IMG/VR virus record: IMGVR_UViG_3300017746_000009
Location: 1-62,781 of that record
Origin: a virus
Strand: one strand, 5' to 3'
Length of the DNA stretch: 62,781 nt
Below the pieces are notes generated by a model. The model was not told where the DNA came from. It did no database searches and saw only the letters and a program-made list of their open reading frames with translations. Numbering within the stretch: the stretch's first letter is position 1; every line of letters starts with the position of its first letter. Shown here in pieces: positions 1-62,781 of the stretch. The translations under genes and the position numbers were made by a program.

Positions 1-123
1 GTGCTGACCGTATAGGACTAAATAAATAGTCAAGCAAAGCACCATATACAGGTATAGGTTCAGCCCATGCTGTATAAAACGTATAAGTAATACAATCATC
101 ATCTATCTCAAAGGTAGCATCAA
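1..123. repeat. Terminal overlap copy 1, identical to 62659-62781 (circular closure of an assembled phage genome, or a direct terminal repeat)
   Basis: Direct reading: the 123 nt gtgctgaccgtataggacta...ctcaaaggtagcatcaa occur at both ends of the window. Confidence 0.95.
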
Positions 124-484
124 TACTGTTCCATTTAGTACCCCAGTTGTCTATAGCCCAGTCATACCACCAAAGAAAGTTATGCTCTCTGACATACCTA
201 CTGAGAGTAAACTCATCTATACAGTTATCTTTTACCCACTCTGTAGAAGGATATTCTTGACCAGACTCTTCTAGTTTTTTCCTAGAGTAATAGTAATTCT
301 TACCTTCAACTTTTGGGTACTTGATAAATATTTGCTGAGTATCTGCTAACTCATCAGGCATTTTAATTAACGAGTTAAAATCAAAACAATTTTCAGTCGA
401 ATAGTTTCTAAGATGCTCTTTAATTTTACTTATGTTTTGTGAATCAGCGGTAATTGTTACCACGTTTTTGCAAAGATTTGCCAT
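1..484 (-). CDS. DUF1281/Api92-like protein, 5' part (161 codons). The ORF leaves the window at base 1 and continues in frame at 62781->62555 through the terminal overlap (about 195 aa in total)
   Basis: ATG at 484-482 follows GGAGAC. My translation is MANLCKNVVTITADSQNISKIKEHL...CFDFNSLIKMPDELA...FLWWYDWAIDNWGTKWNSIDATFEIDDD. I associate the FDFN..I.MP and NWGTKWN motifs with DUF1281/Api92-like proteins. Confidence 0.6.
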   Translation of the reverse strand, partial: MANLCKNVVTITADSQNISKIKEHLRNYSTENCFDFNSLIKMPDELADTQQIFIKYPKVEGKNYYYSRKKLEESGQEYPSTEWVKDNCIDEFTLSRYVREHNFLWWYDWAIDNWGTKWNSIDATFEIDDDCITYTFYTAWAEPIPVYGALLDYLFSPIRSA

Positions 485-538
485 ATGTGTCTCCTTTTAT
501 TAGTTATAAATAAGTATAAGTTTGATGTTAGTGTGTCC

Positions 539-1198
539 CTACTGATTATGTAAATCTTCAGCCCGTTGTCTTAATATTGCTATAATATTTAATATAGCGT
601 TTCTTCTTTTATGTTTATTAATCATCTTTACGTTGTTTTTACCGTAATAATACTCAGAACTTTTATGTCCAGAGCTTGCATGAAAAGTGCCATCACTATA
701 CCGAGCTTGAGGTATTTCTTCTAAACAGCTTCTAAGGTATGCCTCACTTTCATAGGTATATGGTGCAAGGTCGATAATTGCTGAAGGATTTTTAGCTTCA
801 ACAATATTAATATTACATTTGCCATAGTGTCCTTCATGCCATTTGTTCCCAGTATCAAAAGGAGCTACAGGAGTAGGTCTTTTACGATCATCTAATCTAA
901 CTAAGTTGCTGCATTGAGTACTACAATATAATGTTTGATTGCCTGTAAGTTCATTATCACAAACCACACATTTTAATTCTTTATTTTCCTCACGAAGTCT
1001 AGCTAATTCTTTATCTAGTTTATCTATACGATTTTTTCGATTTGCTTTACGTGCATTATATTTTGTCTCTTCTTCACGACATTTAGGTGCACAATATTTA
1101 CGTTTATGACCACGAAAGTTATCTCCGCACCATTCACACTCATACGGTCTATCGGCTTTATCTTCTAATAAGTGGTATTGTAATACGAAATTAACCAT
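539..1198 (-). CDS. Cys-rich hypothetical protein (two zinc-finger-like Cys clusters flanking a basic coiled coil)
   Basis: ECEWCGDNF..YCAPKC and CVVCDNEL..YCSTQC clusters are separated by KANRKNRIDKLDKELARLREENKELK. The ORF lies in the co-directional array. Confidence 0.6.
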   Translation of the reverse strand: MVNFVLQYHLLEDKADRPYECEWCGDNFRGHKRKYCAPKCREEETKYNARKANRKNRIDKLDKELARLREENKELKCVVCDNELTGNQTLYCSTQCSNLVRLDDRKRPTPVAPFDTGNKWHEGHYGKCNINIVEAKNPSAIIDLAPYTYESEAYLRSCLEEIPQARYSDGTFHASSGHKSSEYYYGKNNVKMINKHKRRNAILNIIAILRQRAEDLHNQ

Positions 1199-1200
1199 CG

Positions 1201-1300
1201 GCTCTCAGTGATAAATTAACTCTTTTATAAGGAGTATTACCTACTCCCGCATGACTCAGAGTGTCACACACATTTATCTCGATCTACGACACCTGAGAGC
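1201..1300 (-). promoter_or_regulatory. Structured leader upstream of ORF 539-1198. A long-range helix pairs 1201-1208 (gctctcag) with 1293-1300 (ctgagagc), with an internal hairpin ggagta-ttacc-tactcc at 1231-1247
   Basis: The complementary segments were read directly. The only purine-rich SD-like element (GAGAG) before the ATG at 1198 lies inside the long-range helix. The spacer is locally GC-richer than its surroundings. Confidence 0.3.
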
Positions 1301-1328
1301 ACGCACCGTTTCGGACGCCATGCCTAAT

Positions 1329-1595
1329 TTAATCTTCATACTTAATGTCATCTTTTAATGTGCCGTCTTTACTGACTATATAAGCATGAGCACCTTCGCT
1401 TTCTCTTTTAAACTCTCGTAAAAGAAAGTCTTGGTTAGCTTCAAAGTATTCACTTTTATCAAGAACTTCATGTTCTCCGTACATTTCTTTTTCAAGTAGA
1501 TACGCATGATACATATTATCTAAAAATATGTCGTAAGGTCTACGATCGTCTTTCCAAGAAAAATTATATTCTTCCATCATTTTTTTAATATCCAT
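1329..1595 (-). CDS. hypothetical protein (88 aa, acidic)
   Basis: ORF in the minus-strand array with AGGAGAAAATT before the ATG; no motif recognised. Confidence 0.65.
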   Translation of the reverse strand: MDIKKMMEEYNFSWKDDRRPYDIFLDNMYHAYLLEKEMYGEHEVLDKSEYFEANQDFLLREFKRESEGAHAYIVSKDGTLKDDIKYED

Positions 1596-1752
1596 AATTT
1601 TCTCCTAATAAAGTGGCGAAGGTTGGGTACGCAATTGCTTTTAGCCTTCATTAAGTGTGCGTGTAGCTACTATACCCTCACACACCACGTGTTTTTTTAC
1701 TACCCTAATATAGTAATTTAGAAGTAAAGTAGAGTAAAGTAGATTATTTACA

Positions 1753-2232
1753 TTAATTAGATTCTTCGTATTCGCCTTCTATCACCTTACCTGCAGGTAA
1801 AATGCCATCCGTTTGATAATACAATTCTTTCATTCTCTCCAGTACTTCTTCTTTTGACATCGTGTCAACCCTGTTCACAGTAAGTTCAGACCTTGTAACA
1901 TACAGACCTGCTGCTTTACCTCTCGCCACTTCAGCAGTTACCGCAGCAGACCACGCACCATTACGCACAGCACCTTCACGAATATCTTTTAAATCTTCTA
2001 AATGGTTTTTAAGAGTAAGAACAGCTTTATCTGCAGCTTTTGTTTGTAACTCATTAATTCTTTCTTGAACTACGGGGTTAGCTTTACTCGTAAGCACTGT
2101 ACCAGCACGGTCAGCGTTCTTTTCACTATAACCAGCTTGTTTTGCAGCTTCTGTTTTCTTCATACCCTTCGCTACGTTTTGGGCAAATTTTTCTTGTTTG
2201 GGTGTGAGTTTTTTACTCATTCCGTTCTCCAA
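1753..2232 (-). CDS. terS: terminase small subunit (Terminase_2-like HTH N-terminus)
   Basis: KLTPKQEKFAQNVAKGMKKTEAAKQAGYSEKNADRAGTVLTSKANPVVQERINEL resembles the conserved N-terminal DNA-binding segment of P27-type small terminases. A coiled-coil middle region follows. Confidence 0.7.
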   Translation of the reverse strand: MENGMSKKLTPKQEKFAQNVAKGMKKTEAAKQAGYSEKNADRAGTVLTSKANPVVQERINELQTKAADKAVLTLKNHLEDLKDIREGAVRNGAWSAAVTAEVARGKAAGLYVTRSELTVNRVDTMSKEEVLERMKELYYQTDGILPAGKVIEGEYEESN

Positions 2233-2447
2233 ACACGTAGCACATCAATACCTTCTTCATTAGTTTTACGAGTGGTAAACTGTTTATTATTTCTACGACT
2301 ATAGTTACAGATCGCTACTCTAAGTTTTTGAGCTTTTTCTGGATCGTAAAAAATAGTAAAGCTATCGCCTTCTTGCATTTTATGAAGATTGTATTTATTA
2401 TTTCTTGGTACTATTTCAGGTATAGGGACGTCCGTGTCAAACATCAA
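2217..2447 (-). CDS. hypothetical protein (76 aa)
   Basis: ORF overlapping its neighbours by 16 and 4 nt in the co-directional array; no motif recognised. Confidence 0.6.
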   Translation of the reverse strand: MMFDTDVPIPEIVPRNNKYNLHKMQEGDSFTIFYDPEKAQKLRVAICNYSRRNNKQFTTRKTNEEGIDVLRVWRTE

Positions 2448-2791
2448 TGTACACCCCCTATATTTTCAGTTGGGTCTTCAACTCTTGGGAAAGAAGCCCA
2501 TAAATGCATATCGCAATCAATAATAACGTCTTCACCTAACGTCATTAAATGCATACAGACCCTCATGTGTGGTTCGCATTTTTCACCTGCCTTGTGTTCA
2601 TGTACAAGTAGTGGTGATATTGGCCAAACAACCTCATCTAAACTTTCAAAACCTAATTGATGTATTTCTTTTTCTAAATGTTTACGTAAACTTTTTACAT
2701 CAACCCTTCGGTTAAAGCCGTGTTTCTTTGCAAGTTCATTTATAACTTCAAGATCAACAAACTTTATCATTCTAACATCTTCTCTAGACAT
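2444..2791 (-). CDS. hypothetical protein (115 aa)
   Basis: ORF with a 4-nt ATGA-type overlap to the downstream gene; no motif recognised. Confidence 0.65.
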   Translation of the reverse strand: MSREDVRMIKFVDLEVINELAKKHGFNRRVDVKSLRKHLEKEIHQLGFESLDEVVWPISPLLVHEHKAGEKCEPHMRVCMHLMTLGEDVIIDCDMHLWASFPRVEDPTENIGGVH

Positions 2792-2793
2792 AG

Positions 2794-3036
2794 TTACTCC
2801 TTCCAGTAATATTGTTCAATGGGGTCATCCCCATAAACGTGATTAGTATCATAACCCACAACTAAAATCCAGTCAGGGTTCTCCACATCGTCAACTAACA
2901 TACACCAAGCTTCTACATCATGCTTATTACCGCATTTAGTAGGTATGATATCTGTTGCTGCGATAACCTTTTCATCATTAGAACCATGGTACACGTACCA
3001 ATATGGCTCAACAACTTCAGCTTTTACATCTGTCAT
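2794..3036 (-). CDS. hypothetical protein (80 aa)
   Basis: ORF in the co-directional array with GGAGT before the ATG; no motif recognised. Confidence 0.6.
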   Translation of the reverse strand: MTDVKAEVVEPYWYVYHGSNDEKVIAATDIIPTKCGNKHDVEAWCMLVDDVENPDWILVVGYDTNHVYGDDPIEQYYWKE

Positions 3037-3107
3037 ATCGACTCCTTAATTTAAAACTATACTTTAGTTTACTTCTAAAACAAAATAAATATATGATCTT
3101 ATTATTG

Positions 3108-3506
3108 TTAAGTGTTTTTACACCTGTCTCGGAGCTCTGTAGAAGAAAAACTGTGCCTTCTTTTATTAAAGTAACATTTATCTTTAGAAAGTTCTTTACC
3201 TGTGAAATCAATATTTTTGTATTCTTCACCAATAATTCTAATGTCCCATGGATAACTGTCAAGTATATGAATAACATCTTCTTCTGTATCATAGACAAAA
3301 GTTTTATCAACAAACCTACAAGCATCGATTTGAATCTGTCTTTCTAAAATATTTTGCACAGGAGCATTTTTTTCAGGTCTGTCTATACTTGGGTCGGTTT
3401 GTATAAAAACTGTTAGATGATCACATGCATTATATGCTTCTTCTAACATCAATACATGACCTGCATGAAATAAATCAAAGGTTCCAAAAGTAATGCCTTT
3501 AATCAT
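3108..3506 (-). CDS. cytidylyltransferase-family nucleotidyltransferase (TagD / glycerol-3-phosphate cytidylyltransferase-like)
   Basis: GITFGTFDLFHAGHVLMLEEA carries the (H/T)xGH nucleotidyltransferase motif. The 132-aa size is typical of the family. Confidence 0.8.
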   Translation of the reverse strand: MIKGITFGTFDLFHAGHVLMLEEAYNACDHLTVFIQTDPSIDRPEKNAPVQNILERQIQIDACRFVDKTFVYDTEEDVIHILDSYPWDIRIIGEEYKNIDFTGKELSKDKCYFNKRRHSFSSTELRDRCKNT

Positions 3507-4218
3507 CTTTAGGAGCTTTTAACCAAAACACAAGTAAATATCTATCGCCTTCACCTACAGCTAGACCACGGTGCAGGTGCGTAAAACTAGGGAAAAATAA
3601 AGCGTGACCACGAGGTAGAGGGTCAACAGTACCACGATTAAAAAACTCTGTGCCACCGCCTTCATAGTCACCAGTATTTAATGGGACAACGACGCTTATA
3701 TCTGCACTTGCGTCATGATGCCAAGCTCCCTGTTTTTTATTCTCTAAATTGTAGTTTGCTATCTGTATACTACTGGCTGTTTCAGCAAACCTTTGCCAGA
3801 CTGACATAAAAATAGGGTTCATTATATTAAAAACCACGCCAAGCATCGAGTTATATAACTCAGGGCATCTTTCCGCTAAAACTATTTCAGGTATTTGCCT
3901 TAGTTCGTCTTCTTCAAGGTTCGGTGTAAAATCAAAATGTTTTTTCATATTTTCTATTTCATCTAACATCATGTCACAAAACTCTTCGGTAAACAAACCT
4001 ACAGAATATACGTCTTTACAATGTTCTTTTGGATAATTTTGTAGGATATTCTTAATACCTTCTTTGCCGTCGCTATCTGCAAATTTTTTTATAGGTTCTT
4101 TTGCGTCTTTAACTAAAGTAAGAGTAGTCTGGTTTAACATCCACTCAGCCCTAATCGTAAGTAAAAAGTTTTTAACTAAATACGGTGGGGTTGTAGGGCT
4201 ATCCATTATACGGTCCAC
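3499..4218 (-). CDS. 2OG-Fe(II) oxygenase superfamily protein (prolyl-hydroxylase-like)
   Basis: An HxD...H...R pattern is seen: WHHDASADISVVVPLN, GGGTEFF, FFPSFTHLHRGLAVGEGDRYLLVFW. Confidence 0.75.
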   Translation of the reverse strand: MDRIMDSPTTPPYLVKNFLLTIRAEWMLNQTTLTLVKDAKEPIKKFADSDGKEGIKNILQNYPKEHCKDVYSVGLFTEEFCDMMLDEIENMKKHFDFTPNLEEDELRQIPEIVLAERCPELYNSMLGVVFNIMNPIFMSVWQRFAETASSIQIANYNLENKKQGAWHHDASADISVVVPLNTGDYEGGGTEFFNRGTVDPLPRGHALFFPSFTHLHRGLAVGEGDRYLLVFWLKAPKDD

Positions 4219-4285
4219 CAGTTTTTCATAGGGTTATAGGGGGTTAGTACCTTTTTATAAAGAAAAAAGGTCCAAGGGGCTGCAT

Positions 4286-4888
4286 TTAAGTGATAATTTT
4301 TGCGTATCCACATTTTATATCGTATTTTATATCAGCTTGAGTCAAACCCATATATAATGTTTTATGGGTAAGGACAGATACTTTACTACCGTCATAATGT
4401 TCTTGACGTTTTTTATTTTTTTCTGATTTAGGTATTTTATCTGTTTTTAAAATCTTAGCGTCAGGGCTAAGTATTATGTTATCTCTTTCTTTAGTCACTA
4501 CTTTTTTTGGTTTAGGTTTAGATTTAGGTACAGTTGTATCCCCTAGTTTATGTTCTAAAAAGCTGTTTGAGTAGTCTTCTTCCTTAACTTCTCTAGCTAG
4601 TGGTAACAAAAGTTTCCACAATAATAAAAGCTCTTTCTTTTCACTAACTTTTTCACTGATATCTATTTTAGTTTTTTTACTTTTATTGTACAGATCGTGA
4701 AGCATAAGCATTTTATCTGGTGTTAGCCAAGGGGGACGACTAATATCACTAGGGTCTCTAAACACAGCTGAGCCACCTTTAAGTCTACCAACGTGATATG
4801 AATCTGTTCTGACAATGTTTTTGTAATTTACACCTTGCGGTGTGTCTGCTAAAAATACTATAGCATCTATTTTATTATAAGGTTCCAT
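4286..4888 (-). CDS. hypothetical protein with a Lys-rich linker and a C-terminal DIKYD..G motif shared with 59233-59457 and 61284-61592
   Basis: KSKPKPKKVVTKERD linker; the C-terminus is HYDGSKVSVLTHKTLYMGLTQADIKYDIKCGYAKIIT. Confidence 0.6.
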   Translation of the reverse strand: MEPYNKIDAIVFLADTPQGVNYKNIVRTDSYHVGRLKGGSAVFRDPSDISRPPWLTPDKMLMLHDLYNKSKKTKIDISEKVSEKKELLLLWKLLLPLAREVKEEDYSNSFLEHKLGDTTVPKSKPKPKKVVTKERDNIILSPDAKILKTDKIPKSEKNKKRQEHYDGSKVSVLTHKTLYMGLTQADIKYDIKCGYAKIIT

Positions 4889-4934
4889 AGTTTAAACTCT
4901 AATAAACATGTAAGTGTAAGTAAATGATTGGTCG

Positions 4935-4975
4935 AAAAAATGCCTGCTGGGTATCGAAACGGTCAACCCAGCAGG
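4935..4975 (-). terminator. Rho-independent terminator after the DUF932 gene
   Basis: A 10-bp perfect stem pairs cctgctgggt (4943-4952) with acccagcagg (4966-4975) around a 13-nt loop. On the minus strand it is followed by CA + TTTTTT (4935-4940). Confidence 0.7.
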
Positions 4976-4987
4976 ACTTTGAGGTAT

Positions 4988-6016
4988 CTATGCTACGTTT
5001 GCGTATTCAATAGCTTTGTCCACAGCTTTTTGTTTTAAGCTGGCACGACCACCAAACCATGCGTTATGTAGCGAAGCGTCACGGTCATAACCCCACTTAT
5101 GATCGACTACAAAAGTAACAGCATTCATAGCCCCCCACCAAGTACCTTTAGAGGATTTAAGGTTAGCTCCTGGTTGCTCTTCTAGAGCTTGGTGAACCAT
5201 AGACGGTATGCGTTTAAACTCATCAACCATTGACTGACGAGTAGCTATCGCACGTATGTCGCTCATTTTTTCTATCTCAGCTTGAGCAGTTAAAAGCTCT
5301 GGTTGAAATAAATCTGCTATGTAGTTAACTACGCTGTCAGAGTTATACTGTTTTGTACTGAGAAACTCAGCACTCTCCTTAAACTCATCCATTTTATTAC
5401 TAGCTAACCCTAGTGCTTCTTCTGCAGCAAAAAATACTTCTGTATCTAATGCTTTAGTATGAGGCATTTTAAAGGAGTTAGCAGTTTTAGTGCTAAGAGC
5501 CATAGTCAAAGTGTTATTACAAACCACACGTATAGGTGTGAACCTTATCTCATTAGATTTACCCCACTTATGCGAGATACTTACTAATAAGTAACCTAGT
5601 ACACGGTCATCTCCTGGAAGCGTAAAGTCTTCGCTAATATTAGCTAAACCCCACACCTGCTCGCCACCTTTTAGTGACCCAGCAGTTTCCATTTTCATAT
5701 GCCCTGCGTCAGTGAATTTTTTGAAAAACTCAAAAGCATCACCGTTTTGGCTAGGTATAAACCTCGGACCACACGGACCAAAGGTTTTGTTATCGCTATC
5801 ACGAACCAAGACAGAGTAGTTGTCTACTGCTACTAAATCATTAGAAGCGTTTATGTCTGGTTCAGCGTGAGTGAATAGTTGTCTTTTACTTACTGTCCAA
5901 TCAAGTCCAGCAGCAACAACCATCTCCTGCGGTGTGAGAGTATCGTCTACTTTTACACCGAGACCGTGCCAGGGAACTTCCCCAGCGTAAGCCATTGTTT
6001 CTACAGCATCTGCCAT
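4988..6016 (-). CDS. DUF932-family (phage/plasmid-like) protein
   Basis: The N-terminus MAYAGEVPWHGLGVKVDD..T..EM..AAGLDWTVSKRQLF and the roughly 340-aa length match my memory of DUF932 proteins. Confidence 0.6.
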   Translation of the reverse strand: MADAVETMAYAGEVPWHGLGVKVDDTLTPQEMVVAAGLDWTVSKRQLFTHAEPDINASNDLVAVDNYSVLVRDSDNKTFGPCGPRFIPSQNGDAFEFFKKFTDAGHMKMETAGSLKGGEQVWGLANISEDFTLPGDDRVLGYLLVSISHKWGKSNEIRFTPIRVVCNNTLTMALSTKTANSFKMPHTKALDTEVFFAAEEALGLASNKMDEFKESAEFLSTKQYNSDSVVNYIADLFQPELLTAQAEIEKMSDIRAIATRQSMVDEFKRIPSMVHQALEEQPGANLKSSKGTWWGAMNAVTFVVDHKWGYDRDASLHNAWFGGRASLKQKAVDKAIEYANVA

Positions 6017-6098
6017 ATTTATCTCCGTTATGTATTGGTTTAATTACCTAATACTGATATTAGTTTAAATTAACCACTAAAAGATAATAGTTATGTTG

Positions 6099-6497
6099 CT
6101 AAAGATTATTAACAACAAGGGCAAGCCAATCTTCAAACTTTATAACAGCAGTTTTTAAATTATTACCTTTATATAAAGTAGGGTTTAAGTAATACATCGG
6201 TACACATACTCTTATTGGTTGATGATTATATTTCCATATAAGTATAGGTGTTGTATCACCACACGACTTAATTACCTGCTCCCACCAAGAATCTTTATAC
6301 CAGTTGCCATCTGCGTACCTTTTACATTCAATAGTGTGTTTAGGTAGTTGTAGGTCTCCTTGATCTTTTACTTGGTATTGTTCTAAATTTCTTCTTACAG
6401 TTATATCAATATCTTCTTTTTCAAACAATGTATTCAAGTGTTTAGCAACTTCTCTTTCAAAAGATGCGCCTTTGTTTCTAGAATTTATTTTACCCAT
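6099..6497 (-). CDS. PD-(D/E)XK endonuclease, Holliday-junction-resolvase-like
   Basis: NKGASFEREVAKHL followed by GDLQL...IECK gives a D...E-x-K arrangement, as in Hjc/RecU-like resolvases. Confidence 0.5.
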   Translation of the reverse strand: MGKINSRNKGASFEREVAKHLNTLFEKEDIDITVRRNLEQYQVKDQGDLQLPKHTIECKRYADGNWYKDSWWEQVIKSCGDTTPILIWKYNHQPIRVCVPMYYLNPTLYKGNNLKTAVIKFEDWLALVVNNL

Positions 6498-6807
6498 GAA
6501 CGACTTTATTATTTTTTATTGTTCTAATGTTTTTTAGTTTGAGCCATTCTCTAAGTCTATAGTTTGCTGACTTTCTATCTTGTGTCTCATCAAGAAAACT
6601 TCTATAAACTTTGTTGTACTCAGCTAAACCTCTATAATAATCACCATTACCTAATTTACAAAAACGTATAATTTGCCAAACTCTTTGTTTTGTAATCCCA
6701 TACTGCATACCTATATCTTCTAAAGTTAGGTCAGTGTTGTTATATGTCATAAAGACATTAAAGTACAGCTTTTTTAAATCAGTTCTAGAGCTCATTGAAA
6801 TATTCAT
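6490..6807 (-). CDS. stand-alone sigma-70 region-4-like HTH protein
   Basis: LTLEDIGMQYGITKQRVWQIIRF closely resembles region 4.2 (TLEEIG..FGVTRERIRQIE). Regions 2 and 3 are absent. Confidence 0.5.
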   Translation of the reverse strand: MNISMSSRTDLKKLYFNVFMTYNNTDLTLEDIGMQYGITKQRVWQIIRFCKLGNGDYYRGLAEYNKVYRSFLDETQDRKSANYRLREWLKLKNIRTIKNNKVVHG

Positions 6808-8665
6808 TATAGTGTCTTATGTCCCCCCAATTTTTACCTATTTCTCCATCTACCTTATTAGGAACTTTTAATTCAACACAGTCTTTCATAATTTCCATAA
6901 CTTTTTCACACTCAGGTTTGTCAGTAACAGATATGTTAAGTTCATCATGTACTTGTGTGTGAGAAAGTATGCCCTCTTTGTGTAATTCTAACATAGCTTT
7001 TTTAGTCATGTCTGCTGCTGACCCTTGTATCAAACGGTTCATAGCTTTGTATGTGTAGGCTCTTTTTAATTTACCGCCATATTCATCCATAGCTTTTTCC
7101 ATAGGCAAAGGTAGAGCTCTTTTATCTATAGGCTCATATAAATTAAACCTACACTTACGACCTAAAATTGTTTTTACATAACCTCTATTAGCCCCCATAC
7201 GTGCGGCAGAGTCTCTTAGACCACGGATAAAAGGTACTCTTTCATGATATTGATTAAAAAGCGATTCAGCTTCTTCCACACTGATACCTAGTTGAGAAGT
7301 CAATTTATCCTTACCCATACCATAACTAAGCCCAAGGTTTATAATCTTAGCCTCTTTACGACTTATATTAGCCATGTCTGCTACTATCTGGTGAAAGTCA
7401 GCGTCGTCATCTTCATACTCAAGTGCTGCTTCTTCTGCCCCTTCTTGATGTGTAAGTAAAGAATAGTGTACTGTAAGTCTAGGTTCTTGTTGAGAATAAT
7501 CAAAACAACCCCAATGCTGTCCTTCTTCTGGTATAAATACACTTCGTATGAGTGGACCAATTATAGGGTCACGTGCAGGGACTTGTTGTAAATTAGGGTT
7601 AGAACAACTAAACCTACCCGTTACTGTACCACCGTCATCAGACTTTAAAGGGTGAAGTTCTCCATGTATTCTACCGTCTACTAAATGACCTAATATCATT
7701 TTATCTATGAATGTAGTTCTAGCTTTATTTAATTTTCTTGCTTTAGCTACAGCTATTGGTAATTTATGCTCATGACCTTCTAACCAAGAAGCAACAAAAC
7801 TAGGTGCATCTGTTTTAGGTGTCCTAGGATACGCAAGACCTGCTCTATCAAACACTTGCGATAATGATTGTGCTGCCCATAGGTCAGGTTCTACTCCGTA
7901 CCAATCTTTTATTTGTTTTACTATTTTATTTTCTTCAGTAAGTAATTGTTTTTTAACTTGTTGTGCTCTGTCTGTATCAATTAAAACACCACGCATACGC
8001 ATATCGATTAGCACGGGTAAGACAGAACTTTCAAGCTCATATATCTCACTCACTTCTTCTTTTACTATACCTTCCTTTAATATTTGCCAGAGCCTGTATG
8101 TTAAGTCTGCATCTTGTTCACAATAAGGACCAACATACTCAGGTGCAAGTTTATACATTTCAGATTTAGGATCAATCCCAAATATTTGTGCAGCTTCTTT
8201 AAGTAAAGACTCATCTTTCTCTTCGTTTAGGTATCGCTTACCTACTCTATTAAGAGAATAGCCATACTCGTTTTCATTTAACAAAGGTGCAGCTATAGAT
8301 GTGTCGTGTATTTTACCGTTTATCGTAAAGCCTTCTCGTTTAAGCCAACCTACGTCATACTGTGCGTTATGAAATATTTTACTATTAGAAGCGTCGAGTT
8401 GTTTTTGTAGCCAACGATAGACTACAGATTTATCTAAATTTGCACCTGTGTCATGAGCTACAGGAAAATAACCTTTCCAACCATCAGTTGCTATACCTAT
8501 ACCTATTATGTGTCCTCTGTCTTTTGCTGCCCAACCTGGACCATGAGTCATGAGCCAAGGGTCACAGGTTTCTAAATCAATCGCTATCTCTTTCTGTTGA
8601 GTTAGGTCAGGGAAAGTAGCGGGAGGAACCCAATCACTTTCTGGATGGAAAAAAGTTAATTGCAT
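6785..8665 (-). CDS. family A DNA polymerase with 3'-5' exonuclease domain
   Basis: Exo motifs IAIDLET, HNAQYDVGWL and YCEQDADLT. Pol motif A is FDYSQQEPR, motif B is RKEAKIINLGLSYGMG, and motif C is HTQVHDELN. Confidence 0.95.
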   Translation of the reverse strand: MQLTFFHPESDWVPPATFPDLTQQKEIAIDLETCDPWLMTHGPGWAAKDRGHIIGIGIATDGWKGYFPVAHDTGANLDKSVVYRWLQKQLDASNSKIFHNAQYDVGWLKREGFTINGKIHDTSIAAPLLNENEYGYSLNRVGKRYLNEEKDESLLKEAAQIFGIDPKSEMYKLAPEYVGPYCEQDADLTYRLWQILKEGIVKEEVSEIYELESSVLPVLIDMRMRGVLIDTDRAQQVKKQLLTEENKIVKQIKDWYGVEPDLWAAQSLSQVFDRAGLAYPRTPKTDAPSFVASWLEGHEHKLPIAVAKARKLNKARTTFIDKMILGHLVDGRIHGELHPLKSDDGGTVTGRFSCSNPNLQQVPARDPIIGPLIRSVFIPEEGQHWGCFDYSQQEPRLTVHYSLLTHQEGAEEAALEYEDDDADFHQIVADMANISRKEAKIINLGLSYGMGKDKLTSQLGISVEEAESLFNQYHERVPFIRGLRDSAARMGANRGYVKTILGRKCRFNLYEPIDKRALPLPMEKAMDEYGGKLKRAYTYKAMNRLIQGSAADMTKKAMLELHKEGILSHTQVHDELNISVTDKPECEKVMEIMKDCVELKVPNKVDGEIGKNWGDIRHYNEYFNEL

Positions 8666-9366
8666 TATACAGCAGATTCCCTACACATATTTTGTTTACC
8701 GAAATAACACCACTTACAGCCAAACGTGCTTGGTTTAGCAGGAAACTCTTCAGCTGTTGTCATAGCCACAGCTCTTGCATTTATTCTCTTTTGTTTTATT
8801 TCTATTGTTTTAGGTGTATAGATATAACGGTCTATTTTACCATGGTCTAAATACCACATCTCAGTAGTTATTCTTTCTAGTTCAGGATAACGACTCAAAG
8901 CTACAGCTCCGTAAAGCTCACACTGTTCTCTATGACTTTCTTGATTACCGTCATACCTACCTGTTTTAAAATCTATTACTCTAGCTTCTTTTGATTCACC
9001 TTCTTCGTATACAAAAGCATCTACTTTTGCTCGCCCCCAAGTATCATCTTCGAACCAGCCTGTTTTATTCCAATCTTTATCTATAGCCCAATCACTTTCG
9101 CAAAGCACATGACCATATAAATACATTTCTCTTAATAAGTTAAAAGCGTCTTCAAAGTCTTGTATTTGTTTAGGCATCTCTTCTAGGGTGCCTCTAATAT
9201 AGTCTTCACACATTTTATGTATTTCTTTACCCCTATCCATTGCTGGGCTTCCTGGCTCTTTTATCTTTTTAATAAATTTAAACTCAGCTTGTTTAGGACA
9301 TTTTTCGTAACAAGTTAGCCTACTGTAAGACCATTGATATATCATTACATCCTCCTTGACAACCAT
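8665..9366 (-). CDS. Cas4/RecB-like PD-(D/E)XK exonuclease with a 4-Cys cluster
   Basis: An N-terminal Cys (CYEKCPKQ), VIDFKTG, QCELYGAVAL and a C-terminal CKWCYFGKQNMC motif are present. Confidence 0.8.
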   Translation of the reverse strand: MVVKEDVMIYQWSYSRLTCYEKCPKQAEFKFIKKIKEPGSPAMDRGKEIHKMCEDYIRGTLEEMPKQIQDFEDAFNLLREMYLYGHVLCESDWAIDKDWNKTGWFEDDTWGRAKVDAFVYEEGESKEARVIDFKTGRYDGNQESHREQCELYGAVALSRYPELERITTEMWYLDHGKIDRYIYTPKTIEIKQKRINARAVAMTTAEEFPAKPSTFGCKWCYFGKQNMCRESAV

Positions 9367-10355
9367 TCATAGCAGGCTTTACGCCAATCACTTGCGGCAC
9401 AGTTTTGTATTTCAATCATAGCTTCTTCTGTTTCTCCCATTTTATGTAAACGAAAGGCATCCTGCATAGGTGCTGCCACCTCTGTAAAGAATTTATCATA
9501 AAACTTACAATCTTTAAAAGGTTCTCTTTCCATAAAAATATCTAAGTCTCTTTCCCATTCATTTATTTCTGTATCGTTAAACATACTGTATGGGGTTACT
9601 TTACCTTTTTCGTAAGGATTACCCACCATAGGATATTTTATACTATAAAAATCTAGTGCGTCTTTATCATTGAGTTTTTTTAGCAACTTTCTAAAAATAT
9701 CAACATAAGCATGGTAATTATTACTCACTTGATAGTATCTTCCTACAGGTCTACCGATAGCGTAGGCAATATATTCTTGCAGCATTGACATATGTACAGC
9801 ATTAGCACCATACGCTCCCCAAATAATATCATTCGATCTATTACTTACACTCATCTCTAAACGACCTGTGCAGTCTTCACTAAAGTATATACTTGTATTA
9901 CAAGGTACATCTTTACCATCTCTGTTTAAATCTTCGTTAGCGTCCCACATTTGAAGTACACATCTTCTATCTTCTGGCTCTTTTTTAAGCCTATTGATTA
10001 TTATTTGTAGTTGGTCTTTACCGAAATAACTACGCCATCTCCAACCGTATGCTCCCCATAAAGTTTCACCGTCATCGCTGTAGTTTTTCATGTTTTTAGC
10101 ATATCTTTTTACAAACTCTAAATCATTACGACCAGTTAGCATCCACAAACCTTCCATAAAATGAAAGAAAGGGTTAGCATCTCTTTCTTCCCAAAATAAA
10201 ACTCTTTCTTTAGGTTTTTCATAAACTGTAGTAACAGGAGTTTTAGACCTGTAAACTTCTCCGTTTCTTGTTTGCTCTCTAAAGTTTTCTGCCTCTAATA
10301 AATCTACACCACGTATCAACGCATCATGTACGTTTCTTACTTCAAGAACTTGCAT
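9345..10355 (-). CDS. thymidylate-synthase-superfamily enzyme (ThyA-like; candidate dUMP hydroxymethylase)
   Basis: It aligns by eye to E. coli ThyA: [14 protein letters not shown] ~ [37 protein letters not shown] ~ [34 protein letters not shown] ~ APCHAFFQF (catalytic Cys); [15 protein letters not shown] ~ QRSCDVFLGLPFNIAS. Confidence 0.8.
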   Translation of the reverse strand: [336 protein letters not shown]

Positions 10356-11124
10356 TTTCTACCCCCTCTTTGTAAGCTTTTTTCCAACCCACTATTACGT
10401 CTTTACGAGGCAAACCATTCCAAGCTGTTTTAGTTTGCTTCTCTACTACTTTTACACAAGTTGGATGCAGATCAGCTAACAACTGTGCACCCTCATTATG
10501 AACATCAATAGTACGCCATTCACTACAACCGCCCTTAGCATTAGAACTTTTTTGACCCTGAGCATAGTAATAACTTACCTTACAAGCTTTGCCTTTTTTT
10601 AAAAGTTGTAAAGACATATCAAAGTCTTCCATGATTTTAGTTCTACCCCATTCGATATTATCAGGAAAAGCATCTAAGTTATAAGCGAGCACTCGCATGT
10701 AACGAGTATTATCTACAGATAAATCTTCTACTCTGTTATTACCCTCCCTAGCACTAATACCACAATGAGCATAACCTTGTTTCATCCACTCTTCTAATAA
10801 ACCAAACATAGCAGGATACTCTTCTTTTTCTAGATAACGTAAATGCCAGTCTGTAGGACTTTTACGAATGTAAAAACGCAAGTCATCATCAAGCATAATT
10901 ATATGTGGGTCGTCTGTATTATCTACAATATACTTACGTTTAGGACCAATACCTACACAATCTTCTGGTACTACCATCTTAGCTTGGTCATCGTGATAAA
11001 ATTTATATTTATCTTCTTCATCTTTATCTATCACCAAAACCACTTTCTTTTTAAGTTCTTCAGGAAAAAAACTTAAAGTGACTTGGTCAAAGGGTCTGCC
11101 CCTAGTTGGAATATATATCTTCAC
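10342..11124 (-). CDS. GT-A-fold glycosyltransferase-like protein
   Basis: MKIYIPTRGR..Q.T at the N-terminus (Rossmann beta1) and a DxD-type motif IIMLDDDLRF; the position is inside the base-modification cluster. Confidence 0.45.
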   Translation of the reverse strand: MKIYIPTRGRPFDQVTLSFFPEELKKKVVLVIDKDEEDKYKFYHDDQAKMVVPEDCVGIGPKRKYIVDNTDDPHIIMLDDDLRFYIRKSPTDWHLRYLEKEEYPAMFGLLEEWMKQGYAHCGISAREGNNRVEDLSVDNTRYMRVLAYNLDAFPDNIEWGRTKIMEDFDMSLQLLKKGKACKVSYYYAQGQKSSNAKGGCSEWRTIDVHNEGAQLLADLHPTCVKVVEKQTKTAWNGLPRKDVIVGWKKAYKEGVENASS

Positions 11125-11447
11125 GCTTCGTATTCCTCTTCTATACCTGTTTCATACGGTTCTGGTTTAGCTGTCATGTATTCTTCTACAAGTAGAAGGT
11201 ATCTTCTTAAGTCTCGTATGTCATCTAGTATACCAGAAGCACTAGGATCATTAGAAATAGCAGTAAAAATATCGTAACCCACCTTAGTAGATTGGTTTTC
11301 TATTCTATCCCACTTACGAGCTAGCATCATAAATGCTCCTACTCCTCCTCTTTTTTTCCAGCTGTCTCCGTAGGTTGTTTCCGCTACTTCTAACGCTTTT
11401 ACATCGGCATCTGTCAACGTAATCATTTTATTAAATTTATCAGTCAT
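11121..11447 (-). CDS. small all-alpha MazG-like / DUF1599-like nucleotide-metabolism protein
   Basis: TYGDSWKKRGGVGAFMMLARKWDRIEN resembles the YGDSW..RG..G....L.RK.DRL signature of DUF1599/MazG-related phage proteins. Confidence 0.45.
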   Translation of the reverse strand: MTDKFNKMITLTDADVKALEVAETTYGDSWKKRGGVGAFMMLARKWDRIENQSTKVGYDIFTAISNDPSASGILDDIRDLRRYLLLVEEYMTAKPEPYETGIEEEYEA

Positions 11448-11980
11448 TATATTCCTCCATATTGTTTAATTAATTGACCTAAAAGTAACGAGCCACGTTC
11501 GTTAAGTCTTTGACTCGCTAAAAATTCTACACCCTTACTAAATACTTTATTCATATTTGTATTACCCATCCTTCTTTGTTTCATACAGAAAAATAAAAGT
11601 TCAAACATGTCTGCTTGTTTATAAAGTATTTTTTCTTCATCAGAAATAATATTGTACTGATCTATACCTAAGACTTGTTCATACTCTTCTTCTACTTTAT
11701 TTAATATTTCTTTAAACTCTGGATGAGACCATTTTATAGGTGAGGGCATATCACCTGTATATGCTTCAGTAACGTCATGAGTAAGAGCTTTCATAATTAA
11801 ATCTTTACTTACGTTAGGTTCTAGATATTCTAAGATAATTGCTACACCCCAAGAATGAGAAGCAATAGATTGTTCACCTATCGTATCTAATGTGTGGTAT
11901 CGTTTTACAACGCCACAGTCCATTATTTCAAATATACTATCTATCATATTTATACTTTGCTCTTGGTCTACCTTGACCAA
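11447..11980 (-). CDS. HD-domain phosphohydrolase (YfbR-like 5'-deoxynucleotidase)
   Basis: SIASHSWGVAIIL and LTHDVTEAYTGDMPSPIK match the H...HD...D pattern and the YfbR segment HD.SE..TGD.PTP.K. Confidence 0.8.
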   Translation of the reverse strand: MVKVDQEQSINMIDSIFEIMDCGVVKRYHTLDTIGEQSIASHSWGVAIILEYLEPNVSKDLIMKALTHDVTEAYTGDMPSPIKWSHPEFKEILNKVEEEYEQVLGIDQYNIISDEEKILYKQADMFELLFFCMKQRRMGNTNMNKVFSKGVEFLASQRLNERGSLLLGQLIKQYGGI

Positions 11981-12782
11981 GTCTTACTCTTTCATATTTA
12001 TCAAACTCACACAAACAGTGCTCAATATCTCTCATTTCTAAAGAAGGTACATGAGGCTCTAGATATTTAGGGCTTTCAGATAATAAATCTTTCATCTCAC
12101 AGTTCCACCCTATGTAACCTACGTGTCCTCTAGTAGGACGCCAAGTTAGTTCTCTACCGTGTATTCTATTTAGCCCACGTTTAGCTCCTGGACCTGGATT
12201 AGCCCAAGTATAGATATCACGAGCGTTGCCTAAATATTTTGTATGACGTAAGTCTGTAACTACTTCATATGCCATAAAACCACTAAACCCAGCGTACCGT
12301 AAGTATCCAGACCAAGTTTTTTGTAAACTATCGGGATGTATCTCAGGTTGATTCTCATAAAGTGGTGTAAGTATTTTATCAATAGTTTGTTCTACTTTTG
12401 TACCACCTAACGTACCTGTTAACATGTAAGCACCTGTGTAAACTTTTTCTCCTTTATCCATTCTACCTTGCATAATAGCTTTGACACGGTCAGGGTTCCA
12501 CTCTTCAGGGAAACCAATCTCTTGTAAAGTGTCTGGCCAATTTATTTGTCTAGCTACCGACATAGCAAACGGTAGATTAGGGTGGTCAGCATAAGGTTCT
12601 TTCCAGTTTTTCCTTAACCATATGGTGACGCTATCTAGTTCACGAAATACATTACAGAAACTAAACTCTTTGATTATAGGGTCTTCTGTCCAAGGGGCTT
12701 GTATACCTGCTTGCCTACGACAATATATTTGATGCCTTTCATTTATATATTTAAAAAATCCATCTATTTGTTCAAGAACCAT
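11937..12782 (-). CDS. alpha-glutamyl/putrescinyl-thymine pyrophosphorylase (aGPT-Pplase)-like DNA base hypermodification protein
   Basis: FFKYINERHQIYCRRQAGIQAPWTEDPIIKEFSFCNVFRELDSVTIW and the later NPGPGAKRGLNRI match my memory of the helical 5-hmdU-hypermodification family. No Walker A motif is present. Confidence 0.6.
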   Translation of the reverse strand: MVLEQIDGFFKYINERHQIYCRRQAGIQAPWTEDPIIKEFSFCNVFRELDSVTIWLRKNWKEPYADHPNLPFAMSVARQINWPDTLQEIGFPEEWNPDRVKAIMQGRMDKGEKVYTGAYMLTGTLGGTKVEQTIDKILTPLYENQPEIHPDSLQKTWSGYLRYAGFSGFMAYEVVTDLRHTKYLGNARDIYTWANPGPGAKRGLNRIHGRELTWRPTRGHVGYIGWNCEMKDLLSESPKYLEPHVPSLEMRDIEHCLCEFDKYERVRLGQGRPRAKYKYDR

Positions 12783-13234
12783 TGTGGTACCTCCCTTTTA
12801 GTCCATGTAGCAAACCTGCTTTTTTCACCCATGTAATACCTACGATACGCAGTAATTGGGTCATTAGTGACTTTATACTCATCTGGCATACATTGAGGAA
12901 GTTGTTGTAATCCTTTACTTCTTATAAGCGGAGGACATAGCTCGTCTACTACGTCTATCGAACGATGAGGTAAGTTTCTATCATACCTCCAGCAAAATTC
13001 TTCATTTAAACAAATAGCTAATTGTTTTAACCATAGCCAATTATCAAGGCTGTCTCCAGCCCATAGAGTACAAGGGTGTTTAGCGTGTACAGGTAAATAT
13101 GGAGCGGTTTGACCATTTGACCAAAGCACAGTACATAACATTTGAGTAGACTCTAGTATCATTTTTGATACATGTTTATCGCAGTGCTGTTGAGCACAGT
13201 CTTCTACAGTTTCGTCTAGTTTAAATATATTCAC
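12764..13234 (-). CDS. conserved hypothetical protein inside the modification cluster (GTG start)
   Basis: ORF beginning GTG AAT ATA TTT; the motif CAQQHCDKHVSKMILESTQML is one I have seen in phage and giant-virus proteins of unclear function. Confidence 0.6.
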   Translation of the reverse strand: MNIFKLDETVEDCAQQHCDKHVSKMILESTQMLCTVLWSNGQTAPYLPVHAKHPCTLWAGDSLDNWLWLKQLAICLNEEFCWRYDRNLPHRSIDVVDELCPPLIRSKGLQQLPQCMPDEYKVTNDPITAYRRYYMGEKSRFATWTKREVPQWFLNK

Positions 13235-13241
13235 GTTAATA

Positions 13242-13291
13242 TTTTACTTTACTTGTAAAGTAAAAGTATAGGAATATTGGCAAAATTGCAA
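13242..13291 (-). promoter_or_regulatory. Promoter-like element TTGCAA-N15-TATACT followed by a perfect 11-bp inverted repeat (operator or 5'-hairpin)
   Basis: On the minus strand: TTGCAA (13291-13286), TATACT (13270-13265), then ttttactttac-aa-gtaaagtaaaa, i.e. arms 13242-13252 and 13255-13265 with a 2-nt spacer, ahead of the GTG at 13234. Confidence 0.35.
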
Positions 13292-13873
13292 TCATATACC
13301 CGTTCTAAAGGTTAAGTTTACTCGCTGACCACCGCCAACTACGTTGAGCACCGAATGGGTAGCCTTCATTTGTGAATGTCCATCAAATATAAAAGCATCG
13401 CCATCTTCCATTAAATAATTAGTTAGTTCTTTCTTAGCTATGTAGTGAGTATTAATCATACTTGTAGAAGTTTCTTTTTTAATATGTCTTCTATATTCTT
13501 GCCACTGAAATATTCTAGGAGACCAAAAAGATATAGAAACAACTAAATCATCTAGTGTGGGTACGGTGTCAGAATGATGCGGTATACCCACACCATCTTC
13601 AGCATAATAACCACACAACAAAAAATTAAACTCAACGTGTCTGCCCAGCTCTTTTAAAACTAACTTTTCTGCTTTTATCTTAAATGTTTTTATATGCTCG
13701 TTCCACGGTTTAGGTTTATATAACCTACCTGCATAATTAAAATCAGAATCACCATACGCTTGAGTGTACCTACCTTTAATTTTTTTACCATCGTATATTC
13801 TATTAACAGGTTCTTCCCACTCTACTATGTGGGGGCAATCTCCAGCAAAAGCTCCTTTAATAAATTTAATCAT
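13292..13873 (-). CDS. AlkB-like 2OG-Fe(II) dioxygenase
   Basis: GIPHHSDTV (HxD), KATHSV (distal His) and the C-terminal RVNLTFRTG, matching RYNLTFRQ of E. coli AlkB. Confidence 0.75.
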   Translation of the reverse strand: MIKFIKGAFAGDCPHIVEWEEPVNRIYDGKKIKGRYTQAYGDSDFNYAGRLYKPKPWNEHIKTFKIKAEKLVLKELGRHVEFNFLLCGYYAEDGVGIPHHSDTVPTLDDLVVSISFWSPRIFQWQEYRRHIKKETSTSMINTHYIAKKELTNYLMEDGDAFIFDGHSQMKATHSVLNVVGGGQRVNLTFRTGI

Positions 13874-15363
13874 GAAAACAAAAACTCCTTTCTAGTTTTT
13901 CCTCGCACTATATGTAGATTACTCTTAGTTCTAGTGACACCCACATAAAATGCTCTACATTCGTTATCAGGGTTCATATACAAGTCTTCCCATGTTTTAT
14001 TAGCTAAGTCTGTAAGCAACACTACGTTTTCAGATTCACCACCCTTTGCTGCATGTATTGTATTGAGCTTAATTTTTGATACGTCTAGTTTTTCTCCTTT
14101 ACGTAAACAAGAGATAAGATATTCTCTTTGTGTATTACCTATAAGATCAAAACACTCGTGCCATATTTTATCTACCATTAAACCATGGTGTTTAGTAAGT
14201 TCTTCTATATTTAATATTGTATCTTCCCTTACTGTTTTAAGGGTTTTATATCCTGTTTTTACTCCCTTACCTGCTTTCATATACCCGTATATCTTTTTTA
14301 TTCTTTCCGCCTCCATAGACTCTCCTTTTCGTAATGCTTCCCAATCTTTTATTGCATTAATTAAATTTTGAGACACAGAAGGTTTGTTATTCTTTTGGTA
14401 AACCCTACCGTTTAGTTTTAGATATTCTTCTACACCATTTAACAGGTAATTGTTTCTGGCTAAAAATAACCATTCACCTTGATCAATATCTACGTGTTCA
14501 TAATTAGTGTGATAAGTTACACTGCCTTCTTCTACTTTAGGTTCCCAAACTTTTTCTTTTCTATTACTTATACGTTTTACGACACCTAAAGCTGTATCGT
14601 GTACTTTTCTAGGCACACGGTAAGATTGTTTTAAATAAGTAGTTTTACCATTAAGTTTTATAAATTGATCTACGTCTGCTCCTGCCCACCTATAGATAGC
14701 TTGGTCATCATCTCCTGCTATGTAAACATGTTTTACATCTTTTGCTAGTTTTTCTACACACTTCCACTGAAGCGTAGATAAATCTTGAGCTTCATCGACT
14801 ATCAAAACGTCTAAACTAGGTGATCCGCTTGTATTAATAAACATTTCTAGCATGTCTGTGTAGTCTATTAAAAAATTAGCGTCTTTGTATTTAGAATAGT
14901 TTTTGATAAACCAATTGTAGTGCATCCAAGATATATCAAACCCAGAATAGTTCCACTGTTCTTTATAGCCTACACATTTATTACGAGCCATATTTTCTAG
15001 GAACAGCATATTGTCCCCCTTACTATTAAGCGACATTAAGTTTTCACCATCCCAAGCTGAGTTAATTCTTTCTCCTATTGTTTTACTAAACTCTCTTAAA
15101 TTTGTCCTAGACATAACATCTGTTCTATTTAAACCTAACCAATGATAACACAATGAGTGAAGAGTTCTAAAGTAATTTAATTCTTTAGGGTCATAACCAA
15201 ACTTCTCTACAGCCCGAGTAAGTGCTTCGTTTGCAGCTTTCTTAGTAAAAGCTACATAACCTATTTTATTCGGCTGTATGCCAGAATCTAAAAATTCTTC
15301 TGACTTATTCAGTAAATAAGTAGTCTTACCAGTGCCAGGAGGACCAAGGACAATATTCCACAT
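13870..15363 (-). CDS. UvrD/PcrA-type superfamily 1 DNA helicase
   Basis: Walker A is GPPGTGKTTYLL and Walker B is LIVDEAQDLS; also present are IAGDDDQAIYRWAGA, QSYRVP, TIHAAKGGESENVVLL and YVGVTRTK. Confidence 0.85.
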   Translation of the reverse strand: MWNIVLGPPGTGKTTYLLNKSEEFLDSGIQPNKIGYVAFTKKAANEALTRAVEKFGYDPKELNYFRTLHSLCYHWLGLNRTDVMSRTNLREFSKTIGERINSAWDGENLMSLNSKGDNMLFLENMARNKCVGYKEQWNYSGFDISWMHYNWFIKNYSKYKDANFLIDYTDMLEMFINTSGSPSLDVLIVDEAQDLSTLQWKCVEKLAKDVKHVYIAGDDDQAIYRWAGADVDQFIKLNGKTTYLKQSYRVPRKVHDTALGVVKRISNRKEKVWEPKVEEGSVTYHTNYEHVDIDQGEWLFLARNNYLLNGVEEYLKLNGRVYQKNNKPSVSQNLINAIKDWEALRKGESMEAERIKKIYGYMKAGKGVKTGYKTLKTVREDTILNIEELTKHHGLMVDKIWHECFDLIGNTQREYLISCLRKGEKLDVSKIKLNTIHAAKGGESENVVLLTDLANKTWEDLYMNPDNECRAFYVGVTRTKSNLHIVRGKTRKEFLFS

Positions 15364-16874
15364 TATATGTCTTTTTCCGTAAAGTCTTGGGTATCTAATA
15401 AGTCGTCATTATTATTGTATTCAAACTCATCAATAAACCACACATTAGTTCCTCTACCCTTTATATTAAAAAACTTATGATTAGCTTTGAGGTCTCTTAG
15501 TTTTGATGCTATACGGTTAGTTTCCATGTCTGTAAACCTATGTTTACTTAGATAGTCTTTTAAATCTTTAATTCTAAAATATGTTTTACCTTCTTCAGTA
15601 AAAGGCTTACCTAATAATATTTCATCTCTAGTATTTGCCTGTGCCATATCTGTACAGAAAGATTCAAGCAGTTCCATAAACTGACCTTCTATAGTAACAT
15701 CATCACTTACCTCTATAATTTCCATACCAGAGTCCATTAGACTTTGTATTAAGTTTTGCCAAGAACGGTCTTGCATACGGGGTGGCATAATATTTAAAAT
15801 TTCCATACAAGCTCTTTGAAACTTTATTTGGTTTTGTAGCTGTTCTGTGTTAAGTTCCAACCTTTTATCATCTATAGATAAAAACCATAAAGGTGGCTTA
15901 GTGTCTAACTTAGATAAACTAGAAAAAGTAGGTGTAGTATTACCTCCACCAACACCATACTTACAACCACGACAACGTGATACATCACAATATGATTTTA
16001 TAGGTTCATCAGAACATTTATAGTTGTATTCTTTTTTCTTTAACGTGCCTATTAGTGTTAGCACCTCTTGAGCAGGCAGAGGAGGATGCACATACTTCCT
16101 ATTATATTCTTCTATTTCTGTTTCCCAAGACTCAGGTTTAGATTTTTTCAAATAAACGCCAACATTGAACAGACCGTTATTACGTGTACCTTCTGGAAAC
16201 CCTTGTTTTAATAATACTTGTAAGCAAGGAGGACCGTCTTTTATGTCATCTAGTGTAGGTACTTCTAATTCTATTAAATCTTGATGAGATATAGACCTAC
16301 CTTCTACAAACTCTATGAACTTTTCTACAGAAAGGGCTTTAGCTTCTGCATCAAAAGCATAACGCAGTGATTCATCCCCCTGAAAATATGGCATGTTTAG
16401 CCAAGAGCCGATGTCTCCTCTATCAACTAATATTTCTCTTTGTTTAGGAAATATCTCTACTCCTCCGTAACCTAGTCCTGCTGATATTTCTCTAAGTTTA
16501 TCTTGCATGTCTCCAGCAGGTACGTTTTCTTGTAGAAAACAAAACACATGAGCTCCTCCACTTTTACTACGACAAACAACTAACGGAAGTTTAAACTCTT
16601 CTATTTTTAATACTAATTTTTCTAGGTTAAGAGAATATATATCAATATCGATAGCTCCCCATTTAACAGAATTTTCTTCATCAATAGGTATTATTCCTAA
16701 ACCTTTTTCTCCAGATAAATGGTCTGACCAATGATTAACACTTGCTCCTACGGTTTTTATAGTTTTAGCTTGTCCTTGGGTTTTTTGACCTAATGAACCA
16801 TTTTCTACTACAAAACTACCATGTGCTCTGGCTGATCCATGAAAAATGTTGTACAGTTTTTGTGCAGTTTCCAA
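15363..16874 (-). CDS. archaeo-eukaryotic-primase (AEP) type primase-polymerase with a C-terminal Cys-cluster domain
   Basis: GAIDIDIY (DxD) and SKSGGAHVFCF (sGxH) are AEP motifs I and II. The later CSDEPIKSYCDVSRCRGCKYG is zinc-finger-like. Confidence 0.6.
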   Translation of the reverse strand: METAQKLYNIFHGSARAHGSFVVENGSLGQKTQGQAKTIKTVGASVNHWSDHLSGEKGLGIIPIDEENSVKWGAIDIDIYSLNLEKLVLKIEEFKLPLVVCRSKSGGAHVFCFLQENVPAGDMQDKLREISAGLGYGGVEIFPKQREILVDRGDIGSWLNMPYFQGDESLRYAFDAEAKALSVEKFIEFVEGRSISHQDLIELEVPTLDDIKDGPPCLQVLLKQGFPEGTRNNGLFNVGVYLKKSKPESWETEIEEYNRKYVHPPLPAQEVLTLIGTLKKKEYNYKCSDEPIKSYCDVSRCRGCKYGVGGGNTTPTFSSLSKLDTKPPLWFLSIDDKRLELNTEQLQNQIKFQRACMEILNIMPPRMQDRSWQNLIQSLMDSGMEIIEVSDDVTIEGQFMELLESFCTDMAQANTRDEILLGKPFTEEGKTYFRIKDLKDYLSKHRFTDMETNRIASKLRDLKANHKFFNIKGRGTNVWFIDEFEYNNNDDLLDTQDFTEKDI

Positions 16875-16925
16875 CTGTTATACTCCATCTGCGGAGCGAG
16901 GGTTAACTCGCTCCACGGTTTTAAA

Positions 16926-17738
16926 TTAAAATGGAGCTTCTGTATTAGCTTCGCTTGTGTTATAACTATTCTCAAAATTAATTGAACTTGCAAACTCTTT
17001 AGCAGCAGTATAGAGATAAGTCTCAGTTTCAGTAAGAGGACTATCTAGCTCTATGTTCCAACTAAACCAATTACCTTTATCGTTTGATTCAGCTACAGTG
17101 CTCAGTTTATATTTATGGCTATAAGAAGGAGGAGTAAACACGTTACCGCTCGCAGATTTAATTTTAATACTAGCCATAACAGAGTTCCAAGTTCTAGACC
17201 TTTTTAGTTGTGTTCCCGCCATAGGTATCATAACCTGTTGGAAAGAGTCACCGCTTATAACTAAACAATAATGGTTAGCTGAAGTTTGTATGTAGTTACC
17301 ATTCGGTAATACATCTTGTCCAGAACTATCTTTTTTAGTTTGTCCTAAAATATTTGTATCTGTGTGTTGATTGATTAGTCCACCCCCGTTCTCTCTGGGT
17401 TGCCACTCTAAAAACATTCTTTTGTAAGCTACGGGAATTACTAAACAACCTGTCTCTTCTGTAAATAAGTCTTTAGTTACAGTATTAGTAATATCCCCAG
17501 AAGCAGCACCTTCTATATACTTACCATCGTTTTTATTTACTTCTGGGCTTAACGCTTGAAGTATTTTTAAACGAGGAATAGTAAGGTCTTCTGCTGTGAC
17601 GTTTTCTAAACCACTACCTGCGTCTTCTTCAAACATCGAAGTTGCAGCTATAGCGGTAGATTTTTTCTCAGCTATTTCTTTATTTTCAGTTATTGGTTCT
17701 TCTTTAGTCTCAACTACTGGTCCATTGTTATCTGTCAT
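16926..17738 (-). CDS. hypothetical replication/recombination-module protein (acidic disordered N-terminus)
   Basis: 270-aa ORF between the primase and the first gene of the array; the motif TIPRLKILQALS is noted but no family is assigned. Confidence 0.6.
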   Translation of the reverse strand: MTDNNGPVVETKEEPITENKEIAEKKSTAIAATSMFEEDAGSGLENVTAEDLTIPRLKILQALSPEVNKNDGKYIEGAASGDITNTVTKDLFTEETGCLVIPVAYKRMFLEWQPRENGGGLINQHTDTNILGQTKKDSSGQDVLPNGNYIQTSANHYCLVISGDSFQQVMIPMAGTQLKRSRTWNSVMASIKIKSASGNVFTPPSYSHKYKLSTVAESNDKGNWFSWNIELDSPLTETETYLYTAAKEFASSINFENSYNTSEANTEAPF

Positions 17739-18289
17739 TTTTTCACCTTTATTTTTTGACCCACATATACGTTAAAGGTTTCCAGAGGGAGGTCATTGCC
17801 TCTTTCTACCTGCTCTTTTACTACAGCTTTTAAAGTCATAGGTTCTACCCACTTTTTTTGTTGAAGCGAGTGTCCTTCAGTCTCTAGCTGAAGCATGAGT
17901 TCCTCAGCCTGCTCGTCTTGGCCTCTTCCGAAGTTAGCCGATACAGTATTTTTTATAACATCCCCTAGTCCGTTTGCCTCTAGCCAATTAAAGCAAAGGT
18001 CACGGTTTTCAGGAGTTATTCTCGCAGAGTAGTATTGTTGTATTGACATACTTGTACCATCTGCTAGTTTAAATTCACTAACTCCCAGCTCTCTAAGTTT
18101 ATTAGGAAGTAAGTCTTCACTAATTTCTTTGTGGCTTTCTTTTAGTTTCTTTAAATGTTCTTCTTGGGTTTCTATTTCTTCTTCTAGATTTGATAACCTT
18201 CTACCCATCTCACTTATATTACTTAGGTCATCTCCTTTTATATCTACTTCACTATCTTTTTCCATAGCTTCGTACAGTTTATTAGTCAT
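17735..18289 (-). CDS. hypothetical coiled-coil protein, first gene of the leftward array
   Basis: GGAGAG RBS before the ATG at 18289; heptad-rich LSNLEEEIETQEEHLKKLKESHKEISEDL. Confidence 0.6.
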   Translation of the reverse strand: MTNKLYEAMEKDSEVDIKGDDLSNISEMGRRLSNLEEEIETQEEHLKKLKESHKEISEDLLPNKLRELGVSEFKLADGTSMSIQQYYSARITPENRDLCFNWLEANGLGDVIKNTVSANFGRGQDEQAEELMLQLETEGHSLQQKKWVEPMTLKAVVKEQVERGNDLPLETFNVYVGQKIKVKK

Positions 18290-18568
18290 AGTTTATACTC
18301 TCCAGTTTTTTATATTTATCAAGCTTCTCGATTTTATACTTTATCTGTAAAAAAATAAATAAATATTTACACAACAAGTTGGCTATGTGTCTTTTATGGT
18401 TCAAGACTCTAGGCAGCACAGCCACTACCTCTACTACTACCCTATTATTATAGGGCGAAATAAATTTTATAAAAGGAAGCGTCCTAAATATTTAAGTTTA
18501 TCTAATAACTTAATAGGCAAGAGTCGCATAACCGTAGGGTAATTAACTATGCTTTAAATATTACCAAC

Positions 18569-18595
18569 CCTATTAGCGACCTATTAGCTATTAGC
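18569..18595. promoter_or_regulatory. Three tandem CCTATTAGC-type half-sites (cctattagcgacctattagctattagc) in the divergent intergenic region
   Basis: Read directly. The first 20 nt recur as a reverse complement at 60083-60102, and the last 16 nt recur directly at 59871-59886. Confidence 0.5.
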
Positions 18596-18609
18596 AGTTA
18601 TGCTAAAAC

Positions 18610-20106
18610 ATGTATAAGAACTTACCGTTTTTAAATTATAATATTGACAAACACCTATTATTAATGGACTTTTTATTCAAAACTAAACCCTACGACCACC
18701 AATTAGAAGCTTTAGAAAAATCTTTTAATAAAGAAGAGTTTGCTTTATTTATGGAGATGGGTTGTGGTAAATCAAAAGTAGTTATAGATAACTTTGTACA
18801 TTTACACAGAGAAGGAAAAATAAACGGTGTGTTGATTATAGCTCCTAAAGGAGTTTATGATACATGGTATAGTAAAGAAATACCGAACCACGTACCAGAA
18901 GAAATAAATTATTACTGTGTAAAGTGGTCAAACGCTAATACAAAAAAGAAACAAAAAGAAATAGAAGGTCTCTACGAAAATGAAGAAACATTAAATATAT
19001 TTATTATGAATGTTGAGGCTCTAAGCACAAAAGTAGGAACTCAAAGAGCTACAGATTTTCTATTTAAACGAAAGTGTATGTTTATTATAGATGAAAGCAC
19101 TACTATAAAAAACCATATGGCTAAACGTACACAAAATACTGTACGGATAGGAAAGTATGCATACTATAAAAGGATCCTTACAGGCTCTCCAGTTACAAAA
19201 AGTCCTCTTGACCTATATAGCCAGTCATATTTTTTAGACCCTTCTCTGCTGGGCTTTAGTAGTTACTTTGCATTTAGAAATAGATACGCTGATTTAATCG
19301 ATAGAACACTCGGTAACGGTAGAACATTTAAACATATAGTAGGTTATAAAAACTTGACAGAACTAAATGAGAAACTAAACTCTTTTAGTTATCGTGTGTT
19401 AAAAAAAGATTGTTTAGATTTACCAGATAAAGTTTATCTTAAAAGAAAGATAGCTATGACAGATGAACAAAAACGTGTGTATAAAGATATACAGAAAAAA
19501 GCCAATGCTGTATTAACTCAAGGAACAGTTACAATCAATCACATAATAACACAGATTATACGTCTTCATCAAATATCTTGTGGGTTTGTAGGTTTAGATG
19601 GAGGAGGGATTACGGAACTTAAATCTCAAAGGTTGCCTGAGCTTTTAGAAATACTAGAAGAAACAGACGGTAAAGTAATTATCTGGGCAAATTATAGACA
19701 CGATATACAAAAAATAGAAGCAGAACTTACTAGAATATACGGACAAGGAACGGTAGGAACTTATTACGGAGATGTACCACAGGAAAGAAGAGAAGAAGTA
19801 ATTAATTTATTCCAAGATCCAGAAAGTAGTCTTAGGTTTTTTGTAGGTAACACTCAAACGGGTGGTTATGGTATAACACTTACTGAAGCAAGCACCGTAA
19901 TTTACTACAGTAACAACTATGATTTAGAAAAACGTCTGCAGTCAGAAGACCGTGCTCATCGTATAGGTCAAAAAAATAAAGTAACCTACATAGATATAGT
20001 TTGTGAACGCACCGTAGATGAAAAAATAGTAACAGCTTTACGTAGAAAACAAAATATAGCTCAAACTGTTCTAGGTGAAGACCACTGGAAAAACTGGCTT
20101 TTGTAA
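18610..20106 (+). CDS. SNF2-family (SF2) helicase/ATPase
   Basis: FMEMGCGKSKV (motif I), IIDESTTIKN (DExx box) and GNTQTGGYGITLTEASTVIYYSNNYDLEKRLQSEDRAHRIGQKNKV (motifs V-VI). It is the only plus-strand gene. Confidence 0.9.
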   Translation: MYKNLPFLNYNIDKHLLLMDFLFKTKPYDHQLEALEKSFNKEEFALFMEMGCGKSKVVIDNFVHLHREGKINGVLIIAPKGVYDTWYSKEIPNHVPEEINYYCVKWSNANTKKKQKEIEGLYENEETLNIFIMNVEALSTKVGTQRATDFLFKRKCMFIIDESTTIKNHMAKRTQNTVRIGKYAYYKRILTGSPVTKSPLDLYSQSYFLDPSLLGFSSYFAFRNRYADLIDRTLGNGRTFKHIVGYKNLTELNEKLNSFSYRVLKKDCLDLPDKVYLKRKIAMTDEQKRVYKDIQKKANAVLTQGTVTINHIITQIIRLHQISCGFVGLDGGGITELKSQRLPELLEILEETDGKVIIWANYRHDIQKIEAELTRIYGQGTVGTYYGDVPQERREEVINLFQDPESSLRFFVGNTQTGGYGITLTEASTVIYYSNNYDLEKRLQSEDRAHRIGQKNKVTYIDIVCERTVDEKIVTALRRKQNIAQTVLGEDHWKNWLL

Positions 20107-20850
20107 TTAACCTCTACCTAGCTGGGAAAAGTCCATTTCACCAAGGTTTCCAATATCTATACCTAGTGGGTTCATACCTAATGGGCTTAAACCTAAGGTT
20201 GGTATTCCCATGAGTGGTATTTGACCATACGTTTCTGATGGTTCTATGTTTAACATAGCAGAAGGTGGAAGAGTCACTTCACCCATATTATTAATATATG
20301 ATACTGCTCCTGGCTCTTGTAAAAATCTAGAAAATGTGTCTCTTTGCATGTCCATAAGATCTCTTGTGTTTTTATCGCTTAGTGAAGCTATACCACCCAT
20401 TTCTTCTATAGCATTAACTATTGGTGAGTATTGTACCATAGCGGGAGCATTATTCAATAAACCTAAACTACCAGCCCCGTTTTGAATTAAGTTTTTAGCG
20501 TTATTGAGTATACCAAATTTCCCAGCACCACTTTGAATTAAGTCTTCAGCGTTATTGAGTACACCAAATTTCCCAGCACCACTTTGAATTAAGTCTTCAG
20601 CGTTATTAAGTAAGCCAAGTTTTCCAATACCTTCTTGAAGCATGCTAGGAGCATTACCGAGCAGACCTCCTTTAGTCTTAGAATCAATAAGCTCTTTAAC
20701 TGAAAGTTGAGGAGAATTACCTCTAAAACCAAATATATCGTCTACACCTAGATCTCCTATACCTCCACCAGCAATAATTTTTTTATTAACAGCTTTAGTA
20801 TAGTCTCCTGGGAATCTACCTAATATTTTTCCTATAAGACCACTTATCAT
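20107..20850 (-). CDS. Gly/Leu/Asn-rich hypothetical (virion-module) protein with 17-aa tandem repeats
   Basis: Last ORF of the late array; it contains LLNNAEDLIQSGAGKFG-type repeats. Confidence 0.6.
   Translation of the reverse strand: MISGLIGKILGRFPGDYTKAVNKKIIAGGGIGDLGVDDIFGFRGNSPQLSVKELIDSKTKGGLLGNAPSMLQEGIGKLGLLNNAEDLIQSGAGKFGVLNNAEDLIQSGAGKFGILNNAKNLIQNGAGSLGLLNNAPAMVQYSPIVNAIEEMGGIASLSDKNTRDLMDMQRDTFSRFLQEPGAVSYINNMGEVTLPPSAMLNIEPSETYGQIPLMGIPTLGLSPLGMNPLGIDIGNLGEMDFSQLGRG
20481..20633. repeat. 3 x 51-bp tandem repeat inside ORF 20107-20850
   Basis: tttgaattaagt(t/c)tt(t/c)agcgttattgagta(t/c)accaaatttcccagcaccac at 20481 and 20532, with a diverged copy at 20583. Confidence 0.85.
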
Positions 20851-23840
20851 TACGCACCAAACCTGTATTTAAGTGGCATGCCTAGTTTTTTCTGCACGTG
20901 ACCCCCTCTGTTTAATTGTTCTTGAAATCCCGGACCAAAGAGTGTAGTTTCTTCTTTTGTAACATCTGACTGTAAATCTGCGTCAAAGGTTCCTGAAGTA
21001 TCTCCATAGATTCTACCTAAGAATCTAACAAGTCCTCTAACCACTGGATTTTTTTGCCATCTGTTTTCTATCATAGCCTTATATAATAACTCGGGTTCTC
21101 TTAAATATTGTAATTTTTTTCTACCAAGTTCAGCTCCACCTATGGTTTTCGCTGCAGTTAGTACACGTCCTGGAGTTGTAAATAAACCAACATAAGCACG
21201 TGCTAAAGAATTAGTAGCCTGTAACACAGCATTATCTTCTTTAGTCAGTGCTTTACCACTTCTGTTATCAAAAGGAGATAATTTTTTACTGATATTACCT
21301 AAGTTTTCTACAAACTCCTCACCAAACCAAAGAGACATGGCGTCACCATATTCATCAACATACTTAGCTATTGCTTTTCCACTAAAAGCATCACGACCGA
21401 AAGTACCCGAACTGGTTGTTTTATCAATAAAGTCTTTATATATGTAGGCTTTGTATGAATCTTTTAGACCTTCATCACCTACCTCAGAAACAGCATTAAA
21501 TAAAGCACGAGTTGGTGTAATTTTACCAGCTTTCCATGTTGTAGTAAAAACATCCTCAGGGTTGGTAAGGTCAACGACTATTCCTAGATTTTGTAAATCA
21601 GGGTCTCTTGCAGCTTTTTGTTGTGCTTCTTTGAGTGATAGTTCTCTGGCTTTAAATTTTCTAATAAAATTTTCAGCATTATTAAACTGAAGTAGTTCAT
21701 CTTCGTCAAAGAATTTTTTTACTATATCTCCGTTTTGTTTTAACCAATTATTTAAGGCTTCTTCACCTTTAGGGCTAATTTGACCGCCTTGTTCTTTTAA
21801 AACTTTATTATAAAAATCATTTATCACACCTTTTTTTAAACCTTGAAGACCCGACTCATTTATTGGGTCTAATAAAATTTTGTCAATAAATTCAGGGCTA
21901 CTCAATGTGCCGTCTGTACTTTTAGTAATATTGCCTCTTAAAAAATTCAACACACTGTCGTACGCTTGTTTATCTCCTTTTTTAAATAAATTAGTACTCG
22001 CTTCTTGTAAACTGAAAAACCTTGAAGTAAGATCATTATTAAAATCATCATTAAACTGTCTATACTCTAGTTCTGCTTCTTTAAAAACCTTACTACCTTC
22101 TGTGTTTTTCCCTAGTGCGTTTTTACGAACTTTTAATAATTCATCTCGTACACTAATAAGAGGTCCAAGGTCTCTGCCTTTATTTGCAGCATCAGTAATT
22201 AAACTTCGTATACTAGACAGATCACTATCGTAGGCTTTTTTACTTTGTTTAGGATTGTCAGATATTTTTTTCAAAAGGTTTGTCACTATTTTTCTTTGAT
22301 CTCTATCGGGTAATGCTTGGTCTAAAAGTCTTCTATCAAATGTTTTTAAAAAAGAAGTCATACTAGATAAGTCAAAAGGTTTACCTCTGTTTAAATTAGC
22401 GATTTTTGCAGATTCTTCAAACTTAGCGTCTACTTTTTTATACGCAGCATCTTTTACCTTCATAGACCCTTCTCTAATTTGCCTACCTGCTGTATTAAAA
22501 TCTAATTTACCTTCGGTAAGGTCTCTAAACAGAGTATCTGTTTCGTCAGAAAATTTAATTATTTCATCGTCAGCTTGTTTTAAAAGAGGATCTAAACCTA
22601 TACCTTCGTATGCAACTGCTTGAAACTCTCTACCTTGTGTTTGTTTTTCAAAACTACCACTTTCATAATCTGCTGTTTCTCTGTTTGTTCCTGCCCCTTC
22701 GAACTCACCTTCTATTTTTTGTCTGCCTTCAAGTTCTTGTTTAGCATATTTTTCTCTTAGTGCTGCTCCTGAAGGACTATCTCCTTCAGCGACTTTTCTT
22801 AAACTTTCTTCTACTTCTTCTGCGGGGCTTTTTATAATTTTATTTGGGTCTTCTGCAGCAGCAGCGATCACCACCTGAGGAGAAGTAAGGTCGTTTATTT
22901 CTCCACCTTCTTTTTTTACCGCATCAAAAGATTCAATAAACTCATCTTCATCTAGTGGAAAGTTTTTTCCAGGGTTTCTTACACCAAAAGCAACTTTTGC
23001 TAACTTAAATGCTGCTGTTCCTCCGATACCTGCAAGAGCGGTAAAACCAGCGTCTTTCATTGCTTGAACGTTTTTATTGTAGCCTTCTGGTAAATAACCC
23101 TCTTCGTCAAGATAGTCTAAATTTTGTAGTCGCCAAAGATAAGTAGCTAAGACTTCTGAAGCAATACCCACTGAAACAGGATTAAGTACTCCTCCAGTAA
23201 GTGGTGCGGTAAAAACACCACCATAACCACCAGCTAGGGCTGCACTTATTTCTACAGCAAGAGGCTCAGCGAAAGCAAAAAAGTCTCCTGAGTTAATTCC
23301 TGGAGGATTAATCAAAGTTGGTTTATTATCATTTTGTGGATCATTAAAAATCAACCTGTTTGTGTTAGGTTCTACTCTTACATTATAGTCGTAAGTTCTA
23401 GGTATATCATAGTCGTTTGAATAATTTTTTTGCAAAATTTTTGTAACAGAATCTAAGTTTCCACGGACATCGTTCGGTAGTAATTCTAACTGACGTATTA
23501 CATCTCCTTTAGCACCACCAGTAACATCTACACCACTGTACTCGGCTCTTACTTCAGGAGGAGCAGTGTTTAAATAGTTCTCTATAAAATATGGGTCATC
23601 TGCTAAAATACCTTTACGTATAGCCTCTTGAAGATTTCCTTGAGCTGTAGGATCGATTTGATCAAATTGAACTCTTGGGTTACTCAAACCCAAGTTTCCA
23701 GCAAAATCCCTGTATCCATATTTACTTAAATTTTGTATTTCTATTTCTCTAGCAGATTTTGCATCTTGATTAATAGCTAAAGAACCACTCTCATAATCTT
23801 CAAGCAGTTGATCTAAGTCTATGATATCGTTAGTTGCCAT
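20850..23840 (-). CDS. large virion protein (996 aa; putative internal/ejection protein)
   Basis: Very long ORF in a run of four large proteins after the tail and lysis genes, as in podoviral internal-core gene sets; no catalytic motif recognised. Confidence 0.45.
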   Translation of the reverse strand: MATNDIIDLDQLLEDYESGSLAINQDAKSAREIEIQNLSKYGYRDFAGNLGLSNPRVQFDQIDPTAQGNLQEAIRKGILADDPYFIENYLNTAPPEVRAEYSGVDVTGGAKGDVIRQLELLPNDVRGNLDSVTKILQKNYSNDYDIPRTYDYNVRVEPNTNRLIFNDPQNDNKPTLINPPGINSGDFFAFAEPLAVEISAALAGGYGGVFTAPLTGGVLNPVSVGIASEVLATYLWRLQNLDYLDEEGYLPEGYNKNVQAMKDAGFTALAGIGGTAAFKLAKVAFGVRNPGKNFPLDEDEFIESFDAVKKEGGEINDLTSPQVVIAAAAEDPNKIIKSPAEEVEESLRKVAEGDSPSGAALREKYAKQELEGRQKIEGEFEGAGTNRETADYESGSFEKQTQGREFQAVAYEGIGLDPLLKQADDEIIKFSDETDTLFRDLTEGKLDFNTAGRQIREGSMKVKDAAYKKVDAKFEESAKIANLNRGKPFDLSSMTSFLKTFDRRLLDQALPDRDQRKIVTNLLKKISDNPKQSKKAYDSDLSSIRSLITDAANKGRDLGPLISVRDELLKVRKNALGKNTEGSKVFKEAELEYRQFNDDFNNDLTSRFFSLQEASTNLFKKGDKQAYDSVLNFLRGNITKSTDGTLSSPEFIDKILLDPINESGLQGLKKGVINDFYNKVLKEQGGQISPKGEEALNNWLKQNGDIVKKFFDEDELLQFNNAENFIRKFKARELSLKEAQQKAARDPDLQNLGIVVDLTNPEDVFTTTWKAGKITPTRALFNAVSEVGDEGLKDSYKAYIYKDFIDKTTSSGTFGRDAFSGKAIAKYVDEYGDAMSLWFGEEFVENLGNISKKLSPFDNRSGKALTKEDNAVLQATNSLARAYVGLFTTPGRVLTAAKTIGGAELGRKKLQYLREPELLYKAMIENRWQKNPVVRGLVRFLGRIYGDTSGTFDADLQSDVTKEETTLFGPGFQEQLNRGGHVQKKLGMPLKYRFGA

Positions 23841-26283
23841 CTTGTATATATTTTGCTAACTCTATGTATTCAGGACTGTCTGCTCCTAAATTGTTTCTTA
23901 TTTTAGCCAGATATGCTGCTGCTTTTGATGTGTCGTCTGGGTCAAATAGACCTTTAAATTGTTGGGCTATTTCATCAATCGTAGCTGTTCCATAACCTGA
24001 TTGTTTTTTACCTATGTCAGAAACAACTCTAAGAGTTGCGTCTTGTGTATTTTTAACAGCACCAGCGTTCAGGTTTAGCCCATACTGACCACTATTAACT
24101 AATCTTTCTCTATAGTTACCTAGTGTTTCATCTGTTCCAACAAAAGCAGTTTGATTTAAAAAACCGTCTCTTTTATTAGGGAAAGCAGCAGCAAGAACAC
24201 CCACTGTATTTCCTTCAGGATTATCTCCTAAAACTGTATCATTGTCAAATTGAGATTTAATAATTGTTGAGCCATAATCTATAGCATCTACTGCAAGGTC
24301 ATTTAATAATATTCTAAATTCTTTTTCTGAAGTAGCGTTAGCTCCTGCTCTGTTTAAAAATCTTTCAATATCTTTGTCAGAAATGTCTCGACCTTTTTGA
24401 TTATTTAACGCAGCACTTTGTAAGGCAAGTGTAAAAACTAAATTATTTATTCTTTTTTTACTTAAACCAGACTCTTGTAAAAATTTACCAAAAGGTGTAT
24501 CACTGATTGAATCAGAAAACTGTTTTTCAAATGCAGCAAAATTCATTAGTCCTTCATTGGAGTCTCTTTTTCCATTACCGTTTGCATCATTAAAAAATTG
24601 ATAGCCACTATCTGCTACAGAAAAACCTGTTTTTATTTGTGTTATTTCATCATCTATCCTTTTAGCAAAACCTAAAGCTTTACCTGTAGTACCAAAAAGC
24701 ACTGGACTTCCTGCAGCTACTGCTTCGTCTAGTATGCCTGTTATTTTATTATGAGTCCTTAAAATATTACCTACCTTAACATCAGTTTCTGCAAATAAAT
24801 CTCTACTTGAAGCAATCATTGCACTCCTTTTACCGTCATTTAATATACCACCAGCGTCTCCTTTGACTATAATTGGCATTCCTTTTGAATCAAAAATAAC
24901 TTCTGCTTGTGGTCCAGCAGGCACGTATTTTTCTCTGCCAGAAACAGTTAGTAAAAAACTTTTAGGAACAAACTCAAGTTCTCCAGTAAATCTGTTTTTA
25001 GCTTGTACTACATTAGCTGTGCCAACTTTATTAACTTGTGCTCCAGGATTTTTCGATATAATACCAGAGAATTCTTCAGGGTTATACATTCCACCAACAC
25101 CATTAACAGTATAATATGCTTTATTTTTTAATTGATTACCTGAACGTATTAAGGCACCATCTTTTTGAAGTTTAAGTATTTCTTCTTCAGCTAATAATTG
25201 TACTTTTCCAGGAGCGTTATCATCAGGAACACCGTCACCGTTTATATCTTGATAAATTGTGTACTCACTTACTTTACTGTTGGCTTCTGTGTATGGCGTA
25301 ATATTGTACATACTTTGATATTCACCAAGTTGTGCATCTGTTAAGAAAGTTACCCCATCTCGACCTTCCACTTTATAAGGTTTCCTGTCTGCTTTTAGCA
25401 AAGCTGTTTGTAAAGTTTGTTGACTTTTTCTATCAGAAATATACATATTTGCTGAGAAATTTTGTATATCTTGTTGCCTTTTAATATCAATACCGCTTAA
25501 AGTTTTTTCGTAAGCTTTTTTCTCTTTAGCTGTTTGACCCGCATAACCTAAAAAGGCTTTTGACAAAGCGGTACTCCAAGACTCATCTTTTTCACCTGAT
25601 TGTATTAGAGAAGCACCAGCGATTAAAAACGGTAATGTTTTATCTGGTTCTGGAACTAATTTTTTTAAATCGTCTGTGTTATAAAATAATTTTGCAGCAT
25701 CTTTATAAACTTCTATTTGATCTTTAGGGTCAAGGTTTTCTGATATAGAAAGCGAAGTCTGTATAGTGTCACTACTATCTTTATCATCATCAGCATCATT
25801 TGCAGAACCTGCGACACTAGCTAAAGTAAGTTTAGTTAATAAATCATCGGCTTCTTCTAAAGCTACTGTATCTGCATCTACACCTAATTTATTAAGTTTT
25901 TCAGCTATGTTAAGCTCTAAATTTCTGTCTGTTAAATTTAATTCTGGTGGACCACCAAGGCTTTTTACTGTCTCGTTTGCTACTTGTGTAAGATTCATTC
26001 CTCTATCAACCAAGTTTTCTATTTCTGTATTTTGCTCCTCCAGTAAAGAAGTTAAGCCCACGCCTTGTGGAGATATATCTGGCGTAGCAGGTCTTTGAGT
26101 CAATTGACTAATTTGATCTGCAGTCAAACCTGTCTGAGCTACTATGATATCTAGAGGAGCACCCTGAGAAATAAGATCTAAAGCTGTTTGAAATGGATTC
26201 ATTTCAGCACTTGTTGTCAGAGGCACATTACCTCTTTTTAAAAGATCCATTGGTATAAATGTATCTTTTATATTATAGTCCAT
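23830..26283 (-). CDS. large virion protein (817 aa; putative internal/ejection protein)
   Basis: Long ORF overlapping its neighbours by 11 and 1 nt; no motif recognised. Confidence 0.45.
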   Translation of the reverse strand: MDYNIKDTFIPMDLLKRGNVPLTTSAEMNPFQTALDLISQGAPLDIIVAQTGLTADQISQLTQRPATPDISPQGVGLTSLLEEQNTEIENLVDRGMNLTQVANETVKSLGGPPELNLTDRNLELNIAEKLNKLGVDADTVALEEADDLLTKLTLASVAGSANDADDDKDSSDTIQTSLSISENLDPKDQIEVYKDAAKLFYNTDDLKKLVPEPDKTLPFLIAGASLIQSGEKDESWSTALSKAFLGYAGQTAKEKKAYEKTLSGIDIKRQQDIQNFSANMYISDRKSQQTLQTALLKADRKPYKVEGRDGVTFLTDAQLGEYQSMYNITPYTEANSKVSEYTIYQDINGDGVPDDNAPGKVQLLAEEEILKLQKDGALIRSGNQLKNKAYYTVNGVGGMYNPEEFSGIISKNPGAQVNKVGTANVVQAKNRFTGELEFVPKSFLLTVSGREKYVPAGPQAEVIFDSKGMPIIVKGDAGGILNDGKRSAMIASSRDLFAETDVKVGNILRTHNKITGILDEAVAAGSPVLFGTTGKALGFAKRIDDEITQIKTGFSVADSGYQFFNDANGNGKRDSNEGLMNFAAFEKQFSDSISDTPFGKFLQESGLSKKRINNLVFTLALQSAALNNQKGRDISDKDIERFLNRAGANATSEKEFRILLNDLAVDAIDYGSTIIKSQFDNDTVLGDNPEGNTVGVLAAAFPNKRDGFLNQTAFVGTDETLGNYRERLVNSGQYGLNLNAGAVKNTQDATLRVVSDIGKKQSGYGTATIDEIAQQFKGLFDPDDTSKAAAYLAKIRNNLGADSPEYIELAKYIQDGN

Positions 26284-27596
26284 TATGTTTTACCTGAATT
26301 AAGAGCACCATAGGCACTAAGTCCTGTACCAAGAAGTTCCATACCTCTATTAGTAGAAGGCACACCAGTAGATTGTTGTTGTATTTGTGTTTGACCTAAT
26401 TGCGGAGCAAATCCTGCAGCTAAACCACCAATACCACTCAGTGTTTGTAATGGTAAATTGTATTGACCAACAAAGTCTCCGTATTGTTCATTTAGTCCTC
26501 TTTGAACTAAATCTTGTTGCATAGCACCCATGCCTAATAACGTATTCATATCTACACCTTGCATACCTTGTAGACCTTGACCTAAGTTAGCAAACTGTGC
26601 ACCACCTGCTAAACCGCTTCTTGCTGCTTGACCACCGATATTAGTCATATCTCTAGCAGCACCGCCATAAATATTAGCTAAGTTACCAGATAAAGAACCT
26701 ACTCCGCCAGCAGTTGTACCTAGTGTTCCTGCTAAGTTTTGCCCTAGCCCTGCTTGAGAAACTCCTATATTCCCCAACCTAGCTCCTATGTCAGATTGTT
26801 GCTTACCTAGTCCAGCAAGTAAACTTGCTTGTTGTAATTGTCTAGTTTGAGCGTCTCTAAAACCGCCTGAACGTATAGCCCCTAACTGTTTTGCTGCTCC
26901 TCTCGCTGAAGCTTCCATTAATTCTTCACCTAAGAGCCTACTACGAGAACCGCCAAAAGCTCCTGAGCCTATAGCCTGTGCTCTTCTATTGATATCTCCT
27001 TTGGCAAAACTTTCTTGCATATCTTGAAGAGTTTGTTGAACTACTTGATCTTCGTAAGGGTTATAAAAACTAGAAACATTACTAGGGTCTAAAGACCCTG
27101 CTGCTTGGTTTAACCTATCAAGTGCACCTGATTGTGTGCCTAAACCAGCAAGCAAAGATTGAAGACCTGTTTCAGTTGACGCTTCAGCTATGCCTGGCAC
27201 TCTTCCTAATATATCTCTTGCATCTTGAGTACCTTCTCTACCTGTAGTAATAGCGTCTTGTAAATAATTAGCAGAAGTGCCTAAAGCTAGGTCAGAATCT
27301 GTAAGAGCTCTACCTGTAGTGGCTGTTGCTTTATCTAAGTAAGGACTATAAGACCCTACTCCAGCTGTGCCTAACCTAAAGGCTTGTTGTTGTGCTGGAC
27401 TAAATCCCGCTATACGGTTGCCTTCGTATGTATAAGGGTTAGCCCCTTCTACACCAAAACCAGATATTCTATTAACAAGTTCTTGGTTTAATAGTGGCAT
27501 AATTCCAGGAACGTTTGCTCCTGGTCTACCTGCAAAAAACTCAGCTAAATAATTTGGTGGTAATTGTTCGGTAACTACATTAGTATTGTCTGCCAT
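26283..27596 (-). CDS. Gly/Gln/Ala-rich low-complexity virion protein (437 aa)
   Basis: Composition was read from the translation (GxGxxG and QQ runs); it is coupled to its neighbours by 1-nt overlaps. Confidence 0.45.
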   Translation of the reverse strand: MADNTNVVTEQLPPNYLAEFFAGRPGANVPGIMPLLNQELVNRISGFGVEGANPYTYEGNRIAGFSPAQQQAFRLGTAGVGSYSPYLDKATATTGRALTDSDLALGTSANYLQDAITTGREGTQDARDILGRVPGIAEASTETGLQSLLAGLGTQSGALDRLNQAAGSLDPSNVSSFYNPYEDQVVQQTLQDMQESFAKGDINRRAQAIGSGAFGGSRSRLLGEELMEASARGAAKQLGAIRSGGFRDAQTRQLQQASLLAGLGKQQSDIGARLGNIGVSQAGLGQNLAGTLGTTAGGVGSLSGNLANIYGGAARDMTNIGGQAARSGLAGGAQFANLGQGLQGMQGVDMNTLLGMGAMQQDLVQRGLNEQYGDFVGQYNLPLQTLSGIGGLAAGFAPQLGQTQIQQQSTGVPSTNRGMELLGTGLSAYGALNSGKT

Positions 27597-28831
27597 TATG
27601 CTCTACCTATCCCCATATTTTTTGCTTTATTTTCGTTTTTGTCCATCATAGCATATAAAGTTTCTATACCTTTATCATGATCTCCATCACCTATACCTTT
27701 AACAGCTTGTTTAGTTACTACAAACTCACCATCTGCAAGTATAGCGTTTACTGTATCTTTATCACCAGAACCTTCTGGGTCTTCTATATCTCCACCTGTG
27801 TTTCTTAAGTCAAGTGCTTCTCCACCAGAGTTTAAATTAGCACGGGCAAACTCAGGAAACATTAGTTTAATATAATCTTCATCACCAAGTGCGTTTCTTA
27901 TATAAGCATCTGTGGCTGGGTCAAGCCCAGTAGAAGTATTATTTGTTGAACCTTGACCGCTAAACCCTGTGTATGGACCGCTAGTACCTCCAGAAGAACC
28001 AGTTATCATTCCATCACCAGGAACGGAAGGCACTACTGCTTCACCTAATGGATTTTGTAAGTAACCACTTAAAGCACCAGATGGTCCTGGCATTTCTGCA
28101 GGTTCTTCTGGCTGAGCTTCTAGTACACCACTAGCATATAAAGGTAAACCTATAGCTGCTGCTTTTTCTAAAGTATTAAGAGTTTTAAAAGAATCTGATA
28201 TTCCTGGAACACCTCTCATACCAGCACCTACATCTTGGAAGAAACCACTTATGCCACCAGCACCTGCTGCTGCTGGACCTATATTAGCAGGGTTAAGAAA
28301 AAACGTACTTTTTTGTAAACCTACAGATCCGCCAGTTCCTGGTACTAGAGCTTCTGTGCCGAATGGGTTTAAACTCGATAAACCCTGATTAGGTTGTATT
28401 CCCATCCCTACAGCTACATTTGCTAAAACCATACCAGTTGCTGCACCTTTTAAAGCTCCGTCAAGACTACCAGTTTGCACACCGCCCCCAATACCGCCAC
28501 CTATCGTAGCACCCATTGGTCCACCTACAGCAAAACCTACTACCGTGCCGATAGTACCTGCTGCTTTTTTAAGACTTTTAGTAATTTTTTTAAGTTTAAA
28601 ACCAAACTCAGGAACACCAGTGATTGGGTTAAGTGAGTTTTCGTAATGACCTACACTGTATTGATTAGGGTTTAAGTCGTGACGCTCAAAAGCATTAAAT
28701 AATTCTCTTTTTAATATAGGGTCATTAGCTATAGGTCTAGGTAAGACCATTTCACCTGTACTCAAGTGACCAATCAATGTGTCGCCATAACGACCATGTA
28801 TAGCTATACTTTCTAAACCTTGAGGATTCAT
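27596..28831 (-). CDS. Gly-rich virion protein (411 aa)
   Basis: Central GGPMGATIGGGIGGG stretches; position in the internal-protein run. Confidence 0.45.
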   Translation of the reverse strand: MNPQGLESIAIHGRYGDTLIGHLSTGEMVLPRPIANDPILKRELFNAFERHDLNPNQYSVGHYENSLNPITGVPEFGFKLKKITKSLKKAAGTIGTVVGFAVGGPMGATIGGGIGGGVQTGSLDGALKGAATGMVLANVAVGMGIQPNQGLSSLNPFGTEALVPGTGGSVGLQKSTFFLNPANIGPAAAGAGGISGFFQDVGAGMRGVPGISDSFKTLNTLEKAAAIGLPLYASGVLEAQPEEPAEMPGPSGALSGYLQNPLGEAVVPSVPGDGMITGSSGGTSGPYTGFSGQGSTNNTSTGLDPATDAYIRNALGDEDYIKLMFPEFARANLNSGGEALDLRNTGGDIEDPEGSGDKDTVNAILADGEFVVTKQAVKGIGDGDHDKGIETLYAMMDKNENKAKNMGIGRA

Positions 28832-28873
28832 ATACTTATAATACTCCTATTATGAATAATACCTTTTTTAAGA

Positions 28874-29203
28874 TCATAATACTATCCTTGTGTTTCCGTT
28901 AGTTTGAACTGTTACTGAACCTACACTTAACATACCTTGTACGCCATGGTCCTCAACAGGGTCTGTTAAAGCTACCCAACGGTTACCAATATAGACTTCT
29001 AAAGATTGATTGTTCGTGTTCCAAATTAAACTACCTACGTTAAATCTAGCTCGGTTTTTATCGCTATCGTTTATTTGTCTAGTATTATCAGGGTCAAACT
29101 GACCTAGATTAAGTTCTAATAACCTAACTAATTTATTAAATGTGTCTGCTTCTACTGTTCCTTCGTAAGCTAATGGTAAGGTTGAAACTAATAATTTACT
29201 CAT
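28874..29203 (-). CDS. hypothetical structural protein (109 aa)
   Basis: ORF overlapping the upstream tail gene by 4 nt. Confidence 0.55.
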   Translation of the reverse strand: MSKLLVSTLPLAYEGTVEADTFNKLVRLLELNLGQFDPDNTRQINDSDKNRARFNVGSLIWNTNNQSLEVYIGNRWVALTDPVEDHGVQGMLSVGSVTVQTNGNTRIVL

Positions 29204-31062
29204 CGTCTGCCGTCAGGTTTTACATCAAAACGAGTAGCACCTAATCGCCAACCTGTGTCAGTGTTTTCAGGTATTGCGTCATCGTTTGATTCTAACCTAA
29301 GCACCATTTGTCTAGCTCTAGCTCTTACATGAGACTGTTTTGTTGTACTTGTGATTATATTCGTACTATTGGTCGTTAATGAGTCTCCTGGAAAATTTCG
29401 AGTTTTTAAAACCATGTTTACTTGTCCTGCATCGCTGTTATCTAAAAACTTTAAATCAGGTATTACTCTATTTACAAAAGCAAACTGTTCACCGTCTCCT
29501 AAATCAAAATCTGAGCTTTCTATAAAAACATTTGTCATAGGGTTTCCATCATCATTAAAACCTGTTTCATGTTGGTATAAATAGTTATCTTTTGCAGCAA
29601 CAGGGAAAGCTTGTACTCCTGTATCTAACCATGCTGTTCTTTCTAATTGTCCGTAAGACCATACATTTTCTGCGTAATTGTAAGTAACATATCGATCAAT
29701 TTCAGTACTAGAAGCTGAAGCATAGTACCAACCTACTTCATCAAATTGTGTGTTAGAAAAAGCAAAAACTTTAAAACCTTGACCTGAATTAAAATCGTCA
29801 AACACATAACTTAATACTGAACAAGGTACTTTTTTCACAGCTCCTGTATAGACATAAAAATTATCGTAACTCATCCAAAAAACTCCAGTAGGAGCAGTAA
29901 TTGCTGCGTTTGGTCCGATTAAACCTGTGCTTTCATTTATTAAATTTATACCAAAAGTAAAAGGTGGTCCAATAAACTGCATACTATATAGAGCTGTGTC
30001 GGTCCAAACTAAAATTTCTTGTCTAGCTTTTACACTACCGATAATTTGACTACCAGAAGATAATCTTAAACTACCTGCTGTATTTGTACTTAAAGGTTCA
30101 AATTGTAAAGGATCTTCTTGGTCACTAAAAGCTATAAGCATAGGATCAATACTTCCAGTTCTTGAATTACCAGATATTGGGTCTGCCCCTAACACAATCA
30201 AATGCCTGTCTTTTTCTGAAGTTAAAATTTGTAAACCAACAGTAGGAACTAAATTTGCACCAGAAGTAGTAGCTAATTCAACAGCACGTGTTGCTGTACC
30301 GTCATTTTCTACCCATCTATAAATACCTCCAGCTCTAACATTCATAATTAAATCTTCACCGTAATTATCATGTGACCATAAACGTAGTTGGTTTACATTT
30401 AAAAGAGGAGTAGCACTTCCCCAAGTGTTTGCCCCCCAAGTGCCTACTCCCCAACCTGTAGAAGAAACATAAACATCAAGACCAACATTTATTTGATAAG
30501 CTCCGTCAACGCTTGAGCCTCCATTACCTGTATCACTACTGTTTGCTGTAACTGCTACTCCTGAAGTATTTTTAGCAGATATAGTGTATGTATTGACGCT
30601 AGGGACAGTAAGTATTTGATATTCTTGGTTTAAAACATTAGAATTTATATTACCGCCTAAACCTACTGCTCCTGACAAAGTTACAAAATCTTCAGTTACA
30701 GCACCGTGATTAGAGTCTGTTACAGTTATCGTGCTTGAGCCATCAGTTGCAGAAAAAGTTACAGTATTATTGCTAGTTTTTCTTATAGGTGTAACGTCAT
30801 TAAATTCTGTTCCTTCTAAAACATAGTATTTTAAATTTGTCCCTATGCCTAAATATTTAGAACCAGATAAAGATATCCAATTTTTTAAAGCTCTTGCTGT
30901 ACCTAAATATGTTTCATTTATTAATTTTTCCCATCCCCCTATTTTTTGAGGTCGACCGTTTTTAAACCTAACTAAATTAACATCAAACCAACCACCTTCG
31001 TTATCGTAATCTGTTCCTTCTCTATTAATCCCAGGTCTAAATACAAACTTAGTTAAAGGCAT
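29200..31062 (-). CDS. putative tail protein (620 aa)
   Basis: The N-terminus FVFRPGINREGTDYDNEGGWFDVNLVRFKNGRPQKIGGWEK resembles N-termini I have seen on podoviral tail proteins. It sits next to the endolysin gene. Confidence 0.45.
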   Translation of the reverse strand: MPLTKFVFRPGINREGTDYDNEGGWFDVNLVRFKNGRPQKIGGWEKLINETYLGTARALKNWISLSGSKYLGIGTNLKYYVLEGTEFNDVTPIRKTSNNTVTFSATDGSSTITVTDSNHGAVTEDFVTLSGAVGLGGNINSNVLNQEYQILTVPSVNTYTISAKNTSGVAVTANSSDTGNGGSSVDGAYQINVGLDVYVSSTGWGVGTWGANTWGSATPLLNVNQLRLWSHDNYGEDLIMNVRAGGIYRWVENDGTATRAVELATTSGANLVPTVGLQILTSEKDRHLIVLGADPISGNSRTGSIDPMLIAFSDQEDPLQFEPLSTNTAGSLRLSSGSQIIGSVKARQEILVWTDTALYSMQFIGPPFTFGINLINESTGLIGPNAAITAPTGVFWMSYDNFYVYTGAVKKVPCSVLSYVFDDFNSGQGFKVFAFSNTQFDEVGWYYASASSTEIDRYVTYNYAENVWSYGQLERTAWLDTGVQAFPVAAKDNYLYQHETGFNDDGNPMTNVFIESSDFDLGDGEQFAFVNRVIPDLKFLDNSDAGQVNMVLKTRNFPGDSLTTNSTNIITSTTKQSHVRARARQMVLRLESNDDAIPENTDTGWRLGATRFDVKPDGRR

Positions 31063-31506
31063 TTAAACATTCTCCCAAGGTTTATTTTCAAACAACAATG
31101 CTTCTGCTTTTCTTCTTTTTACTAAACCCTCTAACACTTCTCCGTTTGATTTATTCCATCTTTTTATCTGTGTAGGAACACCTTCATAGTCTTTACTATT
31201 CAATACTTCTAAAAGTGTAGAAGTTATTAAGTTAGTTGGTCCTAGATTATACACCCAAGAACACAAAGAATCAAACTGATATTGTTCAAGATCGACTTTA
31301 ACTAAACCATTTACATAATCTTCATACTCACACATTTCACCAATCAACATATCGTTGGCTTCTTCTTGTGTAATAGTGTCTCCTTCTTTTACATTTTTTG
31401 TATGTCCGTAACCAATAGTTAAGACACCAGCAGGACAGACATAAGCATTAAGTTCACAGCCTTCGTATTTTTTAATTAATGCTAACCCCTCTTGAGATAT
31501 TTTCAT
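31063..31506 (-). CDS. GH24 (T4/lambdoid-type) lysozyme, endolysin
   Basis: EGCELNAYVCPAGVLTIGYGHT gives the E-x8-(D/C)-x5-T catalytic arrangement of GH24 endolysins. Confidence 0.85.
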   Translation of the reverse strand: MKISQEGLALIKKYEGCELNAYVCPAGVLTIGYGHTKNVKEGDTITQEEANDMLIGEMCEYEDYVNGLVKVDLEQYQFDSLCSWVYNLGPTNLITSTLLEVLNSKDYEGVPTQIKRWNKSNGEVLEGLVKRRKAEALLFENKPWENV

Positions 31507-31507
31507 T

Positions 31508-31873
31508 TTATTTTTGTTCAGTTGTTGTAACTTTCCTATAATAAACTACAACTTCTTTAAGTTCATTTATGTATCTTTTTAGTTCTTGCATATTATAAGC
31601 CATCAATTCATAATCTGGGACAGACATTGCTAGAAAAACTACTTGTCCTTGATCTTTTTCAACCCTAGCTAAAAACTCTTCTATATTTTTATCAGAAACA
31701 ACATACCAATATGGTTCTTTTAAATCAATACTTCTAGGCAAAATAGGTTGAGCTATGTTTCGCTCAATCGGTTTGCTTACTATATCTACTTGCTTAGGAA
31801 TCAGGCTGCAACTGCAGACCATCATCAAGGCTATCGATATTAGTACTGTCTTTTTCAATACTTTCAAATACAT
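31508..31873 (-). CDS. lipoprotein, candidate o-spanin (overlaps the i-spanin candidate)
   Basis: Signal/lipobox LISIALMMVCSC; an 80-nt out-of-frame overlap with the upstream TM/coiled-coil gene; position directly upstream of the endolysin. Confidence 0.45.
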   Translation of the reverse strand: MYLKVLKKTVLISIALMMVCSCSLIPKQVDIVSKPIERNIAQPILPRSIDLKEPYWYVVSDKNIEEFLARVEKDQGQVVFLAMSVPDYELMAYNMQELKRYINELKEVVVYYRKVTTTEQK

Positions 31874-32186
31874 CTTTTGTACCTTTATTTACTCTTGTTT
31901 CAATTAGTCCAGGTTTTGCTGCAGCTAATCTTGTTAAATCATGTCGTTTAAATATATCAAGGTATCTGTTCATTTCAGCTTCTATTTCTTGATTACGTAA
32001 CTGTATCTCTAATAAACCTTCTGTTTGTAAAGTAAAATCTTTCTGTAGTGATTCGATAGCTTCTTTTTGTTCTTGGTCTCTTAGTTCAAAAGCTTGGTTT
32101 AGTTTAGATAAATTAGCGTTTTGTACCCACAAAAAACTACAGAGCATTCCTAATACAACTATGATCCCTATAAATATTCTACTCAT
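31794..32186 (-). CDS. candidate i-spanin (N-terminal TM plus coiled coil)
   Basis: MSRIFIGIIVVLGMLCSFLWV is a TM segment followed by a heptad-rich periplasmic part; the architecture overlaps a lipoprotein gene. Confidence 0.5.
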   Translation of the reverse strand: MSRIFIGIIVVLGMLCSFLWVQNANLSKLNQAFELRDQEQKEAIESLQKDFTLQTEGLLEIQLRNQEIEAEMNRYLDIFKRHDLTRLAAAKPGLIETRVNKGTKDVFESIEKDSTNIDSLDDGLQLQPDS

Positions 32187-33939
32187 ATGTATATATTTTT
32201 AATTCTTCGGTTTTACCCTTCACTTTAATTGGTTTTAATAATTGTAACTTATAATTAGATTTTTGTTTAGTGTTTTCACCAATTAATAAATCAGTGCCCA
32301 CTTCTTTTGTAGCCGATTCTAATCTTGCTGCGGTATTTACTGCGTCTCCGATTGCGGTATAATCAAACCTAGATGAAGAACCCATATTACCGATTACTGC
32401 TTCTCCTGTGTTTATTCCTATTCCTATGGCTATCGCAGGTAAACCCTCTGCCTGGAGTTCTACATTAAGGTCTGACATATTTTGCCAAATATCTTGAGCA
32501 CAGTTAATTGCTGCGTCTTCATGATTTTTTAAGTTTAGTGGTGCGTTAAATATAGCCATCATTGCATCACCTATGTATTTATCTACCATACCACCGTGTT
32601 TTTGTACTGCGGTTTGTTGGGCAGTTAATGCTTTATTCATTATATACGTTACTTCTTCTGGAGTTACTGATTCAGACAAAGCTGTAAACCCCCGTACATC
32701 AGTAAATAAAAACGTAGCGTACCTTTTTTCACCACCTAGTTTTAATAGTTCAGGATTTTTTTGTAGTTGTTCTACTTGCCTAGGGTCAAGGTAATGTTCA
32801 AATTGTTTTTTAATTTGTTGTCGTAATTTATATTGCTCTCTAAAACGAAAATAAAATATTATAGACCCTACAGTAAACTGACTTATAATGCTCCAAGAAA
32901 CGTCAATTAATAGCCCTTGTTTTATGATATAGTATCCTAAAAGCGAAGTTCCTATCATAAGGAAACTAAAACTTGTAACTCCTGCAGTGACGCCAAAGTT
33001 GCTCAATACAACCCAAACTAAAAGCAGGGATATAACTAAAATTAAAACTTCAATGGCTATGCTATAGTCAGGAATAAATGGACTATTTTCTATCAATATT
33101 GATTCTGCTAGTGCTACTTGTACCTTGTGTGGTTCAAGTAACCCAACTGGGGTAGCTAGTTGAGGCATTATACCTTTAGCTGTAACGCCAATAAAAACAA
33201 ACTTATTTTCTACGTTTAATTCTTTGAGTGTAGTTTCGGGAGTATTTACCCAACTTATCCATTTTCTACCAAGTGAGTCTACTTTTACAGGAGGTAGTCC
33301 TTTTACTGTTACTTCTTCTATACCGTTTTCATTTGTTTTAATTATATAAGTCTTAGCTCCTGTAAGAGCTTTTAAAACCTGTGTACCAAAACTTGCTATC
33401 CATCCTTCAGGAGTTCTATATAAAAGGGGAATTCTTCTTACAAGGTTATCAACATCTACAGGAGCAGATGCTATCCCTTCTAAAGCATTTAATCCATCGA
33501 TGTTTTTTACTATCCCTTGTGATAAATAACCTCCTCTGCCTTCTCCTAAAATTACTGTGCCTTCTGTTTTAGGGTATACCTGATTGTCATTTTCAAACAT
33601 AGCTATAACAGAAGGAGAATATGAAAGAGCTTGTTTAAAATACTCGTCTCCGCCTAACCTATCTTTATGAGGAAAAGCTAAAACCCAACCTACTCCTAGT
33701 GCTCCTTTATTGAGAATGTCTATGTGTATGTTTGCTAAAGTTTCTCTGGGGAAAGGGTAGCCCCCAGCTTTATCTACATCTTCTTCTGTAAGATTTAATA
33801 TCACAAAATTACCAGAAGGGTCAGGTGTATCTACTAAAACATCAAAAAGTTTTAATTTTAAAATATTTAAAGCTACTGGTTGAAAAACCAAAGGAAGGGT
33901 GAATATGAAAATTAAAATAAATAAAATTCTTAGCTTCAT
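32179..33939 (-). CDS. CHASE2-sensor class III adenylate/guanylate cyclase (predicted adenylate cyclase)
   Basis: An N-terminal TM is followed by an extracytoplasmic domain of about 280 aa, three TMs (VLILVISLLLVWVV..., FSFLMIGTSLLGYYII, IISQFTVGSIIFYF), then ATFLFTDVRGFTALSE, VDKYIGDAMMAIF, IGIGINTGEAVIGNMGS and RFDYTAIGDAVNTAARLES. Confidence 0.85.
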   Translation of the reverse strand: MKLRILFILIFIFTLPLVFQPVALNILKLKLFDVLVDTPDPSGNFVILNLTEEDVDKAGGYPFPRETLANIHIDILNKGALGVGWVLAFPHKDRLGGDEYFKQALSYSPSVIAMFENDNQVYPKTEGTVILGEGRGGYLSQGIVKNIDGLNALEGIASAPVDVDNLVRRIPLLYRTPEGWIASFGTQVLKALTGAKTYIIKTNENGIEEVTVKGLPPVKVDSLGRKWISWVNTPETTLKELNVENKFVFIGVTAKGIMPQLATPVGLLEPHKVQVALAESILIENSPFIPDYSIAIEVLILVISLLLVWVVLSNFGVTAGVTSFSFLMIGTSLLGYYIIKQGLLIDVSWSIISQFTVGSIIFYFRFREQYKLRQQIKKQFEHYLDPRQVEQLQKNPELLKLGGEKRYATFLFTDVRGFTALSESVTPEEVTYIMNKALTAQQTAVQKHGGMVDKYIGDAMMAIFNAPLNLKNHEDAAINCAQDIWQNMSDLNVELQAEGLPAIAIGIGINTGEAVIGNMGSSSRFDYTAIGDAVNTAARLESATKEVGTDLLIGENTKQKSNYKLQLLKPIKVKGKTEELKIYTYE

Positions 33940-35063
33940 AAACTTTGTGTAATTTGTATAATAGAATCACTACCACCATTAACTTTGATAGTATTGGTAA
34001 CTCCATTTTGAATTAAAACTATAGTGTAGCTATTTGAGGTATCTAGGTCTAGTCTGCTGGTACTACTTACGTTTCTTATAAAGGTAAGTTGTTGACCTGT
34101 AACAAATGTAGTTATCTGTGTTTCTTTATCTTGGCCAAAATCAGTACCTGTTATCTTTACACCACTAGCGTCTTGCTCTAAGGCATCTTCTTCTTCTGAT
34201 ACAGCTAATGCATCAAGTACATTTAACATATCTTCTAAAAAATTAACATCTAATGAATCAATATCTAATTCTGTAAACTCAAGTTCTCTTTCTGATTCTA
34301 AAAAATCTTCTGCTAAATAATCTATATCTAAATCATTAAAGTCTAAGATAGAAACTTTCTTATTTGTTTTTTGATTTTTTTCTTCAATCACAACTTTTTT
34401 CTTAGGTGGTGTAACTATTAACATGTTATCTATAATATCGAGCGTAAGGTCTAAAATTACTGGTTTACTAGGGGATGACTCAAACACAGATACAGTGGTT
34501 GCTTGAAAAGGTTTATTTAACAAAACTGTGCCTGTAGCTGTAACCACTTCTATTTCACCACTAGATAAACCTAGTTCGTCGGGTAATAATATTATTAAAC
34601 TTCTTCCAAGCTCATCAACAGTTGTAGTAAAATCTGTGCCTCTTATAGCAATATTAGCTGTAGGTGTTTTTAAGTTTATATTTTGTTTGTCTATTTTATT
34701 AAAAGTTCCTGTTATAAATCGTGCTGTACCTAAACCAAAAGTTAAAGCCATTTTAGACTTACTTGGGTTAGGATCAAATATATATTCGTCTATTGTAAGT
34801 TGAGAGTGTTCTGTAAGTTTTACTTGAGAATCATCTAAAAAACGTATAGCCATTCTACCATCAGTAGTAATAGCTTCGTCATTAGATTGTATATTAAATT
34901 TTAACTTTGCGTTATAAGTTTTGTCTCTTAATATCTGAGCATTGCCATAAACTTCAGATACATCTCCAATATTAGCAACCGACTGCTGTGCCTTGATCGT
35001 TTTGGTTGACGCAGAAAGTAGAAGCAGCATTACCGCCAGATGATATAATTTTGAGCCAGTCAT
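33936..35063 (-). CDS. secreted FecR-domain protein
   Basis: Signal peptide LAVMLLLLSASTKTIKAQQ and a FecR-like core (ITTDGRMAIRFLDDSQVKLTEHSQLTIDEY...TPTANIAIRGTDF). A 4-nt ATGA overlap links it to the cyclase gene. Confidence 0.7.
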   Translation of the reverse strand: MTGSKLYHLAVMLLLLSASTKTIKAQQSVANIGDVSEVYGNAQILRDKTYNAKLKFNIQSNDEAITTDGRMAIRFLDDSQVKLTEHSQLTIDEYIFDPNPSKSKMALTFGLGTARFITGTFNKIDKQNINLKTPTANIAIRGTDFTTTVDELGRSLIILLPDELGLSSGEIEVVTATGTVLLNKPFQATTVSVFESSPSKPVILDLTLDIIDNMLIVTPPKKKVVIEEKNQKTNKKVSILDFNDLDIDYLAEDFLESERELEFTELDIDSLDVNFLEDMLNVLDALAVSEEEDALEQDASGVKITGTDFGQDKETQITTFVTGQQLTFIRNVSSTSRLDLDTSNSYTIVLIQNGVTNTIKVNGGSDSIIQITQSL

Positions 35064-35700
35064 TGTTTTGAGTACTTAATTGGTTTATCGTAAAGTTTCT
35101 TTGTCCGCCTGTGTGATCTAACCAAAAGTAACCACCTGAAGAAGCTGTGACACCTGTTCCAGTATACGTCACAGTATTATCACTACCGTCTATATCCATG
35201 TAATTAGTAGCTCCGTCAATATTTATACTTGATGTTACTGTGTTATTAGAACCCTGAATAATCCAATCTAGATCTAAAGTAGCAGCAAGAGCAGAAGTAG
35301 CTTGGTTTAGTGTAAGTGCATTAGAAGCTCCAGTTACTTGAACATTTACATTTGAGTTATTAGCACCATAGGTATTAGTAGGATCTGTTTGCATAGTGAA
35401 ATTGTTTGAGTTTCCAGAAAAGTTGAAATAACCTGTATAGCTATCTGCGGTAATATCTCCTCTGAATATGTTACTACCACCTATTTGATTTATATCAAGA
35501 GTCATAGAAGTACCGTCTAAATCAAGAGGGGTCATATTTGATGCACCAGTAGCAGCAGTTAAACCACCTATGAGGTTTCCTCCCCCCATTTGCTCTATAT
35601 CAAGATTAGCTCCTGTTCCTGATTGATCGATATATATCTCATTATCAGAAAAAACCGTAGTCGTAAACAGAAGCGATAAAATAAATAATCCCTTTTTCAT
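34972..35700 (-). CDS. secreted curlin-repeat-like protein (CsgA/CsgB analogue)
   Basis: Signal peptide MKKGLFILSLLFTTTVFS. Q/N-G-N repeats include IDQSGTGANLDIEQMGGGNLIGG (compare CsgA LNIYQYGGGNSA), LDINQIGGSNIF and VQVTGASNALTLNQ. It lies next to csgG. Confidence 0.55.
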   Translation of the reverse strand: MKKGLFILSLLFTTTVFSDNEIYIDQSGTGANLDIEQMGGGNLIGGLTAATGASNMTPLDLDGTSMTLDINQIGGSNIFRGDITADSYTGYFNFSGNSNNFTMQTDPTNTYGANNSNVNVQVTGASNALTLNQATSALAATLDLDWIIQGSNNTVTSSINIDGATNYMDIDGSDNTVTYTGTGVTASSGGYFWLDHTGGQRNFTINQLSTQNNDWLKIISSGGNAASTFCVNQNDQGTAVGC

Positions 35701-35731
35701 ACAATCACCAAAGAATATTGTAACTCATAAT

Positions 35732-36553
35732 TTATTTTTTTAAAACCCAATATTCTTTTTCGTACCCTATTTTAATTAATTCTAATACTGCTCCTTCTAT
35801 AGCTTTTTGTAGAGCTATAGTTGAACTTTCATTATACGCATTACCAAGTTCTAATTCAAGTAGTTCGGTGCCTAATTCAATAAATCTAAATACATCTTGA
35901 GACTGACCATAACTTAATATAGTTTTTTCAGTCATTACTTCTATAAGTATTTCACCAGTAGCTACTGATACCATCCTAAGACTTATAGTTACAACATCTT
36001 CTTTATATTGTGTACTTGCCCCTATACCAAGATACCTTGCCCCTACACCTCCTGTTCTTACATTTGAATCATAAGAAACAACAGCTCCTTGCATTATAAC
36101 ACCAGCAAATAATAAAGGCATTAATTTTTTACTTTCTTTTTCTTCGTTGTTTGAAGCCTGTCGTGTAGAGCGTATTAACTGTCTTTCTTTAGTTAAGTTA
36201 TCTAAACCGACCCTTTCTACTACTCTAAAAAATTTACCGTTTGAAGCGTGTTTTAAGGCTCTTATAAGTAAGGCATTAGGTGCTTGAGTTACTGCTGTGC
36301 TAAATAAAGCAAACTCACCGTTACTCTTTCTTTGCCCTGTTTGATCAGTAAAACTCGTAGGATATACTGCAACTACTGGTTGAGTTTTTGGTGGAGTTAC
36401 GTTTGCAAGATCTTTTGACTGTAAAGATAATATACTTGAAAAACTGTGTTCTTCTGTTTCTGCATATTCATGAAGAACCGAAGTAGTTTTAAATAAACTA
36501 CAACTAGAAAGTAAAAGAATTGATAGGAAGAGTAATACTGGTTTCAGTTCCAT
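35732..36553 (-). CDS. csgG: CsgG-family curli secretion channel lipoprotein
   Basis: Lipobox LLLSSC. Block-wise identity to E. coli CsgG: FSTAVTQAPNALLIRALK ~ FSTAVPQSATAMLVTALK; ERVGLDNLTKERQLIRS ~ ERQGLQNLLNERKIIRA; SYDSNVRTGGVGARYLGIGASTQY ~ GYESNVKSGGVGARYFGIGADTQY; ATGEILIEVMTEKTILSYGQSQDVFRFIE ~ STGEILSSVNTSKTILSYEVQAGVFRFID. Confidence 0.9.
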   Translation of the reverse strand: MELKPVLLFLSILLLSSCSLFKTTSVLHEYAETEEHSFSSILSLQSKDLANVTPPKTQPVVAVYPTSFTDQTGQRKSNGEFALFSTAVTQAPNALLIRALKHASNGKFFRVVERVGLDNLTKERQLIRSTRQASNNEEKESKKLMPLLFAGVIMQGAVVSYDSNVRTGGVGARYLGIGASTQYKEDVVTISLRMVSVATGEILIEVMTEKTILSYGQSQDVFRFIELGTELLELELGNAYNESSTIALQKAIEGAVLELIKIGYEKEYWVLKK

Positions 36554-37007
36554 CTTGTTCTATTACCGTAAGAGTTATAAATTGTCCGTCGCTAGAATAG
36601 GATATATTATTCCCTTCGAGACTAATTGTTCCAGAAGTGTTGCTATCTTCACCAAATAAATTATTTACTAGTTGTCTAGAAAGTTCAGCGTACACTCTGC
36701 TTTCAAGATTTCGTATAAACCTAGCTACCGTAGAGCTTTCTTTTTCTCTTTCAAGATCTTCGATTTGTTGTTGTAAAGCTTCTTCAATAGCTTTTTTTCT
36801 ACTTGCCTCTTGATTTTCTATAGTTAAATAATGAGAAGAAGTTTGTTCTCCAGAAAAACTTGGTGATTTAAAATTAAAAGTTATTTCTTCTGCAGCAAGA
36901 TTTTGTACATGACTGAATGCTACAGCAAAAAGTATAAAGACAATACCGATTATACCAAACCAATATTCAATTTTTCTTTCTATTTCTGTTTTCTTTCTTT
37001 TCATCAT
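36504..37007 (-). CDS. csgF: CsgF-like curli assembly component
   Basis: A signal/TM segment is followed by ITFNFKSPSFSGEQ (E. coli CsgF TFQFRNPNFGGNP) and the C-terminal DGQFITLTVIEQDGTETSITLP (CsgF [21 protein letters not shown]). A 50-nt overlap links it to csgG. Confidence 0.65.
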   Translation of the reverse strand: MMKRKKTEIERKIEYWFGIIGIVFILFAVAFSHVQNLAAEEITFNFKSPSFSGEQTSSHYLTIENQEASRKKAIEEALQQQIEDLEREKESSTVARFIRNLESRVYAELSRQLVNNLFGEDSNTSGTISLEGNNISYSSDGQFITLTVIEQDGTETSITLPINSFTF

Positions 37008-37230
37008 CTTTTAATTCAAGTACAGTGTTTACTTTTTCTTGTAATCTTATCATATCTTGATCTAAAAGACGTAATTGATCTGTAAGCCTAATAATAGTAC
37101 TTTTCATTTCTTCTACTGCAGGGTCTATAGTATTAGTTATTGTTTGCCAAACATAGTAAACAAAATAACCTAACCCCACAACCATAACTACAGGAAAACC
37201 AAAATCGGCAACTATTTGAACTATGTCCAT
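36967..37230 (-). CDS. small N-terminal-TM coiled-coil protein, paralogue of 37230-37523
   Basis: MDIVQIVADFGFPVVMVVGLGYFVYYVW aligns with MEIFNLIAEVGVPIAGALVMAYFIFLVM of the upstream ORF; both carry the D.IR(I/L) and L(D/E)LK motifs. Confidence 0.6.
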   Translation of the reverse strand: MDIVQIVADFGFPVVMVVGLGYFVYYVWQTITNTIDPAVEEMKSTIIRLTDQLRLLDQDMIRLQEKVNTVLELKDDEKKENRNRKKN

Positions 37231-37523
37231 TAGTCTCTCCTAGCATCAATTTTACCATCTTCTACAAAGTTTTCTGCTCTTGCTATTCTATCTAAATCTG
37301 GTTTTAAATCTAATGCACTTGAAACACTTGTGTCAATTCTAATAATATCATTATTCATAATAGAAGCTCTAGTGATTAGCATTTTAGTTATTCCTTGTAC
37401 GGTTTTTATTTCACTTACTAAACCTTCCATAAGTTGTTTCATAACTAAAAATATAAAATAAGCCATAACTAATGCACCAGCTATAGGAACACCTACCTCA
37501 GCAATGAGGTTAAATATTTCCAT
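37230..37523 (-). CDS. small N-terminal-TM coiled-coil protein, paralogue of 36967-37230
   Basis: See the paralogue entry; 1-nt overlaps to both neighbours. Confidence 0.6.
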   Translation of the reverse strand: MEIFNLIAEVGVPIAGALVMAYFIFLVMKQLMEGLVSEIKTVQGITKMLITRASIMNNDIIRIDTSVSSALDLKPDLDRIARAENFVEDGKIDARRD

Positions 37524-37873
37524 TAGTTTTCGCCTTTAAATTTTTTGCTTTGTCCTGAGGTGCCTGCGTAAATACCAAAAACTGCTGCCATCGCTCCTAC
37601 TACTATAGAGACTAAGGCTGATTGTTCTAGGTTAGGTTCAGGTAAAGCCATAAACCATATTACTACTTTGTAAAGAAGCACTATATAAACACTTACGAAT
37701 ACTCTTGGAAATATTCGCCAAGCATCAACGGTTTTAGCTAGATGTACCCATTTTATAAACGGATTATCTCCGTTATTTTTAGGATTTACATCTATGTCTA
37801 ATTCAAGTTTTCTTTTTATAGGTGTTTCTTTTTCTACTATAGTATTGTCAGTAATGATTTTTTCTTCGCTCAT
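37523..37873 (-). CDS. two-TM membrane protein, holin candidate
   Basis: TM segments VFVSVYIVLLYKVVIWFMAL and ALVSIVVGAMAAVFGIYAG precede a basic C-terminus SGQSKKFKGEN. It lies upstream of the spanin and endolysin genes. Confidence 0.4.
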   Translation of the reverse strand: MSEEKIITDNTIVEKETPIKRKLELDIDVNPKNNGDNPFIKWVHLAKTVDAWRIFPRVFVSVYIVLLYKVVIWFMALPEPNLEQSALVSIVVGAMAAVFGIYAGTSGQSKKFKGEN

Positions 37874-38052
37874 ATAAATTTAGTAAGAACTATAGCCCCT
37901 ACAATAAAAGGGTAAACTCCCCAAAGTAGATTTTCTAAACGTCTAAATTTATCAGACCCTTCCTCAAGACGCTTTTCGATATTTTCATAACGTAAAGCAC
38001 ACTCTTTTTCGTGTGTTTCTATTTTATGTAAAGCGTCTTTAGTAGTCGCCAT
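37870..38052 (-). CDS. small tail-anchored membrane protein (60 aa)
   Basis: C-terminal TM segment LLWGVYPFIVGAIVLTKFI; 4-nt overlap with the downstream gene. Confidence 0.55.
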   Translation of the reverse strand: MATTKDALHKIETHEKECALRYENIEKRLEEGSDKFRRLENLLWGVYPFIVGAIVLTKFI

Positions 38053-38054
38053 TG

Positions 38055-38231
38055 TTATTTTTTCTTTTTACGACGAGTATAGGCTTCGTTTTCTGGTGTG
38101 TCTGGGTCATCAGCAACGTACCTGCCTTTTTCATTTCTAGTTCTAACTGTTTCATAATCTTCTGGGTTTTCTTCAACAGGTTTCGTACTGTCTGTAATCC
38201 AAAAATTTTTAAAGTTTTGCCACCAAGTCAT
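38055..38231 (-). CDS. small hypothetical protein (58 aa, not in the supplied ORF track)
   Basis: GAAAGGAG lies 6 nt before the ATG at 38231. My translation is MTWWQNFKNFWITDSTKPVEENPEDYETVRTRNEKGRYVADDPDTPENEAYTRRKKKK, with stop TAA at 38057-38055, 2 nt before the next ATG. Confidence 0.6.
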   Translation of the reverse strand: MTWWQNFKNFWITDSTKPVEENPEDYETVRTRNEKGRYVADDPDTPENEAYTRRKKKK

Positions 38232-38297
38232 AATATACTCCTTTCTTTTTATTATATTATATCAGTACAACCAAAAAACCAATAAGTACCTTTACAC

Positions 38298-38888
38298 TTA
38301 TGTCCATTGTTTACCTTCTCGCCAACCCACTAAAGCATGACGTTGTCCTTTAGTAATTTCTGTAACTCTGTGTTGTAAAAAAGAAGGAAAAACTACTACT
38401 GTGCCTTTCTGCCTTAATTTTTCTTTTAGTTCTGGTGTAGAATCTATATCTTTAAATTCTAAGTCTCCGCCTGTATAAGCGTCTGAGTCAGATAATTGTA
38501 TAGAAAAACTTAGCTTTCTTTCATACATACCTTGTTTAGATTCTCCTAAAAAAGAATCTTGATGCCAGTTATAAAAACTACCTTTATTATATTCTGTGTG
38601 CTGTATGTATCGACAAACTCCTGATAGGTCAAACCCAAACCAATCCATATTAGCTTGGTTTATATAATTATTTAACATACCGTGAGCATTTTCATATAAA
38701 TCAGGAGTACTTTGATTTAACCAGCGAAGTTGAGTAACTCTGTAGCTATTACTTTCTTTAGCCTCTTCATCAAAACCTATTTTTGCTTTTTCTACAGGTA
38801 CATTTTTTAAAATAGTTGTATGCAAATTATCTAAATATTTTAACAATTCTTCATTTGGATTTTCAAATATTGCTATTCTTCCAAGCAT
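38298..38888 (-). CDS. 2OG-Fe(II) oxygenase (prolyl-4-hydroxylase-like)
   Basis: WHQDSF (HxD), KLSFSIQLSD, YTGGDLEF and FPSFLQHRVTEITKGQRHALVGW. Confidence 0.75.
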   Translation of the reverse strand: MLGRIAIFENPNEELLKYLDNLHTTILKNVPVEKAKIGFDEEAKESNSYRVTQLRWLNQSTPDLYENAHGMLNNYINQANMDWFGFDLSGVCRYIQHTEYNKGSFYNWHQDSFLGESKQGMYERKLSFSIQLSDSDAYTGGDLEFKDIDSTPELKEKLRQKGTVVVFPSFLQHRVTEITKGQRHALVGWREGKQWT

Positions 38889-38992
38889 TTTATTTCTCTG
38901 CTGTGAAGTTTTTTAAATTTTTCTCTATAGTTTTTTTCTAATTTAATTTTTTGATTAAATTTTTTGTTAGCTTTTTTAAACTCTGCTTTCAT
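38873..38992 (-). CDS. possible 39-aa Lys-rich peptide bridging two genes
   Basis: An ATGA overlap with the stop of 38989-39795. My translation is MKAEFKKANKKFNQKIKLEKNYREKFKKLHSREIKCLEE, overlapping the next gene by 16 nt. It is short and low-complexity, so the call is weak. Confidence 0.2.
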   Translation of the reverse strand: MKAEFKKANKKFNQKIKLEKNYREKFKKLHSREIKCLEE

Positions 38993-39795
38993 TTTATTTT
39001 AGTAAGTTTATCTATCATCTTTTTATGTTTTTGATATTTATTAACTACAACTCTTGTACCATAAGGGTACAAAGCACTTGCAAGAGTTTTGTTCCATTCG
39101 GTAGCTGATATATGGTTGTAATGTATTTTATATTTTGTTTTGCCTTGTAGCGGTATTAATACTGCAGGAGACTCACCATAATTAAAAGTTAATTCTTGTG
39201 ACTTAGCTTCAGTAAAAAATTGAATGTGAATTTGATGAGCATAATAAAATTCAAGTACTCCGTTTAAAACTTGTATATCTTTTTTTGACTGCCAATAATT
39301 ATTTGTTAATAAAAACTTATGATCTTTAGGTCCTTCAATATACCAAGGGTAAGATAATTTTAATTGTCTCATGTCTGGAAAAGCATCTCCCCATTGTTCA
39401 GCAGCGTGAGTTTGCACAACTGGAACATGAGATGCTTCATTAAATTCTTGATATTCTATAGGTCCATTAAAACTGTAATTAGGGGTCCAGTCTAATTTAT
39501 CTTTTTCTTTATCGTATTTAATTTTTATATCAAAAGGACAAGGTAAAGCTATAGCATTTTTATAAAACTCTATAAACCCTGTGCAAGACTTCATATTTAA
39601 AATAGGCTCACCATTTTCTAACATTGCTGCTTCATGCTCTGCTGGTGTTTTTTTCTCTGGGTCAGCAGAAACTTTTAATTTGTTCCACCAAGAAATTTTA
39701 GATGGCTTTAAATAATGAGGTGTAGTTTCTTTATATTTGGTAGGTTCTTCGTAACAAGTGTTAATTACTAAATCATAATATTTTTTAAGAAACAT
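38989..39795 (-). CDS. hypothetical protein (268 aa)
   Basis: ORF with GGAGG before the ATG; no motif recognised. Confidence 0.65.
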   Translation of the reverse strand: MFLKKYYDLVINTCYEEPTKYKETTPHYLKPSKISWWNKLKVSADPEKKTPAEHEAAMLENGEPILNMKSCTGFIEFYKNAIALPCPFDIKIKYDKEKDKLDWTPNYSFNGPIEYQEFNEASHVPVVQTHAAEQWGDAFPDMRQLKLSYPWYIEGPKDHKFLLTNNYWQSKKDIQVLNGVLEFYYAHQIHIQFFTEAKSQELTFNYGESPAVLIPLQGKTKYKIHYNHISATEWNKTLASALYPYGTRVVVNKYQKHKKMIDKLTKIK

Positions 39796-39815
39796 TTAAA
39801 ACCTCCTGATTTTTA

Positions 39816-40877
39816 CTAGCCACCCCAATTAATCCAATTTTCAGCGTTTTGCGGTACTTTAACATACCCTTTTACCTGTTTAATCGCTAAAGTACTTTTA
39901 TCATATGCCATACCAAAACACCAAACATAATCATTTATTTTATTATCTGGTAAAGGAAAATCTAGAGAGTACTTTTCACAATACTTTTTCATAAGTTTTG
40001 GTGTAGTAGTAAAATACACATCATATTCATCAGCTTCAACTCCTTCCTCGGTATACATTTTTGCAAAGTAAATATCTTCAGCAGCGGGTAGGCTAGGTCT
40101 AGGTATAAAAGAATTTGGACACTCTTGATAATTACTAGTTTCTTTTGTGTCTTTTATAACTGTTTTTAAAAATCTTTTTGAATTATCTAAATCATATTTT
40201 AATCCATACCAAAACCTATAGGAGTATGAGTGATTAGGAACTTTAAAAGTAGTTAAAAGCTGGTTAAAATCTGCTTTTTTATAATACATTTCATAAAAAG
40301 TTATAGTGTTGTAAGTAGTATAGGGTGGTCTTAAAGTGTGATTATCGCGATACGTGCCTAAAATATTATATGGACTACTTTTAAAATTAGGTTGATTGGA
40401 AAACTTTTCATTAATTTTAGCAATCAACGCATTTATTTCTTCTCCTTCTTCTCCAACACAATCCATAGTGTAATCTTTTTTAGCAAATATTTTATTAACA
40501 TAAATTTCATCCCACATAGCACCATTTATAGGAATAATATTTACTTCATCTATCCATTCAGAAGCAATATCTACGTTTTCTTCCGCTACCTTCCAAGTCG
40601 TAAATAAAGAGTTTCTCCATTGAGATACTTCCCAAAGTTCTTTTACATAATCTAATTCTTCAGTCTCAATAGAGTAACTACCATCTGGCTCTTCTGTTAT
40701 TAAAGTATTTGTAGACTCTTTATCAAACTCCCAATACACCTCTTCTTCTGTAACAGGGTGATTAGTATAAAGAGTTAATCTTTTGTAATCGTTATCGGTT
40801 CGCCAATGAGTAATTTTTTCTTCCGCGGTCCTGTCCTGATATGACTCTGTGCTCTCTGTTAATACCACTTTAGTCAT
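39816..40877 (-). CDS. hypothetical protein (353 aa, Trp/Tyr/Glu-rich)
   Basis: ORF in the co-directional array; no motif recognised. Confidence 0.65.
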   Translation of the reverse strand: MTKVVLTESTESYQDRTAEEKITHWRTDNDYKRLTLYTNHPVTEEEVYWEFDKESTNTLITEEPDGSYSIETEELDYVKELWEVSQWRNSLFTTWKVAEENVDIASEWIDEVNIIPINGAMWDEIYVNKIFAKKDYTMDCVGEEGEEINALIAKINEKFSNQPNFKSSPYNILGTYRDNHTLRPPYTTYNTITFYEMYYKKADFNQLLTTFKVPNHSYSYRFWYGLKYDLDNSKRFLKTVIKDTKETSNYQECPNSFIPRPSLPAAEDIYFAKMYTEEGVEADEYDVYFTTTPKLMKKYCEKYSLDFPLPDNKINDYVWCFGMAYDKSTLAIKQVKGYVKVPQNAENWINWGG

Positions 40878-40878
40878 C

Positions 40879-41493
40879 TTAAACTCTTCTCCTAAAAGTT
40901 ACATAGTAAGTTGTGTTGTTAGCAGGAAAAGGAGCTACTGTATCTGTAGTATTAATAAAACCTACATCCGGAGCTGAAGTGTTTATTTGTAGGGTTGTAG
41001 AATTGGCAATACTTGCAAAAGTAAAATCTCCCCTATCAAAAGTAGTTGCGTTGACTACAACACTATTAAAAACATTGTTGTCGTCATTAGTTATACTAGA
41101 TGCATTTGAAGTAATTGCAAAATATTTTTGACCAGTTCCAAATAGAGTACTTGATTCACAATAAACTCCAGTAATAGTTCCTCCGCCCATATAATCAGAT
41201 TCACTAGTAGGACTTAAATTTGAAGGTGAAGTATTAGCCTGAAAACCTCTGTAATAAGTTGTTATGCTTATATAGCTTTGTGTAAAAGTTACTGACCCAG
41301 TTCCAACTGTGCCACTTTGTACAAAGTCAGCAGCTTTAGCGTACATATCAGACATTGAAAATTGAGTATTTTGATTTGAACCAGAAATAAGCCTAATATC
41401 AGAATCATTAAAACTAGCTTGACTACCAGAAGATCCTCCAGCTTCAACATGAACTTCATTAAGAGTTATTGTTCCAGATGCAGGTGTACCCAT
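40879..41493 (-). CDS. hypothetical Ser/Thr/Asn-rich protein adjacent to the tail fibre genes
   Basis: 1-nt overlap with the fibre gene upstream; the composition is typical of receptor-binding accessory proteins. Confidence 0.5.
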   Translation of the reverse strand: MGTPASGTITLNEVHVEAGGSSGSQASFNDSDIRLISGSNQNTQFSMSDMYAKAADFVQSGTVGTGSVTFTQSYISITTYYRGFQANTSPSNLSPTSESDYMGGGTITGVYCESSTLFGTGQKYFAITSNASSITNDDNNVFNSVVVNATTFDRGDFTFASIANSTTLQINTSAPDVGFINTTDTVAPFPANNTTYYVTFRRRV

Positions 41494-42722
41494 TATTTAC
41501 CCTCTAATTTTTTTACCTTTTCCTCAAGTTCTTTTATGGCTTCAATAAGTAAAGGTATGAGTTTTTCGTACCAAACTGTTAGATATTTATCGTCTATTGG
41601 TGCTGCAGTTACTACTTCAGGCAGTACTGCTTGTACTTCTTGAGCAGATACTCCAACCTGTAGTCTGTCATTTTCATAACCAAGGTCTTTAGCTGTTTGG
41701 TTTTCTTGAAAGTAATAACCATTTAATTTAGCTACTTTTTCTAAAGCGTTAGGGATAGTACCTTCAAAATCTTTTAGTCTAGCATCAGAATAAAAAGCAG
41801 TAATGTTATTGGTAGCTCTAATCTCACCTGCGGTTGTTGATCCTGCTGTTCCTACACCTAAACTATTTACTTGTGCATCTGAGTTTGTACTAAAGCCACC
41901 AGCAGGTCCTGTTGGTCCAGTCGGTCCAGTCGGTCCAGTACCTCCATCGCTTCCAGCAGGACCAGTAGGTCCAGTCGGTCCTGTGCTTCCATTATTTCCA
42001 TTCGGTCCAGTTGGTCCAGTTGGTCCAGTACTACCATCACTTCCATCTGGTCCAGTAGGTCCTGTTGGTCCTGTTGGTCCAGTACTTCCGTTACTTCCAT
42101 TACTACCGTTTGGTCCAGTCGGTCCTGTTGGTCCAGTCGGTCCTGCTAATGCTGCGTTTGTAATAGTTGCTTTCCTAATAGCACCTGCTGAAGTATCGTA
42201 TACAGCTATTAAATCACTACCTGTTATTGAAGTTTCAGCGGTTTGTCCATTGACTACATCACCAATAAATTGTGTAGCTGTTATGTTACCTGTAGATAAA
42301 TTAGCAAAAGCGTCTACCATAGCAGCACCAGAACCAGAACCATTAGAATAAATAGCTTTAGTGTCTCCTGGAGCGATAGTTACTGTTGCTCCAGAACCTT
42401 GTTTAATTATTATGTTTTGAGAACCACTTGTACCGTTTTCTATAAACCAAAGTTTAGAAATAGTGTTTGGACCGATAGTAATAGTACAAGCAGAATCTAA
42501 CGTACCTGTGTATTTAAGATACATTGATCTTCCTGGATCAGTAGCACCATCAGCTACAGTTGTAGCGTGTGTATCAGCGTTAGTAGTTATTGCTTCTGTA
42601 CCGAAGCTAAATGCTTCAGCGATTAATTCTAAATTAGTGTTAGTAACCGTTCCCCAAGTACCACTTGCGTCTCCAGTAGCCATTTCATTTAATCTTAAAT
42701 CATTTACGTATGTACTTGCCAT
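41493..42722 (-). CDS. tail fibre with a collagen-like Gly-X-Y region and a C-terminal S74 intramolecular-chaperone domain
   Basis: 27 uninterrupted G-X-Y triplets (aa 194-274). The C-terminus [28 protein letters not shown]...[16 protein letters not shown]...[23 protein letters not shown] matches the S74 chaperone signature. Confidence 0.85.
41901..42143. repeat. Collagen-like triplet repeat (GPT/GSN/GPA codon repeats)
   Basis: ggtccagt(c/t)ggtcc periodicity on the plus strand; it encodes [39 protein letters not shown]... Confidence 0.9.
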
Positions 42723-42767
42723 AATCTATTTAACTCCTGTACTATGATTATAATACTTTTCTTATTA

Positions 42768-45056
42768 TTAAGCTACCTCTTCCCAATTAGGTGTTTGAGT
42801 CTTTGTTACATCGCTGTAATTAGCTGTTTGTGTCGTGTCTACACTACTATAATTTGCAGTTTGACTGGTATCTACTAAGCCCCAAACAGTAACTCTTGGT
42901 TCTCCTAAAGTACCTACAACCCCTATTGGTATTACTTTGGCATTTAAAAGTACAGTTACATCACCTATAGCAGAAGTTCCTGCGTTTCCAGTAACTGCGG
43001 TTACTGCTCCTGCTGTTACTGTTTCATCACCTAAAGAAGAAGTAGAAGCTACAGCAGATACACCAGTAACTGCTACTGCTTGTACTGCTACCTCACCTTG
43101 TGCTGTTGTTCCTACATTCCCAGTTAATGCTGTACTAGCACCTGCTGTTACTGTTTCGTCACCTAAACTAGAAGTACCTTCAAGTCCTTCTTCTACTATT
43201 AGAGCTCCTGCTGCTACTGTTTGGTTTCCTAATGCTGAAGTACCTAAGTTACCAGTGACCGCTATATTAGCACCACACACAACACTCTCATCACCTAAAC
43301 CTGACGTAGAAGTGGTCGCTGTAACACCTTGTACTGCGTCTCCTTCAACTACTATATTACCTAAAGTAGAAGTTCCTACATTACCTGCTGGTGTTATAAG
43401 TGACTTCGCTACGACAGTTTCGCTTCCTAACGCTGAAGTTGCAGAGTTGCCTGTCACAGAAACTACCTTCGGAAGTAAAACCGACTCGTCTCCTAATTCA
43501 GTAGTAGCTGTTACTCCTTCTTCTACTATTAAAGCTCCTGCAGTAACTGTTTCAGTTCCTAATGAAGTAGTCGCTACGTTCCCAGTAACGCTTATATTAG
43601 CAGTACATACAACACTTTCATCACCTAAACCAGAAGTAGAAGTAGTCGCTGTAACCCCTTGCACTGCGTCTCCTTCAACCGTTACGTTACCTGTTGCAGA
43701 AACACCTGTTGTGCCTGACGGTATTGTAACCGACTTCGCAATTATTGTTTCACTTCCTAAAGCTGAAGTTCCTACATTACCTGTGGTAGAAACTATTTTA
43801 GGAATTACTACTTCTTCATCACCTAATGCTGAAGTTCCTGTAACTCCTTCTTCTACTATTAATGCTTTAGCAACAATAGTCTCATCACCTAATGACGAAC
43901 TTCCTGTATTACCTGTAACCGAAGCTATTTTCGGGAGACTTATTGATTCATCGCCTAATGCTGTAGTACCTATAACTCCGTCTTCTACAACTACTGCTCC
44001 TGCGGCAATTGTTTCACTTCCTAAAGCTGAAGTTCCTACATTGCCTGTAACTGAAACTATTTTCGGGAGGCTTATTGATTCATCGCCTAACGCAGTAGTT
44101 CCTACGTTTCCTGTGACAGAAACAACAACTGAGTCAGTACTAGAAACAAGTACCGTACCTAATCCTGATGTTGCTGCATTTCCGGTAACACTTGTATTAG
44201 CAGCACAAGCAACACTTTCGTCTCCTAAACCTGACGTAGATGAAGTAGCAGATACTCCTTGTACTGCTTCACCTACTACAACCGAGCTACCTAATCCAGA
44301 AGTTCCAGCTAATCCTGTTTCTACGATTAACGCTTTAGCTACAACAGTTTCACTACCTAAAGAAGTAGTTGCGGTATTACCTGTAACCGAAAATATTTTA
44401 GGAATTACAACAGATTCAGTACCTAGTGCCGTAGTTCCCGCAGTTCCCGTAACTGAAACATTAGCTGCACAAGATACGCTTTCATCTCCTAGACCTGAAG
44501 TAGAACTTGTTGCTGATACTCCTTGTACCGCTTCACCAATAACGACTGAGCTACCAAGTCCACTACTAGAAGTGTTACCTGATACTGCAATTAATGATTT
44601 TGCTACTACACTTTCAGTACCTAATGCAGAAGTACCTGCACTTCCTGTGACTAAAACTGTTTTAGGAATTACTACTTCTTCGTTTCCTAAGGAAGTAGTT
44701 CCTACATTACCTGAAACCGAAACATTAGCAGCACAAGAGACACTTTCATCACCTAAACCAGAGGTAGAGGTAGTCGCTGATACTCCTTGTACCGCTTCTC
44801 CGATTACAACTGAACTACCTAATCCAGTTGTTCCTGAAAGTCCTGTTTCTACAACCGTAGCATTACAGCTTACAGAAACAGAACCTAATCCGCTTGTAGC
44901 GGCAATTCCATCTTCTACTACATTAGCAGAACATAGAACAGTTTCTGAACCAAGTGCTGATGTGCTGTTAACACCTGTAACACTTACATCAACAGAAACT
45001 GCTGCGGGCTGACCCCACGGACCTGAGCCCCATGTGGATCGACCCCAACCTGCCAT
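42768..45056 (-). CDS. highly repetitive fibre-like structural protein (762 aa, about 30 copies of a 22-aa unit)
   Basis: Core unit (S/V)TGN.GT(S/T)(A/S)LG(D/S/T)E(S/T)V. Nested longer repeats include GLGSSVVIGEAVQGVSATSSTSGLGDESVSCAANVSV x3 and VEGDAVQGVTATTSTSGLGDESVVC x2. Confidence 0.75.
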   Translation of the reverse strand: MAGWGRSTWGSGPWGQPAAVSVDVSVTGVNSTSALGSETVLCSANVVEDGIAATSGLGSVSVSCNATVVETGLSGTTGLGSSVVIGEAVQGVSATTSTSGLGDESVSCAANVSVSGNVGTTSLGNEEVVIPKTVLVTGSAGTSALGTESVVAKSLIAVSGNTSSSGLGSSVVIGEAVQGVSATSSTSGLGDESVSCAANVSVTGTAGTTALGTESVVIPKIFSVTGNTATTSLGSETVVAKALIVETGLAGTSGLGSSVVVGEAVQGVSATSSTSGLGDESVACAANTSVTGNAATSGLGTVLVSSTDSVVVSVTGNVGTTALGDESISLPKIVSVTGNVGTSALGSETIAAGAVVVEDGVIGTTALGDESISLPKIASVTGNTGSSSLGDETIVAKALIVEEGVTGTSALGDEEVVIPKIVSTTGNVGTSALGSETIIAKSVTIPSGTTGVSATGNVTVEGDAVQGVTATTSTSGLGDESVVCTANISVTGNVATTSLGTETVTAGALIVEEGVTATTELGDESVLLPKVVSVTGNSATSALGSETVVAKSLITPAGNVGTSTLGNIVVEGDAVQGVTATTSTSGLGDESVVCGANIAVTGNLGTSALGNQTVAAGALIVEEGLEGTSSLGDETVTAGASTALTGNVGTTAQGEVAVQAVAVTGVSAVASTSSLGDETVTAGAVTAVTGNAGTSAIGDVTVLLNAKVIPIGVVGTLGEPRVTVWGLVDTSQTANYSSVDTTQTANYSDVTKTQTPNWEEVA

Positions 45057-45064
45057 TTAATAAT

Positions 45065-45496
45065 TTACGCTATTCTTATAATAGCGTTACTTGCGTCAGC
45101 AGTAGGAAACTGTACAGTGAAGTCTCCATTAGTAGATGTTTTATCTCCACCAAAAGCAAGTACACACACCGCAGGGTCACCTGAAGCTGTGTCATTAAAT
45201 ATTAATGCTCCGTTAGCAGTAATTGTAGCACTACTAAAAGTTAAATCAGCAAAATCAGTAAACGCAGTTGTACTTGATGTTGTTGGATCAACTCTAGTTA
45301 AACTAGCACCTTTTGCTGTGTAGTTAGTACCACTTGCTTCGTTAGAAGTAGTGTACGCTGTCGTAGCAGCACCTAAAGATGCAGAACTAGTGTATAACGC
45401 TAATTTAAAATCATTACCGCCAGAGTTTTTAAAGTTATGTGTACCTTCCATTAATTCTTTTTTAAAAGATGTACACATTGCTTGTGATATAGCCAT
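45065..45496 (-). CDS. hypothetical structural protein (143 aa, Thr/Ala/Ser-rich)
   Basis: ORF in the tail/neck gene run; no motif assigned. Confidence 0.6.
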   Translation of the reverse strand: MAISQAMCTSFKKELMEGTHNFKNSGGNDFKLALYTSSASLGAATTAYTTSNEASGTNYTAKGASLTRVDPTTSSTTAFTDFADLTFSSATITANGALIFNDTASGDPAVCVLAFGGDKTSTNGDFTVQFPTADASNAIIRIA

Positions 45497-45774
45497 TATA
45501 GCCTCCTTATAATTTCAGCCATTTTACAATGACCTTGTTTTTTTAAAAGACCTGCTACTGTGCTTCTGTCACTAGCTATAGCTTGTCTCATGTACAATAA
45601 AACGACTTCTTCAATGCTGTCTTTAAAAGCTCTAGCTTGAGCTTGTACTAAAGGATCAGCGTTATCGCTAACTTGAACTAAGCGTTCCATTATTCTTTCA
45701 GTCCAATATTCTGGACTTAATCCTGTGTTTTGTGTGGTTTTTACAGCCACATCTCCCACTTTTATTTCATACAT
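45496..45774 (-). CDS. hypothetical protein (92 aa)
   Basis: 1-nt overlaps with both neighbours. Confidence 0.6.
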   Translation of the reverse strand: MYEIKVGDVAVKTTQNTGLSPEYWTERIMERLVQVSDNADPLVQAQARAFKDSIEEVVLLYMRQAIASDRSTVAGLLKKQGHCKMAEIIRRL

Positions 45775-46424
45775 TATGCTTGTGGTGTCCTTCTAATTTC
45801 ATCATATCTAAATTGATCTCTTGTAGATTTAGCTTCTGCTAGGTTTTTCATTTGAGCTAACGCTTCTTGAAACCTTTGTTCGTATAAACCAACAGATTCA
45901 TAATTCTTTAAGTATATCATAGCTTCTACAAGACTACCATACAAAAGAGCATTCGGTGCGTTAGTAGAAAGCCATGTTGTACCGCTATCTCCAGCTACTG
46001 TAAGTGAATTAGGTCTATAAAAATAATGTAGTTCAAAACTAAAATTACTACTAGGTGTAGGAGCCAATATAAAAGAAGCTTGATCAAACTCAGCGTAATA
46101 CTTTGGTGTTCCTGTAGTTGCTATAGAAGGAGTAAAATCTCTTATAAAACTTACATGTTTTAATTTTAAAAATGTATATTTACTATCAGAATCTATTACA
46201 GCTAAACTAAACGGAGCTAAAAAATCTGTAGGCATACTTAGATATGTGTTTGATGATGTGCCCGTTCCTGTTACGTTTTTTCTAAACTGATCAAGTTCTA
46301 CACCTTTTAAAATTCTTTCTTCAGATCCTTCAATGAAGTCATTAAGGTGTGTAACAAAAGTGCTTTCTGTACTTTCTGAAAAATCTTGTATAGCTGTTTT
46401 TAAAGATGAATATGTCCAACTCAT
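45774..46424 (-). CDS. hypothetical virion (neck/tail) protein (216 aa)
   Basis: Position between the adaptor-like and fibre genes; no motif assigned. Confidence 0.55.
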   Translation of the reverse strand: MSWTYSSLKTAIQDFSESTESTFVTHLNDFIEGSEERILKGVELDQFRKNVTGTGTSSNTYLSMPTDFLAPFSLAVIDSDSKYTFLKLKHVSFIRDFTPSIATTGTPKYYAEFDQASFILAPTPSSNFSFELHYFYRPNSLTVAGDSGTTWLSTNAPNALLYGSLVEAMIYLKNYESVGLYEQRFQEALAQMKNLAEAKSTRDQFRYDEIRRTPQA

Positions 46425-46425
46425 G

Positions 46426-46788
46426 TCATGATCCTGTGGTTATAGTTACGCTACCTAATCCAGAAGTTATTTTATCACTACGAAAACTTGAACCAATGAC
46501 ATCGTTGTGAGAAACAAAAGTAGAAGGGGAACTCACTCCATTCGCCACACTGTTTTCTGTTTTAACTACTCCGTTCCCAGCAGTTGGTGCAACCTCTGTA
46601 ACTCTTGGGTTTTTAAGTGCTTCTGGATCTACAGGTGGGGTTATAGGTTCTATTTGTGGAGCTTTAGGTTCATAACAATCTCTACATACTTTTAAACCTT
46701 GCCATTCTTCTCTAAGTTCTAGATAAGGGTAAACAAAACCACATCTATCACATTGAGCTTTTGAATATTTTCCCAGAGCGTATGCCAT
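46426..46788 (-). CDS. small zinc-ribbon protein (120 aa)
   Basis: CDRCGFVYPYLELREEWQGLKVCRDCYEPK (CxxC...CxxC). Confidence 0.55.
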   Translation of the reverse strand: MAYALGKYSKAQCDRCGFVYPYLELREEWQGLKVCRDCYEPKAPQIEPITPPVDPEALKNPRVTEVAPTAGNGVVKTENSVANGVSSPSTFVSHNDVIGSSFRSDKITSGLGSVTITTGS

Positions 46789-47462
46789 TAGTAATAACTC
46801 CTTCTAGGTACAAGATGCAAAGAAACTTTTGTTCTGTCTTCGTCTGCAGCTAATTTAAAATCTTGCTCATATTGTTGTTTTAACATAGGAGCTTTTTCAG
46901 GGTTTTTCTTCATAGCAAGATAATATGCTAAACCACTCACCATACAAGGCATAAACCTTGAAGGTATATCGGGGTCTTGGTTAGAAGCTGTTACGTCATC
47001 TATCCTAGTAACTCTGTTAGTTATTAAAGTATATGTTGCGACAGTATCTGGTGTTGGCCAAATGTTAAGCACTGGTGTAGTGGCTCTGTCTAAAAAATAT
47101 TGTGTGGGTCTACCTGTGCTGGTTTTATCAGGTATGTTTAAATATTCTGTTCTACCTATCCTATTCAGTTGTAAATCAGTTGTACTACCTGATATAGTTT
47201 GCCTCACTACAGCAGAAACAATATCTACGTCGTGAGCATTTAAAGTATATTGGTTTGTGCCTGCTGTGAGAGTTAAACTTACTTGATCTATTGTCCATAA
47301 GTTTACACCTCTATTAGACCAATCGGCGAACATAATATTTAATGATCGCCGAGCAGTCTCTGCATCATAGCCTGTCCTAAGTTCTAACCCTGCTAGTTCA
47401 AATGCCTCTTCAATAGTATCAGCAATATTTAAACTAAAAGTTTTAGTACCCGAAGTAGCCAT
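46788..47462 (-). CDS. putative head-tail adaptor / virion structural protein (224 aa)
   Basis: Position downstream of the capsid genes. The pattern IEEAFELAGLE...RRSLNIMFADWSNRGVNLW is reminiscent of podoviral adaptor-type proteins; this is from memory only. Confidence 0.35.
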   Translation of the reverse strand: MATSGTKTFSLNIADTIEEAFELAGLELRTGYDAETARRSLNIMFADWSNRGVNLWTIDQVSLTLTAGTNQYTLNAHDVDIVSAVVRQTISGSTTDLQLNRIGRTEYLNIPDKTSTGRPTQYFLDRATTPVLNIWPTPDTVATYTLITNRVTRIDDVTASNQDPDIPSRFMPCMVSGLAYYLAMKKNPEKAPMLKQQYEQDFKLAADEDRTKVSLHLVPRRSYY

Positions 47463-47872
47463 TAATCATAGTCCTTTGTACAATGTAGAACTATAAGGTA
47501 GGTGTCTCCTGAACTTGACCCAGTGGTTGTGAGTAGCATGTCACCATTTTTACCACTGCCTGAAGTATTTTGTAATCCACCAAAAGGTGAAAAATCTAAA
47601 ATACCATCAGCACTTGGGTTTAGTTCCATACACAAAGTGTTAGTGGTTGCGTTCCAAAGTAATCCTATTTTAGTAAAACCTAATATAGAGTAATAAACTT
47701 TTTTAAGTTTTACACCTGTACATGCTGCTCCGTCACTTTTACGTGCGGTAAGAGCACTTACGTCTACTTTAGCAACAGCACTTTCTCCGCTGCCATCACT
47801 TACGTTGGTTAGCTGAACTATAAAGTCTTTATCACCGTCAAGAACAGTTGTGGAAGTTACTGCATCAGCCAT
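47462..47872 (-). CDS. hypothetical structural protein (136 aa)
   Basis: 1-nt overlap with the downstream gene; position in the head-proximal gene run. Confidence 0.55.
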   Translation of the reverse strand: MADAVTSTTVLDGDKDFIVQLTNVSDGSGESAVAKVDVSALTARKSDGAACTGVKLKKVYYSILGFTKIGLLWNATTNTLCMELNPSADGILDFSPFGGLQNTSGSGKNGDMLLTTTGSSSGDTYLIVLHCTKDYD

Positions 47873-47886
47873 AATCTACCTCCTGT

Positions 47887-48393
47887 TTATGCGTCAGCAA
47901 ATGGAGTTGCTAAAGTTCCTGAGCCTATAAGTACACCTTCGATACCATATACATTAGCAGCTATGATGGTTGCTGTAATAACACTTCCTGCTATTCCGCC
48001 TTTAGTAGAACCATTAAGAGTAATAACATCATTACTTGCTCCAGGTATAAATGTTTTACCCGCATCAGCTGATTTACCTGTGTAAATACCACCGATAAAC
48101 TTATCAGTGCCGTCAGTTAAGATGTCTAAATCTGTTGCTGCTGTTTGTATAAAGAAAAAGAAAGAAGCACCAATGTTATTAGCCTGAGTAGGGTCTGTCG
48201 GGTCGGTTGGTGTTGTTGCATTGATTGAAGGTAAAGTAAATTTACCATCAGCGTCATTACAAGCTAATATTTTTCCTGCATGAGCGTCTACTGTTAAAGT
48301 TGTGTCTGCTGTTAAGCTGACAGTAGCATTCGCACCTGCTGTTATAAATCCAGAAAGTGATTTTACTGGTCCTGAAAATGTTGATTTCGCCAT
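47887..48393 (-). CDS. hypothetical structural protein (168 aa, Ala/Thr/Gly-rich)
   Basis: First ORF after the post-capsid terminator, with AGGAGAC before the ATG. Confidence 0.55.
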   Translation of the reverse strand: MAKSTFSGPVKSLSGFITAGANATVSLTADTTLTVDAHAGKILACNDADGKFTLPSINATTPTDPTDPTQANNIGASFFFFIQTAATDLDILTDGTDKFIGGIYTGKSADAGKTFIPGASNDVITLNGSTKGGIAGSVITATIIAANVYGIEGVLIGSGTLATPFADA

Positions 48394-48498
48394 ATTAAGT
48401 CTCCTTAATTAAATCTATCGTCTTGGCTTGTCTGCTAGGGCAGTCGATAGATAGTTGTAAAATTCCCTAGTTCTTTTGTCATTCTAGCTTATCTACAT

Positions 48499-48529
48499 CA
48501 AAAAAGAAAGGGAGCCGAAGCTCCCTTTC
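48499..48529 (-). terminator. Rho-independent terminator immediately after the major capsid gene
   Basis: A 10-bp stem pairs gaaagggagc (48506-48515) with gctccctttc (48520-48529) around the tetraloop cgaa. On the minus strand it is followed by TTTTTT (48500-48505). Confidence 0.75.
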
Positions 48530-48546
48530 CTAATTAACGTAATCGG

Positions 48547-49455
48547 TTACGCTCCTTTAGATCCGTAGATCCCACGAAAGTCACTAAAACCAAAAGAATA
48601 TCTTTCTCTAGCTTTGTACCTTACGTTACCAGTTTCGAAGTCTCCTTCCATACCAGTTGTCATTGGCGCTCTTTCAAAGTGCTTTAGACCGTTAGGTGCA
48701 TCAGTTTTGATAAAGAAAGCATCAGTATCGGTAAGATAGTGATTTACAACATAACCCTCTGGCAACATTCCCATGTTTTTCATTGCGTTGATGTCGTTGT
48801 CTGATGTACTCACTCTTCCAGGGGAATTTAATACCCTGTCTGCAACAAATTGCAATTGTGGTGGGATGATCAGCTTTCTAGCTTGAACATTAATTTTGAT
48901 TCCTCTTTCGTCTTTAAACTGAGAGATATCAATCATAGCGTTCTCTAACGAAGTTTCGTTTAAATCAGCGTCAGTACTTGGTTCATTCGCTTGATTACCA
49001 CCAGTTATAGTAGGGTGGTCTGTAGCGAATAGTTCTTTTCCGTCTCCTCCAGGGAAACTAGAATTGAAACCATTATTAAGTACGTTTGCAGCTTTTACTT
49101 GCTTCGTGCTTGCCATAGATCTAGCTAGAGCTCTTGTGTATCTAGAAGAAAGAGTATCGTAGAGATTATCTTCGATAGCTTCTTCTGTCAACGAAAAGGC
49201 TAAAGCTATTGTTTCATGCGTATAACGAGATGTGAAAGTTTCTTGTGCTGAATCATAAGTTACTGCCTCACCTTCTCCTTTTGTTGGAGCTTGTGCGAAC
49301 CCTGATAACATCACTTCTTCCTCAAACGCTCTATCAGAAGTTTCTGTGTCGAAAATTTCTGAGTGCTCGTTCTCGTATCTATTATACTCAAGACCAAAGA
49401 GTGCATTTAATCCTGGCTCGAGTTCTTTTACTAATTGTGCTCTGTTAATTGCCAT
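48547..49455 (-). CDS. major capsid protein (HK97-fold, about 300-aa class)
   Basis: The size and position after the scaffold gene fit, and a strong terminator lies directly downstream. The sequence flavour (MAINRAQLVKELEPGLNALF..., C-terminal YKARERYSFGF) resembles gpT-like capsid proteins; this is from memory only. Confidence 0.65.
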   Translation of the reverse strand: MAINRAQLVKELEPGLNALFGLEYNRYENEHSEIFDTETSDRAFEEEVMLSGFAQAPTKGEGEAVTYDSAQETFTSRYTHETIALAFSLTEEAIEDNLYDTLSSRYTRALARSMASTKQVKAANVLNNGFNSSFPGGDGKELFATDHPTITGGNQANEPSTDADLNETSLENAMIDISQFKDERGIKINVQARKLIIPPQLQFVADRVLNSPGRVSTSDNDINAMKNMGMLPEGYVVNHYLTDTDAFFIKTDAPNGLKHFERAPMTTGMEGDFETGNVRYKARERYSFGFSDFRGIYGSKGA

Positions 49456-49467
49456 TATTATTCACCT

Positions 49468-50007
49468 TTAGTTGCTGCCAAATACAGAAGTAGGGAACAT
49501 TACATGCACTCTAGCGTATTGACCAATAGAGTTATCGGGTCTGTCAACAAACCCCACTACTGTCGCAATACCACTAGAAGTTGTAGTTGTTACACCTTCT
49601 TTTGATCGACCTGTGTTAGAATCACCTGCAGTTGTCGAAATCGTATTAGTTGTTCCGATAGACGCTTGTGTAGGAGTCCCAGTAGACTGAGCCTCATAAA
49701 CAATATCTGGATCGGAGTAAACATACGCTTTCGCATTTGCAGTACCTAATGTGACGGTATCAGCTGTCCATACTTTTGAAAAGACAACAGAACCATCAGT
49801 TGCTTGATATTCCACACCATAAAATACACCAAGAGGTGCACCAGTTGCAGTCCCCTGAATTACTAAACCACTAGATAGATTAACTACATCACCACTAAAG
49901 ATGGATGCGTTAGTGCCACTCGCGATCTCAAACTCAGAAGGTCTAATAGTGCCTCCTGACATATGATATGCTGGTGTGAAACCATTTGGGCTATTTACAT
50001 TTGCCAT
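49468..50007 (-). CDS. putative capsid decoration / head-associated protein (179 aa)
   Basis: It lies directly upstream of the capsid gene and has a beta-rich Gly/Thr/Ser composition. Confidence 0.35.
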   Translation of the reverse strand: MANVNSPNGFTPAYHMSGGTIRPSEFEIASGTNASIFSGDVVNLSSGLVIQGTATGAPLGVFYGVEYQATDGSVVFSKVWTADTVTLGTANAKAYVYSDPDIVYEAQSTGTPTQASIGTTNTISTTAGDSNTGRSKEGVTTTTSSGIATVVGFVDRPDNSIGQYARVHVMFPTSVFGSN

Positions 50008-50050
50008 TATTTTTCACCTTTTATATTCATATAAAATAACATGGTACTCA

Positions 50051-50539
50051 CTAAGAGTCAGTACCTCCACTTCCGAAAGTAACTTTACTCTGTCTATTAG
50101 GGCTACTAATAGGCATTCTTGAGTCACTTTCTCGCATAAGATTATTATCGACTGCCTCCATTTGATCTGAAGACATTTTGGCGTAGTATGCACGTCTTTG
50201 TTGGACGGTTTCGATAGGCATCTTAGCTAAAATTAACCCACCTACTCCAATTACTCCTGCATGTTTACCATCATCTACAGTAGGTGCTTCAAACTCAGGG
50301 TGGTCTTCTGATCTAACAGGTTCCCAACCTTCACGAATACGTTTTGACATATTCGCTTTGTCGTCTTGCCCTACCATTGATTCTCGTAACCAGCGATAGA
50401 CGTAACCAGATGGCGGAATCGGTGCGTCTAATAAAGACGGTGGTTGCCATGGTTTAAGACGAGATTCATTATCTCGAGTATCTGCAGATCGTGGAGTTCG
50501 ATCTGTTTTGACTTCAGTGTTTTTGTTATCTTCTGTCAT
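50051..50539 (-). CDS. hypothetical head-module protein (162 aa)
   Basis: ORF between the scaffold and decoration-like genes; the motif SGYVYRWLRE...GWEPV is noted but not assigned. Confidence 0.55.
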   Translation of the reverse strand: MTEDNKNTEVKTDRTPRSADTRDNESRLKPWQPPSLLDAPIPPSGYVYRWLRESMVGQDDKANMSKRIREGWEPVRSEDHPEFEAPTVDDGKHAGVIGVGGLILAKMPIETVQQRRAYYAKMSSDQMEAVDNNLMRESDSRMPISSPNRQSKVTFGSGGTDS

Positions 50540-50548
50540 TTTTTTCTC

Positions 50549-51472
50549 CTATGTTTTTATGTGTTTAGCATATTCTTCAAGTGGGACGCCTAATCTTTTA
50601 GCAATTGCTACTTGACTAGGTGACAACTTGACAGTGCGTCCTTTTCCTGTTTTACCTCTAGCACCTCTGCTTGGGGCTGCAACATTTTCTTGAACGATAT
50701 TATTTTGAGAGACTTCTCCTCCGTTATTAAACTTATGAGGAAAACTCTCCACCATTCTTTTATCTATCTCCTGATAATATTCATCAGAAGAAGGATCAAA
50801 ACCTTCACTCTCTACCAACTCTCTATGAAAAGCAAAAGCACTCGTAGTCATAGCTAAGTCCGTGCCGAACCAGTCATTTTTCTTAGCCCAATCTTGAGCT
50901 TTAGGATCTGGAGTAGGTTGAGTTTGAGCTTGTTGTGTAACCTGTTGCTGAACTTGCTGCTCAACATTTGTTGATTCGCTTTTTTGTTCTTTTTCAGGTT
51001 TAACACGATTTAAGCTCTCTAATTCTACTGCAAGTTTTGCTACATCTTTTTGATGTTCCAACATTGCATCTGTATCTCCGAGGTCATAAGCAGTTTTATA
51101 CTTGTCTTCGGCAGTAGCAAGTTGGCTTGCAACTCTTGCACTATACTCATCATATAGTGATTTATCTTTTTGTGAAAGGTTTTCATTAGTTTTATTTAAC
51201 TCATTTTGAACATTCTTAGCATAATCTAATGCTGCCTGTTCTCTTCTTTCAGCTTCTTTAATCTTATATGTGAGTTTATTAATACGTTTTTTGACTGATT
51301 CACTGTAGTCAGCTACTTCTTTTTCAGTAGATTCCTCTTCAGAAGTTTCTTGAACTTCTATCTGATTTTCTTCTGGTTGAGTTTCTTCTACTACTACAGC
51401 TTCTTCGGTAGTCGTTTCTTCGCCTTCAAGTTCTATTTGAACTTCTTCTGTTTCTTGCATGGGTTCTGCCAT
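50549..51472 (-). CDS. scaffolding protein
   Basis: Highly acidic Glu-rich N-terminus, long coiled-coil and Gln-rich middle, basic C-terminus; position upstream of the capsid gene. Confidence 0.6.
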   Translation of the reverse strand: MAEPMQETEEVQIELEGEETTTEEAVVVEETQPEENQIEVQETSEEESTEKEVADYSESVKKRINKLTYKIKEAERREQAALDYAKNVQNELNKTNENLSQKDKSLYDEYSARVASQLATAEDKYKTAYDLGDTDAMLEHQKDVAKLAVELESLNRVKPEKEQKSESTNVEQQVQQQVTQQAQTQPTPDPKAQDWAKKNDWFGTDLAMTTSAFAFHRELVESEGFDPSSDEYYQEIDKRMVESFPHKFNNGGEVSQNNIVQENVAAPSRGARGKTGKGRTVKLSPSQVAIAKRLGVPLEEYAKHIKT

Positions 51473-51502
51473 GATTATACTCCTATGTTAATAGTTGCGT
51501 GA

Positions 51503-51952
51503 TTATTGTACATCTTCTGGGTTATTCACCACAGCAAGTACTTCATCATCGTTTAATAAGCGCAAGTCACCACCATCAATTTTGATCCTAGCTCCTGCGT
51601 ATCTTCCAAAAATAATCCAATCTCTTTCTTGGCACCAGGCACCGTTAGGAAATTTATTCTTATCTTTGTAAGCATCTGGTCCTAATGATACTACGAATCC
51701 TACATTAGTACCTAATCTTTCTTTTTCTAAATATGAATCAGCTAAGTGTATTCCACCTTTAGTAACGGATTTTTGAGTAAAAGGAAGGATTAATATTCTA
51801 TACCCTGTCGGGTCTGGTAGTTTTTCTATAAGAGATTCGTCTTCTTCAATAGTTTCTGGTGTAAACTTATCTTCTATGATAGGTTCTACAGGTTTATCTT
51901 TAAACCTGTCTACATGATCAGGTATTTTTTTCTCTTGAGTTGCATCAGTCAT
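51503..51952 (-). CDS. GroES-like co-chaperonin with an acidic N-terminal extension of about 45 aa
   Basis: YRILILPFTQKSVTKGGIHLADS..ERLGTNVGFVVSLGPDA ~ GroES [23 protein letters not shown]...TRGEVLAVGNG. RDWIIFGRYAGARIKIDGGDLRLLNDDEVLAVV ~ [34 protein letters not shown]. Confidence 0.7.
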   Translation of the reverse strand: MTDATQEKKIPDHVDRFKDKPVEPIIEDKFTPETIEEDESLIEKLPDPTGYRILILPFTQKSVTKGGIHLADSYLEKERLGTNVGFVVSLGPDAYKDKNKFPNGAWCQERDWIIFGRYAGARIKIDGGDLRLLNDDEVLAVVNNPEDVQ

Positions 51953-52169
51953 CTTCTTGCTCCTTGATGTTTTGCAGGTCTATTATAATTCTTTCAGCAG
52001 AACTTAGACCAGAGAGTTCTCCTAAAACTTTATTATAGCTGTTCCAGTCTTGTACACCACCAGTTGCTAATAAATCTGTTAATTCTTCTTTTCTTTTACG
52101 TACTTCTCTTAATGTTTTTTCTACTATGTATAAACCGTCCATCAGCACTTCCACTGTCTTCGTGACCAA
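51945..52169 (-). CDS. hypothetical protein (74 aa)
   Basis: 8-nt overlap with the GroES-like gene; coiled-coil character. Confidence 0.55.
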   Translation of the reverse strand: MVTKTVEVLMDGLYIVEKTLREVRKRKEELTDLLATGGVQDWNSYNKVLGELSGLSSAERIIIDLQNIKEQEDD

Positions 52170-52408
52170 TAGTTAGCCTTTGTTTTATCACTACCTAAAC
52201 CACTGCTACGAGCACAGTAAGACCTTTTTCTCTTTTTATCTCCAGGATGTGCACCTAGATTAGGATCACCAAAAGTTACTCTTTTTATATTCCCTGTTTT
52301 AGGATCTTTTACAAAAACTTCTCTAGTTTTCTTGCCATATCCAGGTTTTCCTTTCCCTATCCTTCTTGGTTTATTTAAAGTAACTTGTTTTCCTTTATAT
52401 TCTGCCAT
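52142..52408 (-). CDS. small basic protein (88 aa)
   Basis: KGKQVTLNKPRRIGKGKPGYGKKTREVFVKDPKTGNIKRVTFG; Lys/Arg-rich throughout. Confidence 0.55.
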   Translation of the reverse strand: MAEYKGKQVTLNKPRRIGKGKPGYGKKTREVFVKDPKTGNIKRVTFGDPNLGAHPGDKKRKRSYCARSSGLGSDKTKANYWSRRQWKC

Positions 52409-52410
52409 TT

Positions 52411-52785
52411 TTAAGCGTATTTAGTTTTTTTCCTACGGTTAGGCATAACAGCTCCGCATCCTCTAGAAAATTCACCGCCACTTTTCATAGGTTTAGGTAT
52501 AACTCCTTTTCCCATTAAAATATCTTTTTGAGTAATTTTTCCATCACCACTTAGGTCTGGAAACTTACCCCCATCTTTCATCATTTTTATTTCACCGCCA
52601 TATGCTGCTGCCTTTTTAGGTTTTTTAGCAGTTTTTGCTGCAGCTTTAAAATCAGCAGCAGAAGGTGCACCTTTAGCTCCTTTTTTACGCATTTTTTTAC
52701 CAGCTTTTTTCTTTTTATTAATATTATAATAAAGTCCTTTTTTAGCTGTTCTACCGTCTTTTGTTTTATGTGTTGGTTTTGGCAT
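52411..52785 (-). CDS. highly basic Lys/Ala/Gly-rich protein (124 aa)
   Basis: MPKPTHKTKDGRTAKKGLYYNINKKKKAGKKMRKKGAKGAPSAADFKAAAKTAKKPKK. Confidence 0.55.
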   Translation of the reverse strand: MPKPTHKTKDGRTAKKGLYYNINKKKKAGKKMRKKGAKGAPSAADFKAAAKTAKKPKKAAAYGGEIKMMKDGGKFPDLSGDGKITQKDILMGKGVIPKPMKSGGEFSRGCGAVMPNRRKKTKYA

Positions 52786-52786
52786 T

Positions 52787-53461
52787 TTATTCCTCGTATA
52801 GATTGTTAAAAGTAATAGCAGGATCTAGATAAGTTTCATGACTTTCTGCGGAGTGTGTATGTTGAGAAGGTTTAAAGTCTGGTGCTCCTTCGCCTGTTAC
52901 CCAAAGAGCAGGGCTAGTTGCTCTTACTCTATTATTAGGTAATGCTACAAAGTTACCTTTCCACTTGCCTTCGTCTGTAATATACATAACATGAGATTGT
53001 TTGTGTTGAGCCGAATCATCAGCTATATCACTATTTGTATAATCTACAGTAAACATATATTTACCATTATAAAACTTTCCATCAATTTTGCATAGCCATG
53101 GACTTGAACTTACTCGATCCATAACTATAATTGAATGATCTCTTGACTCACAATCCCAAGGTTGACATAAATGATCTTCCATAGCATCGGGATATTCTTT
53201 GCTGGGTATATCAGCTACTAATGCTTGTATTGGCATTCTTGCCCACATAGCACCACCGTGTATATTACCTTCGTCCCAGTCTTCACAATTTGATTCATAG
53301 CCTGTAAAGACTACTTGAAAACTTAATGAACGATCAGGTATTGTATTAACAGCAATCGCTAGAGCGTGAAGATATTCGCCATGATATTTTTCATGATTGT
53401 GTGTAAATTCTCTTCTCACCCAACACTTAAAGTGAGGGATATTACTGATAAGGTGTGCCAC
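52787..53461 (-). CDS. hypothetical protein (224 aa, GTG start)
   Basis: ORF in the array; the GTG at 53461 abuts the stop of the small basic ORF. Confidence 0.6.
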   Translation of the reverse strand: MAHLISNIPHFKCWVRREFTHNHEKYHGEYLHALAIAVNTIPDRSLSFQVVFTGYESNCEDWDEGNIHGGAMWARMPIQALVADIPSKEYPDAMEDHLCQPWDCESRDHSIIVMDRVSSSPWLCKIDGKFYNGKYMFTVDYTNSDIADDSAQHKQSHVMYITDEGKWKGNFVALPNNRVRATSPALWVTGEGAPDFKPSQHTHSAESHETYLDPAITFNNLYEE

Positions 53462-53560
53462 CTACTTCTTTTTCTTTCTAGTTGTTTTACGTTTGCTCTT
53501 TTTACGTGCTGCTCCACCTTTGGACATTTTACGCATAGAACCGTATTTACTTTTTTTCAT
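53462..53560 (-). CDS. possible 32-aa Lys/Arg-rich peptide (not in the ORF track)
   Basis: GGGGATAAACC precedes the ATG at 53560. My translation is MKKSKYGSMRKMSKGGAARKKSKRKTTRKKKK, and the TAG stop directly abuts the next GTG start. Confidence 0.35.
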   Translation of the reverse strand: MKKSKYGSMRKMSKGGAARKKSKRKTTRKKKK

Positions 53561-53563
53561 GGT

Positions 53564-53938
53564 TTATCCCCATACTTTAGTTTTTGTTCCGCCCCAATAT
53601 TCAACAGCATGGTCTTCGTCAATTAATTTTTGACAAACATCTTCTCCGTTTACAAATGGAACGCCTAAAATCCTACCGTATTTACCCTTACCTAAAGATT
53701 TAATCTGTAGTGTATCGGTTGTACATATTTCTATAAGTCTTTCTTTAGCTTTTAAACCTAATGCTTTTTCTGCTAAGTTTCTTGTTCTGCTTTCTGGTGT
53801 ATCTATACCAGCTAATCTAACTCTTTGTTTATGAAGTTTTATATCAAACCCTAAATCCAAAGTTACGTCAATAGTGTCACCATCTATTACTCTATCTAAC
53901 ACAGCGTTATAAACAAAGGAATCAGGAGAAGAACTCAT
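53564..53938 (-). CDS. staphylococcal (micrococcal) nuclease-like thermonuclease
   Basis: VIDGDTIDV, RVRLAGIDTPE, GKYGRILG and a C-terminal DEDHAVEY match the SNase motif order. Confidence 0.8.
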   Translation of the reverse strand: MSSSPDSFVYNAVLDRVIDGDTIDVTLDLGFDIKLHKQRVRLAGIDTPESRTRNLAEKALGLKAKERLIEICTTDTLQIKSLGKGKYGRILGVPFVNGEDVCQKLIDEDHAVEYWGGTKTKVWG

Positions 53939-53942
53939 AAAT

Positions 53943-54140
53943 TTATCTTACACCGCTTGAGCTAGTGTTGTATTTAACACCTTTTGTAGCTTTACCTTTA
54001 CCTTGAACTGTGCTTTGACCCTGACCGAAGATATCGCTATTAGTTTTAGTTAAAACTACCGTACCTTTAACTGGTTTTGATAAATCAATTTTATCAGGAG
54101 CAGGAACACTAACTTTTTTAAATTTAGTTGTATCTTTCAT
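53943..54140 (-). CDS. hypothetical protein (65 aa)
   Basis: 1-nt overlap with the portal gene stop. Confidence 0.5.
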   Translation of the reverse strand: MKDTTKFKKVSVPAPDKIDLSKPVKGTVVLTKTNSDIFGQGQSTVQGKGKATKGVKYNTSSSGVR

Positions 54141-56533
54141 TAGTCACCTCGACTGTCTGTATCCGATGATCTTACATCTTTCAATATCTGACCATACGTT
54201 TTGTTATTACTATCTTGAGCTTTTAAGAGTGCTTCTTCTCTATCTTGAGCTACTTTCATTTCAGCTATGGATTCTTGTGATTCTATTTTAGCAAGATCAA
54301 CCTGACTTCGTAAAGCATCACGTTCTCTTGTTGCATCTATTTCCTCACGTTTAACTTGTAAAAGAGGATCTAATTCTTGTGCTTTAGCTTGGGCTTCTGC
54401 CATAGCTTGAGCTTGACCTGTAACTTCTTGCGTAGCTTTTGCTGCAGCTGCAGCTATTTCATTCATAGCTTCTGGTGGCATCTCTTGACCTTCTTCTAGC
54501 TGAGGTAGTGGTTGACCTAAAGCAGACTCTATTTGTTGTTTATACAACATTGCTTGGTGTTCTTGTATATTAGCTTGTATAGACTGTAGTGCCATAGGGT
54601 TTTCTTGCATCATAGGATTCTGCATAAATGCTGCATGAGCAGCAATATATGCTTCATGACTTTGAAACTCAAAAGCTTTAATTGGTTGACCAAGCATTGC
54701 TGCTTGTTGTTCTGTAACTGGGTCTCTTGGCGGTACTTGTGGTAACTCAGGTAAAATTTCTTCTATATTTTTTATTTCTAAAGCTTCGTACATACGTCTA
54801 TAAGCTTCTCTCAAATTATGTATTTGAGGAGCTGCTTGTGCCATCTGTAGTTCTTGCTGAGCTAACATAACTCTTTGTGCCATACTAAATATGTTAGGAT
54901 CACTTATAGGTAGTATATCTACTCTATCATCAAAATCTGATTGTTTGATCTCTTGACTGGCTCCTGTAACCTGATACGGATATACAGGTGGGAGAGAACG
55001 GGAGAATACTCCAGCCAAGAGCCTAAACTCTTTTTTCTGAGCAAAATGAAGACGTTTATGTATAGCAGACATTACTTTTGTGCCACGTTCTAGCATAGCT
55101 ACTGTGGTTCCTACTGGTAATTGTTGGCTTCCTATGTCGCCTACTTGCATATCAGCAATAGAAGCAAACCTTCTACCACTGTCGATTAATAAACCTAATA
55201 ACTGACTTAATACGTTGCTTGGTTCTTTATACGGTAAAGGCATAAGAGCATCTCTTATTACTCCTCCTGGCACATCAACATCTCTAAATTCTCCAGGACG
55301 TAACGGTTCATCTTCTCCTTGTACTCTCATACCTCTAGCTTTAAAACCAGCAGGTAGGTTACTTAGTGTACCAGCATCTATTAATTGACGTAAAACAGAA
55401 GTAGCTGATTTAGTTAAACCACCAATCATGTGTATTAAACCAAAACCATAAAACCCTAGTCCTGGCAAAAATTTATAATGTACAAAATATTCTTTTTTAC
55501 GGAACAAATTATCATTCATATCCCAGTTTCTACGTATAGCGAGGATCTCATTTGAGTCTTCAAGGATAGTAACTATGTATGGTACACCAAAATCATACTC
55601 ATCTATGCCTTCTAGCTCTAAATTTACATGAAACTCAAGCAAAGTGTACTCGGTATAGTCACTAGTCGGCTTACTAAGACCTTGTAACTCGTCCATTTTG
55701 TCTTTTGCGTCGTCATAATCAATAATTCCAGGGTCTCCAATGTCAATATCACGGTAAATACCATTTAATTGCATTTTTCTAATGTCATTTCCTGTCATAT
55801 TGATGACATGGGTGATTCTTGGGCTAGTTTCTAGGTTAGTTGTGTCATAACTGACGACTAAATCTTCTGCTTTTACAAAACTAGCGGTAGCACGGCTTAA
55901 AAGTGAGTCAAAATACACTTTTTTAAAGGCAGATCCCGCCAAAGGTAGGTAAAACAGTAAACTATCCATATCTGGGTCATATTCTTCCATGACTTCAGTG
56001 ATTTGGTAGTTCATAAACTCTTTTACACGTTGACTTTGAGCCATAACTTCCCTATTTTCTGCTCCAACTATACGAGTTTTGACTGGACCAGACGCAGGAA
56101 GTAGTTCTTTGTATGCTTGTGCTTGAAATTGTGTAGCAGCTTCTGCTAAAATAGGGTGAGTTACTCCACTTGCACCAGGAAAAGGTTCGTCACGGTCTTC
56201 TGTTTTTATACCGAGTAAATCTAAACCTTCTGTAAATGTTTGTAACCACTCTTCACGTGACTCTTTGTCTTCTTCATAAGCAGAAGAAAGCTCTGAACTT
56301 AGTTCACTTAATTTTTCAGGCGGTAAAACATCTGCTAAGTTTTGATTATGTTCGTTTGTTGCTTGTTGTTCTTGATCGACCACGGGCACCATTTGACCAT
56401 CCGCTGACATTTGAAACTCAACAGCAGGTTCTTCACCTTCTTCTATTTCTATCGTAATTTCTTCAGCGTCTGCTAAACTTTCTTTAAATGGACTTTCACC
56501 TTTATTTGGATATCTTTGTACTTCTATCGCCAT
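54140..56533 (-). CDS. portal protein
   Basis: A 797-aa ORF immediately downstream of the large terminase gene, with an acidic N-terminus and a long Gln/Ala/Glu-rich helical C-terminus. The call rests on position and size. Confidence 0.6.
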   Translation of the reverse strand: MAIEVQRYPNKGESPFKESLADAEEITIEIEEGEEPAVEFQMSADGQMVPVVDQEQQATNEHNQNLADVLPPEKLSELSSELSSAYEEDKESREEWLQTFTEGLDLLGIKTEDRDEPFPGASGVTHPILAEAATQFQAQAYKELLPASGPVKTRIVGAENREVMAQSQRVKEFMNYQITEVMEEYDPDMDSLLFYLPLAGSAFKKVYFDSLLSRATASFVKAEDLVVSYDTTNLETSPRITHVINMTGNDIRKMQLNGIYRDIDIGDPGIIDYDDAKDKMDELQGLSKPTSDYTEYTLLEFHVNLELEGIDEYDFGVPYIVTILEDSNEILAIRRNWDMNDNLFRKKEYFVHYKFLPGLGFYGFGLIHMIGGLTKSATSVLRQLIDAGTLSNLPAGFKARGMRVQGEDEPLRPGEFRDVDVPGGVIRDALMPLPYKEPSNVLSQLLGLLIDSGRRFASIADMQVGDIGSQQLPVGTTVAMLERGTKVMSAIHKRLHFAQKKEFRLLAGVFSRSLPPVYPYQVTGASQEIKQSDFDDRVDILPISDPNIFSMAQRVMLAQQELQMAQAAPQIHNLREAYRRMYEALEIKNIEEILPELPQVPPRDPVTEQQAAMLGQPIKAFEFQSHEAYIAAHAAFMQNPMMQENPMALQSIQANIQEHQAMLYKQQIESALGQPLPQLEEGQEMPPEAMNEIAAAAAKATQEVTGQAQAMAEAQAKAQELDPLLQVKREEIDATRERDALRSQVDLAKIESQESIAEMKVAQDREEALLKAQDSNNKTYGQILKDVRSSDTDSRGD

Positions 56534-56549
56534 TTATGTTTCCCGTGCG

Positions 56550-58064
56550 TTAATAGTAACTTATTTTCTTCTTATATAAAACCTCTTCTTCATAATCAGA
56601 AGGAAGCTGTATAAACCCACCTTGTCTAAACCTTAACATTGCTTGTGTTGTTGAGTCAACTAAATCATCGTGGTCACCTGCTGGAAACGCAGCACACTCT
56701 TCAATAACTTCTTGTGCCCATGTTGTATCAGGATACCAAACCATGCCAGACTCGAACAATGGAGCACAAGCATTGACTCTTGATATCTTGTCATTACCAC
56801 GAGAAGGTGTAAAATTCTGCACAGGTATACCTACGTTTCTTAGTTCTTGAGTGAGAGGCATACCAGAAGCTTTACCTTCTATTATGACACTGTCAGGTTC
56901 CCAATGTTCATACTGTTCTAAAGCAAGAGCTTTGAGTTCTGGAAAATTATATCTTCCTTTAATTACATCTAGTAGAATAATATGCGGTGCATTACCGTGA
57001 TATATTTCTTCGCCACCTAGTCTACCTTCTGGATAAAATACTCCCCAAGTAGTGATCGCTGAATAATCTGCCATCTCTGATTTTAAAAACGCAGTATCGT
57101 AACTTTGAATAATATAATCACATTGAGGAGGTTCTCTATTTGGCCATTCTTTCCACCATTCTCTTTTAATTAGTGCTCCTTCTTCTGAAGTTGGATTCTG
57201 CATGTATTGTGCGTGCCACTTAGGACCGCCACGTAAAGAAGCTTTTACACTTTCTAATTCTTCTATACTCCAATAACTTTCCCACAGCGGTTTACCACTA
57301 GGTAAAATAGCAGGTAGCTCAATAAGTTCCCATTGATCTGCTTTAGGATCACGTGCGGCATCTTGTAATAAACGACCTGTTAAATCATTTACGTTCCACC
57401 TTGTCATTACAATTACGATTGCTCCTCCTGGCTGAAGACGTTGTCGTGGACCAGAAGTGTACCACTCATAAGTATCTTCCATAGATTTAGGATTCATTGC
57501 GTCTTGCTCAGAGTGTGGGTCGTCGATTATAAATAAATCGGCACCACGTCCAGCTAACGCACCACCCACACCTGCTGCATAGTATTCGCCTTTAAGTTTT
57601 GGATTACGCTTATCTTGTGTTTCCCATTTACCTGCTGCTTTACTGTCTGGGTTTATAAGGACGTTGTCAAAAACTTTTTCAAAGTCTTCCATTAACATAA
57701 GGTCACGGATTTTACGACCAAACTTTACAGCAAGGTCGGCGGTGTGAGTTGCTTGTAATATTTTAAGTGAAGGATTACGACCAACTAAATAAGCAGGGAA
57801 CATGTGCGACGCAAACTCTGACTTAGTGTGTCGAGGAGGCATGTTAATAATTAGACGTTTTATTTTACCGTCAGCTATACGGTCAAAGGCTTCTGCCATA
57901 ACTTTGTGATGAGCACCTTCAATAAAACTTGGCCACTGAGTACGGACAAAAGATAGAAAGTTTTTTTGAGCTTTTTCTACTTTTTCAAGTTCTTCTAGTC
58001 TTTCTGCTAGTTCTAGGTGTTCTTTGAGAACATCTTCTGAAAGATTCTCTAAGTTATTTTCCAT
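56550..58064 (-). CDS. terL: terminase large subunit
   Basis: A Walker A-like element INMPPRHTKSEF, Walker B ADLFIIDDPHSE, the coupling motif VMTRWN, and C-terminal RNaseH-like nuclease acidic residues (IQSYDTAF, GDHDDLVDSTTQA). Confidence 0.85.
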   Translation of the reverse strand: MENNLENLSEDVLKEHLELAERLEELEKVEKAQKNFLSFVRTQWPSFIEGAHHKVMAEAFDRIADGKIKRLIINMPPRHTKSEFASHMFPAYLVGRNPSLKILQATHTADLAVKFGRKIRDLMLMEDFEKVFDNVLINPDSKAAGKWETQDKRNPKLKGEYYAAGVGGALAGRGADLFIIDDPHSEQDAMNPKSMEDTYEWYTSGPRQRLQPGGAIVIVMTRWNVNDLTGRLLQDAARDPKADQWELIELPAILPSGKPLWESYWSIEELESVKASLRGGPKWHAQYMQNPTSEEGALIKREWWKEWPNREPPQCDYIIQSYDTAFLKSEMADYSAITTWGVFYPEGRLGGEEIYHGNAPHIILLDVIKGRYNFPELKALALEQYEHWEPDSVIIEGKASGMPLTQELRNVGIPVQNFTPSRGNDKISRVNACAPLFESGMVWYPDTTWAQEVIEECAAFPAGDHDDLVDSTTQAMLRFRQGGFIQLPSDYEEEVLYKKKISYY

Positions 58065-59031
58065 ACTTATCTAGATTAAATAATTCTTTAAACTTGTCGG
58101 CATCGTATTTATTACTTATGCCCTGATCTTTTAAACTTATGACAGTGTCTCCTCTGCTTTTAAGAGTAGCAGGATAATAAAGCGAATCATAATCCATATT
58201 TTTAAAAACATTAGGTAGGTTTTCATTTTTAGAAAACATTATAGGATAAGCGTTTCTTACATTAGGGTTTTTAGAAACCATAGCTTCTAGTTTAAGTGCT
58301 GCGCTTTCATCTCCAGCAGACCTAAGTCTTTTAGCTTCTTGTAATAATTTGTCAATAGTCTTTTTATCTAAGTCTTGAGGTTGAAAAGTTTTTCCAAAAT
58401 TAGGGTAATTGACTCGATAAATAGAACCGATACCTTGTGAATAGTCCATGAGCCTCGGATCACTTGCTAGGTTTGAGTAATAACTTCCTGGTTTTAAAGA
58501 ATCTATTCCTGTATCTTTTGAGCCATGAAACATGGGACCTTTTGAATTTACTCTACCTGCTGTTTCTTTGCCTTTATTACCTGATAGAAAACCAGCACGT
58601 GTTTGAATCACATTTAGTATTTTGTTGGTTTGGTCTTTTAATACTTTTTCAGTTTCAAATGGTTCGTCTACGCTTTTTGTAATACGTTCCATTTGATTTG
58701 TATATTCATCTATTATTTGTCTATTAGCGACGGGAAGATCTTTTGCTCCCAAGTTAGAAACTTTATCTATCACCATCTGCATTGCTTTTTTACTCATAGG
58801 CTTGGCTAAAGCAAATCCAGGTATAAGGTCTAAAGCAGCAAAGCTGGCATCTGTTCCAGTTTTATCACTTAATTCATAGGAGAGTAAAGGTAATAAACCA
58901 AGTGCACCTTTACCTGTTTTAAAGATATCTTTAAGTCCTTCTTCAGCACTCTTATCTGAAACAGCCAAGGGTGGAGCCAACACTCCACTTCTTGTATCAC
59001 CGATTAAAGAAGTTAAACCAAATTCTGCCAT
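58054..59031 (-). CDS. hypothetical protein (325 aa), first gene of the late operon
   Basis: ORF overlapping terL by 11 nt; no family assigned. Confidence 0.6.
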   Translation of the reverse strand: MAEFGLTSLIGDTRSGVLAPPLAVSDKSAEEGLKDIFKTGKGALGLLPLLSYELSDKTGTDASFAALDLIPGFALAKPMSKKAMQMVIDKVSNLGAKDLPVANRQIIDEYTNQMERITKSVDEPFETEKVLKDQTNKILNVIQTRAGFLSGNKGKETAGRVNSKGPMFHGSKDTGIDSLKPGSYYSNLASDPRLMDYSQGIGSIYRVNYPNFGKTFQPQDLDKKTIDKLLQEAKRLRSAGDESAALKLEAMVSKNPNVRNAYPIMFSKNENLPNVFKNMDYDSLYYPATLKSRGDTVISLKDQGISNKYDADKFKELFNLDKYGK

Positions 59032-59183
59032 ATCAAAAATAAATTTTGCAAAAAAATTTTTACACTCTGTTTTCTAACGATAGTGTAGTTCGCATAGTCG
59101 GAAAAGTAAATATCTTATCTAATGTCTCTTTAAAACTGAGCCGAAGGCTTACGTATGTTAGCCTTCGTTAAGGGGGTTAGGGG

Positions 59184-59222
59184 TAAAAAAATAGGGGCTA
59201 ACTAGTAGCCCCTAAATTTTTT
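59184..59222. terminator. Bidirectional-type rho-independent terminator after ORF 59233-59457
   Basis: The stem pairs taggggct (59192-59199) with agccccta (59207-59214) around a 7-nt loop. It is flanked by an A-run (59185-59191) and a T-run (59217-59222). Confidence 0.65.
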
Positions 59223-59232
59223 ACTAAGTTTT

Positions 59233-59457
59233 TTAGCTAATAGTAATAGCCCCCGTTTTTACTAGGTACTTTAAATCCGTACTATTACCTAGCCTATTAT
59301 TTATAGCGTAGGTTACCGTTTTACCGTTAACCGCTTTTACCCTAGCGTTATTATGGTCCGCCCTTAGTACCTTACCCGTAGCGGTTATAGTAGCGTTAGC
59401 GTTTAACCCGCCTAAGTAAGTAGGGTTAGTAGTTTTTTTAGTAGTAGTATTAGTCAT
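59233..59457 (-). CDS. small Thr/Lys-rich protein with a C-terminal D(L/I)KY...G motif; atypical codon usage
   Basis: MTNTTTKKTTNPT...VNGKTVTYAINNRLGNSTDLKYLVKTGAITIS. It uses AGG, CTA, ACG, GCG and GGG codons, which look rarer in neighbouring genes. Confidence 0.55.
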   Translation of the reverse strand: MTNTTTKKTTNPTYLGGLNANATITATGKVLRADHNNARVKAVNGKTVTYAINNRLGNSTDLKYLVKTGAITIS

Positions 59458-59528
59458 AATATTTACCGTATATAAAGGCTATTTATTAAAGTTACTAAAT
59501 ACCGCCTTTTTTAATATTTAGTAAAGCT

Positions 59529-59558
59529 ATTATAAAACTTTTTTTATTTAAAAGTAAA
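59529..59558 (-). promoter_or_regulatory. sigma70-like promoter candidate TTTACT-N18-TATAAT upstream of ORF 59233-59457
   Basis: Minus strand: TTTACT (59558-59553) and TATAAT (59534-59529). The aaaagtaaagg element is duplicated at 59550 and 59574. Confidence 0.3.
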
Positions 59559-59687
59559 GGTTTATATTTATATAAAAGTAAAGGGTTTTTTTAACACATT
59601 AGGCATGATCAGATGATCGTATATGTGGTCCATGGTCCATGGTTCGTGTTGCAATGACAATGTGATTACATCAATAGTTTACAGACA

Positions 59688-59727
59688 ATGATCCTGTGAT
59701 TACAGCGAAGCCATGATCAGATGATCT
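59688..59727. repeat. 40-bp direct repeat, copy 1 (38/40 identical to 59755-59794)
   Basis: atgatcctgtgattacagcgaagccatgatcagatgatct. Confidence 0.9.
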
Positions 59728-59754
59728 TACACCATGGTCCATAGTTCATGGATC

Positions 59755-59794
59755 ATGATCCTTGGATTACAGCGAAGCCATGATCAGATGATCT
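59755..59794. repeat. 40-bp direct repeat, copy 2 (67-bp period)
   Basis: atgatccttggattacagcgaagccatgatcagatgatct. Confidence 0.9.
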
Positions 59795-60082
59795 GTGTGA
59801 ACATCAGATGATGCATAGATCTTTTGATCGTGGGATGTTGTTGTAGTATAATAGATCATGGTCCATGGATCCTATTAGCTATTAGCTGATTCATGGACCA
59901 CCGTTCCCGACTCATATATTTTTGTACGTTGTCCGTGCTCCTTGGTTAAGTAGGTTCTATATATAGGTCTACAAGATCCAATATCCTTATCTAAAAGATG
60001 TATTGCTCGTTTTATCACGAGTGTTGAGAGTTACCAACTTATTACCAAGACCATGGTCCATGATCCATATTATCTACATTTT

Positions 60083-60102
60083 GCTAATAGGTCGCTAATA
60101 GG
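60083..60102. promoter_or_regulatory. Inverted copy of the 20-nt cctattagcgacctattagc element of 18569-18588
   Basis: gctaataggtcgctaatagg was read directly and is the exact reverse complement. Confidence 0.5.
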
Positions 60103-60231
60103 TTAGCCAATAACCACTTCATAAGGACTTGCGACAGTAGTTATAGCGTATTAGATATTGGCTTATTGGCTAGAGTAAGATATTTACAAGTTTTGTGAAT
60201 TAATTTTTGGGGATGCTAATATAGTAACAGC

Positions 60232-60672
60232 TTAACCTACTGCTATTTTAAACTTAAAGAATTCAGTTAAAGCACTTGACCCGTAACTACCATTTAAGGA
60301 TAAAGCAATAAAGACATCTATTACGTAATACTCATCATATGTCTCATTGGTTGTTTCACCTTTTTTACGATCACCGTAACCTACTTCAATAATATTATAA
60401 CCGCTTGATGCTTGATCGTTTAGCCTTGATGAATCATAAACCGTAAACCATTCTTTAGGCAGTTCAGCATATACTTTATCTTCACATGCTTCAGCATCTC
60501 CTGAGTGAACTTCATTAAAGTACCAAGCTACTTCATCGGGAGCTTTACTAAGCAAGTCTGACATAATACGTATTACCGTATCCTGTTCAACACCGTTACT
60601 TATAACATCTTTGATGTCAATAGGTATATTATTCTTAGGTATTATTTCCCAACCGTTTTTAAATTTATTCAT
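60232..60672 (-). CDS. hypothetical acidic protein (146 aa)
   Basis: ORF with GAGGA before the ATG and a promoter-like element upstream. Confidence 0.6.
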   Translation of the reverse strand: MNKFKNGWEIIPKNNIPIDIKDVISNGVEQDTVIRIMSDLLSKAPDEVAWYFNEVHSGDAEACEDKVYAELPKEWFTVYDSSRLNDQASSGYNIIEVGYGDRKKGETTNETYDEYYVIDVFIALSLNGSYGSSALTEFFKFKIAVG

Positions 60673-60702
60673 AATGTTTTCCTCGTTATTAATTTATTTA
60701 TA

Positions 60703-60736
60703 TATAAAGTATAGGGTTGATGGTTATACATCACTA
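60703..60736 (-). promoter_or_regulatory. Conserved promoter-like element TAGTGATGT-N14-TATACTTTATA (copy A)
   Basis: The minus strand reads tagtgatgtataaccatcaaccctatactttata. It has the same bipartite motif and spacing as 61191-61224. Confidence 0.45.
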
Positions 60737-60750
60737 GGCGATTAATAAGA

Positions 60751-60975
60751 CTACTCATCAAGTAAATCATCTACACCTACGCTACCCCACATATCAACAC
60801 CGAGCGTTGCGTAAATACGCATCAACGTATAGCGTCTAGGATATTTCAAACTCCTAAATTCAGTATAAAGTTCTTCCTCAGGTAAGCCCCTTTTATATAC
60901 TAAGTAACGAGTGCTGGAATCTATATTCCAGCCCTCATTTTTAAGTTGCTCAGCATTCATATTTTCTTCTTTCAT
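60751..60975 (-). CDS. hypothetical protein (74 aa)
   Basis: ORF with AGGAGAAAG before the ATG. Confidence 0.55.
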   Translation of the reverse strand: MKEENMNAEQLKNEGWNIDSSTRYLVYKRGLPEEELYTEFRSLKYPRRYTLMRIYATLGVDMWGSVGVDDLLDE

Positions 60976-60993
60976 AACTTTCTCCTTTATATA

Positions 60994-61161
60994 TTAACCG
61001 TTATTATTAGCATCAAACCATGCTTTACTTGCTGCCCTGATGGCGTTAGTTCTACCAATCTTGGCTCCCGTTTGTTGTGATAACATTTCCGCAATATAGT
61101 CTATATCTTCGGCTACATCTTCTGGTAATGCTACATTCACACGTTTTTCTTGATTACTCAT
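60994..61161 (-). CDS. ribbon-helix-helix (CopG/Arc-like) DNA-binding protein, 55 aa (not in the ORF track)
   Basis: GAGGT precedes the ATG at 61161. My translation is MSNQEKRVNVALPEDVAEDIDYIAEMLSQQTGAKIGRTNAIRAASKAWFDANNNG, whose RVNVALPEDV beta-strand plus two helices is the RHH pattern. Confidence 0.6.
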   Translation of the reverse strand: MSNQEKRVNVALPEDVAEDIDYIAEMLSQQTGAKIGRTNAIRAASKAWFDANNNG

Positions 61162-61190
61162 GTTTACCTCGTTAGTAATTATTTATTATT

Positions 61191-61224
61191 TATAAAGTAT
61201 AGTAATGATCATAAAACATCACTA
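61191..61224 (-). promoter_or_regulatory. Conserved promoter-like element TAGTGATGT-N14-TATACTTTATA (copy B)
   Basis: The minus strand reads tagtgatgttttatgatcattactatactttata, between a terminator and the RHH gene. Confidence 0.45.
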
Positions 61225-61229
61225 ATAGA

Positions 61230-61268
61230 TAAAAAAGAAAAAGCCCAGCGATCCTGCTAGGCTTTTTC
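61230..61268. terminator. Rho-independent terminator after ORF 61284-61592
   Basis: An imperfect hairpin agcc-c-agc...gct-a-ggct (61242-61263) is flanked by an A-rich run (61230-61241) and a T-run (61263-61267). Confidence 0.55.
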
Positions 61269-61283
61269 AGGGGATATAAAGAT

Positions 61284-61592
61284 TTAGGCAAGGACCATAA
61301 ACCCTTTATCAAGGTCATACTTGATATCACGAGCGTCAACTAATCTAGACGCTAGTGCTTCCTCAACGGTTTTACCGTTAAGCTCTTTCTGACGATGGAT
61401 ATTTTGGTCAGACCTTGGGGTCTTCTCAAAGTTAGCTTTTAATAAAGCGTTTAAGTCAAGACCACCAGACCTAACATTTGCCTTAGTTGCCTGAGCGACA
61501 GACGCAAGACTTTTAGTAGGTGTGATAGTTACCGTTTGTGATGCCACAGCTTTTTTAGTTGTGGACTTTTTAGTAGTAGCAGATTTTGCCAT
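61284..61592 (-). CDS. Lys/Thr-rich small protein with a C-terminal DIKYD..G motif (possible DNA-binding protein)
   Basis: MAKSATTKKSTTKKAVA... and LNGKTVEEALASRLVDARDIKYDLDKGFMVLA. Confidence 0.55.
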   Translation of the reverse strand: MAKSATTKKSTTKKAVASQTVTITPTKSLASVAQATKANVRSGGLDLNALLKANFEKTPRSDQNIHRQKELNGKTVEEALASRLVDARDIKYDLDKGFMVLA

Positions 61593-61643
61593 TTTACCCT
61601 CCTCGGATAATTACAGGTCAATATAATTATTAACCTTACAAAT

Positions 61644-61671
61644 AGTATAGTTAGAATAAAGTAAAAGTAAA
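61644..61671 (-). promoter_or_regulatory. sigma70-like promoter candidate TTTACT-N16-TATACT upstream of ORF 61284-61592
   Basis: Minus strand: TTTACT (61671-61666) and TATACT (61649-61644). Confidence 0.3.
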
Positions 61672-61696
61672 TACATGATGTAATTGTTGTGATACT

Positions 61697-61936
61697 TCAT
61701 TTTCGTATTTTCTTCTCGTCTACTTCACCGACTTTACGATCATAGTAGTCGTACACTTGTACATCGCCACGGTGCCCGACCCAACCTATCATCATATTGT
61801 GTTTATCTTTCATAAGCCAACCACCCATACGAGCAGAGGAGTGATCAACATGAGGCATTTTAGTATAGTTCTTACCAGCTTTATCACGGAACAACGCCAC
61901 CGCTTCCTCAAAGTTCTTTTTCTCAAATAAGCTCAT
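61697..61936 (-). CDS. hypothetical protein (79 aa)
   Basis: ORF in the array, 1 nt after the upstream gene. Confidence 0.55.
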   Translation of the reverse strand: MSLFEKKNFEEAVALFRDKAGKNYTKMPHVDHSSARMGGWLMKDKHNMMIGWVGHRGDVQVYDYYDRKVGEVDEKKIRK

Positions 61937-61937
61937 T

Positions 61938-62357
61938 TTACCACCATGCCTCCATTATACATTTATTTTCCGCAGCTACCTCAAACACTAACGCTAAATC
62001 TTCTAGTTCTTTTACATAGTAACCACCATACTCAGCTTCTAGCACAACGTCTTTTGTTTGCAGAGAAGGGTTGTCTTCATGCAGTATTTCTAAATAATTC
62101 CGTATAAGTTTACCGTACAACTCTAGAGTATCACTCTGTATGTGTTCTCCTGGTTCAATATGCCAAGTATGCTCGACACAATCAGGGTCATGCATCTCCA
62201 TGAGCCACGTGACAAAGTTCTCATACACTCCGCCCCTGAACGAACCGTTACCATGACCACTAAACATACCACCGCACAGACTTGCTTTTTCTAAACGTTT
62301 ATCTTTAAACTCTTTATCTTTGTCATTAGCATGTAATATAAAACAATCTAAACCCAT
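61938..62357 (-). CDS. hypothetical protein (139 aa)
   Basis: ORF with GGGAGG before the ATG. Confidence 0.6.
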   Translation of the reverse strand: MGLDCFILHANDKDKEFKDKRLEKASLCGGMFSGHGNGSFRGGVYENFVTWLMEMHDPDCVEHTWHIEPGEHIQSDTLELYGKLIRNYLEILHEDNPSLQTKDVVLEAEYGGYYVKELEDLALVFEVAAENKCIMEAWW

Positions 62358-62359
62358 AA

Positions 62360-62488
62360 TTACCTCCCAATATATTTAATATCTTTTTTAGGGATCACCT
62401 GATACGCTCCCTTATTATACGCAGGTGCTATCGTGTATTGACTACTGATGCGCCTACGCTCCTCAGGTGTAAGTTCTTTATTTTTCAT
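62360..62488 (-). CDS. possible 42-aa protein (not in the ORF track)
   Basis: AAGGAG precedes the ATG at 62488. My translation is MKNKELTPEERRRISSQYTIAPAYNKGAYQVIPKKDIKYIGR, and its stop lies inside the RBS of the next gene. Confidence 0.4.
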   Translation of the reverse strand: MKNKELTPEERRRISSQYTIAPAYNKGAYQVIPKKDIKYIGR

Positions 62489-62554
62489 AAGTTACTCCTT
62501 TATTAATAACTAAAGTATAAAACCCATCAATATGCTTCCCTAACATAGCTCTTA

Positions 62555-62781
62555 TTAATCGTTATCTTGTAAGGCAGAAGGACTTAGCCAACCAGAAAAG
62601 TGTTCAGCTTCGTCTTCAAAGTACCATTTAAGTTGTATATGTTCAGTATTTTTAAAAGGTGCTGACCGTATAGGACTAAATAAATAGTCAAGCAAAGCAC
62701 CATATACAGGTATAGGTTCAGCCCATGCTGTATAAAACGTATAAGTAATACAATCATCATCTATCTCAAAGGTAGCATCAA
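62555..62781 (-). CDS. DUF1281/Api92-like protein, 3' part (same ORF as 1-484 read through the terminal overlap)
   Basis: In-frame continuation ...YLFSPIRSAPFKNTEHIQLKWYFEDEAEHFSGWLSPSALQDND with stop TAA at 62557-62555. Confidence 0.6.
   Translation of the reverse strand, partial: DATFEIDDDCITYTFYTAWAEPIPVYGALLDYLFSPIRSAPFKNTEHIQLKWYFEDEAEHFSGWLSPSALQDND
62659..62781. repeat. Terminal overlap copy 2 (identical to 1-123)
   Basis: Direct reading. Confidence 0.95.

What the first reader, a model, noticed from the sequence alone, without database searches (positions are those of the whole stretch)
59458..60231. 770-bp non-coding hub with a GATC cluster and three interleaved repeat families (candidate origin or packaging/regulatory centre)
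This is the only long ORF-free stretch of the genome, and it lies between the small early-type genes and the late (terminase) operon. I counted 13 GATC sites within 59607-59871 (265 bp), where roughly one would be expected by chance for a 4-mer in AT-rich DNA. The repeat families are as follows. (1) catgatcagatgatc occurs three times (59604, 59712, 59779), and two of these copies lie inside 40-bp direct repeats that are 38/40 identical with a 67-bp period (59688-59727, 59755-59794). (2) The (c)catggtccat(g) motif occurs at 59627-59642 (tandem), 59732, 59857 and 60050, with an inverted copy at 59892. (3) CCTATTAGC-type sites occur at 59871-59886 and 60083-60102. (4) There are ccaataa/ttattgg inverted elements at 60103-60171. 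GATC clustering together with iterons is the classic architecture of Dam/SeqA-controlled origins. Alternatively, being just upstream of the terL operon, the region could contain the pac/terminal-repeat boundary or binding arrays for a phage regulator.
Basis: seen in the sequence. Interest (0 to 1): 0.7.

Follow-up and report, generated by a model that had tools for sequence, protein, structure and literature searches.

The report
Conserved phage early-control repeat hub
The 774-bp gene-free stretch is a real block of protein-binding DNA repeats, conserved in a very abundant group of marine phages, and it most likely controls the phage's earliest promoter rather than acting as a Dam/SeqA-type replication origin.

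Summary
There are 13 GATC in 59607-59871 where about 0.5 are expected (Poisson P about 1e-14).

The phage belongs to the HTVC023P-type marine podoviruses. The hub is conserved in at least 25 related metagenomic contigs, and its distal half is more conserved than the flanking genes. No RNA structure, Rfam family or conserved ORF was found, so it acts as DNA.

In transcription order it contains GCYAATAG sites arranged two forward, a 42-bp spacer, three reverse, then two forward. These are interleaved with RTGGWCC heptad arrays. GATC/CATG-rich repeats follow, then a conserved sigma-70-type promoter (TTTACT-N18-TATAAT), a 74-aa orphan gene, terminators and a second promoter.

The forward-spacer-reverse site module recurs upstream of the only plus-strand gene. 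No DnaA boxes and no phage adenine methyltransferase motif were found. Hub GATCs are mostly oriented ATGATC words.

In the cultured relative HTVC027P, published RNA-seq classes only the genes flanking the equivalent gap as Early in the rows read, with gp35 the first to rise.

Best reading is an early-promoter operator or enhancer region (about 0.45). A phage-specific origin (about 0.22) and a pac site (about 0.1) remain open.

The parts
59458..60231 (-). Whole non-coding hub, read in the direction of transcription (- strand). It runs from the stop codon of the 146-aa gene to the ATG of the 74-aa gene.
   Evidence: It is conserved in relatives.
60209..60230 (-). Conserved block CTGTTACTATATTAGCATCCCC immediately after the upstream gene's stop codon. 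Function unknown.
   Evidence: Alignment A3, columns 12-34.
60155..60170 (-). A sites: two direct GCCAATAA/GCCAATAT sites.
   Evidence: (I22). Near-invariant in 15 aligned hubs.
60083..60113 (-). B sites: TTATTGGC, CTATTAGC and CTATTAGC. These are three sites inverted relative to A and lie 42 bp from it.
   Evidence: The 27-bp element is found with at most 4 mismatches in 25 related loci. It is the most invariant block of A3. 31 viral contigs carry the exact 16-mer.
60031..60068 (-). Heptad array H1 (ATGGATC ATGGACC ATGGTCT TGGTAAT), followed by a second TGGTAA.
60006..60021 (-). Short palindrome or hairpin CTCGTgataaaACGAG. Relatives have GACataaaaCGTC or ACATaaagcATGT at the same place.
   Evidence: Read by eye from A3, columns 233-250. 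Not tested statistically.
59954..59966 (-). Conserved CTATATATAGAAC box.
   Evidence: It is the only exact copy in the window; near-matches at 2 mismatches (4) are at chance level, 3.8 expected. It is conserved in A3.
59890..59901 (-). Heptads H2 (GTGGTCCATGAA), inverted relative to H1, H3 and H4.
   Evidence: I12, I18, I20.
59872..59886 (-). C sites: two direct GCTAATAG sites in the same orientation as A.
59854..59870 (-). Heptads H3 (ATCCATGGACCATGATC).
59824..59852 (+). Antisense promoter-like site TTGATC-17-TATAAT. The TATAAT/TACAAT hexamer is kept in relatives.
   Evidence: The relatives were read by eye. Whether it is used is unknown.
59601..59831 (-). Promoter-proximal GATC/CATG-rich repeat region. 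It holds 11 of the 13 clustered GATC, three (C)ATGATCAGATGATC words, the 57-nt direct repeats 59671-59727 and 59738-59794, CTGTGATTACAG near-palindromes and heptads H4 (59626-59648).
   Evidence: The sequence is not conserved beyond L004/L005, but a GATC cluster is present at the same place in 12 of 15 non-redundant hubs.
59529..59590 (-). AT-rich promoter region. It has two CCTTTACTTTT boxes, a -35 TTTACT (59558-59553), an 18-nt spacer and a -10 TATAAT (59534-59529).
   Evidence: (D7). A TTTACT-N16-18-TAnnnT site is present in 45 of 55 distinct upstream regions of this gene family.
59233..59457 (-). 74-aa orphan protein, the first gene downstream of the hub. It has a Lys/Thr-rich tail and a compact alpha/beta domain.
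   Evidence: AlphaFold2 model with pLDDT 90. Only weak winged-helix-like fold matches.
59142..59214 (.). Two hairpins ending the small-gene cassette. The first is a bidirectional intrinsic terminator at 59192-59214 and the second is the hairpin CGAAGGCT/AGCCTTCG at 59142-59167.
59041..59110 (-). Second promoter of the same type (TTTACT 59110-59105, N17, TACACT 59087-59082), followed by the palindromic leader AAAAATTTTTTTGCAAAATTT (59064-59041) just before the ATG at 59031.
   Evidence: The leader element is present before an ATG in 32 related loci.
18501..18595 (+). Second copy of the A-spacer-B module (TCTAATAA CTTAATAG, about 53 bp of spacer, CTATTAGC x3), in the divergent intergenic region upstream of the only + strand gene, an SNF2-type helicase.
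   Evidence: It is conserved in L100 and L104.

Best explanation
The stretch is the cis-acting control region of the phage's early transcription unit. It is a DNA platform of several families of short protein-binding repeats placed directly upstream of a strong sigma-70-type promoter.

Order of elements in the direction of transcription (- strand):
- A conserved distal half. GCYAATAG sites are arranged two forward (A), a 42-bp spacer, three reverse (B), and later two forward (C). They are interleaved with arrays of contiguous RTGGWCC heptads, a TGGTAA pair and a CTATATATAGAAC box.
- A fast-evolving proximal half made of oriented GATC/CATG words (ATGATCAGATGATC, CTGTGATTACAG).
- An AT-rich promoter, TTTACT-N18-TATAAT.
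- A self-contained cassette: the 74-aa orphan gene plus two hairpins.
- A second promoter of the same type, for a hypervariable gene and then terL.

Proposed mechanism (inferred, not shown). Host RNA polymerase starts here when the DNA enters the cell. Phage-encoded DNA-binding proteins, and possibly host ones, then fill the repeat arrays cooperatively to boost or shut off this promoter. The best candidate binder is the small winged-helix-like family that always sits next to the hub. The same GCYAATAG-binding factor also acts at the second module in front of the helicase gene.

On this reading the GATC excess is a property of the repeated operator words, not a Dam/SeqA signal.
For: Shown directly:
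1. The repeats are real and unique to this place.
2. The element works as DNA.
   - No Rfam family matches.
   - RNAalifold gives only -9 kcal/mol over 416 columns, with a covariation term of -0.3.
   - Hub ORFs are not conserved.
3. The distal half is kept at 68-79% nucleotide identity in phages whose flanking genes no longer match by blastn. Its binding-site blocks are invariant.
4. The proximal promoter is conserved in form. TTTACT-N16-18-TAnnnT occurs in 45 of 55 distinct upstream regions of the small-gene family, and the same type precedes the next gene.
5. The A-spacer-B module is duplicated upstream of the helicase gene and is conserved there in relatives. Regulators have several operators, whereas a pac or cos site is single.
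6. GATC lies within 30 nt upstream of the -35 in 19 of 48 distinct promoters of this family, including ones outside the hub. The background is 8.6%.
7. The same layout, repeats then an AT-rich tract then a near-consensus promoter then a few small or variable genes then terL, is seen with unrelated repeat sequences in HTVC023P and HTVC027P.
8. In HTVC027P RNA-seq, among the rows read (gp02-gp36 with gaps, and gp40), the only genes classed Early are gp34-gp36. These flank the 548-bp gap 2.3 kb upstream of terL. gp35 reaches about 94,000 TPM in the second triplet of TPM columns, about 10,000 or less for every other gene listed there except gp36 (about 100,000) and the row before gp40 (about 80,000). 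It peaks near 215,000, and terL is Late (PMC12753301, Table S3). That the unread rows gp37-gp39 are also Early is inferred from the high early TPM in the row just before gp40.
9. The gene slot downstream of the hub is hypervariable, which is typical of early host-takeover genes.
Against: - No binding, transcription-start or timing data exist for this phage. The HTVC027P parallel is positional, not sequence homology.
- The conserved distal half starts more than 300 bp from the promoter. It is more conserved than phage operators usually are, which would fit an origin or a packaging site recognised by conserved machinery.
- Iteron-like repeats next to an AT-rich tract and a promoter are also the classic anatomy of phage origins.
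- The proposed binder is unproven. The small protein gives only weak winged-helix fold matches with E above 1. The nearby RHH gene has homologues in only 3-4 related loci.
- No convincing sigma-70 promoter was found next to the second module.
Confidence: 0.45

Rival explanations
1. Phage-specific origin of replication. The repeat arrays are iterons for a phage-encoded initiator, or for the primase/helicase. The AT-rich tract at 59458-59600 is the unwinding element, and transcription from the adjacent promoter activates initiation, as at the T7 primary origin or the T4 oriF/oriG origins. This could coexist with the promoter role.
For: - Dense direct and inverted repeats lie next to a stretch of about 140 bp that reads as strongly AT-rich, together with a promoter.
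- The distal half is conserved beyond the level of the flanking genes.
- The phage has its own family A polymerase, primase and helicases, and so needs its own origin.
- A second copy of the A-spacer-B module sits at the head of the replication gene block. This recalls two-part origins such as P4 ori/crr (own knowledge).
- The inverted repeats give single-strand folding z-scores of -2.5 and -3.5.
Against: - The repeats lack regular iteron spacing. The spacings are 67, 108 and 35 bp, or contiguous 7-mers.
- No recognisable initiator gene lies beside the hub.
- The AT-rich tract is fully accounted for by a conserved promoter and 5' leader.
- GC skew gives no signal, because nearly all genes lie on one strand.
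- The proximal repeats change completely between close relatives.
Confidence: 0.22
2. Packaging recognition site, meaning a pac or cosB-like array bound by small terminase. The TGATC words would be read as in the P1 pac site. Alternatively, the convergent A and B sites around a bendable spacer would be read as lambda cosB R3-I1-R2-R1 is.
For: - The hub sits upstream of terL in every relative. DSL-LC04 has GC-rich heptads directly before terL.
- 9 of the 13 clustered GATC are TGATC, and three are TGATCA.
- Two forward sites, a 42-bp spacer and three reverse sites resemble cosB geometry (the comparison is own knowledge).
- TerL is 83-98% identical across the loci that keep the distal half.
Against: - The only TerS-like gene (Terminase_2, 1753-2220) lies about 4.2 kb away. 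The 325-aa gene next to terL is hypervariable, so it is not TerS.
- The A-spacer-B module exists twice in the genome.
- There is no phage adenine methyltransferase motif and no IHF consensus.
- Contig ends of relatives show no common terminus.
- HTVC023P has a repeat array at this position with no GATC at all.
Confidence: 0.1
3. Host-type origin controlled by Dam methylation, SeqA and DnaA.
For: The GATC density matches that of E. coli oriC (13 in 265 bp), and an AT-rich tract is adjacent.
Against: - There are no conserved DnaA boxes in 14 hubs scanned.
- No methyltransferase motif is present in any phage ORF.
- The GATCs are oriented ATGATC words, 9 against 2.
- 3 of 15 related hubs lack the cluster.
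- The nearest cultured relatives infect SAR11, an alphaproteobacterium. SeqA is a gammaproteobacterial protein (own knowledge).
- The phage probably hypermodifies its thymidines.
Confidence: 0.03
4. Mainly a recombination junction. The repeats would be scars and substrates of cassette exchange, meaning gain, loss and inversion of promoter-gene-terminator modules, without a dedicated function.
For: - L004 carries an extra tandem cassette inserted between copies of the GTGATTACAG-type repeat.
- Family members occur inverted in L044, L079, L060 and L065.
- The next gene slot is hypervariable.
- Many assemblies break inside the hub.
Against: Scars would not keep invariant site blocks, a fixed site order and orientation across 25 loci. 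Nor would they recur as a module at a second conserved locus.
Confidence: 0.08

Closest known systems
Early intergenic region of Pelagibacter phage HTVC027P (gap between gp34 and gp35), and the gp25-gp26 gap of HTVC023P
   Same: - Both belong to the same phage group, with TerL 57-62% identical to the window's.
- Each has a non-coding gap of about 0.4-0.55 kb lying about 2 kb upstream of terL.
- In each gap, repeats are followed by an AT-rich tract and a near-consensus promoter: TTGACT-N17-TAAAAC in HTVC027P and TTGACA-N17-TATAAA in HTVC023P.
- In HTVC027P the flanking genes are the ones classed Early in the rows read.
   Different: - There is no sequence similarity to the window's hub, and no homologues of its small protein or of the 325-aa gene.
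- HTVC027P has one 18-bp inverted repeat with 6 GATC. HTVC023P has three direct repeats of about 58 bp and no GATC cluster.
- The HTVC027P gap is divergent, whereas the window's hub is unidirectional.
Left-end non-coding region of coliphage T7 (terminal repeat, SRL heptamer arrays, early promoters A1-A3, then gene 0.3). Comparison from own knowledge.
   Same: Both are several hundred base pairs without genes. Both hold arrays of short, roughly 7-bp repeats followed by strong host-polymerase promoters and a small first gene.
   Different: - No terminal repeat or fixed end could be shown here.
- terL lies downstream of the hub, whereas in a T7 concatemer it lies upstream of the junction.
- No phage RNA polymerase was found among the proteins scanned. 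HTVC027P is also reported to lack one.
Heptad operator arrays of the omega repressor of plasmid pSM19035, and ParR/parC-type iteron operators. Comparison from own knowledge.
   Same: Both have contiguous 7-bp repeats in direct and inverted orientation, placed upstream of promoters. In the known systems these are read cooperatively by small dimeric proteins.
   Different: - The heptad sequence differs: RTGGWCC here against WATCACW there.
- The nearby ribbon-helix-helix candidate scores below the Pfam cut-off and is missing from most relatives that keep the heptads.
- No partition ATPase was seen.
Bacteriophage P1 pac site (clusters of TGATCA/G hexamers whose Dam methylation gates cleavage). Comparison from own knowledge.
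   Same: Both have a cluster of TGATC words near packaging genes.
   Different: - The hub is not inside a terS gene.
- There is no Dam motif and no IHF site.
- The words here are ATGATC in one orientation and are mixed with other repeat families.
E. coli oriC-type origins (GATC cluster, DnaA boxes, AT-rich 13-mers, SeqA sequestration). Comparison from own knowledge.
   Same: The GATC density is similar, and an AT-rich tract is adjacent.
   Different: There are no conserved DnaA boxes. The GATC cluster is not universal among relatives. The AT-rich tract is a conserved promoter.

Membership tests
Dam/SeqA/DnaA-controlled (oriC-type) origin | Local cluster of GATC sites | tested here: met
   13 sites in 265 bp against 0.5 expected.
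Dam/SeqA/DnaA-controlled (oriC-type) origin | Several DnaA boxes (TTATCCACA-like) | tested here: not met
   One 1-mismatch box is present in the window and L004 only. None is present in the 12 other hubs scanned.
Dam/SeqA/DnaA-controlled (oriC-type) origin | A GATC adenine methyltransferase, and SeqA, available in the system | tested here: inconclusive
   No [DNS]PP[YFWH] motif occurs in any window ORF. The host is unknown: no relative was found in 185,579 reference genomes.
Iteron-type phage or plasmid origin | Three or more direct repeats of about 17-22 bp at regular, helical-phase spacing beside an AT-rich region | tested here: inconclusive
   An AT-rich tract is present. The repeats, however, are 7-8-mers or 21-57-mers at spacings of 35, 67 and 108 bp.
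Iteron-type phage or plasmid origin | An initiator gene in cis or adjacent | tested here: not met
   The neighbouring ORFs have no replication-protein matches. The primase and helicase genes are about 18 kb away on the circular map.
P1-type pac site | Two clusters of TGATCA/G hexamers flanking a cleavage site, inside the small-terminase gene, Dam- and IHF-dependent | tested here: not met
   TGATC words are present. But the region is non-coding, the TerS-like gene is at 1753-2220, and there is no Dam motif or IHF consensus.
Lambda cosB-type terminase binding region | A unique set of TerS sites in inverted arrangement around a bend, directly upstream of terS | tested here: not met
   The convergent A and B sites resemble it. 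But the module occurs twice in the genome, and no terS gene follows it.
Bacterial sigma-70 promoter with upstream operator or enhancer arrays | -35 and -10 hexamers with 16-18-bp spacing, conserved in position before the downstream gene | tested here: met
   The site is TTTACT-N18-TATAAT at 59558-59529. The same form occurs in 45 of 55 distinct family upstream regions.
Bacterial sigma-70 promoter with upstream operator or enhancer arrays | The same operator words recur at other regulated promoters | tested here: met
   The A-spacer-B module recurs at 18501-18595. GATC lies just upstream of the -35 in 19 of 48 family promoters, against 8.6% background.
Bacterial sigma-70 promoter with upstream operator or enhancer arrays | Demonstrated transcription start and demonstrated regulator binding | not testable with these tools
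   Only a positional analogue is available, the HTVC027P RNA-seq.
Omega/ParR-type heptad operators read by ribbon-helix-helix proteins | Contiguous 7-bp repeats, direct and inverted, upstream of promoters | tested here: met
   Heptads at 59626-59648, 59854-59870, 59890-59901 and 60041-60068. They are conserved in A3.
Omega/ParR-type heptad operators read by ribbon-helix-helix proteins | A cognate RHH protein co-inherited with the heptads | tested here: not met
   ORF 60994-61161 hits RHH_5 below the cut-off, 21 bits against 26. Homologues are present in only 3-4 loci.
T7-type genome left end | A physical terminus or terminal repeat next to the heptamer arrays | tested here: inconclusive
   The window is a circular assembly with a 123-bp overlap located elsewhere. 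Contig ends of relatives are enriched near the hub but fall at no common base.
Structured non-coding RNA | A conserved secondary structure with covariation, or an Rfam match | tested here: not met
   No Rfam hit reaches threshold. The alifold covariation term is -0.3, and the predicted pairs are simply the invariant inverted sites.

The most novel reading that the evidence does not exclude
The hub may be a dual-purpose nucleoprotein platform that serves as both early enhancer and phage origin. Its GATC-containing words would be read not by Dam/SeqA but by members of the orphan winged-helix-like small-protein family that always flanks it. That would be a new GATC-word-reading regulatory system, operating on thymidine-hypermodified DNA, in the HTVC023P-type phage group. 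[quoted passage not shown]
Probability: 0.15. Interest if true: 0.7.

Novelty: new variant of a known kind. Interest (0 to 1): 0.45.

Why it matters
[quoted passage not shown] How they start and time their infection is essentially unknown. In HTVC027P all early genes are of unknown function (PMC12753301).

This hub gives a concrete, conserved set of DNA words, two promoters and a candidate binder family. These can be tested directly by EMSA or DAP-seq, reporter fusions and dRNA-seq. The invariant 27-bp B element is also a handy marker for this clade in metagenomes.

If the hub proves to be an origin or a packaging site instead, it would be the first such element defined for the group. The kind of element, a phage control region built of repeats, is familiar. 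Only its composition and the proteins that read it are new.

Tried and rejected
- Nucleotide search of the hub against 50,697 phage records found no match.
- Rfam at gathering and at E-value thresholds, and tRNA search, gave nothing beyond one sub-threshold greA-leader hit over the terminator.
- RNA consensus folding of 15 hubs showed no covariation. The single-sequence z-scores of -2.5 and -3.5 are explained by the inverted binding sites.
- Hidden small genes were considered. Antisense ORFs of up to 123 aa exist in some relatives, but they are absent from the window, L004 and L027. They are translations of the conserved site blocks.
- GC skew for an origin is uninformative because nearly all genes lie on one strand.
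- A fixed terminus was sought from contig ends. 60 contig ends are enriched 2.0-3.0 kb upstream of terL, but they fall at scattered bases. This fits assembly breaks in a repeat-rich, variable region.
- The 325-aa ORF is not TerS, because it is hypervariable.
- The RHH protein as the heptad reader is not co-conserved with the heptads.
- Function of the 74-aa protein was sought in several ways.
  - PHROGs, Pfam, PDB sequence profile and two large protein searches returned only unnamed marine-metagenome relatives.
  - Foldseek against PDB and BFVD gave only weak matches, winged-helix inserts and PhiJL001 gp18.
- A host link was sought through 185,579 reference genomes. Neither the B element nor TerL was found.
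- DnaA, IHF and CtrA consensus scans of 14 hubs showed nothing conserved.
- The promoter scan next to the second module gave no convincing + strand site.
Full report
**1. What the window is.**
- The first and last 123 bp are identical, so the window is a circular assembly of about 62.66 kb.
- Nearly all genes lie on the - strand, with TerL at 56550-58064 and portal at 54140-56533.
- TerL is 57-63% identical to the cultured Pelagibacter phages HTVC027P and HTVC023P and their relatives. It is 72-98% identical to 80 IMG/VR contigs.
- It encodes the following:
  - a family A DNA polymerase, a primase and two helicases;
  - a TerS-like protein far from terL (1753-2220);
  - a thymidine-hypermodification gene set.

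**2.
- There are 13 GATC in 59607-59871. The rate outside the hub is 1.9 per kb, which gives P about 1e-14, and no other 265-bp window has more than 4.
- Tandem heptads are unique to the hub.
- The hub is the longest ORF-free stretch. The only other apparent gap is coding.
- Three refinements apply.
  - CATG is enriched as much as GATC.
  - 9 of the 15 hub GATC are ATGATC on one strand against 2 on the other.
  - The hub is separated from terL by a 74-aa gene, two hairpins, a second promoter and a 325-aa gene.

**3. It acts as DNA, not as RNA or protein.**
- Rfam finds nothing.
- A 15-sequence alignment folds to only -9 kcal/mol with no covariation. The predicted pairs are simply the invariant inverted sites.
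- ORFs inside the hub are not conserved.

**4. Comparative anatomy.** blastn of the hub against related loci gives two results.
- L005 matches throughout at 94%. L004 matches too, but carries an extra module of about 490 bp: repeats, a promoter, a paralogous small gene and a terminator.
- In more distant relatives only window 59948-60232 and parts of the small gene match, while the flanking genes do not.

A 27-bp element, TATTGGCTAnnCTATTAGCGACCTATT, is present in 25 loci. Alignment A3 shows a fixed order of invariant blocks in the direction of transcription:
- a block just after the upstream stop codon;
- the A sites, GCCAATAAGCCAATAG;
- a variable spacer of about 42 bp;
- the B sites, three inverted sites;
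- heptads of the form RTGGWCC;
- TGGTAA twice;
- GATAAAGCATGTGA;
- CTATATATAGAAC;
- CACGGACAA;
- further heptads;
- the C sites.

Downstream of C the sequence is not conserved. Even so, 12 of 15 non-redundant hubs again show a GATC cluster there. GATC is 4.7-fold and CATG 4.6-fold enriched overall, and no other 4-bp palindrome exceeds 1.7-fold. The flanks of GATC differ between relatives: TGTGATCGCA, GATCAAGGAAA x4 or GATCGGATCG. Three hubs have only 2-4 GATC, so the cluster is common but not obligatory.

**5. The proximal end is a promoter.**
- The scan finds TTTACT-18-TATAAT at 59558-59529 on the - strand. It is preceded by two CCTTTACTTTT boxes (D7).
- The downstream 74-aa ORF belongs to an orphan family. 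The window holds two further paralogues, 61284-61592 and the C-terminus of 4286-4888, and related loci hold many members.
- In 45 of 55 distinct upstream regions of family members, the same TTTACT-N16-18-TAnnnT arrangement is present.
- The gene is followed by a bidirectional terminator and a second hairpin. Next comes TTTACT-N17-TACACT and a conserved palindromic leader before the following ATG.
- That next gene is hypervariable. It is absent even from L004 and L005, whose TerL is 97-98% identical.

**6. Evidence that the repeats are regulatory words.**
- The A-spacer-B module recurs at 18501-18595, upstream of the only + strand gene. It is conserved there in two further contigs, one of which also carries the hub copy.
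- GATC occurs within 30 nt upstream of the -35 in 19 of 48 distinct promoters of the small-gene family, including promoters outside the hub. The background is 8.6%. These sequences are related to each other, so this is not an independent-sample statistic.

**7. Evidence from cultured relatives.**
- HTVC023P and HTVC027P have no sequence similarity to the hub.
- They do have the same layout about 2 kb upstream of terL: repeats, an AT-rich tract, then a near-consensus promoter.
- Published RNA-seq of HTVC027P classes gp34, gp35 and gp36 as Early. These genes flank that gap, and no other gene in the rows I read (gp02-gp36 with gaps, and gp40) carries that class.
- gp35 reaches about 94,000 TPM in the second triplet of TPM columns, which I take to be the second time point, and peaks near 215,000. 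terL is Late (PMC12753301, Table S3).
- I did not read the gp37-gp39 rows. The row just before gp40 shows a similar early rise.
- This makes the positional analogue of the hub the early promoter region of the phage. The step from HTVC027P to the window is an inference.

**8.
- No DnaA box is conserved, and no IHF or CtrA consensus is shared.
- No ORF has an adenine or N4-cytosine methyltransferase motif IV.
- The GATCs are oriented.
- Cultured relatives infect SAR11. SeqA is a gammaproteobacterial protein (own knowledge).
- The host of this phage could not be found.
- A Dam/SeqA-type origin is therefore unlikely.

**9. Tests of the terminus and pac idea.**
- Contig ends of relatives are enriched 2-3 kb upstream of terL but fall at scattered bases. 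I read this as assembly breaks in a repetitive, variable region.
- The TerS-like gene is about 4.2 kb away.
- The site module is not unique in the genome.
- A headful pac site cannot be excluded without virion reads.

**10. Who binds?**
- The 74-aa protein gives a confident AlphaFold2 model, pLDDT 90. Its fold matches are only weak: winged-helix inserts of MetAP2, PriA and an RNA polymerase III subunit, all with E above 1, and PhiJL001 gp18 at E 0.04.
- There is no Pfam or PDB sequence match.
- It is the only protein family always found next to the hub, so it is my candidate. This is inference.
- The RHH-like ORF 60994-61161 scores below the Pfam cut-off and is missing from most relatives.

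**11. Verdict.** The finding is real and conserved. The best reading is an early-promoter control region built of operator or enhancer arrays (0.45). A phage-specific origin (0.22) may overlap with it. A pac site (0.10), a pure recombination junction (0.08) and a Dam/SeqA origin (0.03) follow. The element is of a familiar kind, but its composition is new and the proteins that read it are unknown.

Noticed in passing
window 3108-13873 (- strand): A gene set for DNA thymidine hypermodification. It comprises a 5-hmdU DNA kinase (11937-12782), a thymidylate-synthase-like enzyme (9345-10355), a TET-associated glycosyltransferase (10342-10977), two 2OG-Fe(II) oxygenases (3499-4206, 13292-13873), a cytidylyltransferase-like protein (3108-3506) and an HD-type dNTP/dNMP hydrolase (11447-11947). 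The virion DNA is probably heavily modified, which would affect any protein reading the hub.
   Followed up: partly
window 18501-18595 (+ strand): A second copy of the A-spacer-B site module lies in the divergent intergenic region before the only + strand gene, an SNF2-type helicase at 18610-20106. It is conserved in L100 and L104. In L100 the ATG aligned with 18610 is followed at once by a stop, so the true helicase start is probably about 60 nt further downstream.
   Followed up: partly
window 59041-59064 (- strand); 32 related loci: A palindromic A/T element, AAAAATTTTTTTGCAAAATTT, lies 5-10 nt before the ATG of the first gene after the small-gene cassette and replaces a Shine-Dalgarno sequence. 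It is conserved in 32 loci, and a similar element precedes terL in DSL-LC04 (L003 5871-5903). It may be a translational or regulatory signal.
   Followed up: partly
window 58054-59031 (- strand): The 325-aa ORF that overlaps the terL start is hypervariable. Only L006 has a close homologue (89%), and L004 and L005, with TerL 97-98% identical, lack it. It has no family match.
   Followed up: partly
window 59233-59457, 61284-61592, 4286-4888; L004 2317-2550; L044 about 2838-2999: An orphan small-protein family moves as promoter-gene-terminator cassettes. There are three paralogues in the window, an extra tandem copy in L004 and inverted copies in L044, L079, L060 and L065. The window's 74-aa gene is nucleotide-similar to the inverted copies.
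   Followed up: yes
window 1753-2220 (- strand): The only TerS-like gene (Terminase_2, N-terminal domain) lies about 6.4 kb upstream of terL across the assembly junction, next to an HNH endonuclease (539-1198). HTVC027P and DSL-LC04 show the same separation.
   Followed up: no
window 41905-42143 and 43159-44826: Collagen-like 9-nt repeats (GGTCCAGTC) lie inside the 409-aa ORF. Long tandem repeats with periods of 330, 264 and 132 nt lie inside the 762-aa ORF. Both ORFs are probably tail-fibre proteins.
   Followed up: no
L003 (phage DSL-LC04) 5212-5914: A freshwater relative has a 700-bp gap directly upstream of terL filled with GC-rich heptads (GTGGCCC, GTGGGCC, GTGATCC). This suggests that xTGGxCC heptad arrays near terL are older than the window's clade.
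   Followed up: partly
window 1-123 and 62659-62781: A terminal 123-bp direct overlap closes the assembly into a circle. This is not a usual assembler k-mer length. Contig ends of related complete-length contigs are not at the same place, so it is probably not a real terminal repeat.
   Followed up: partly
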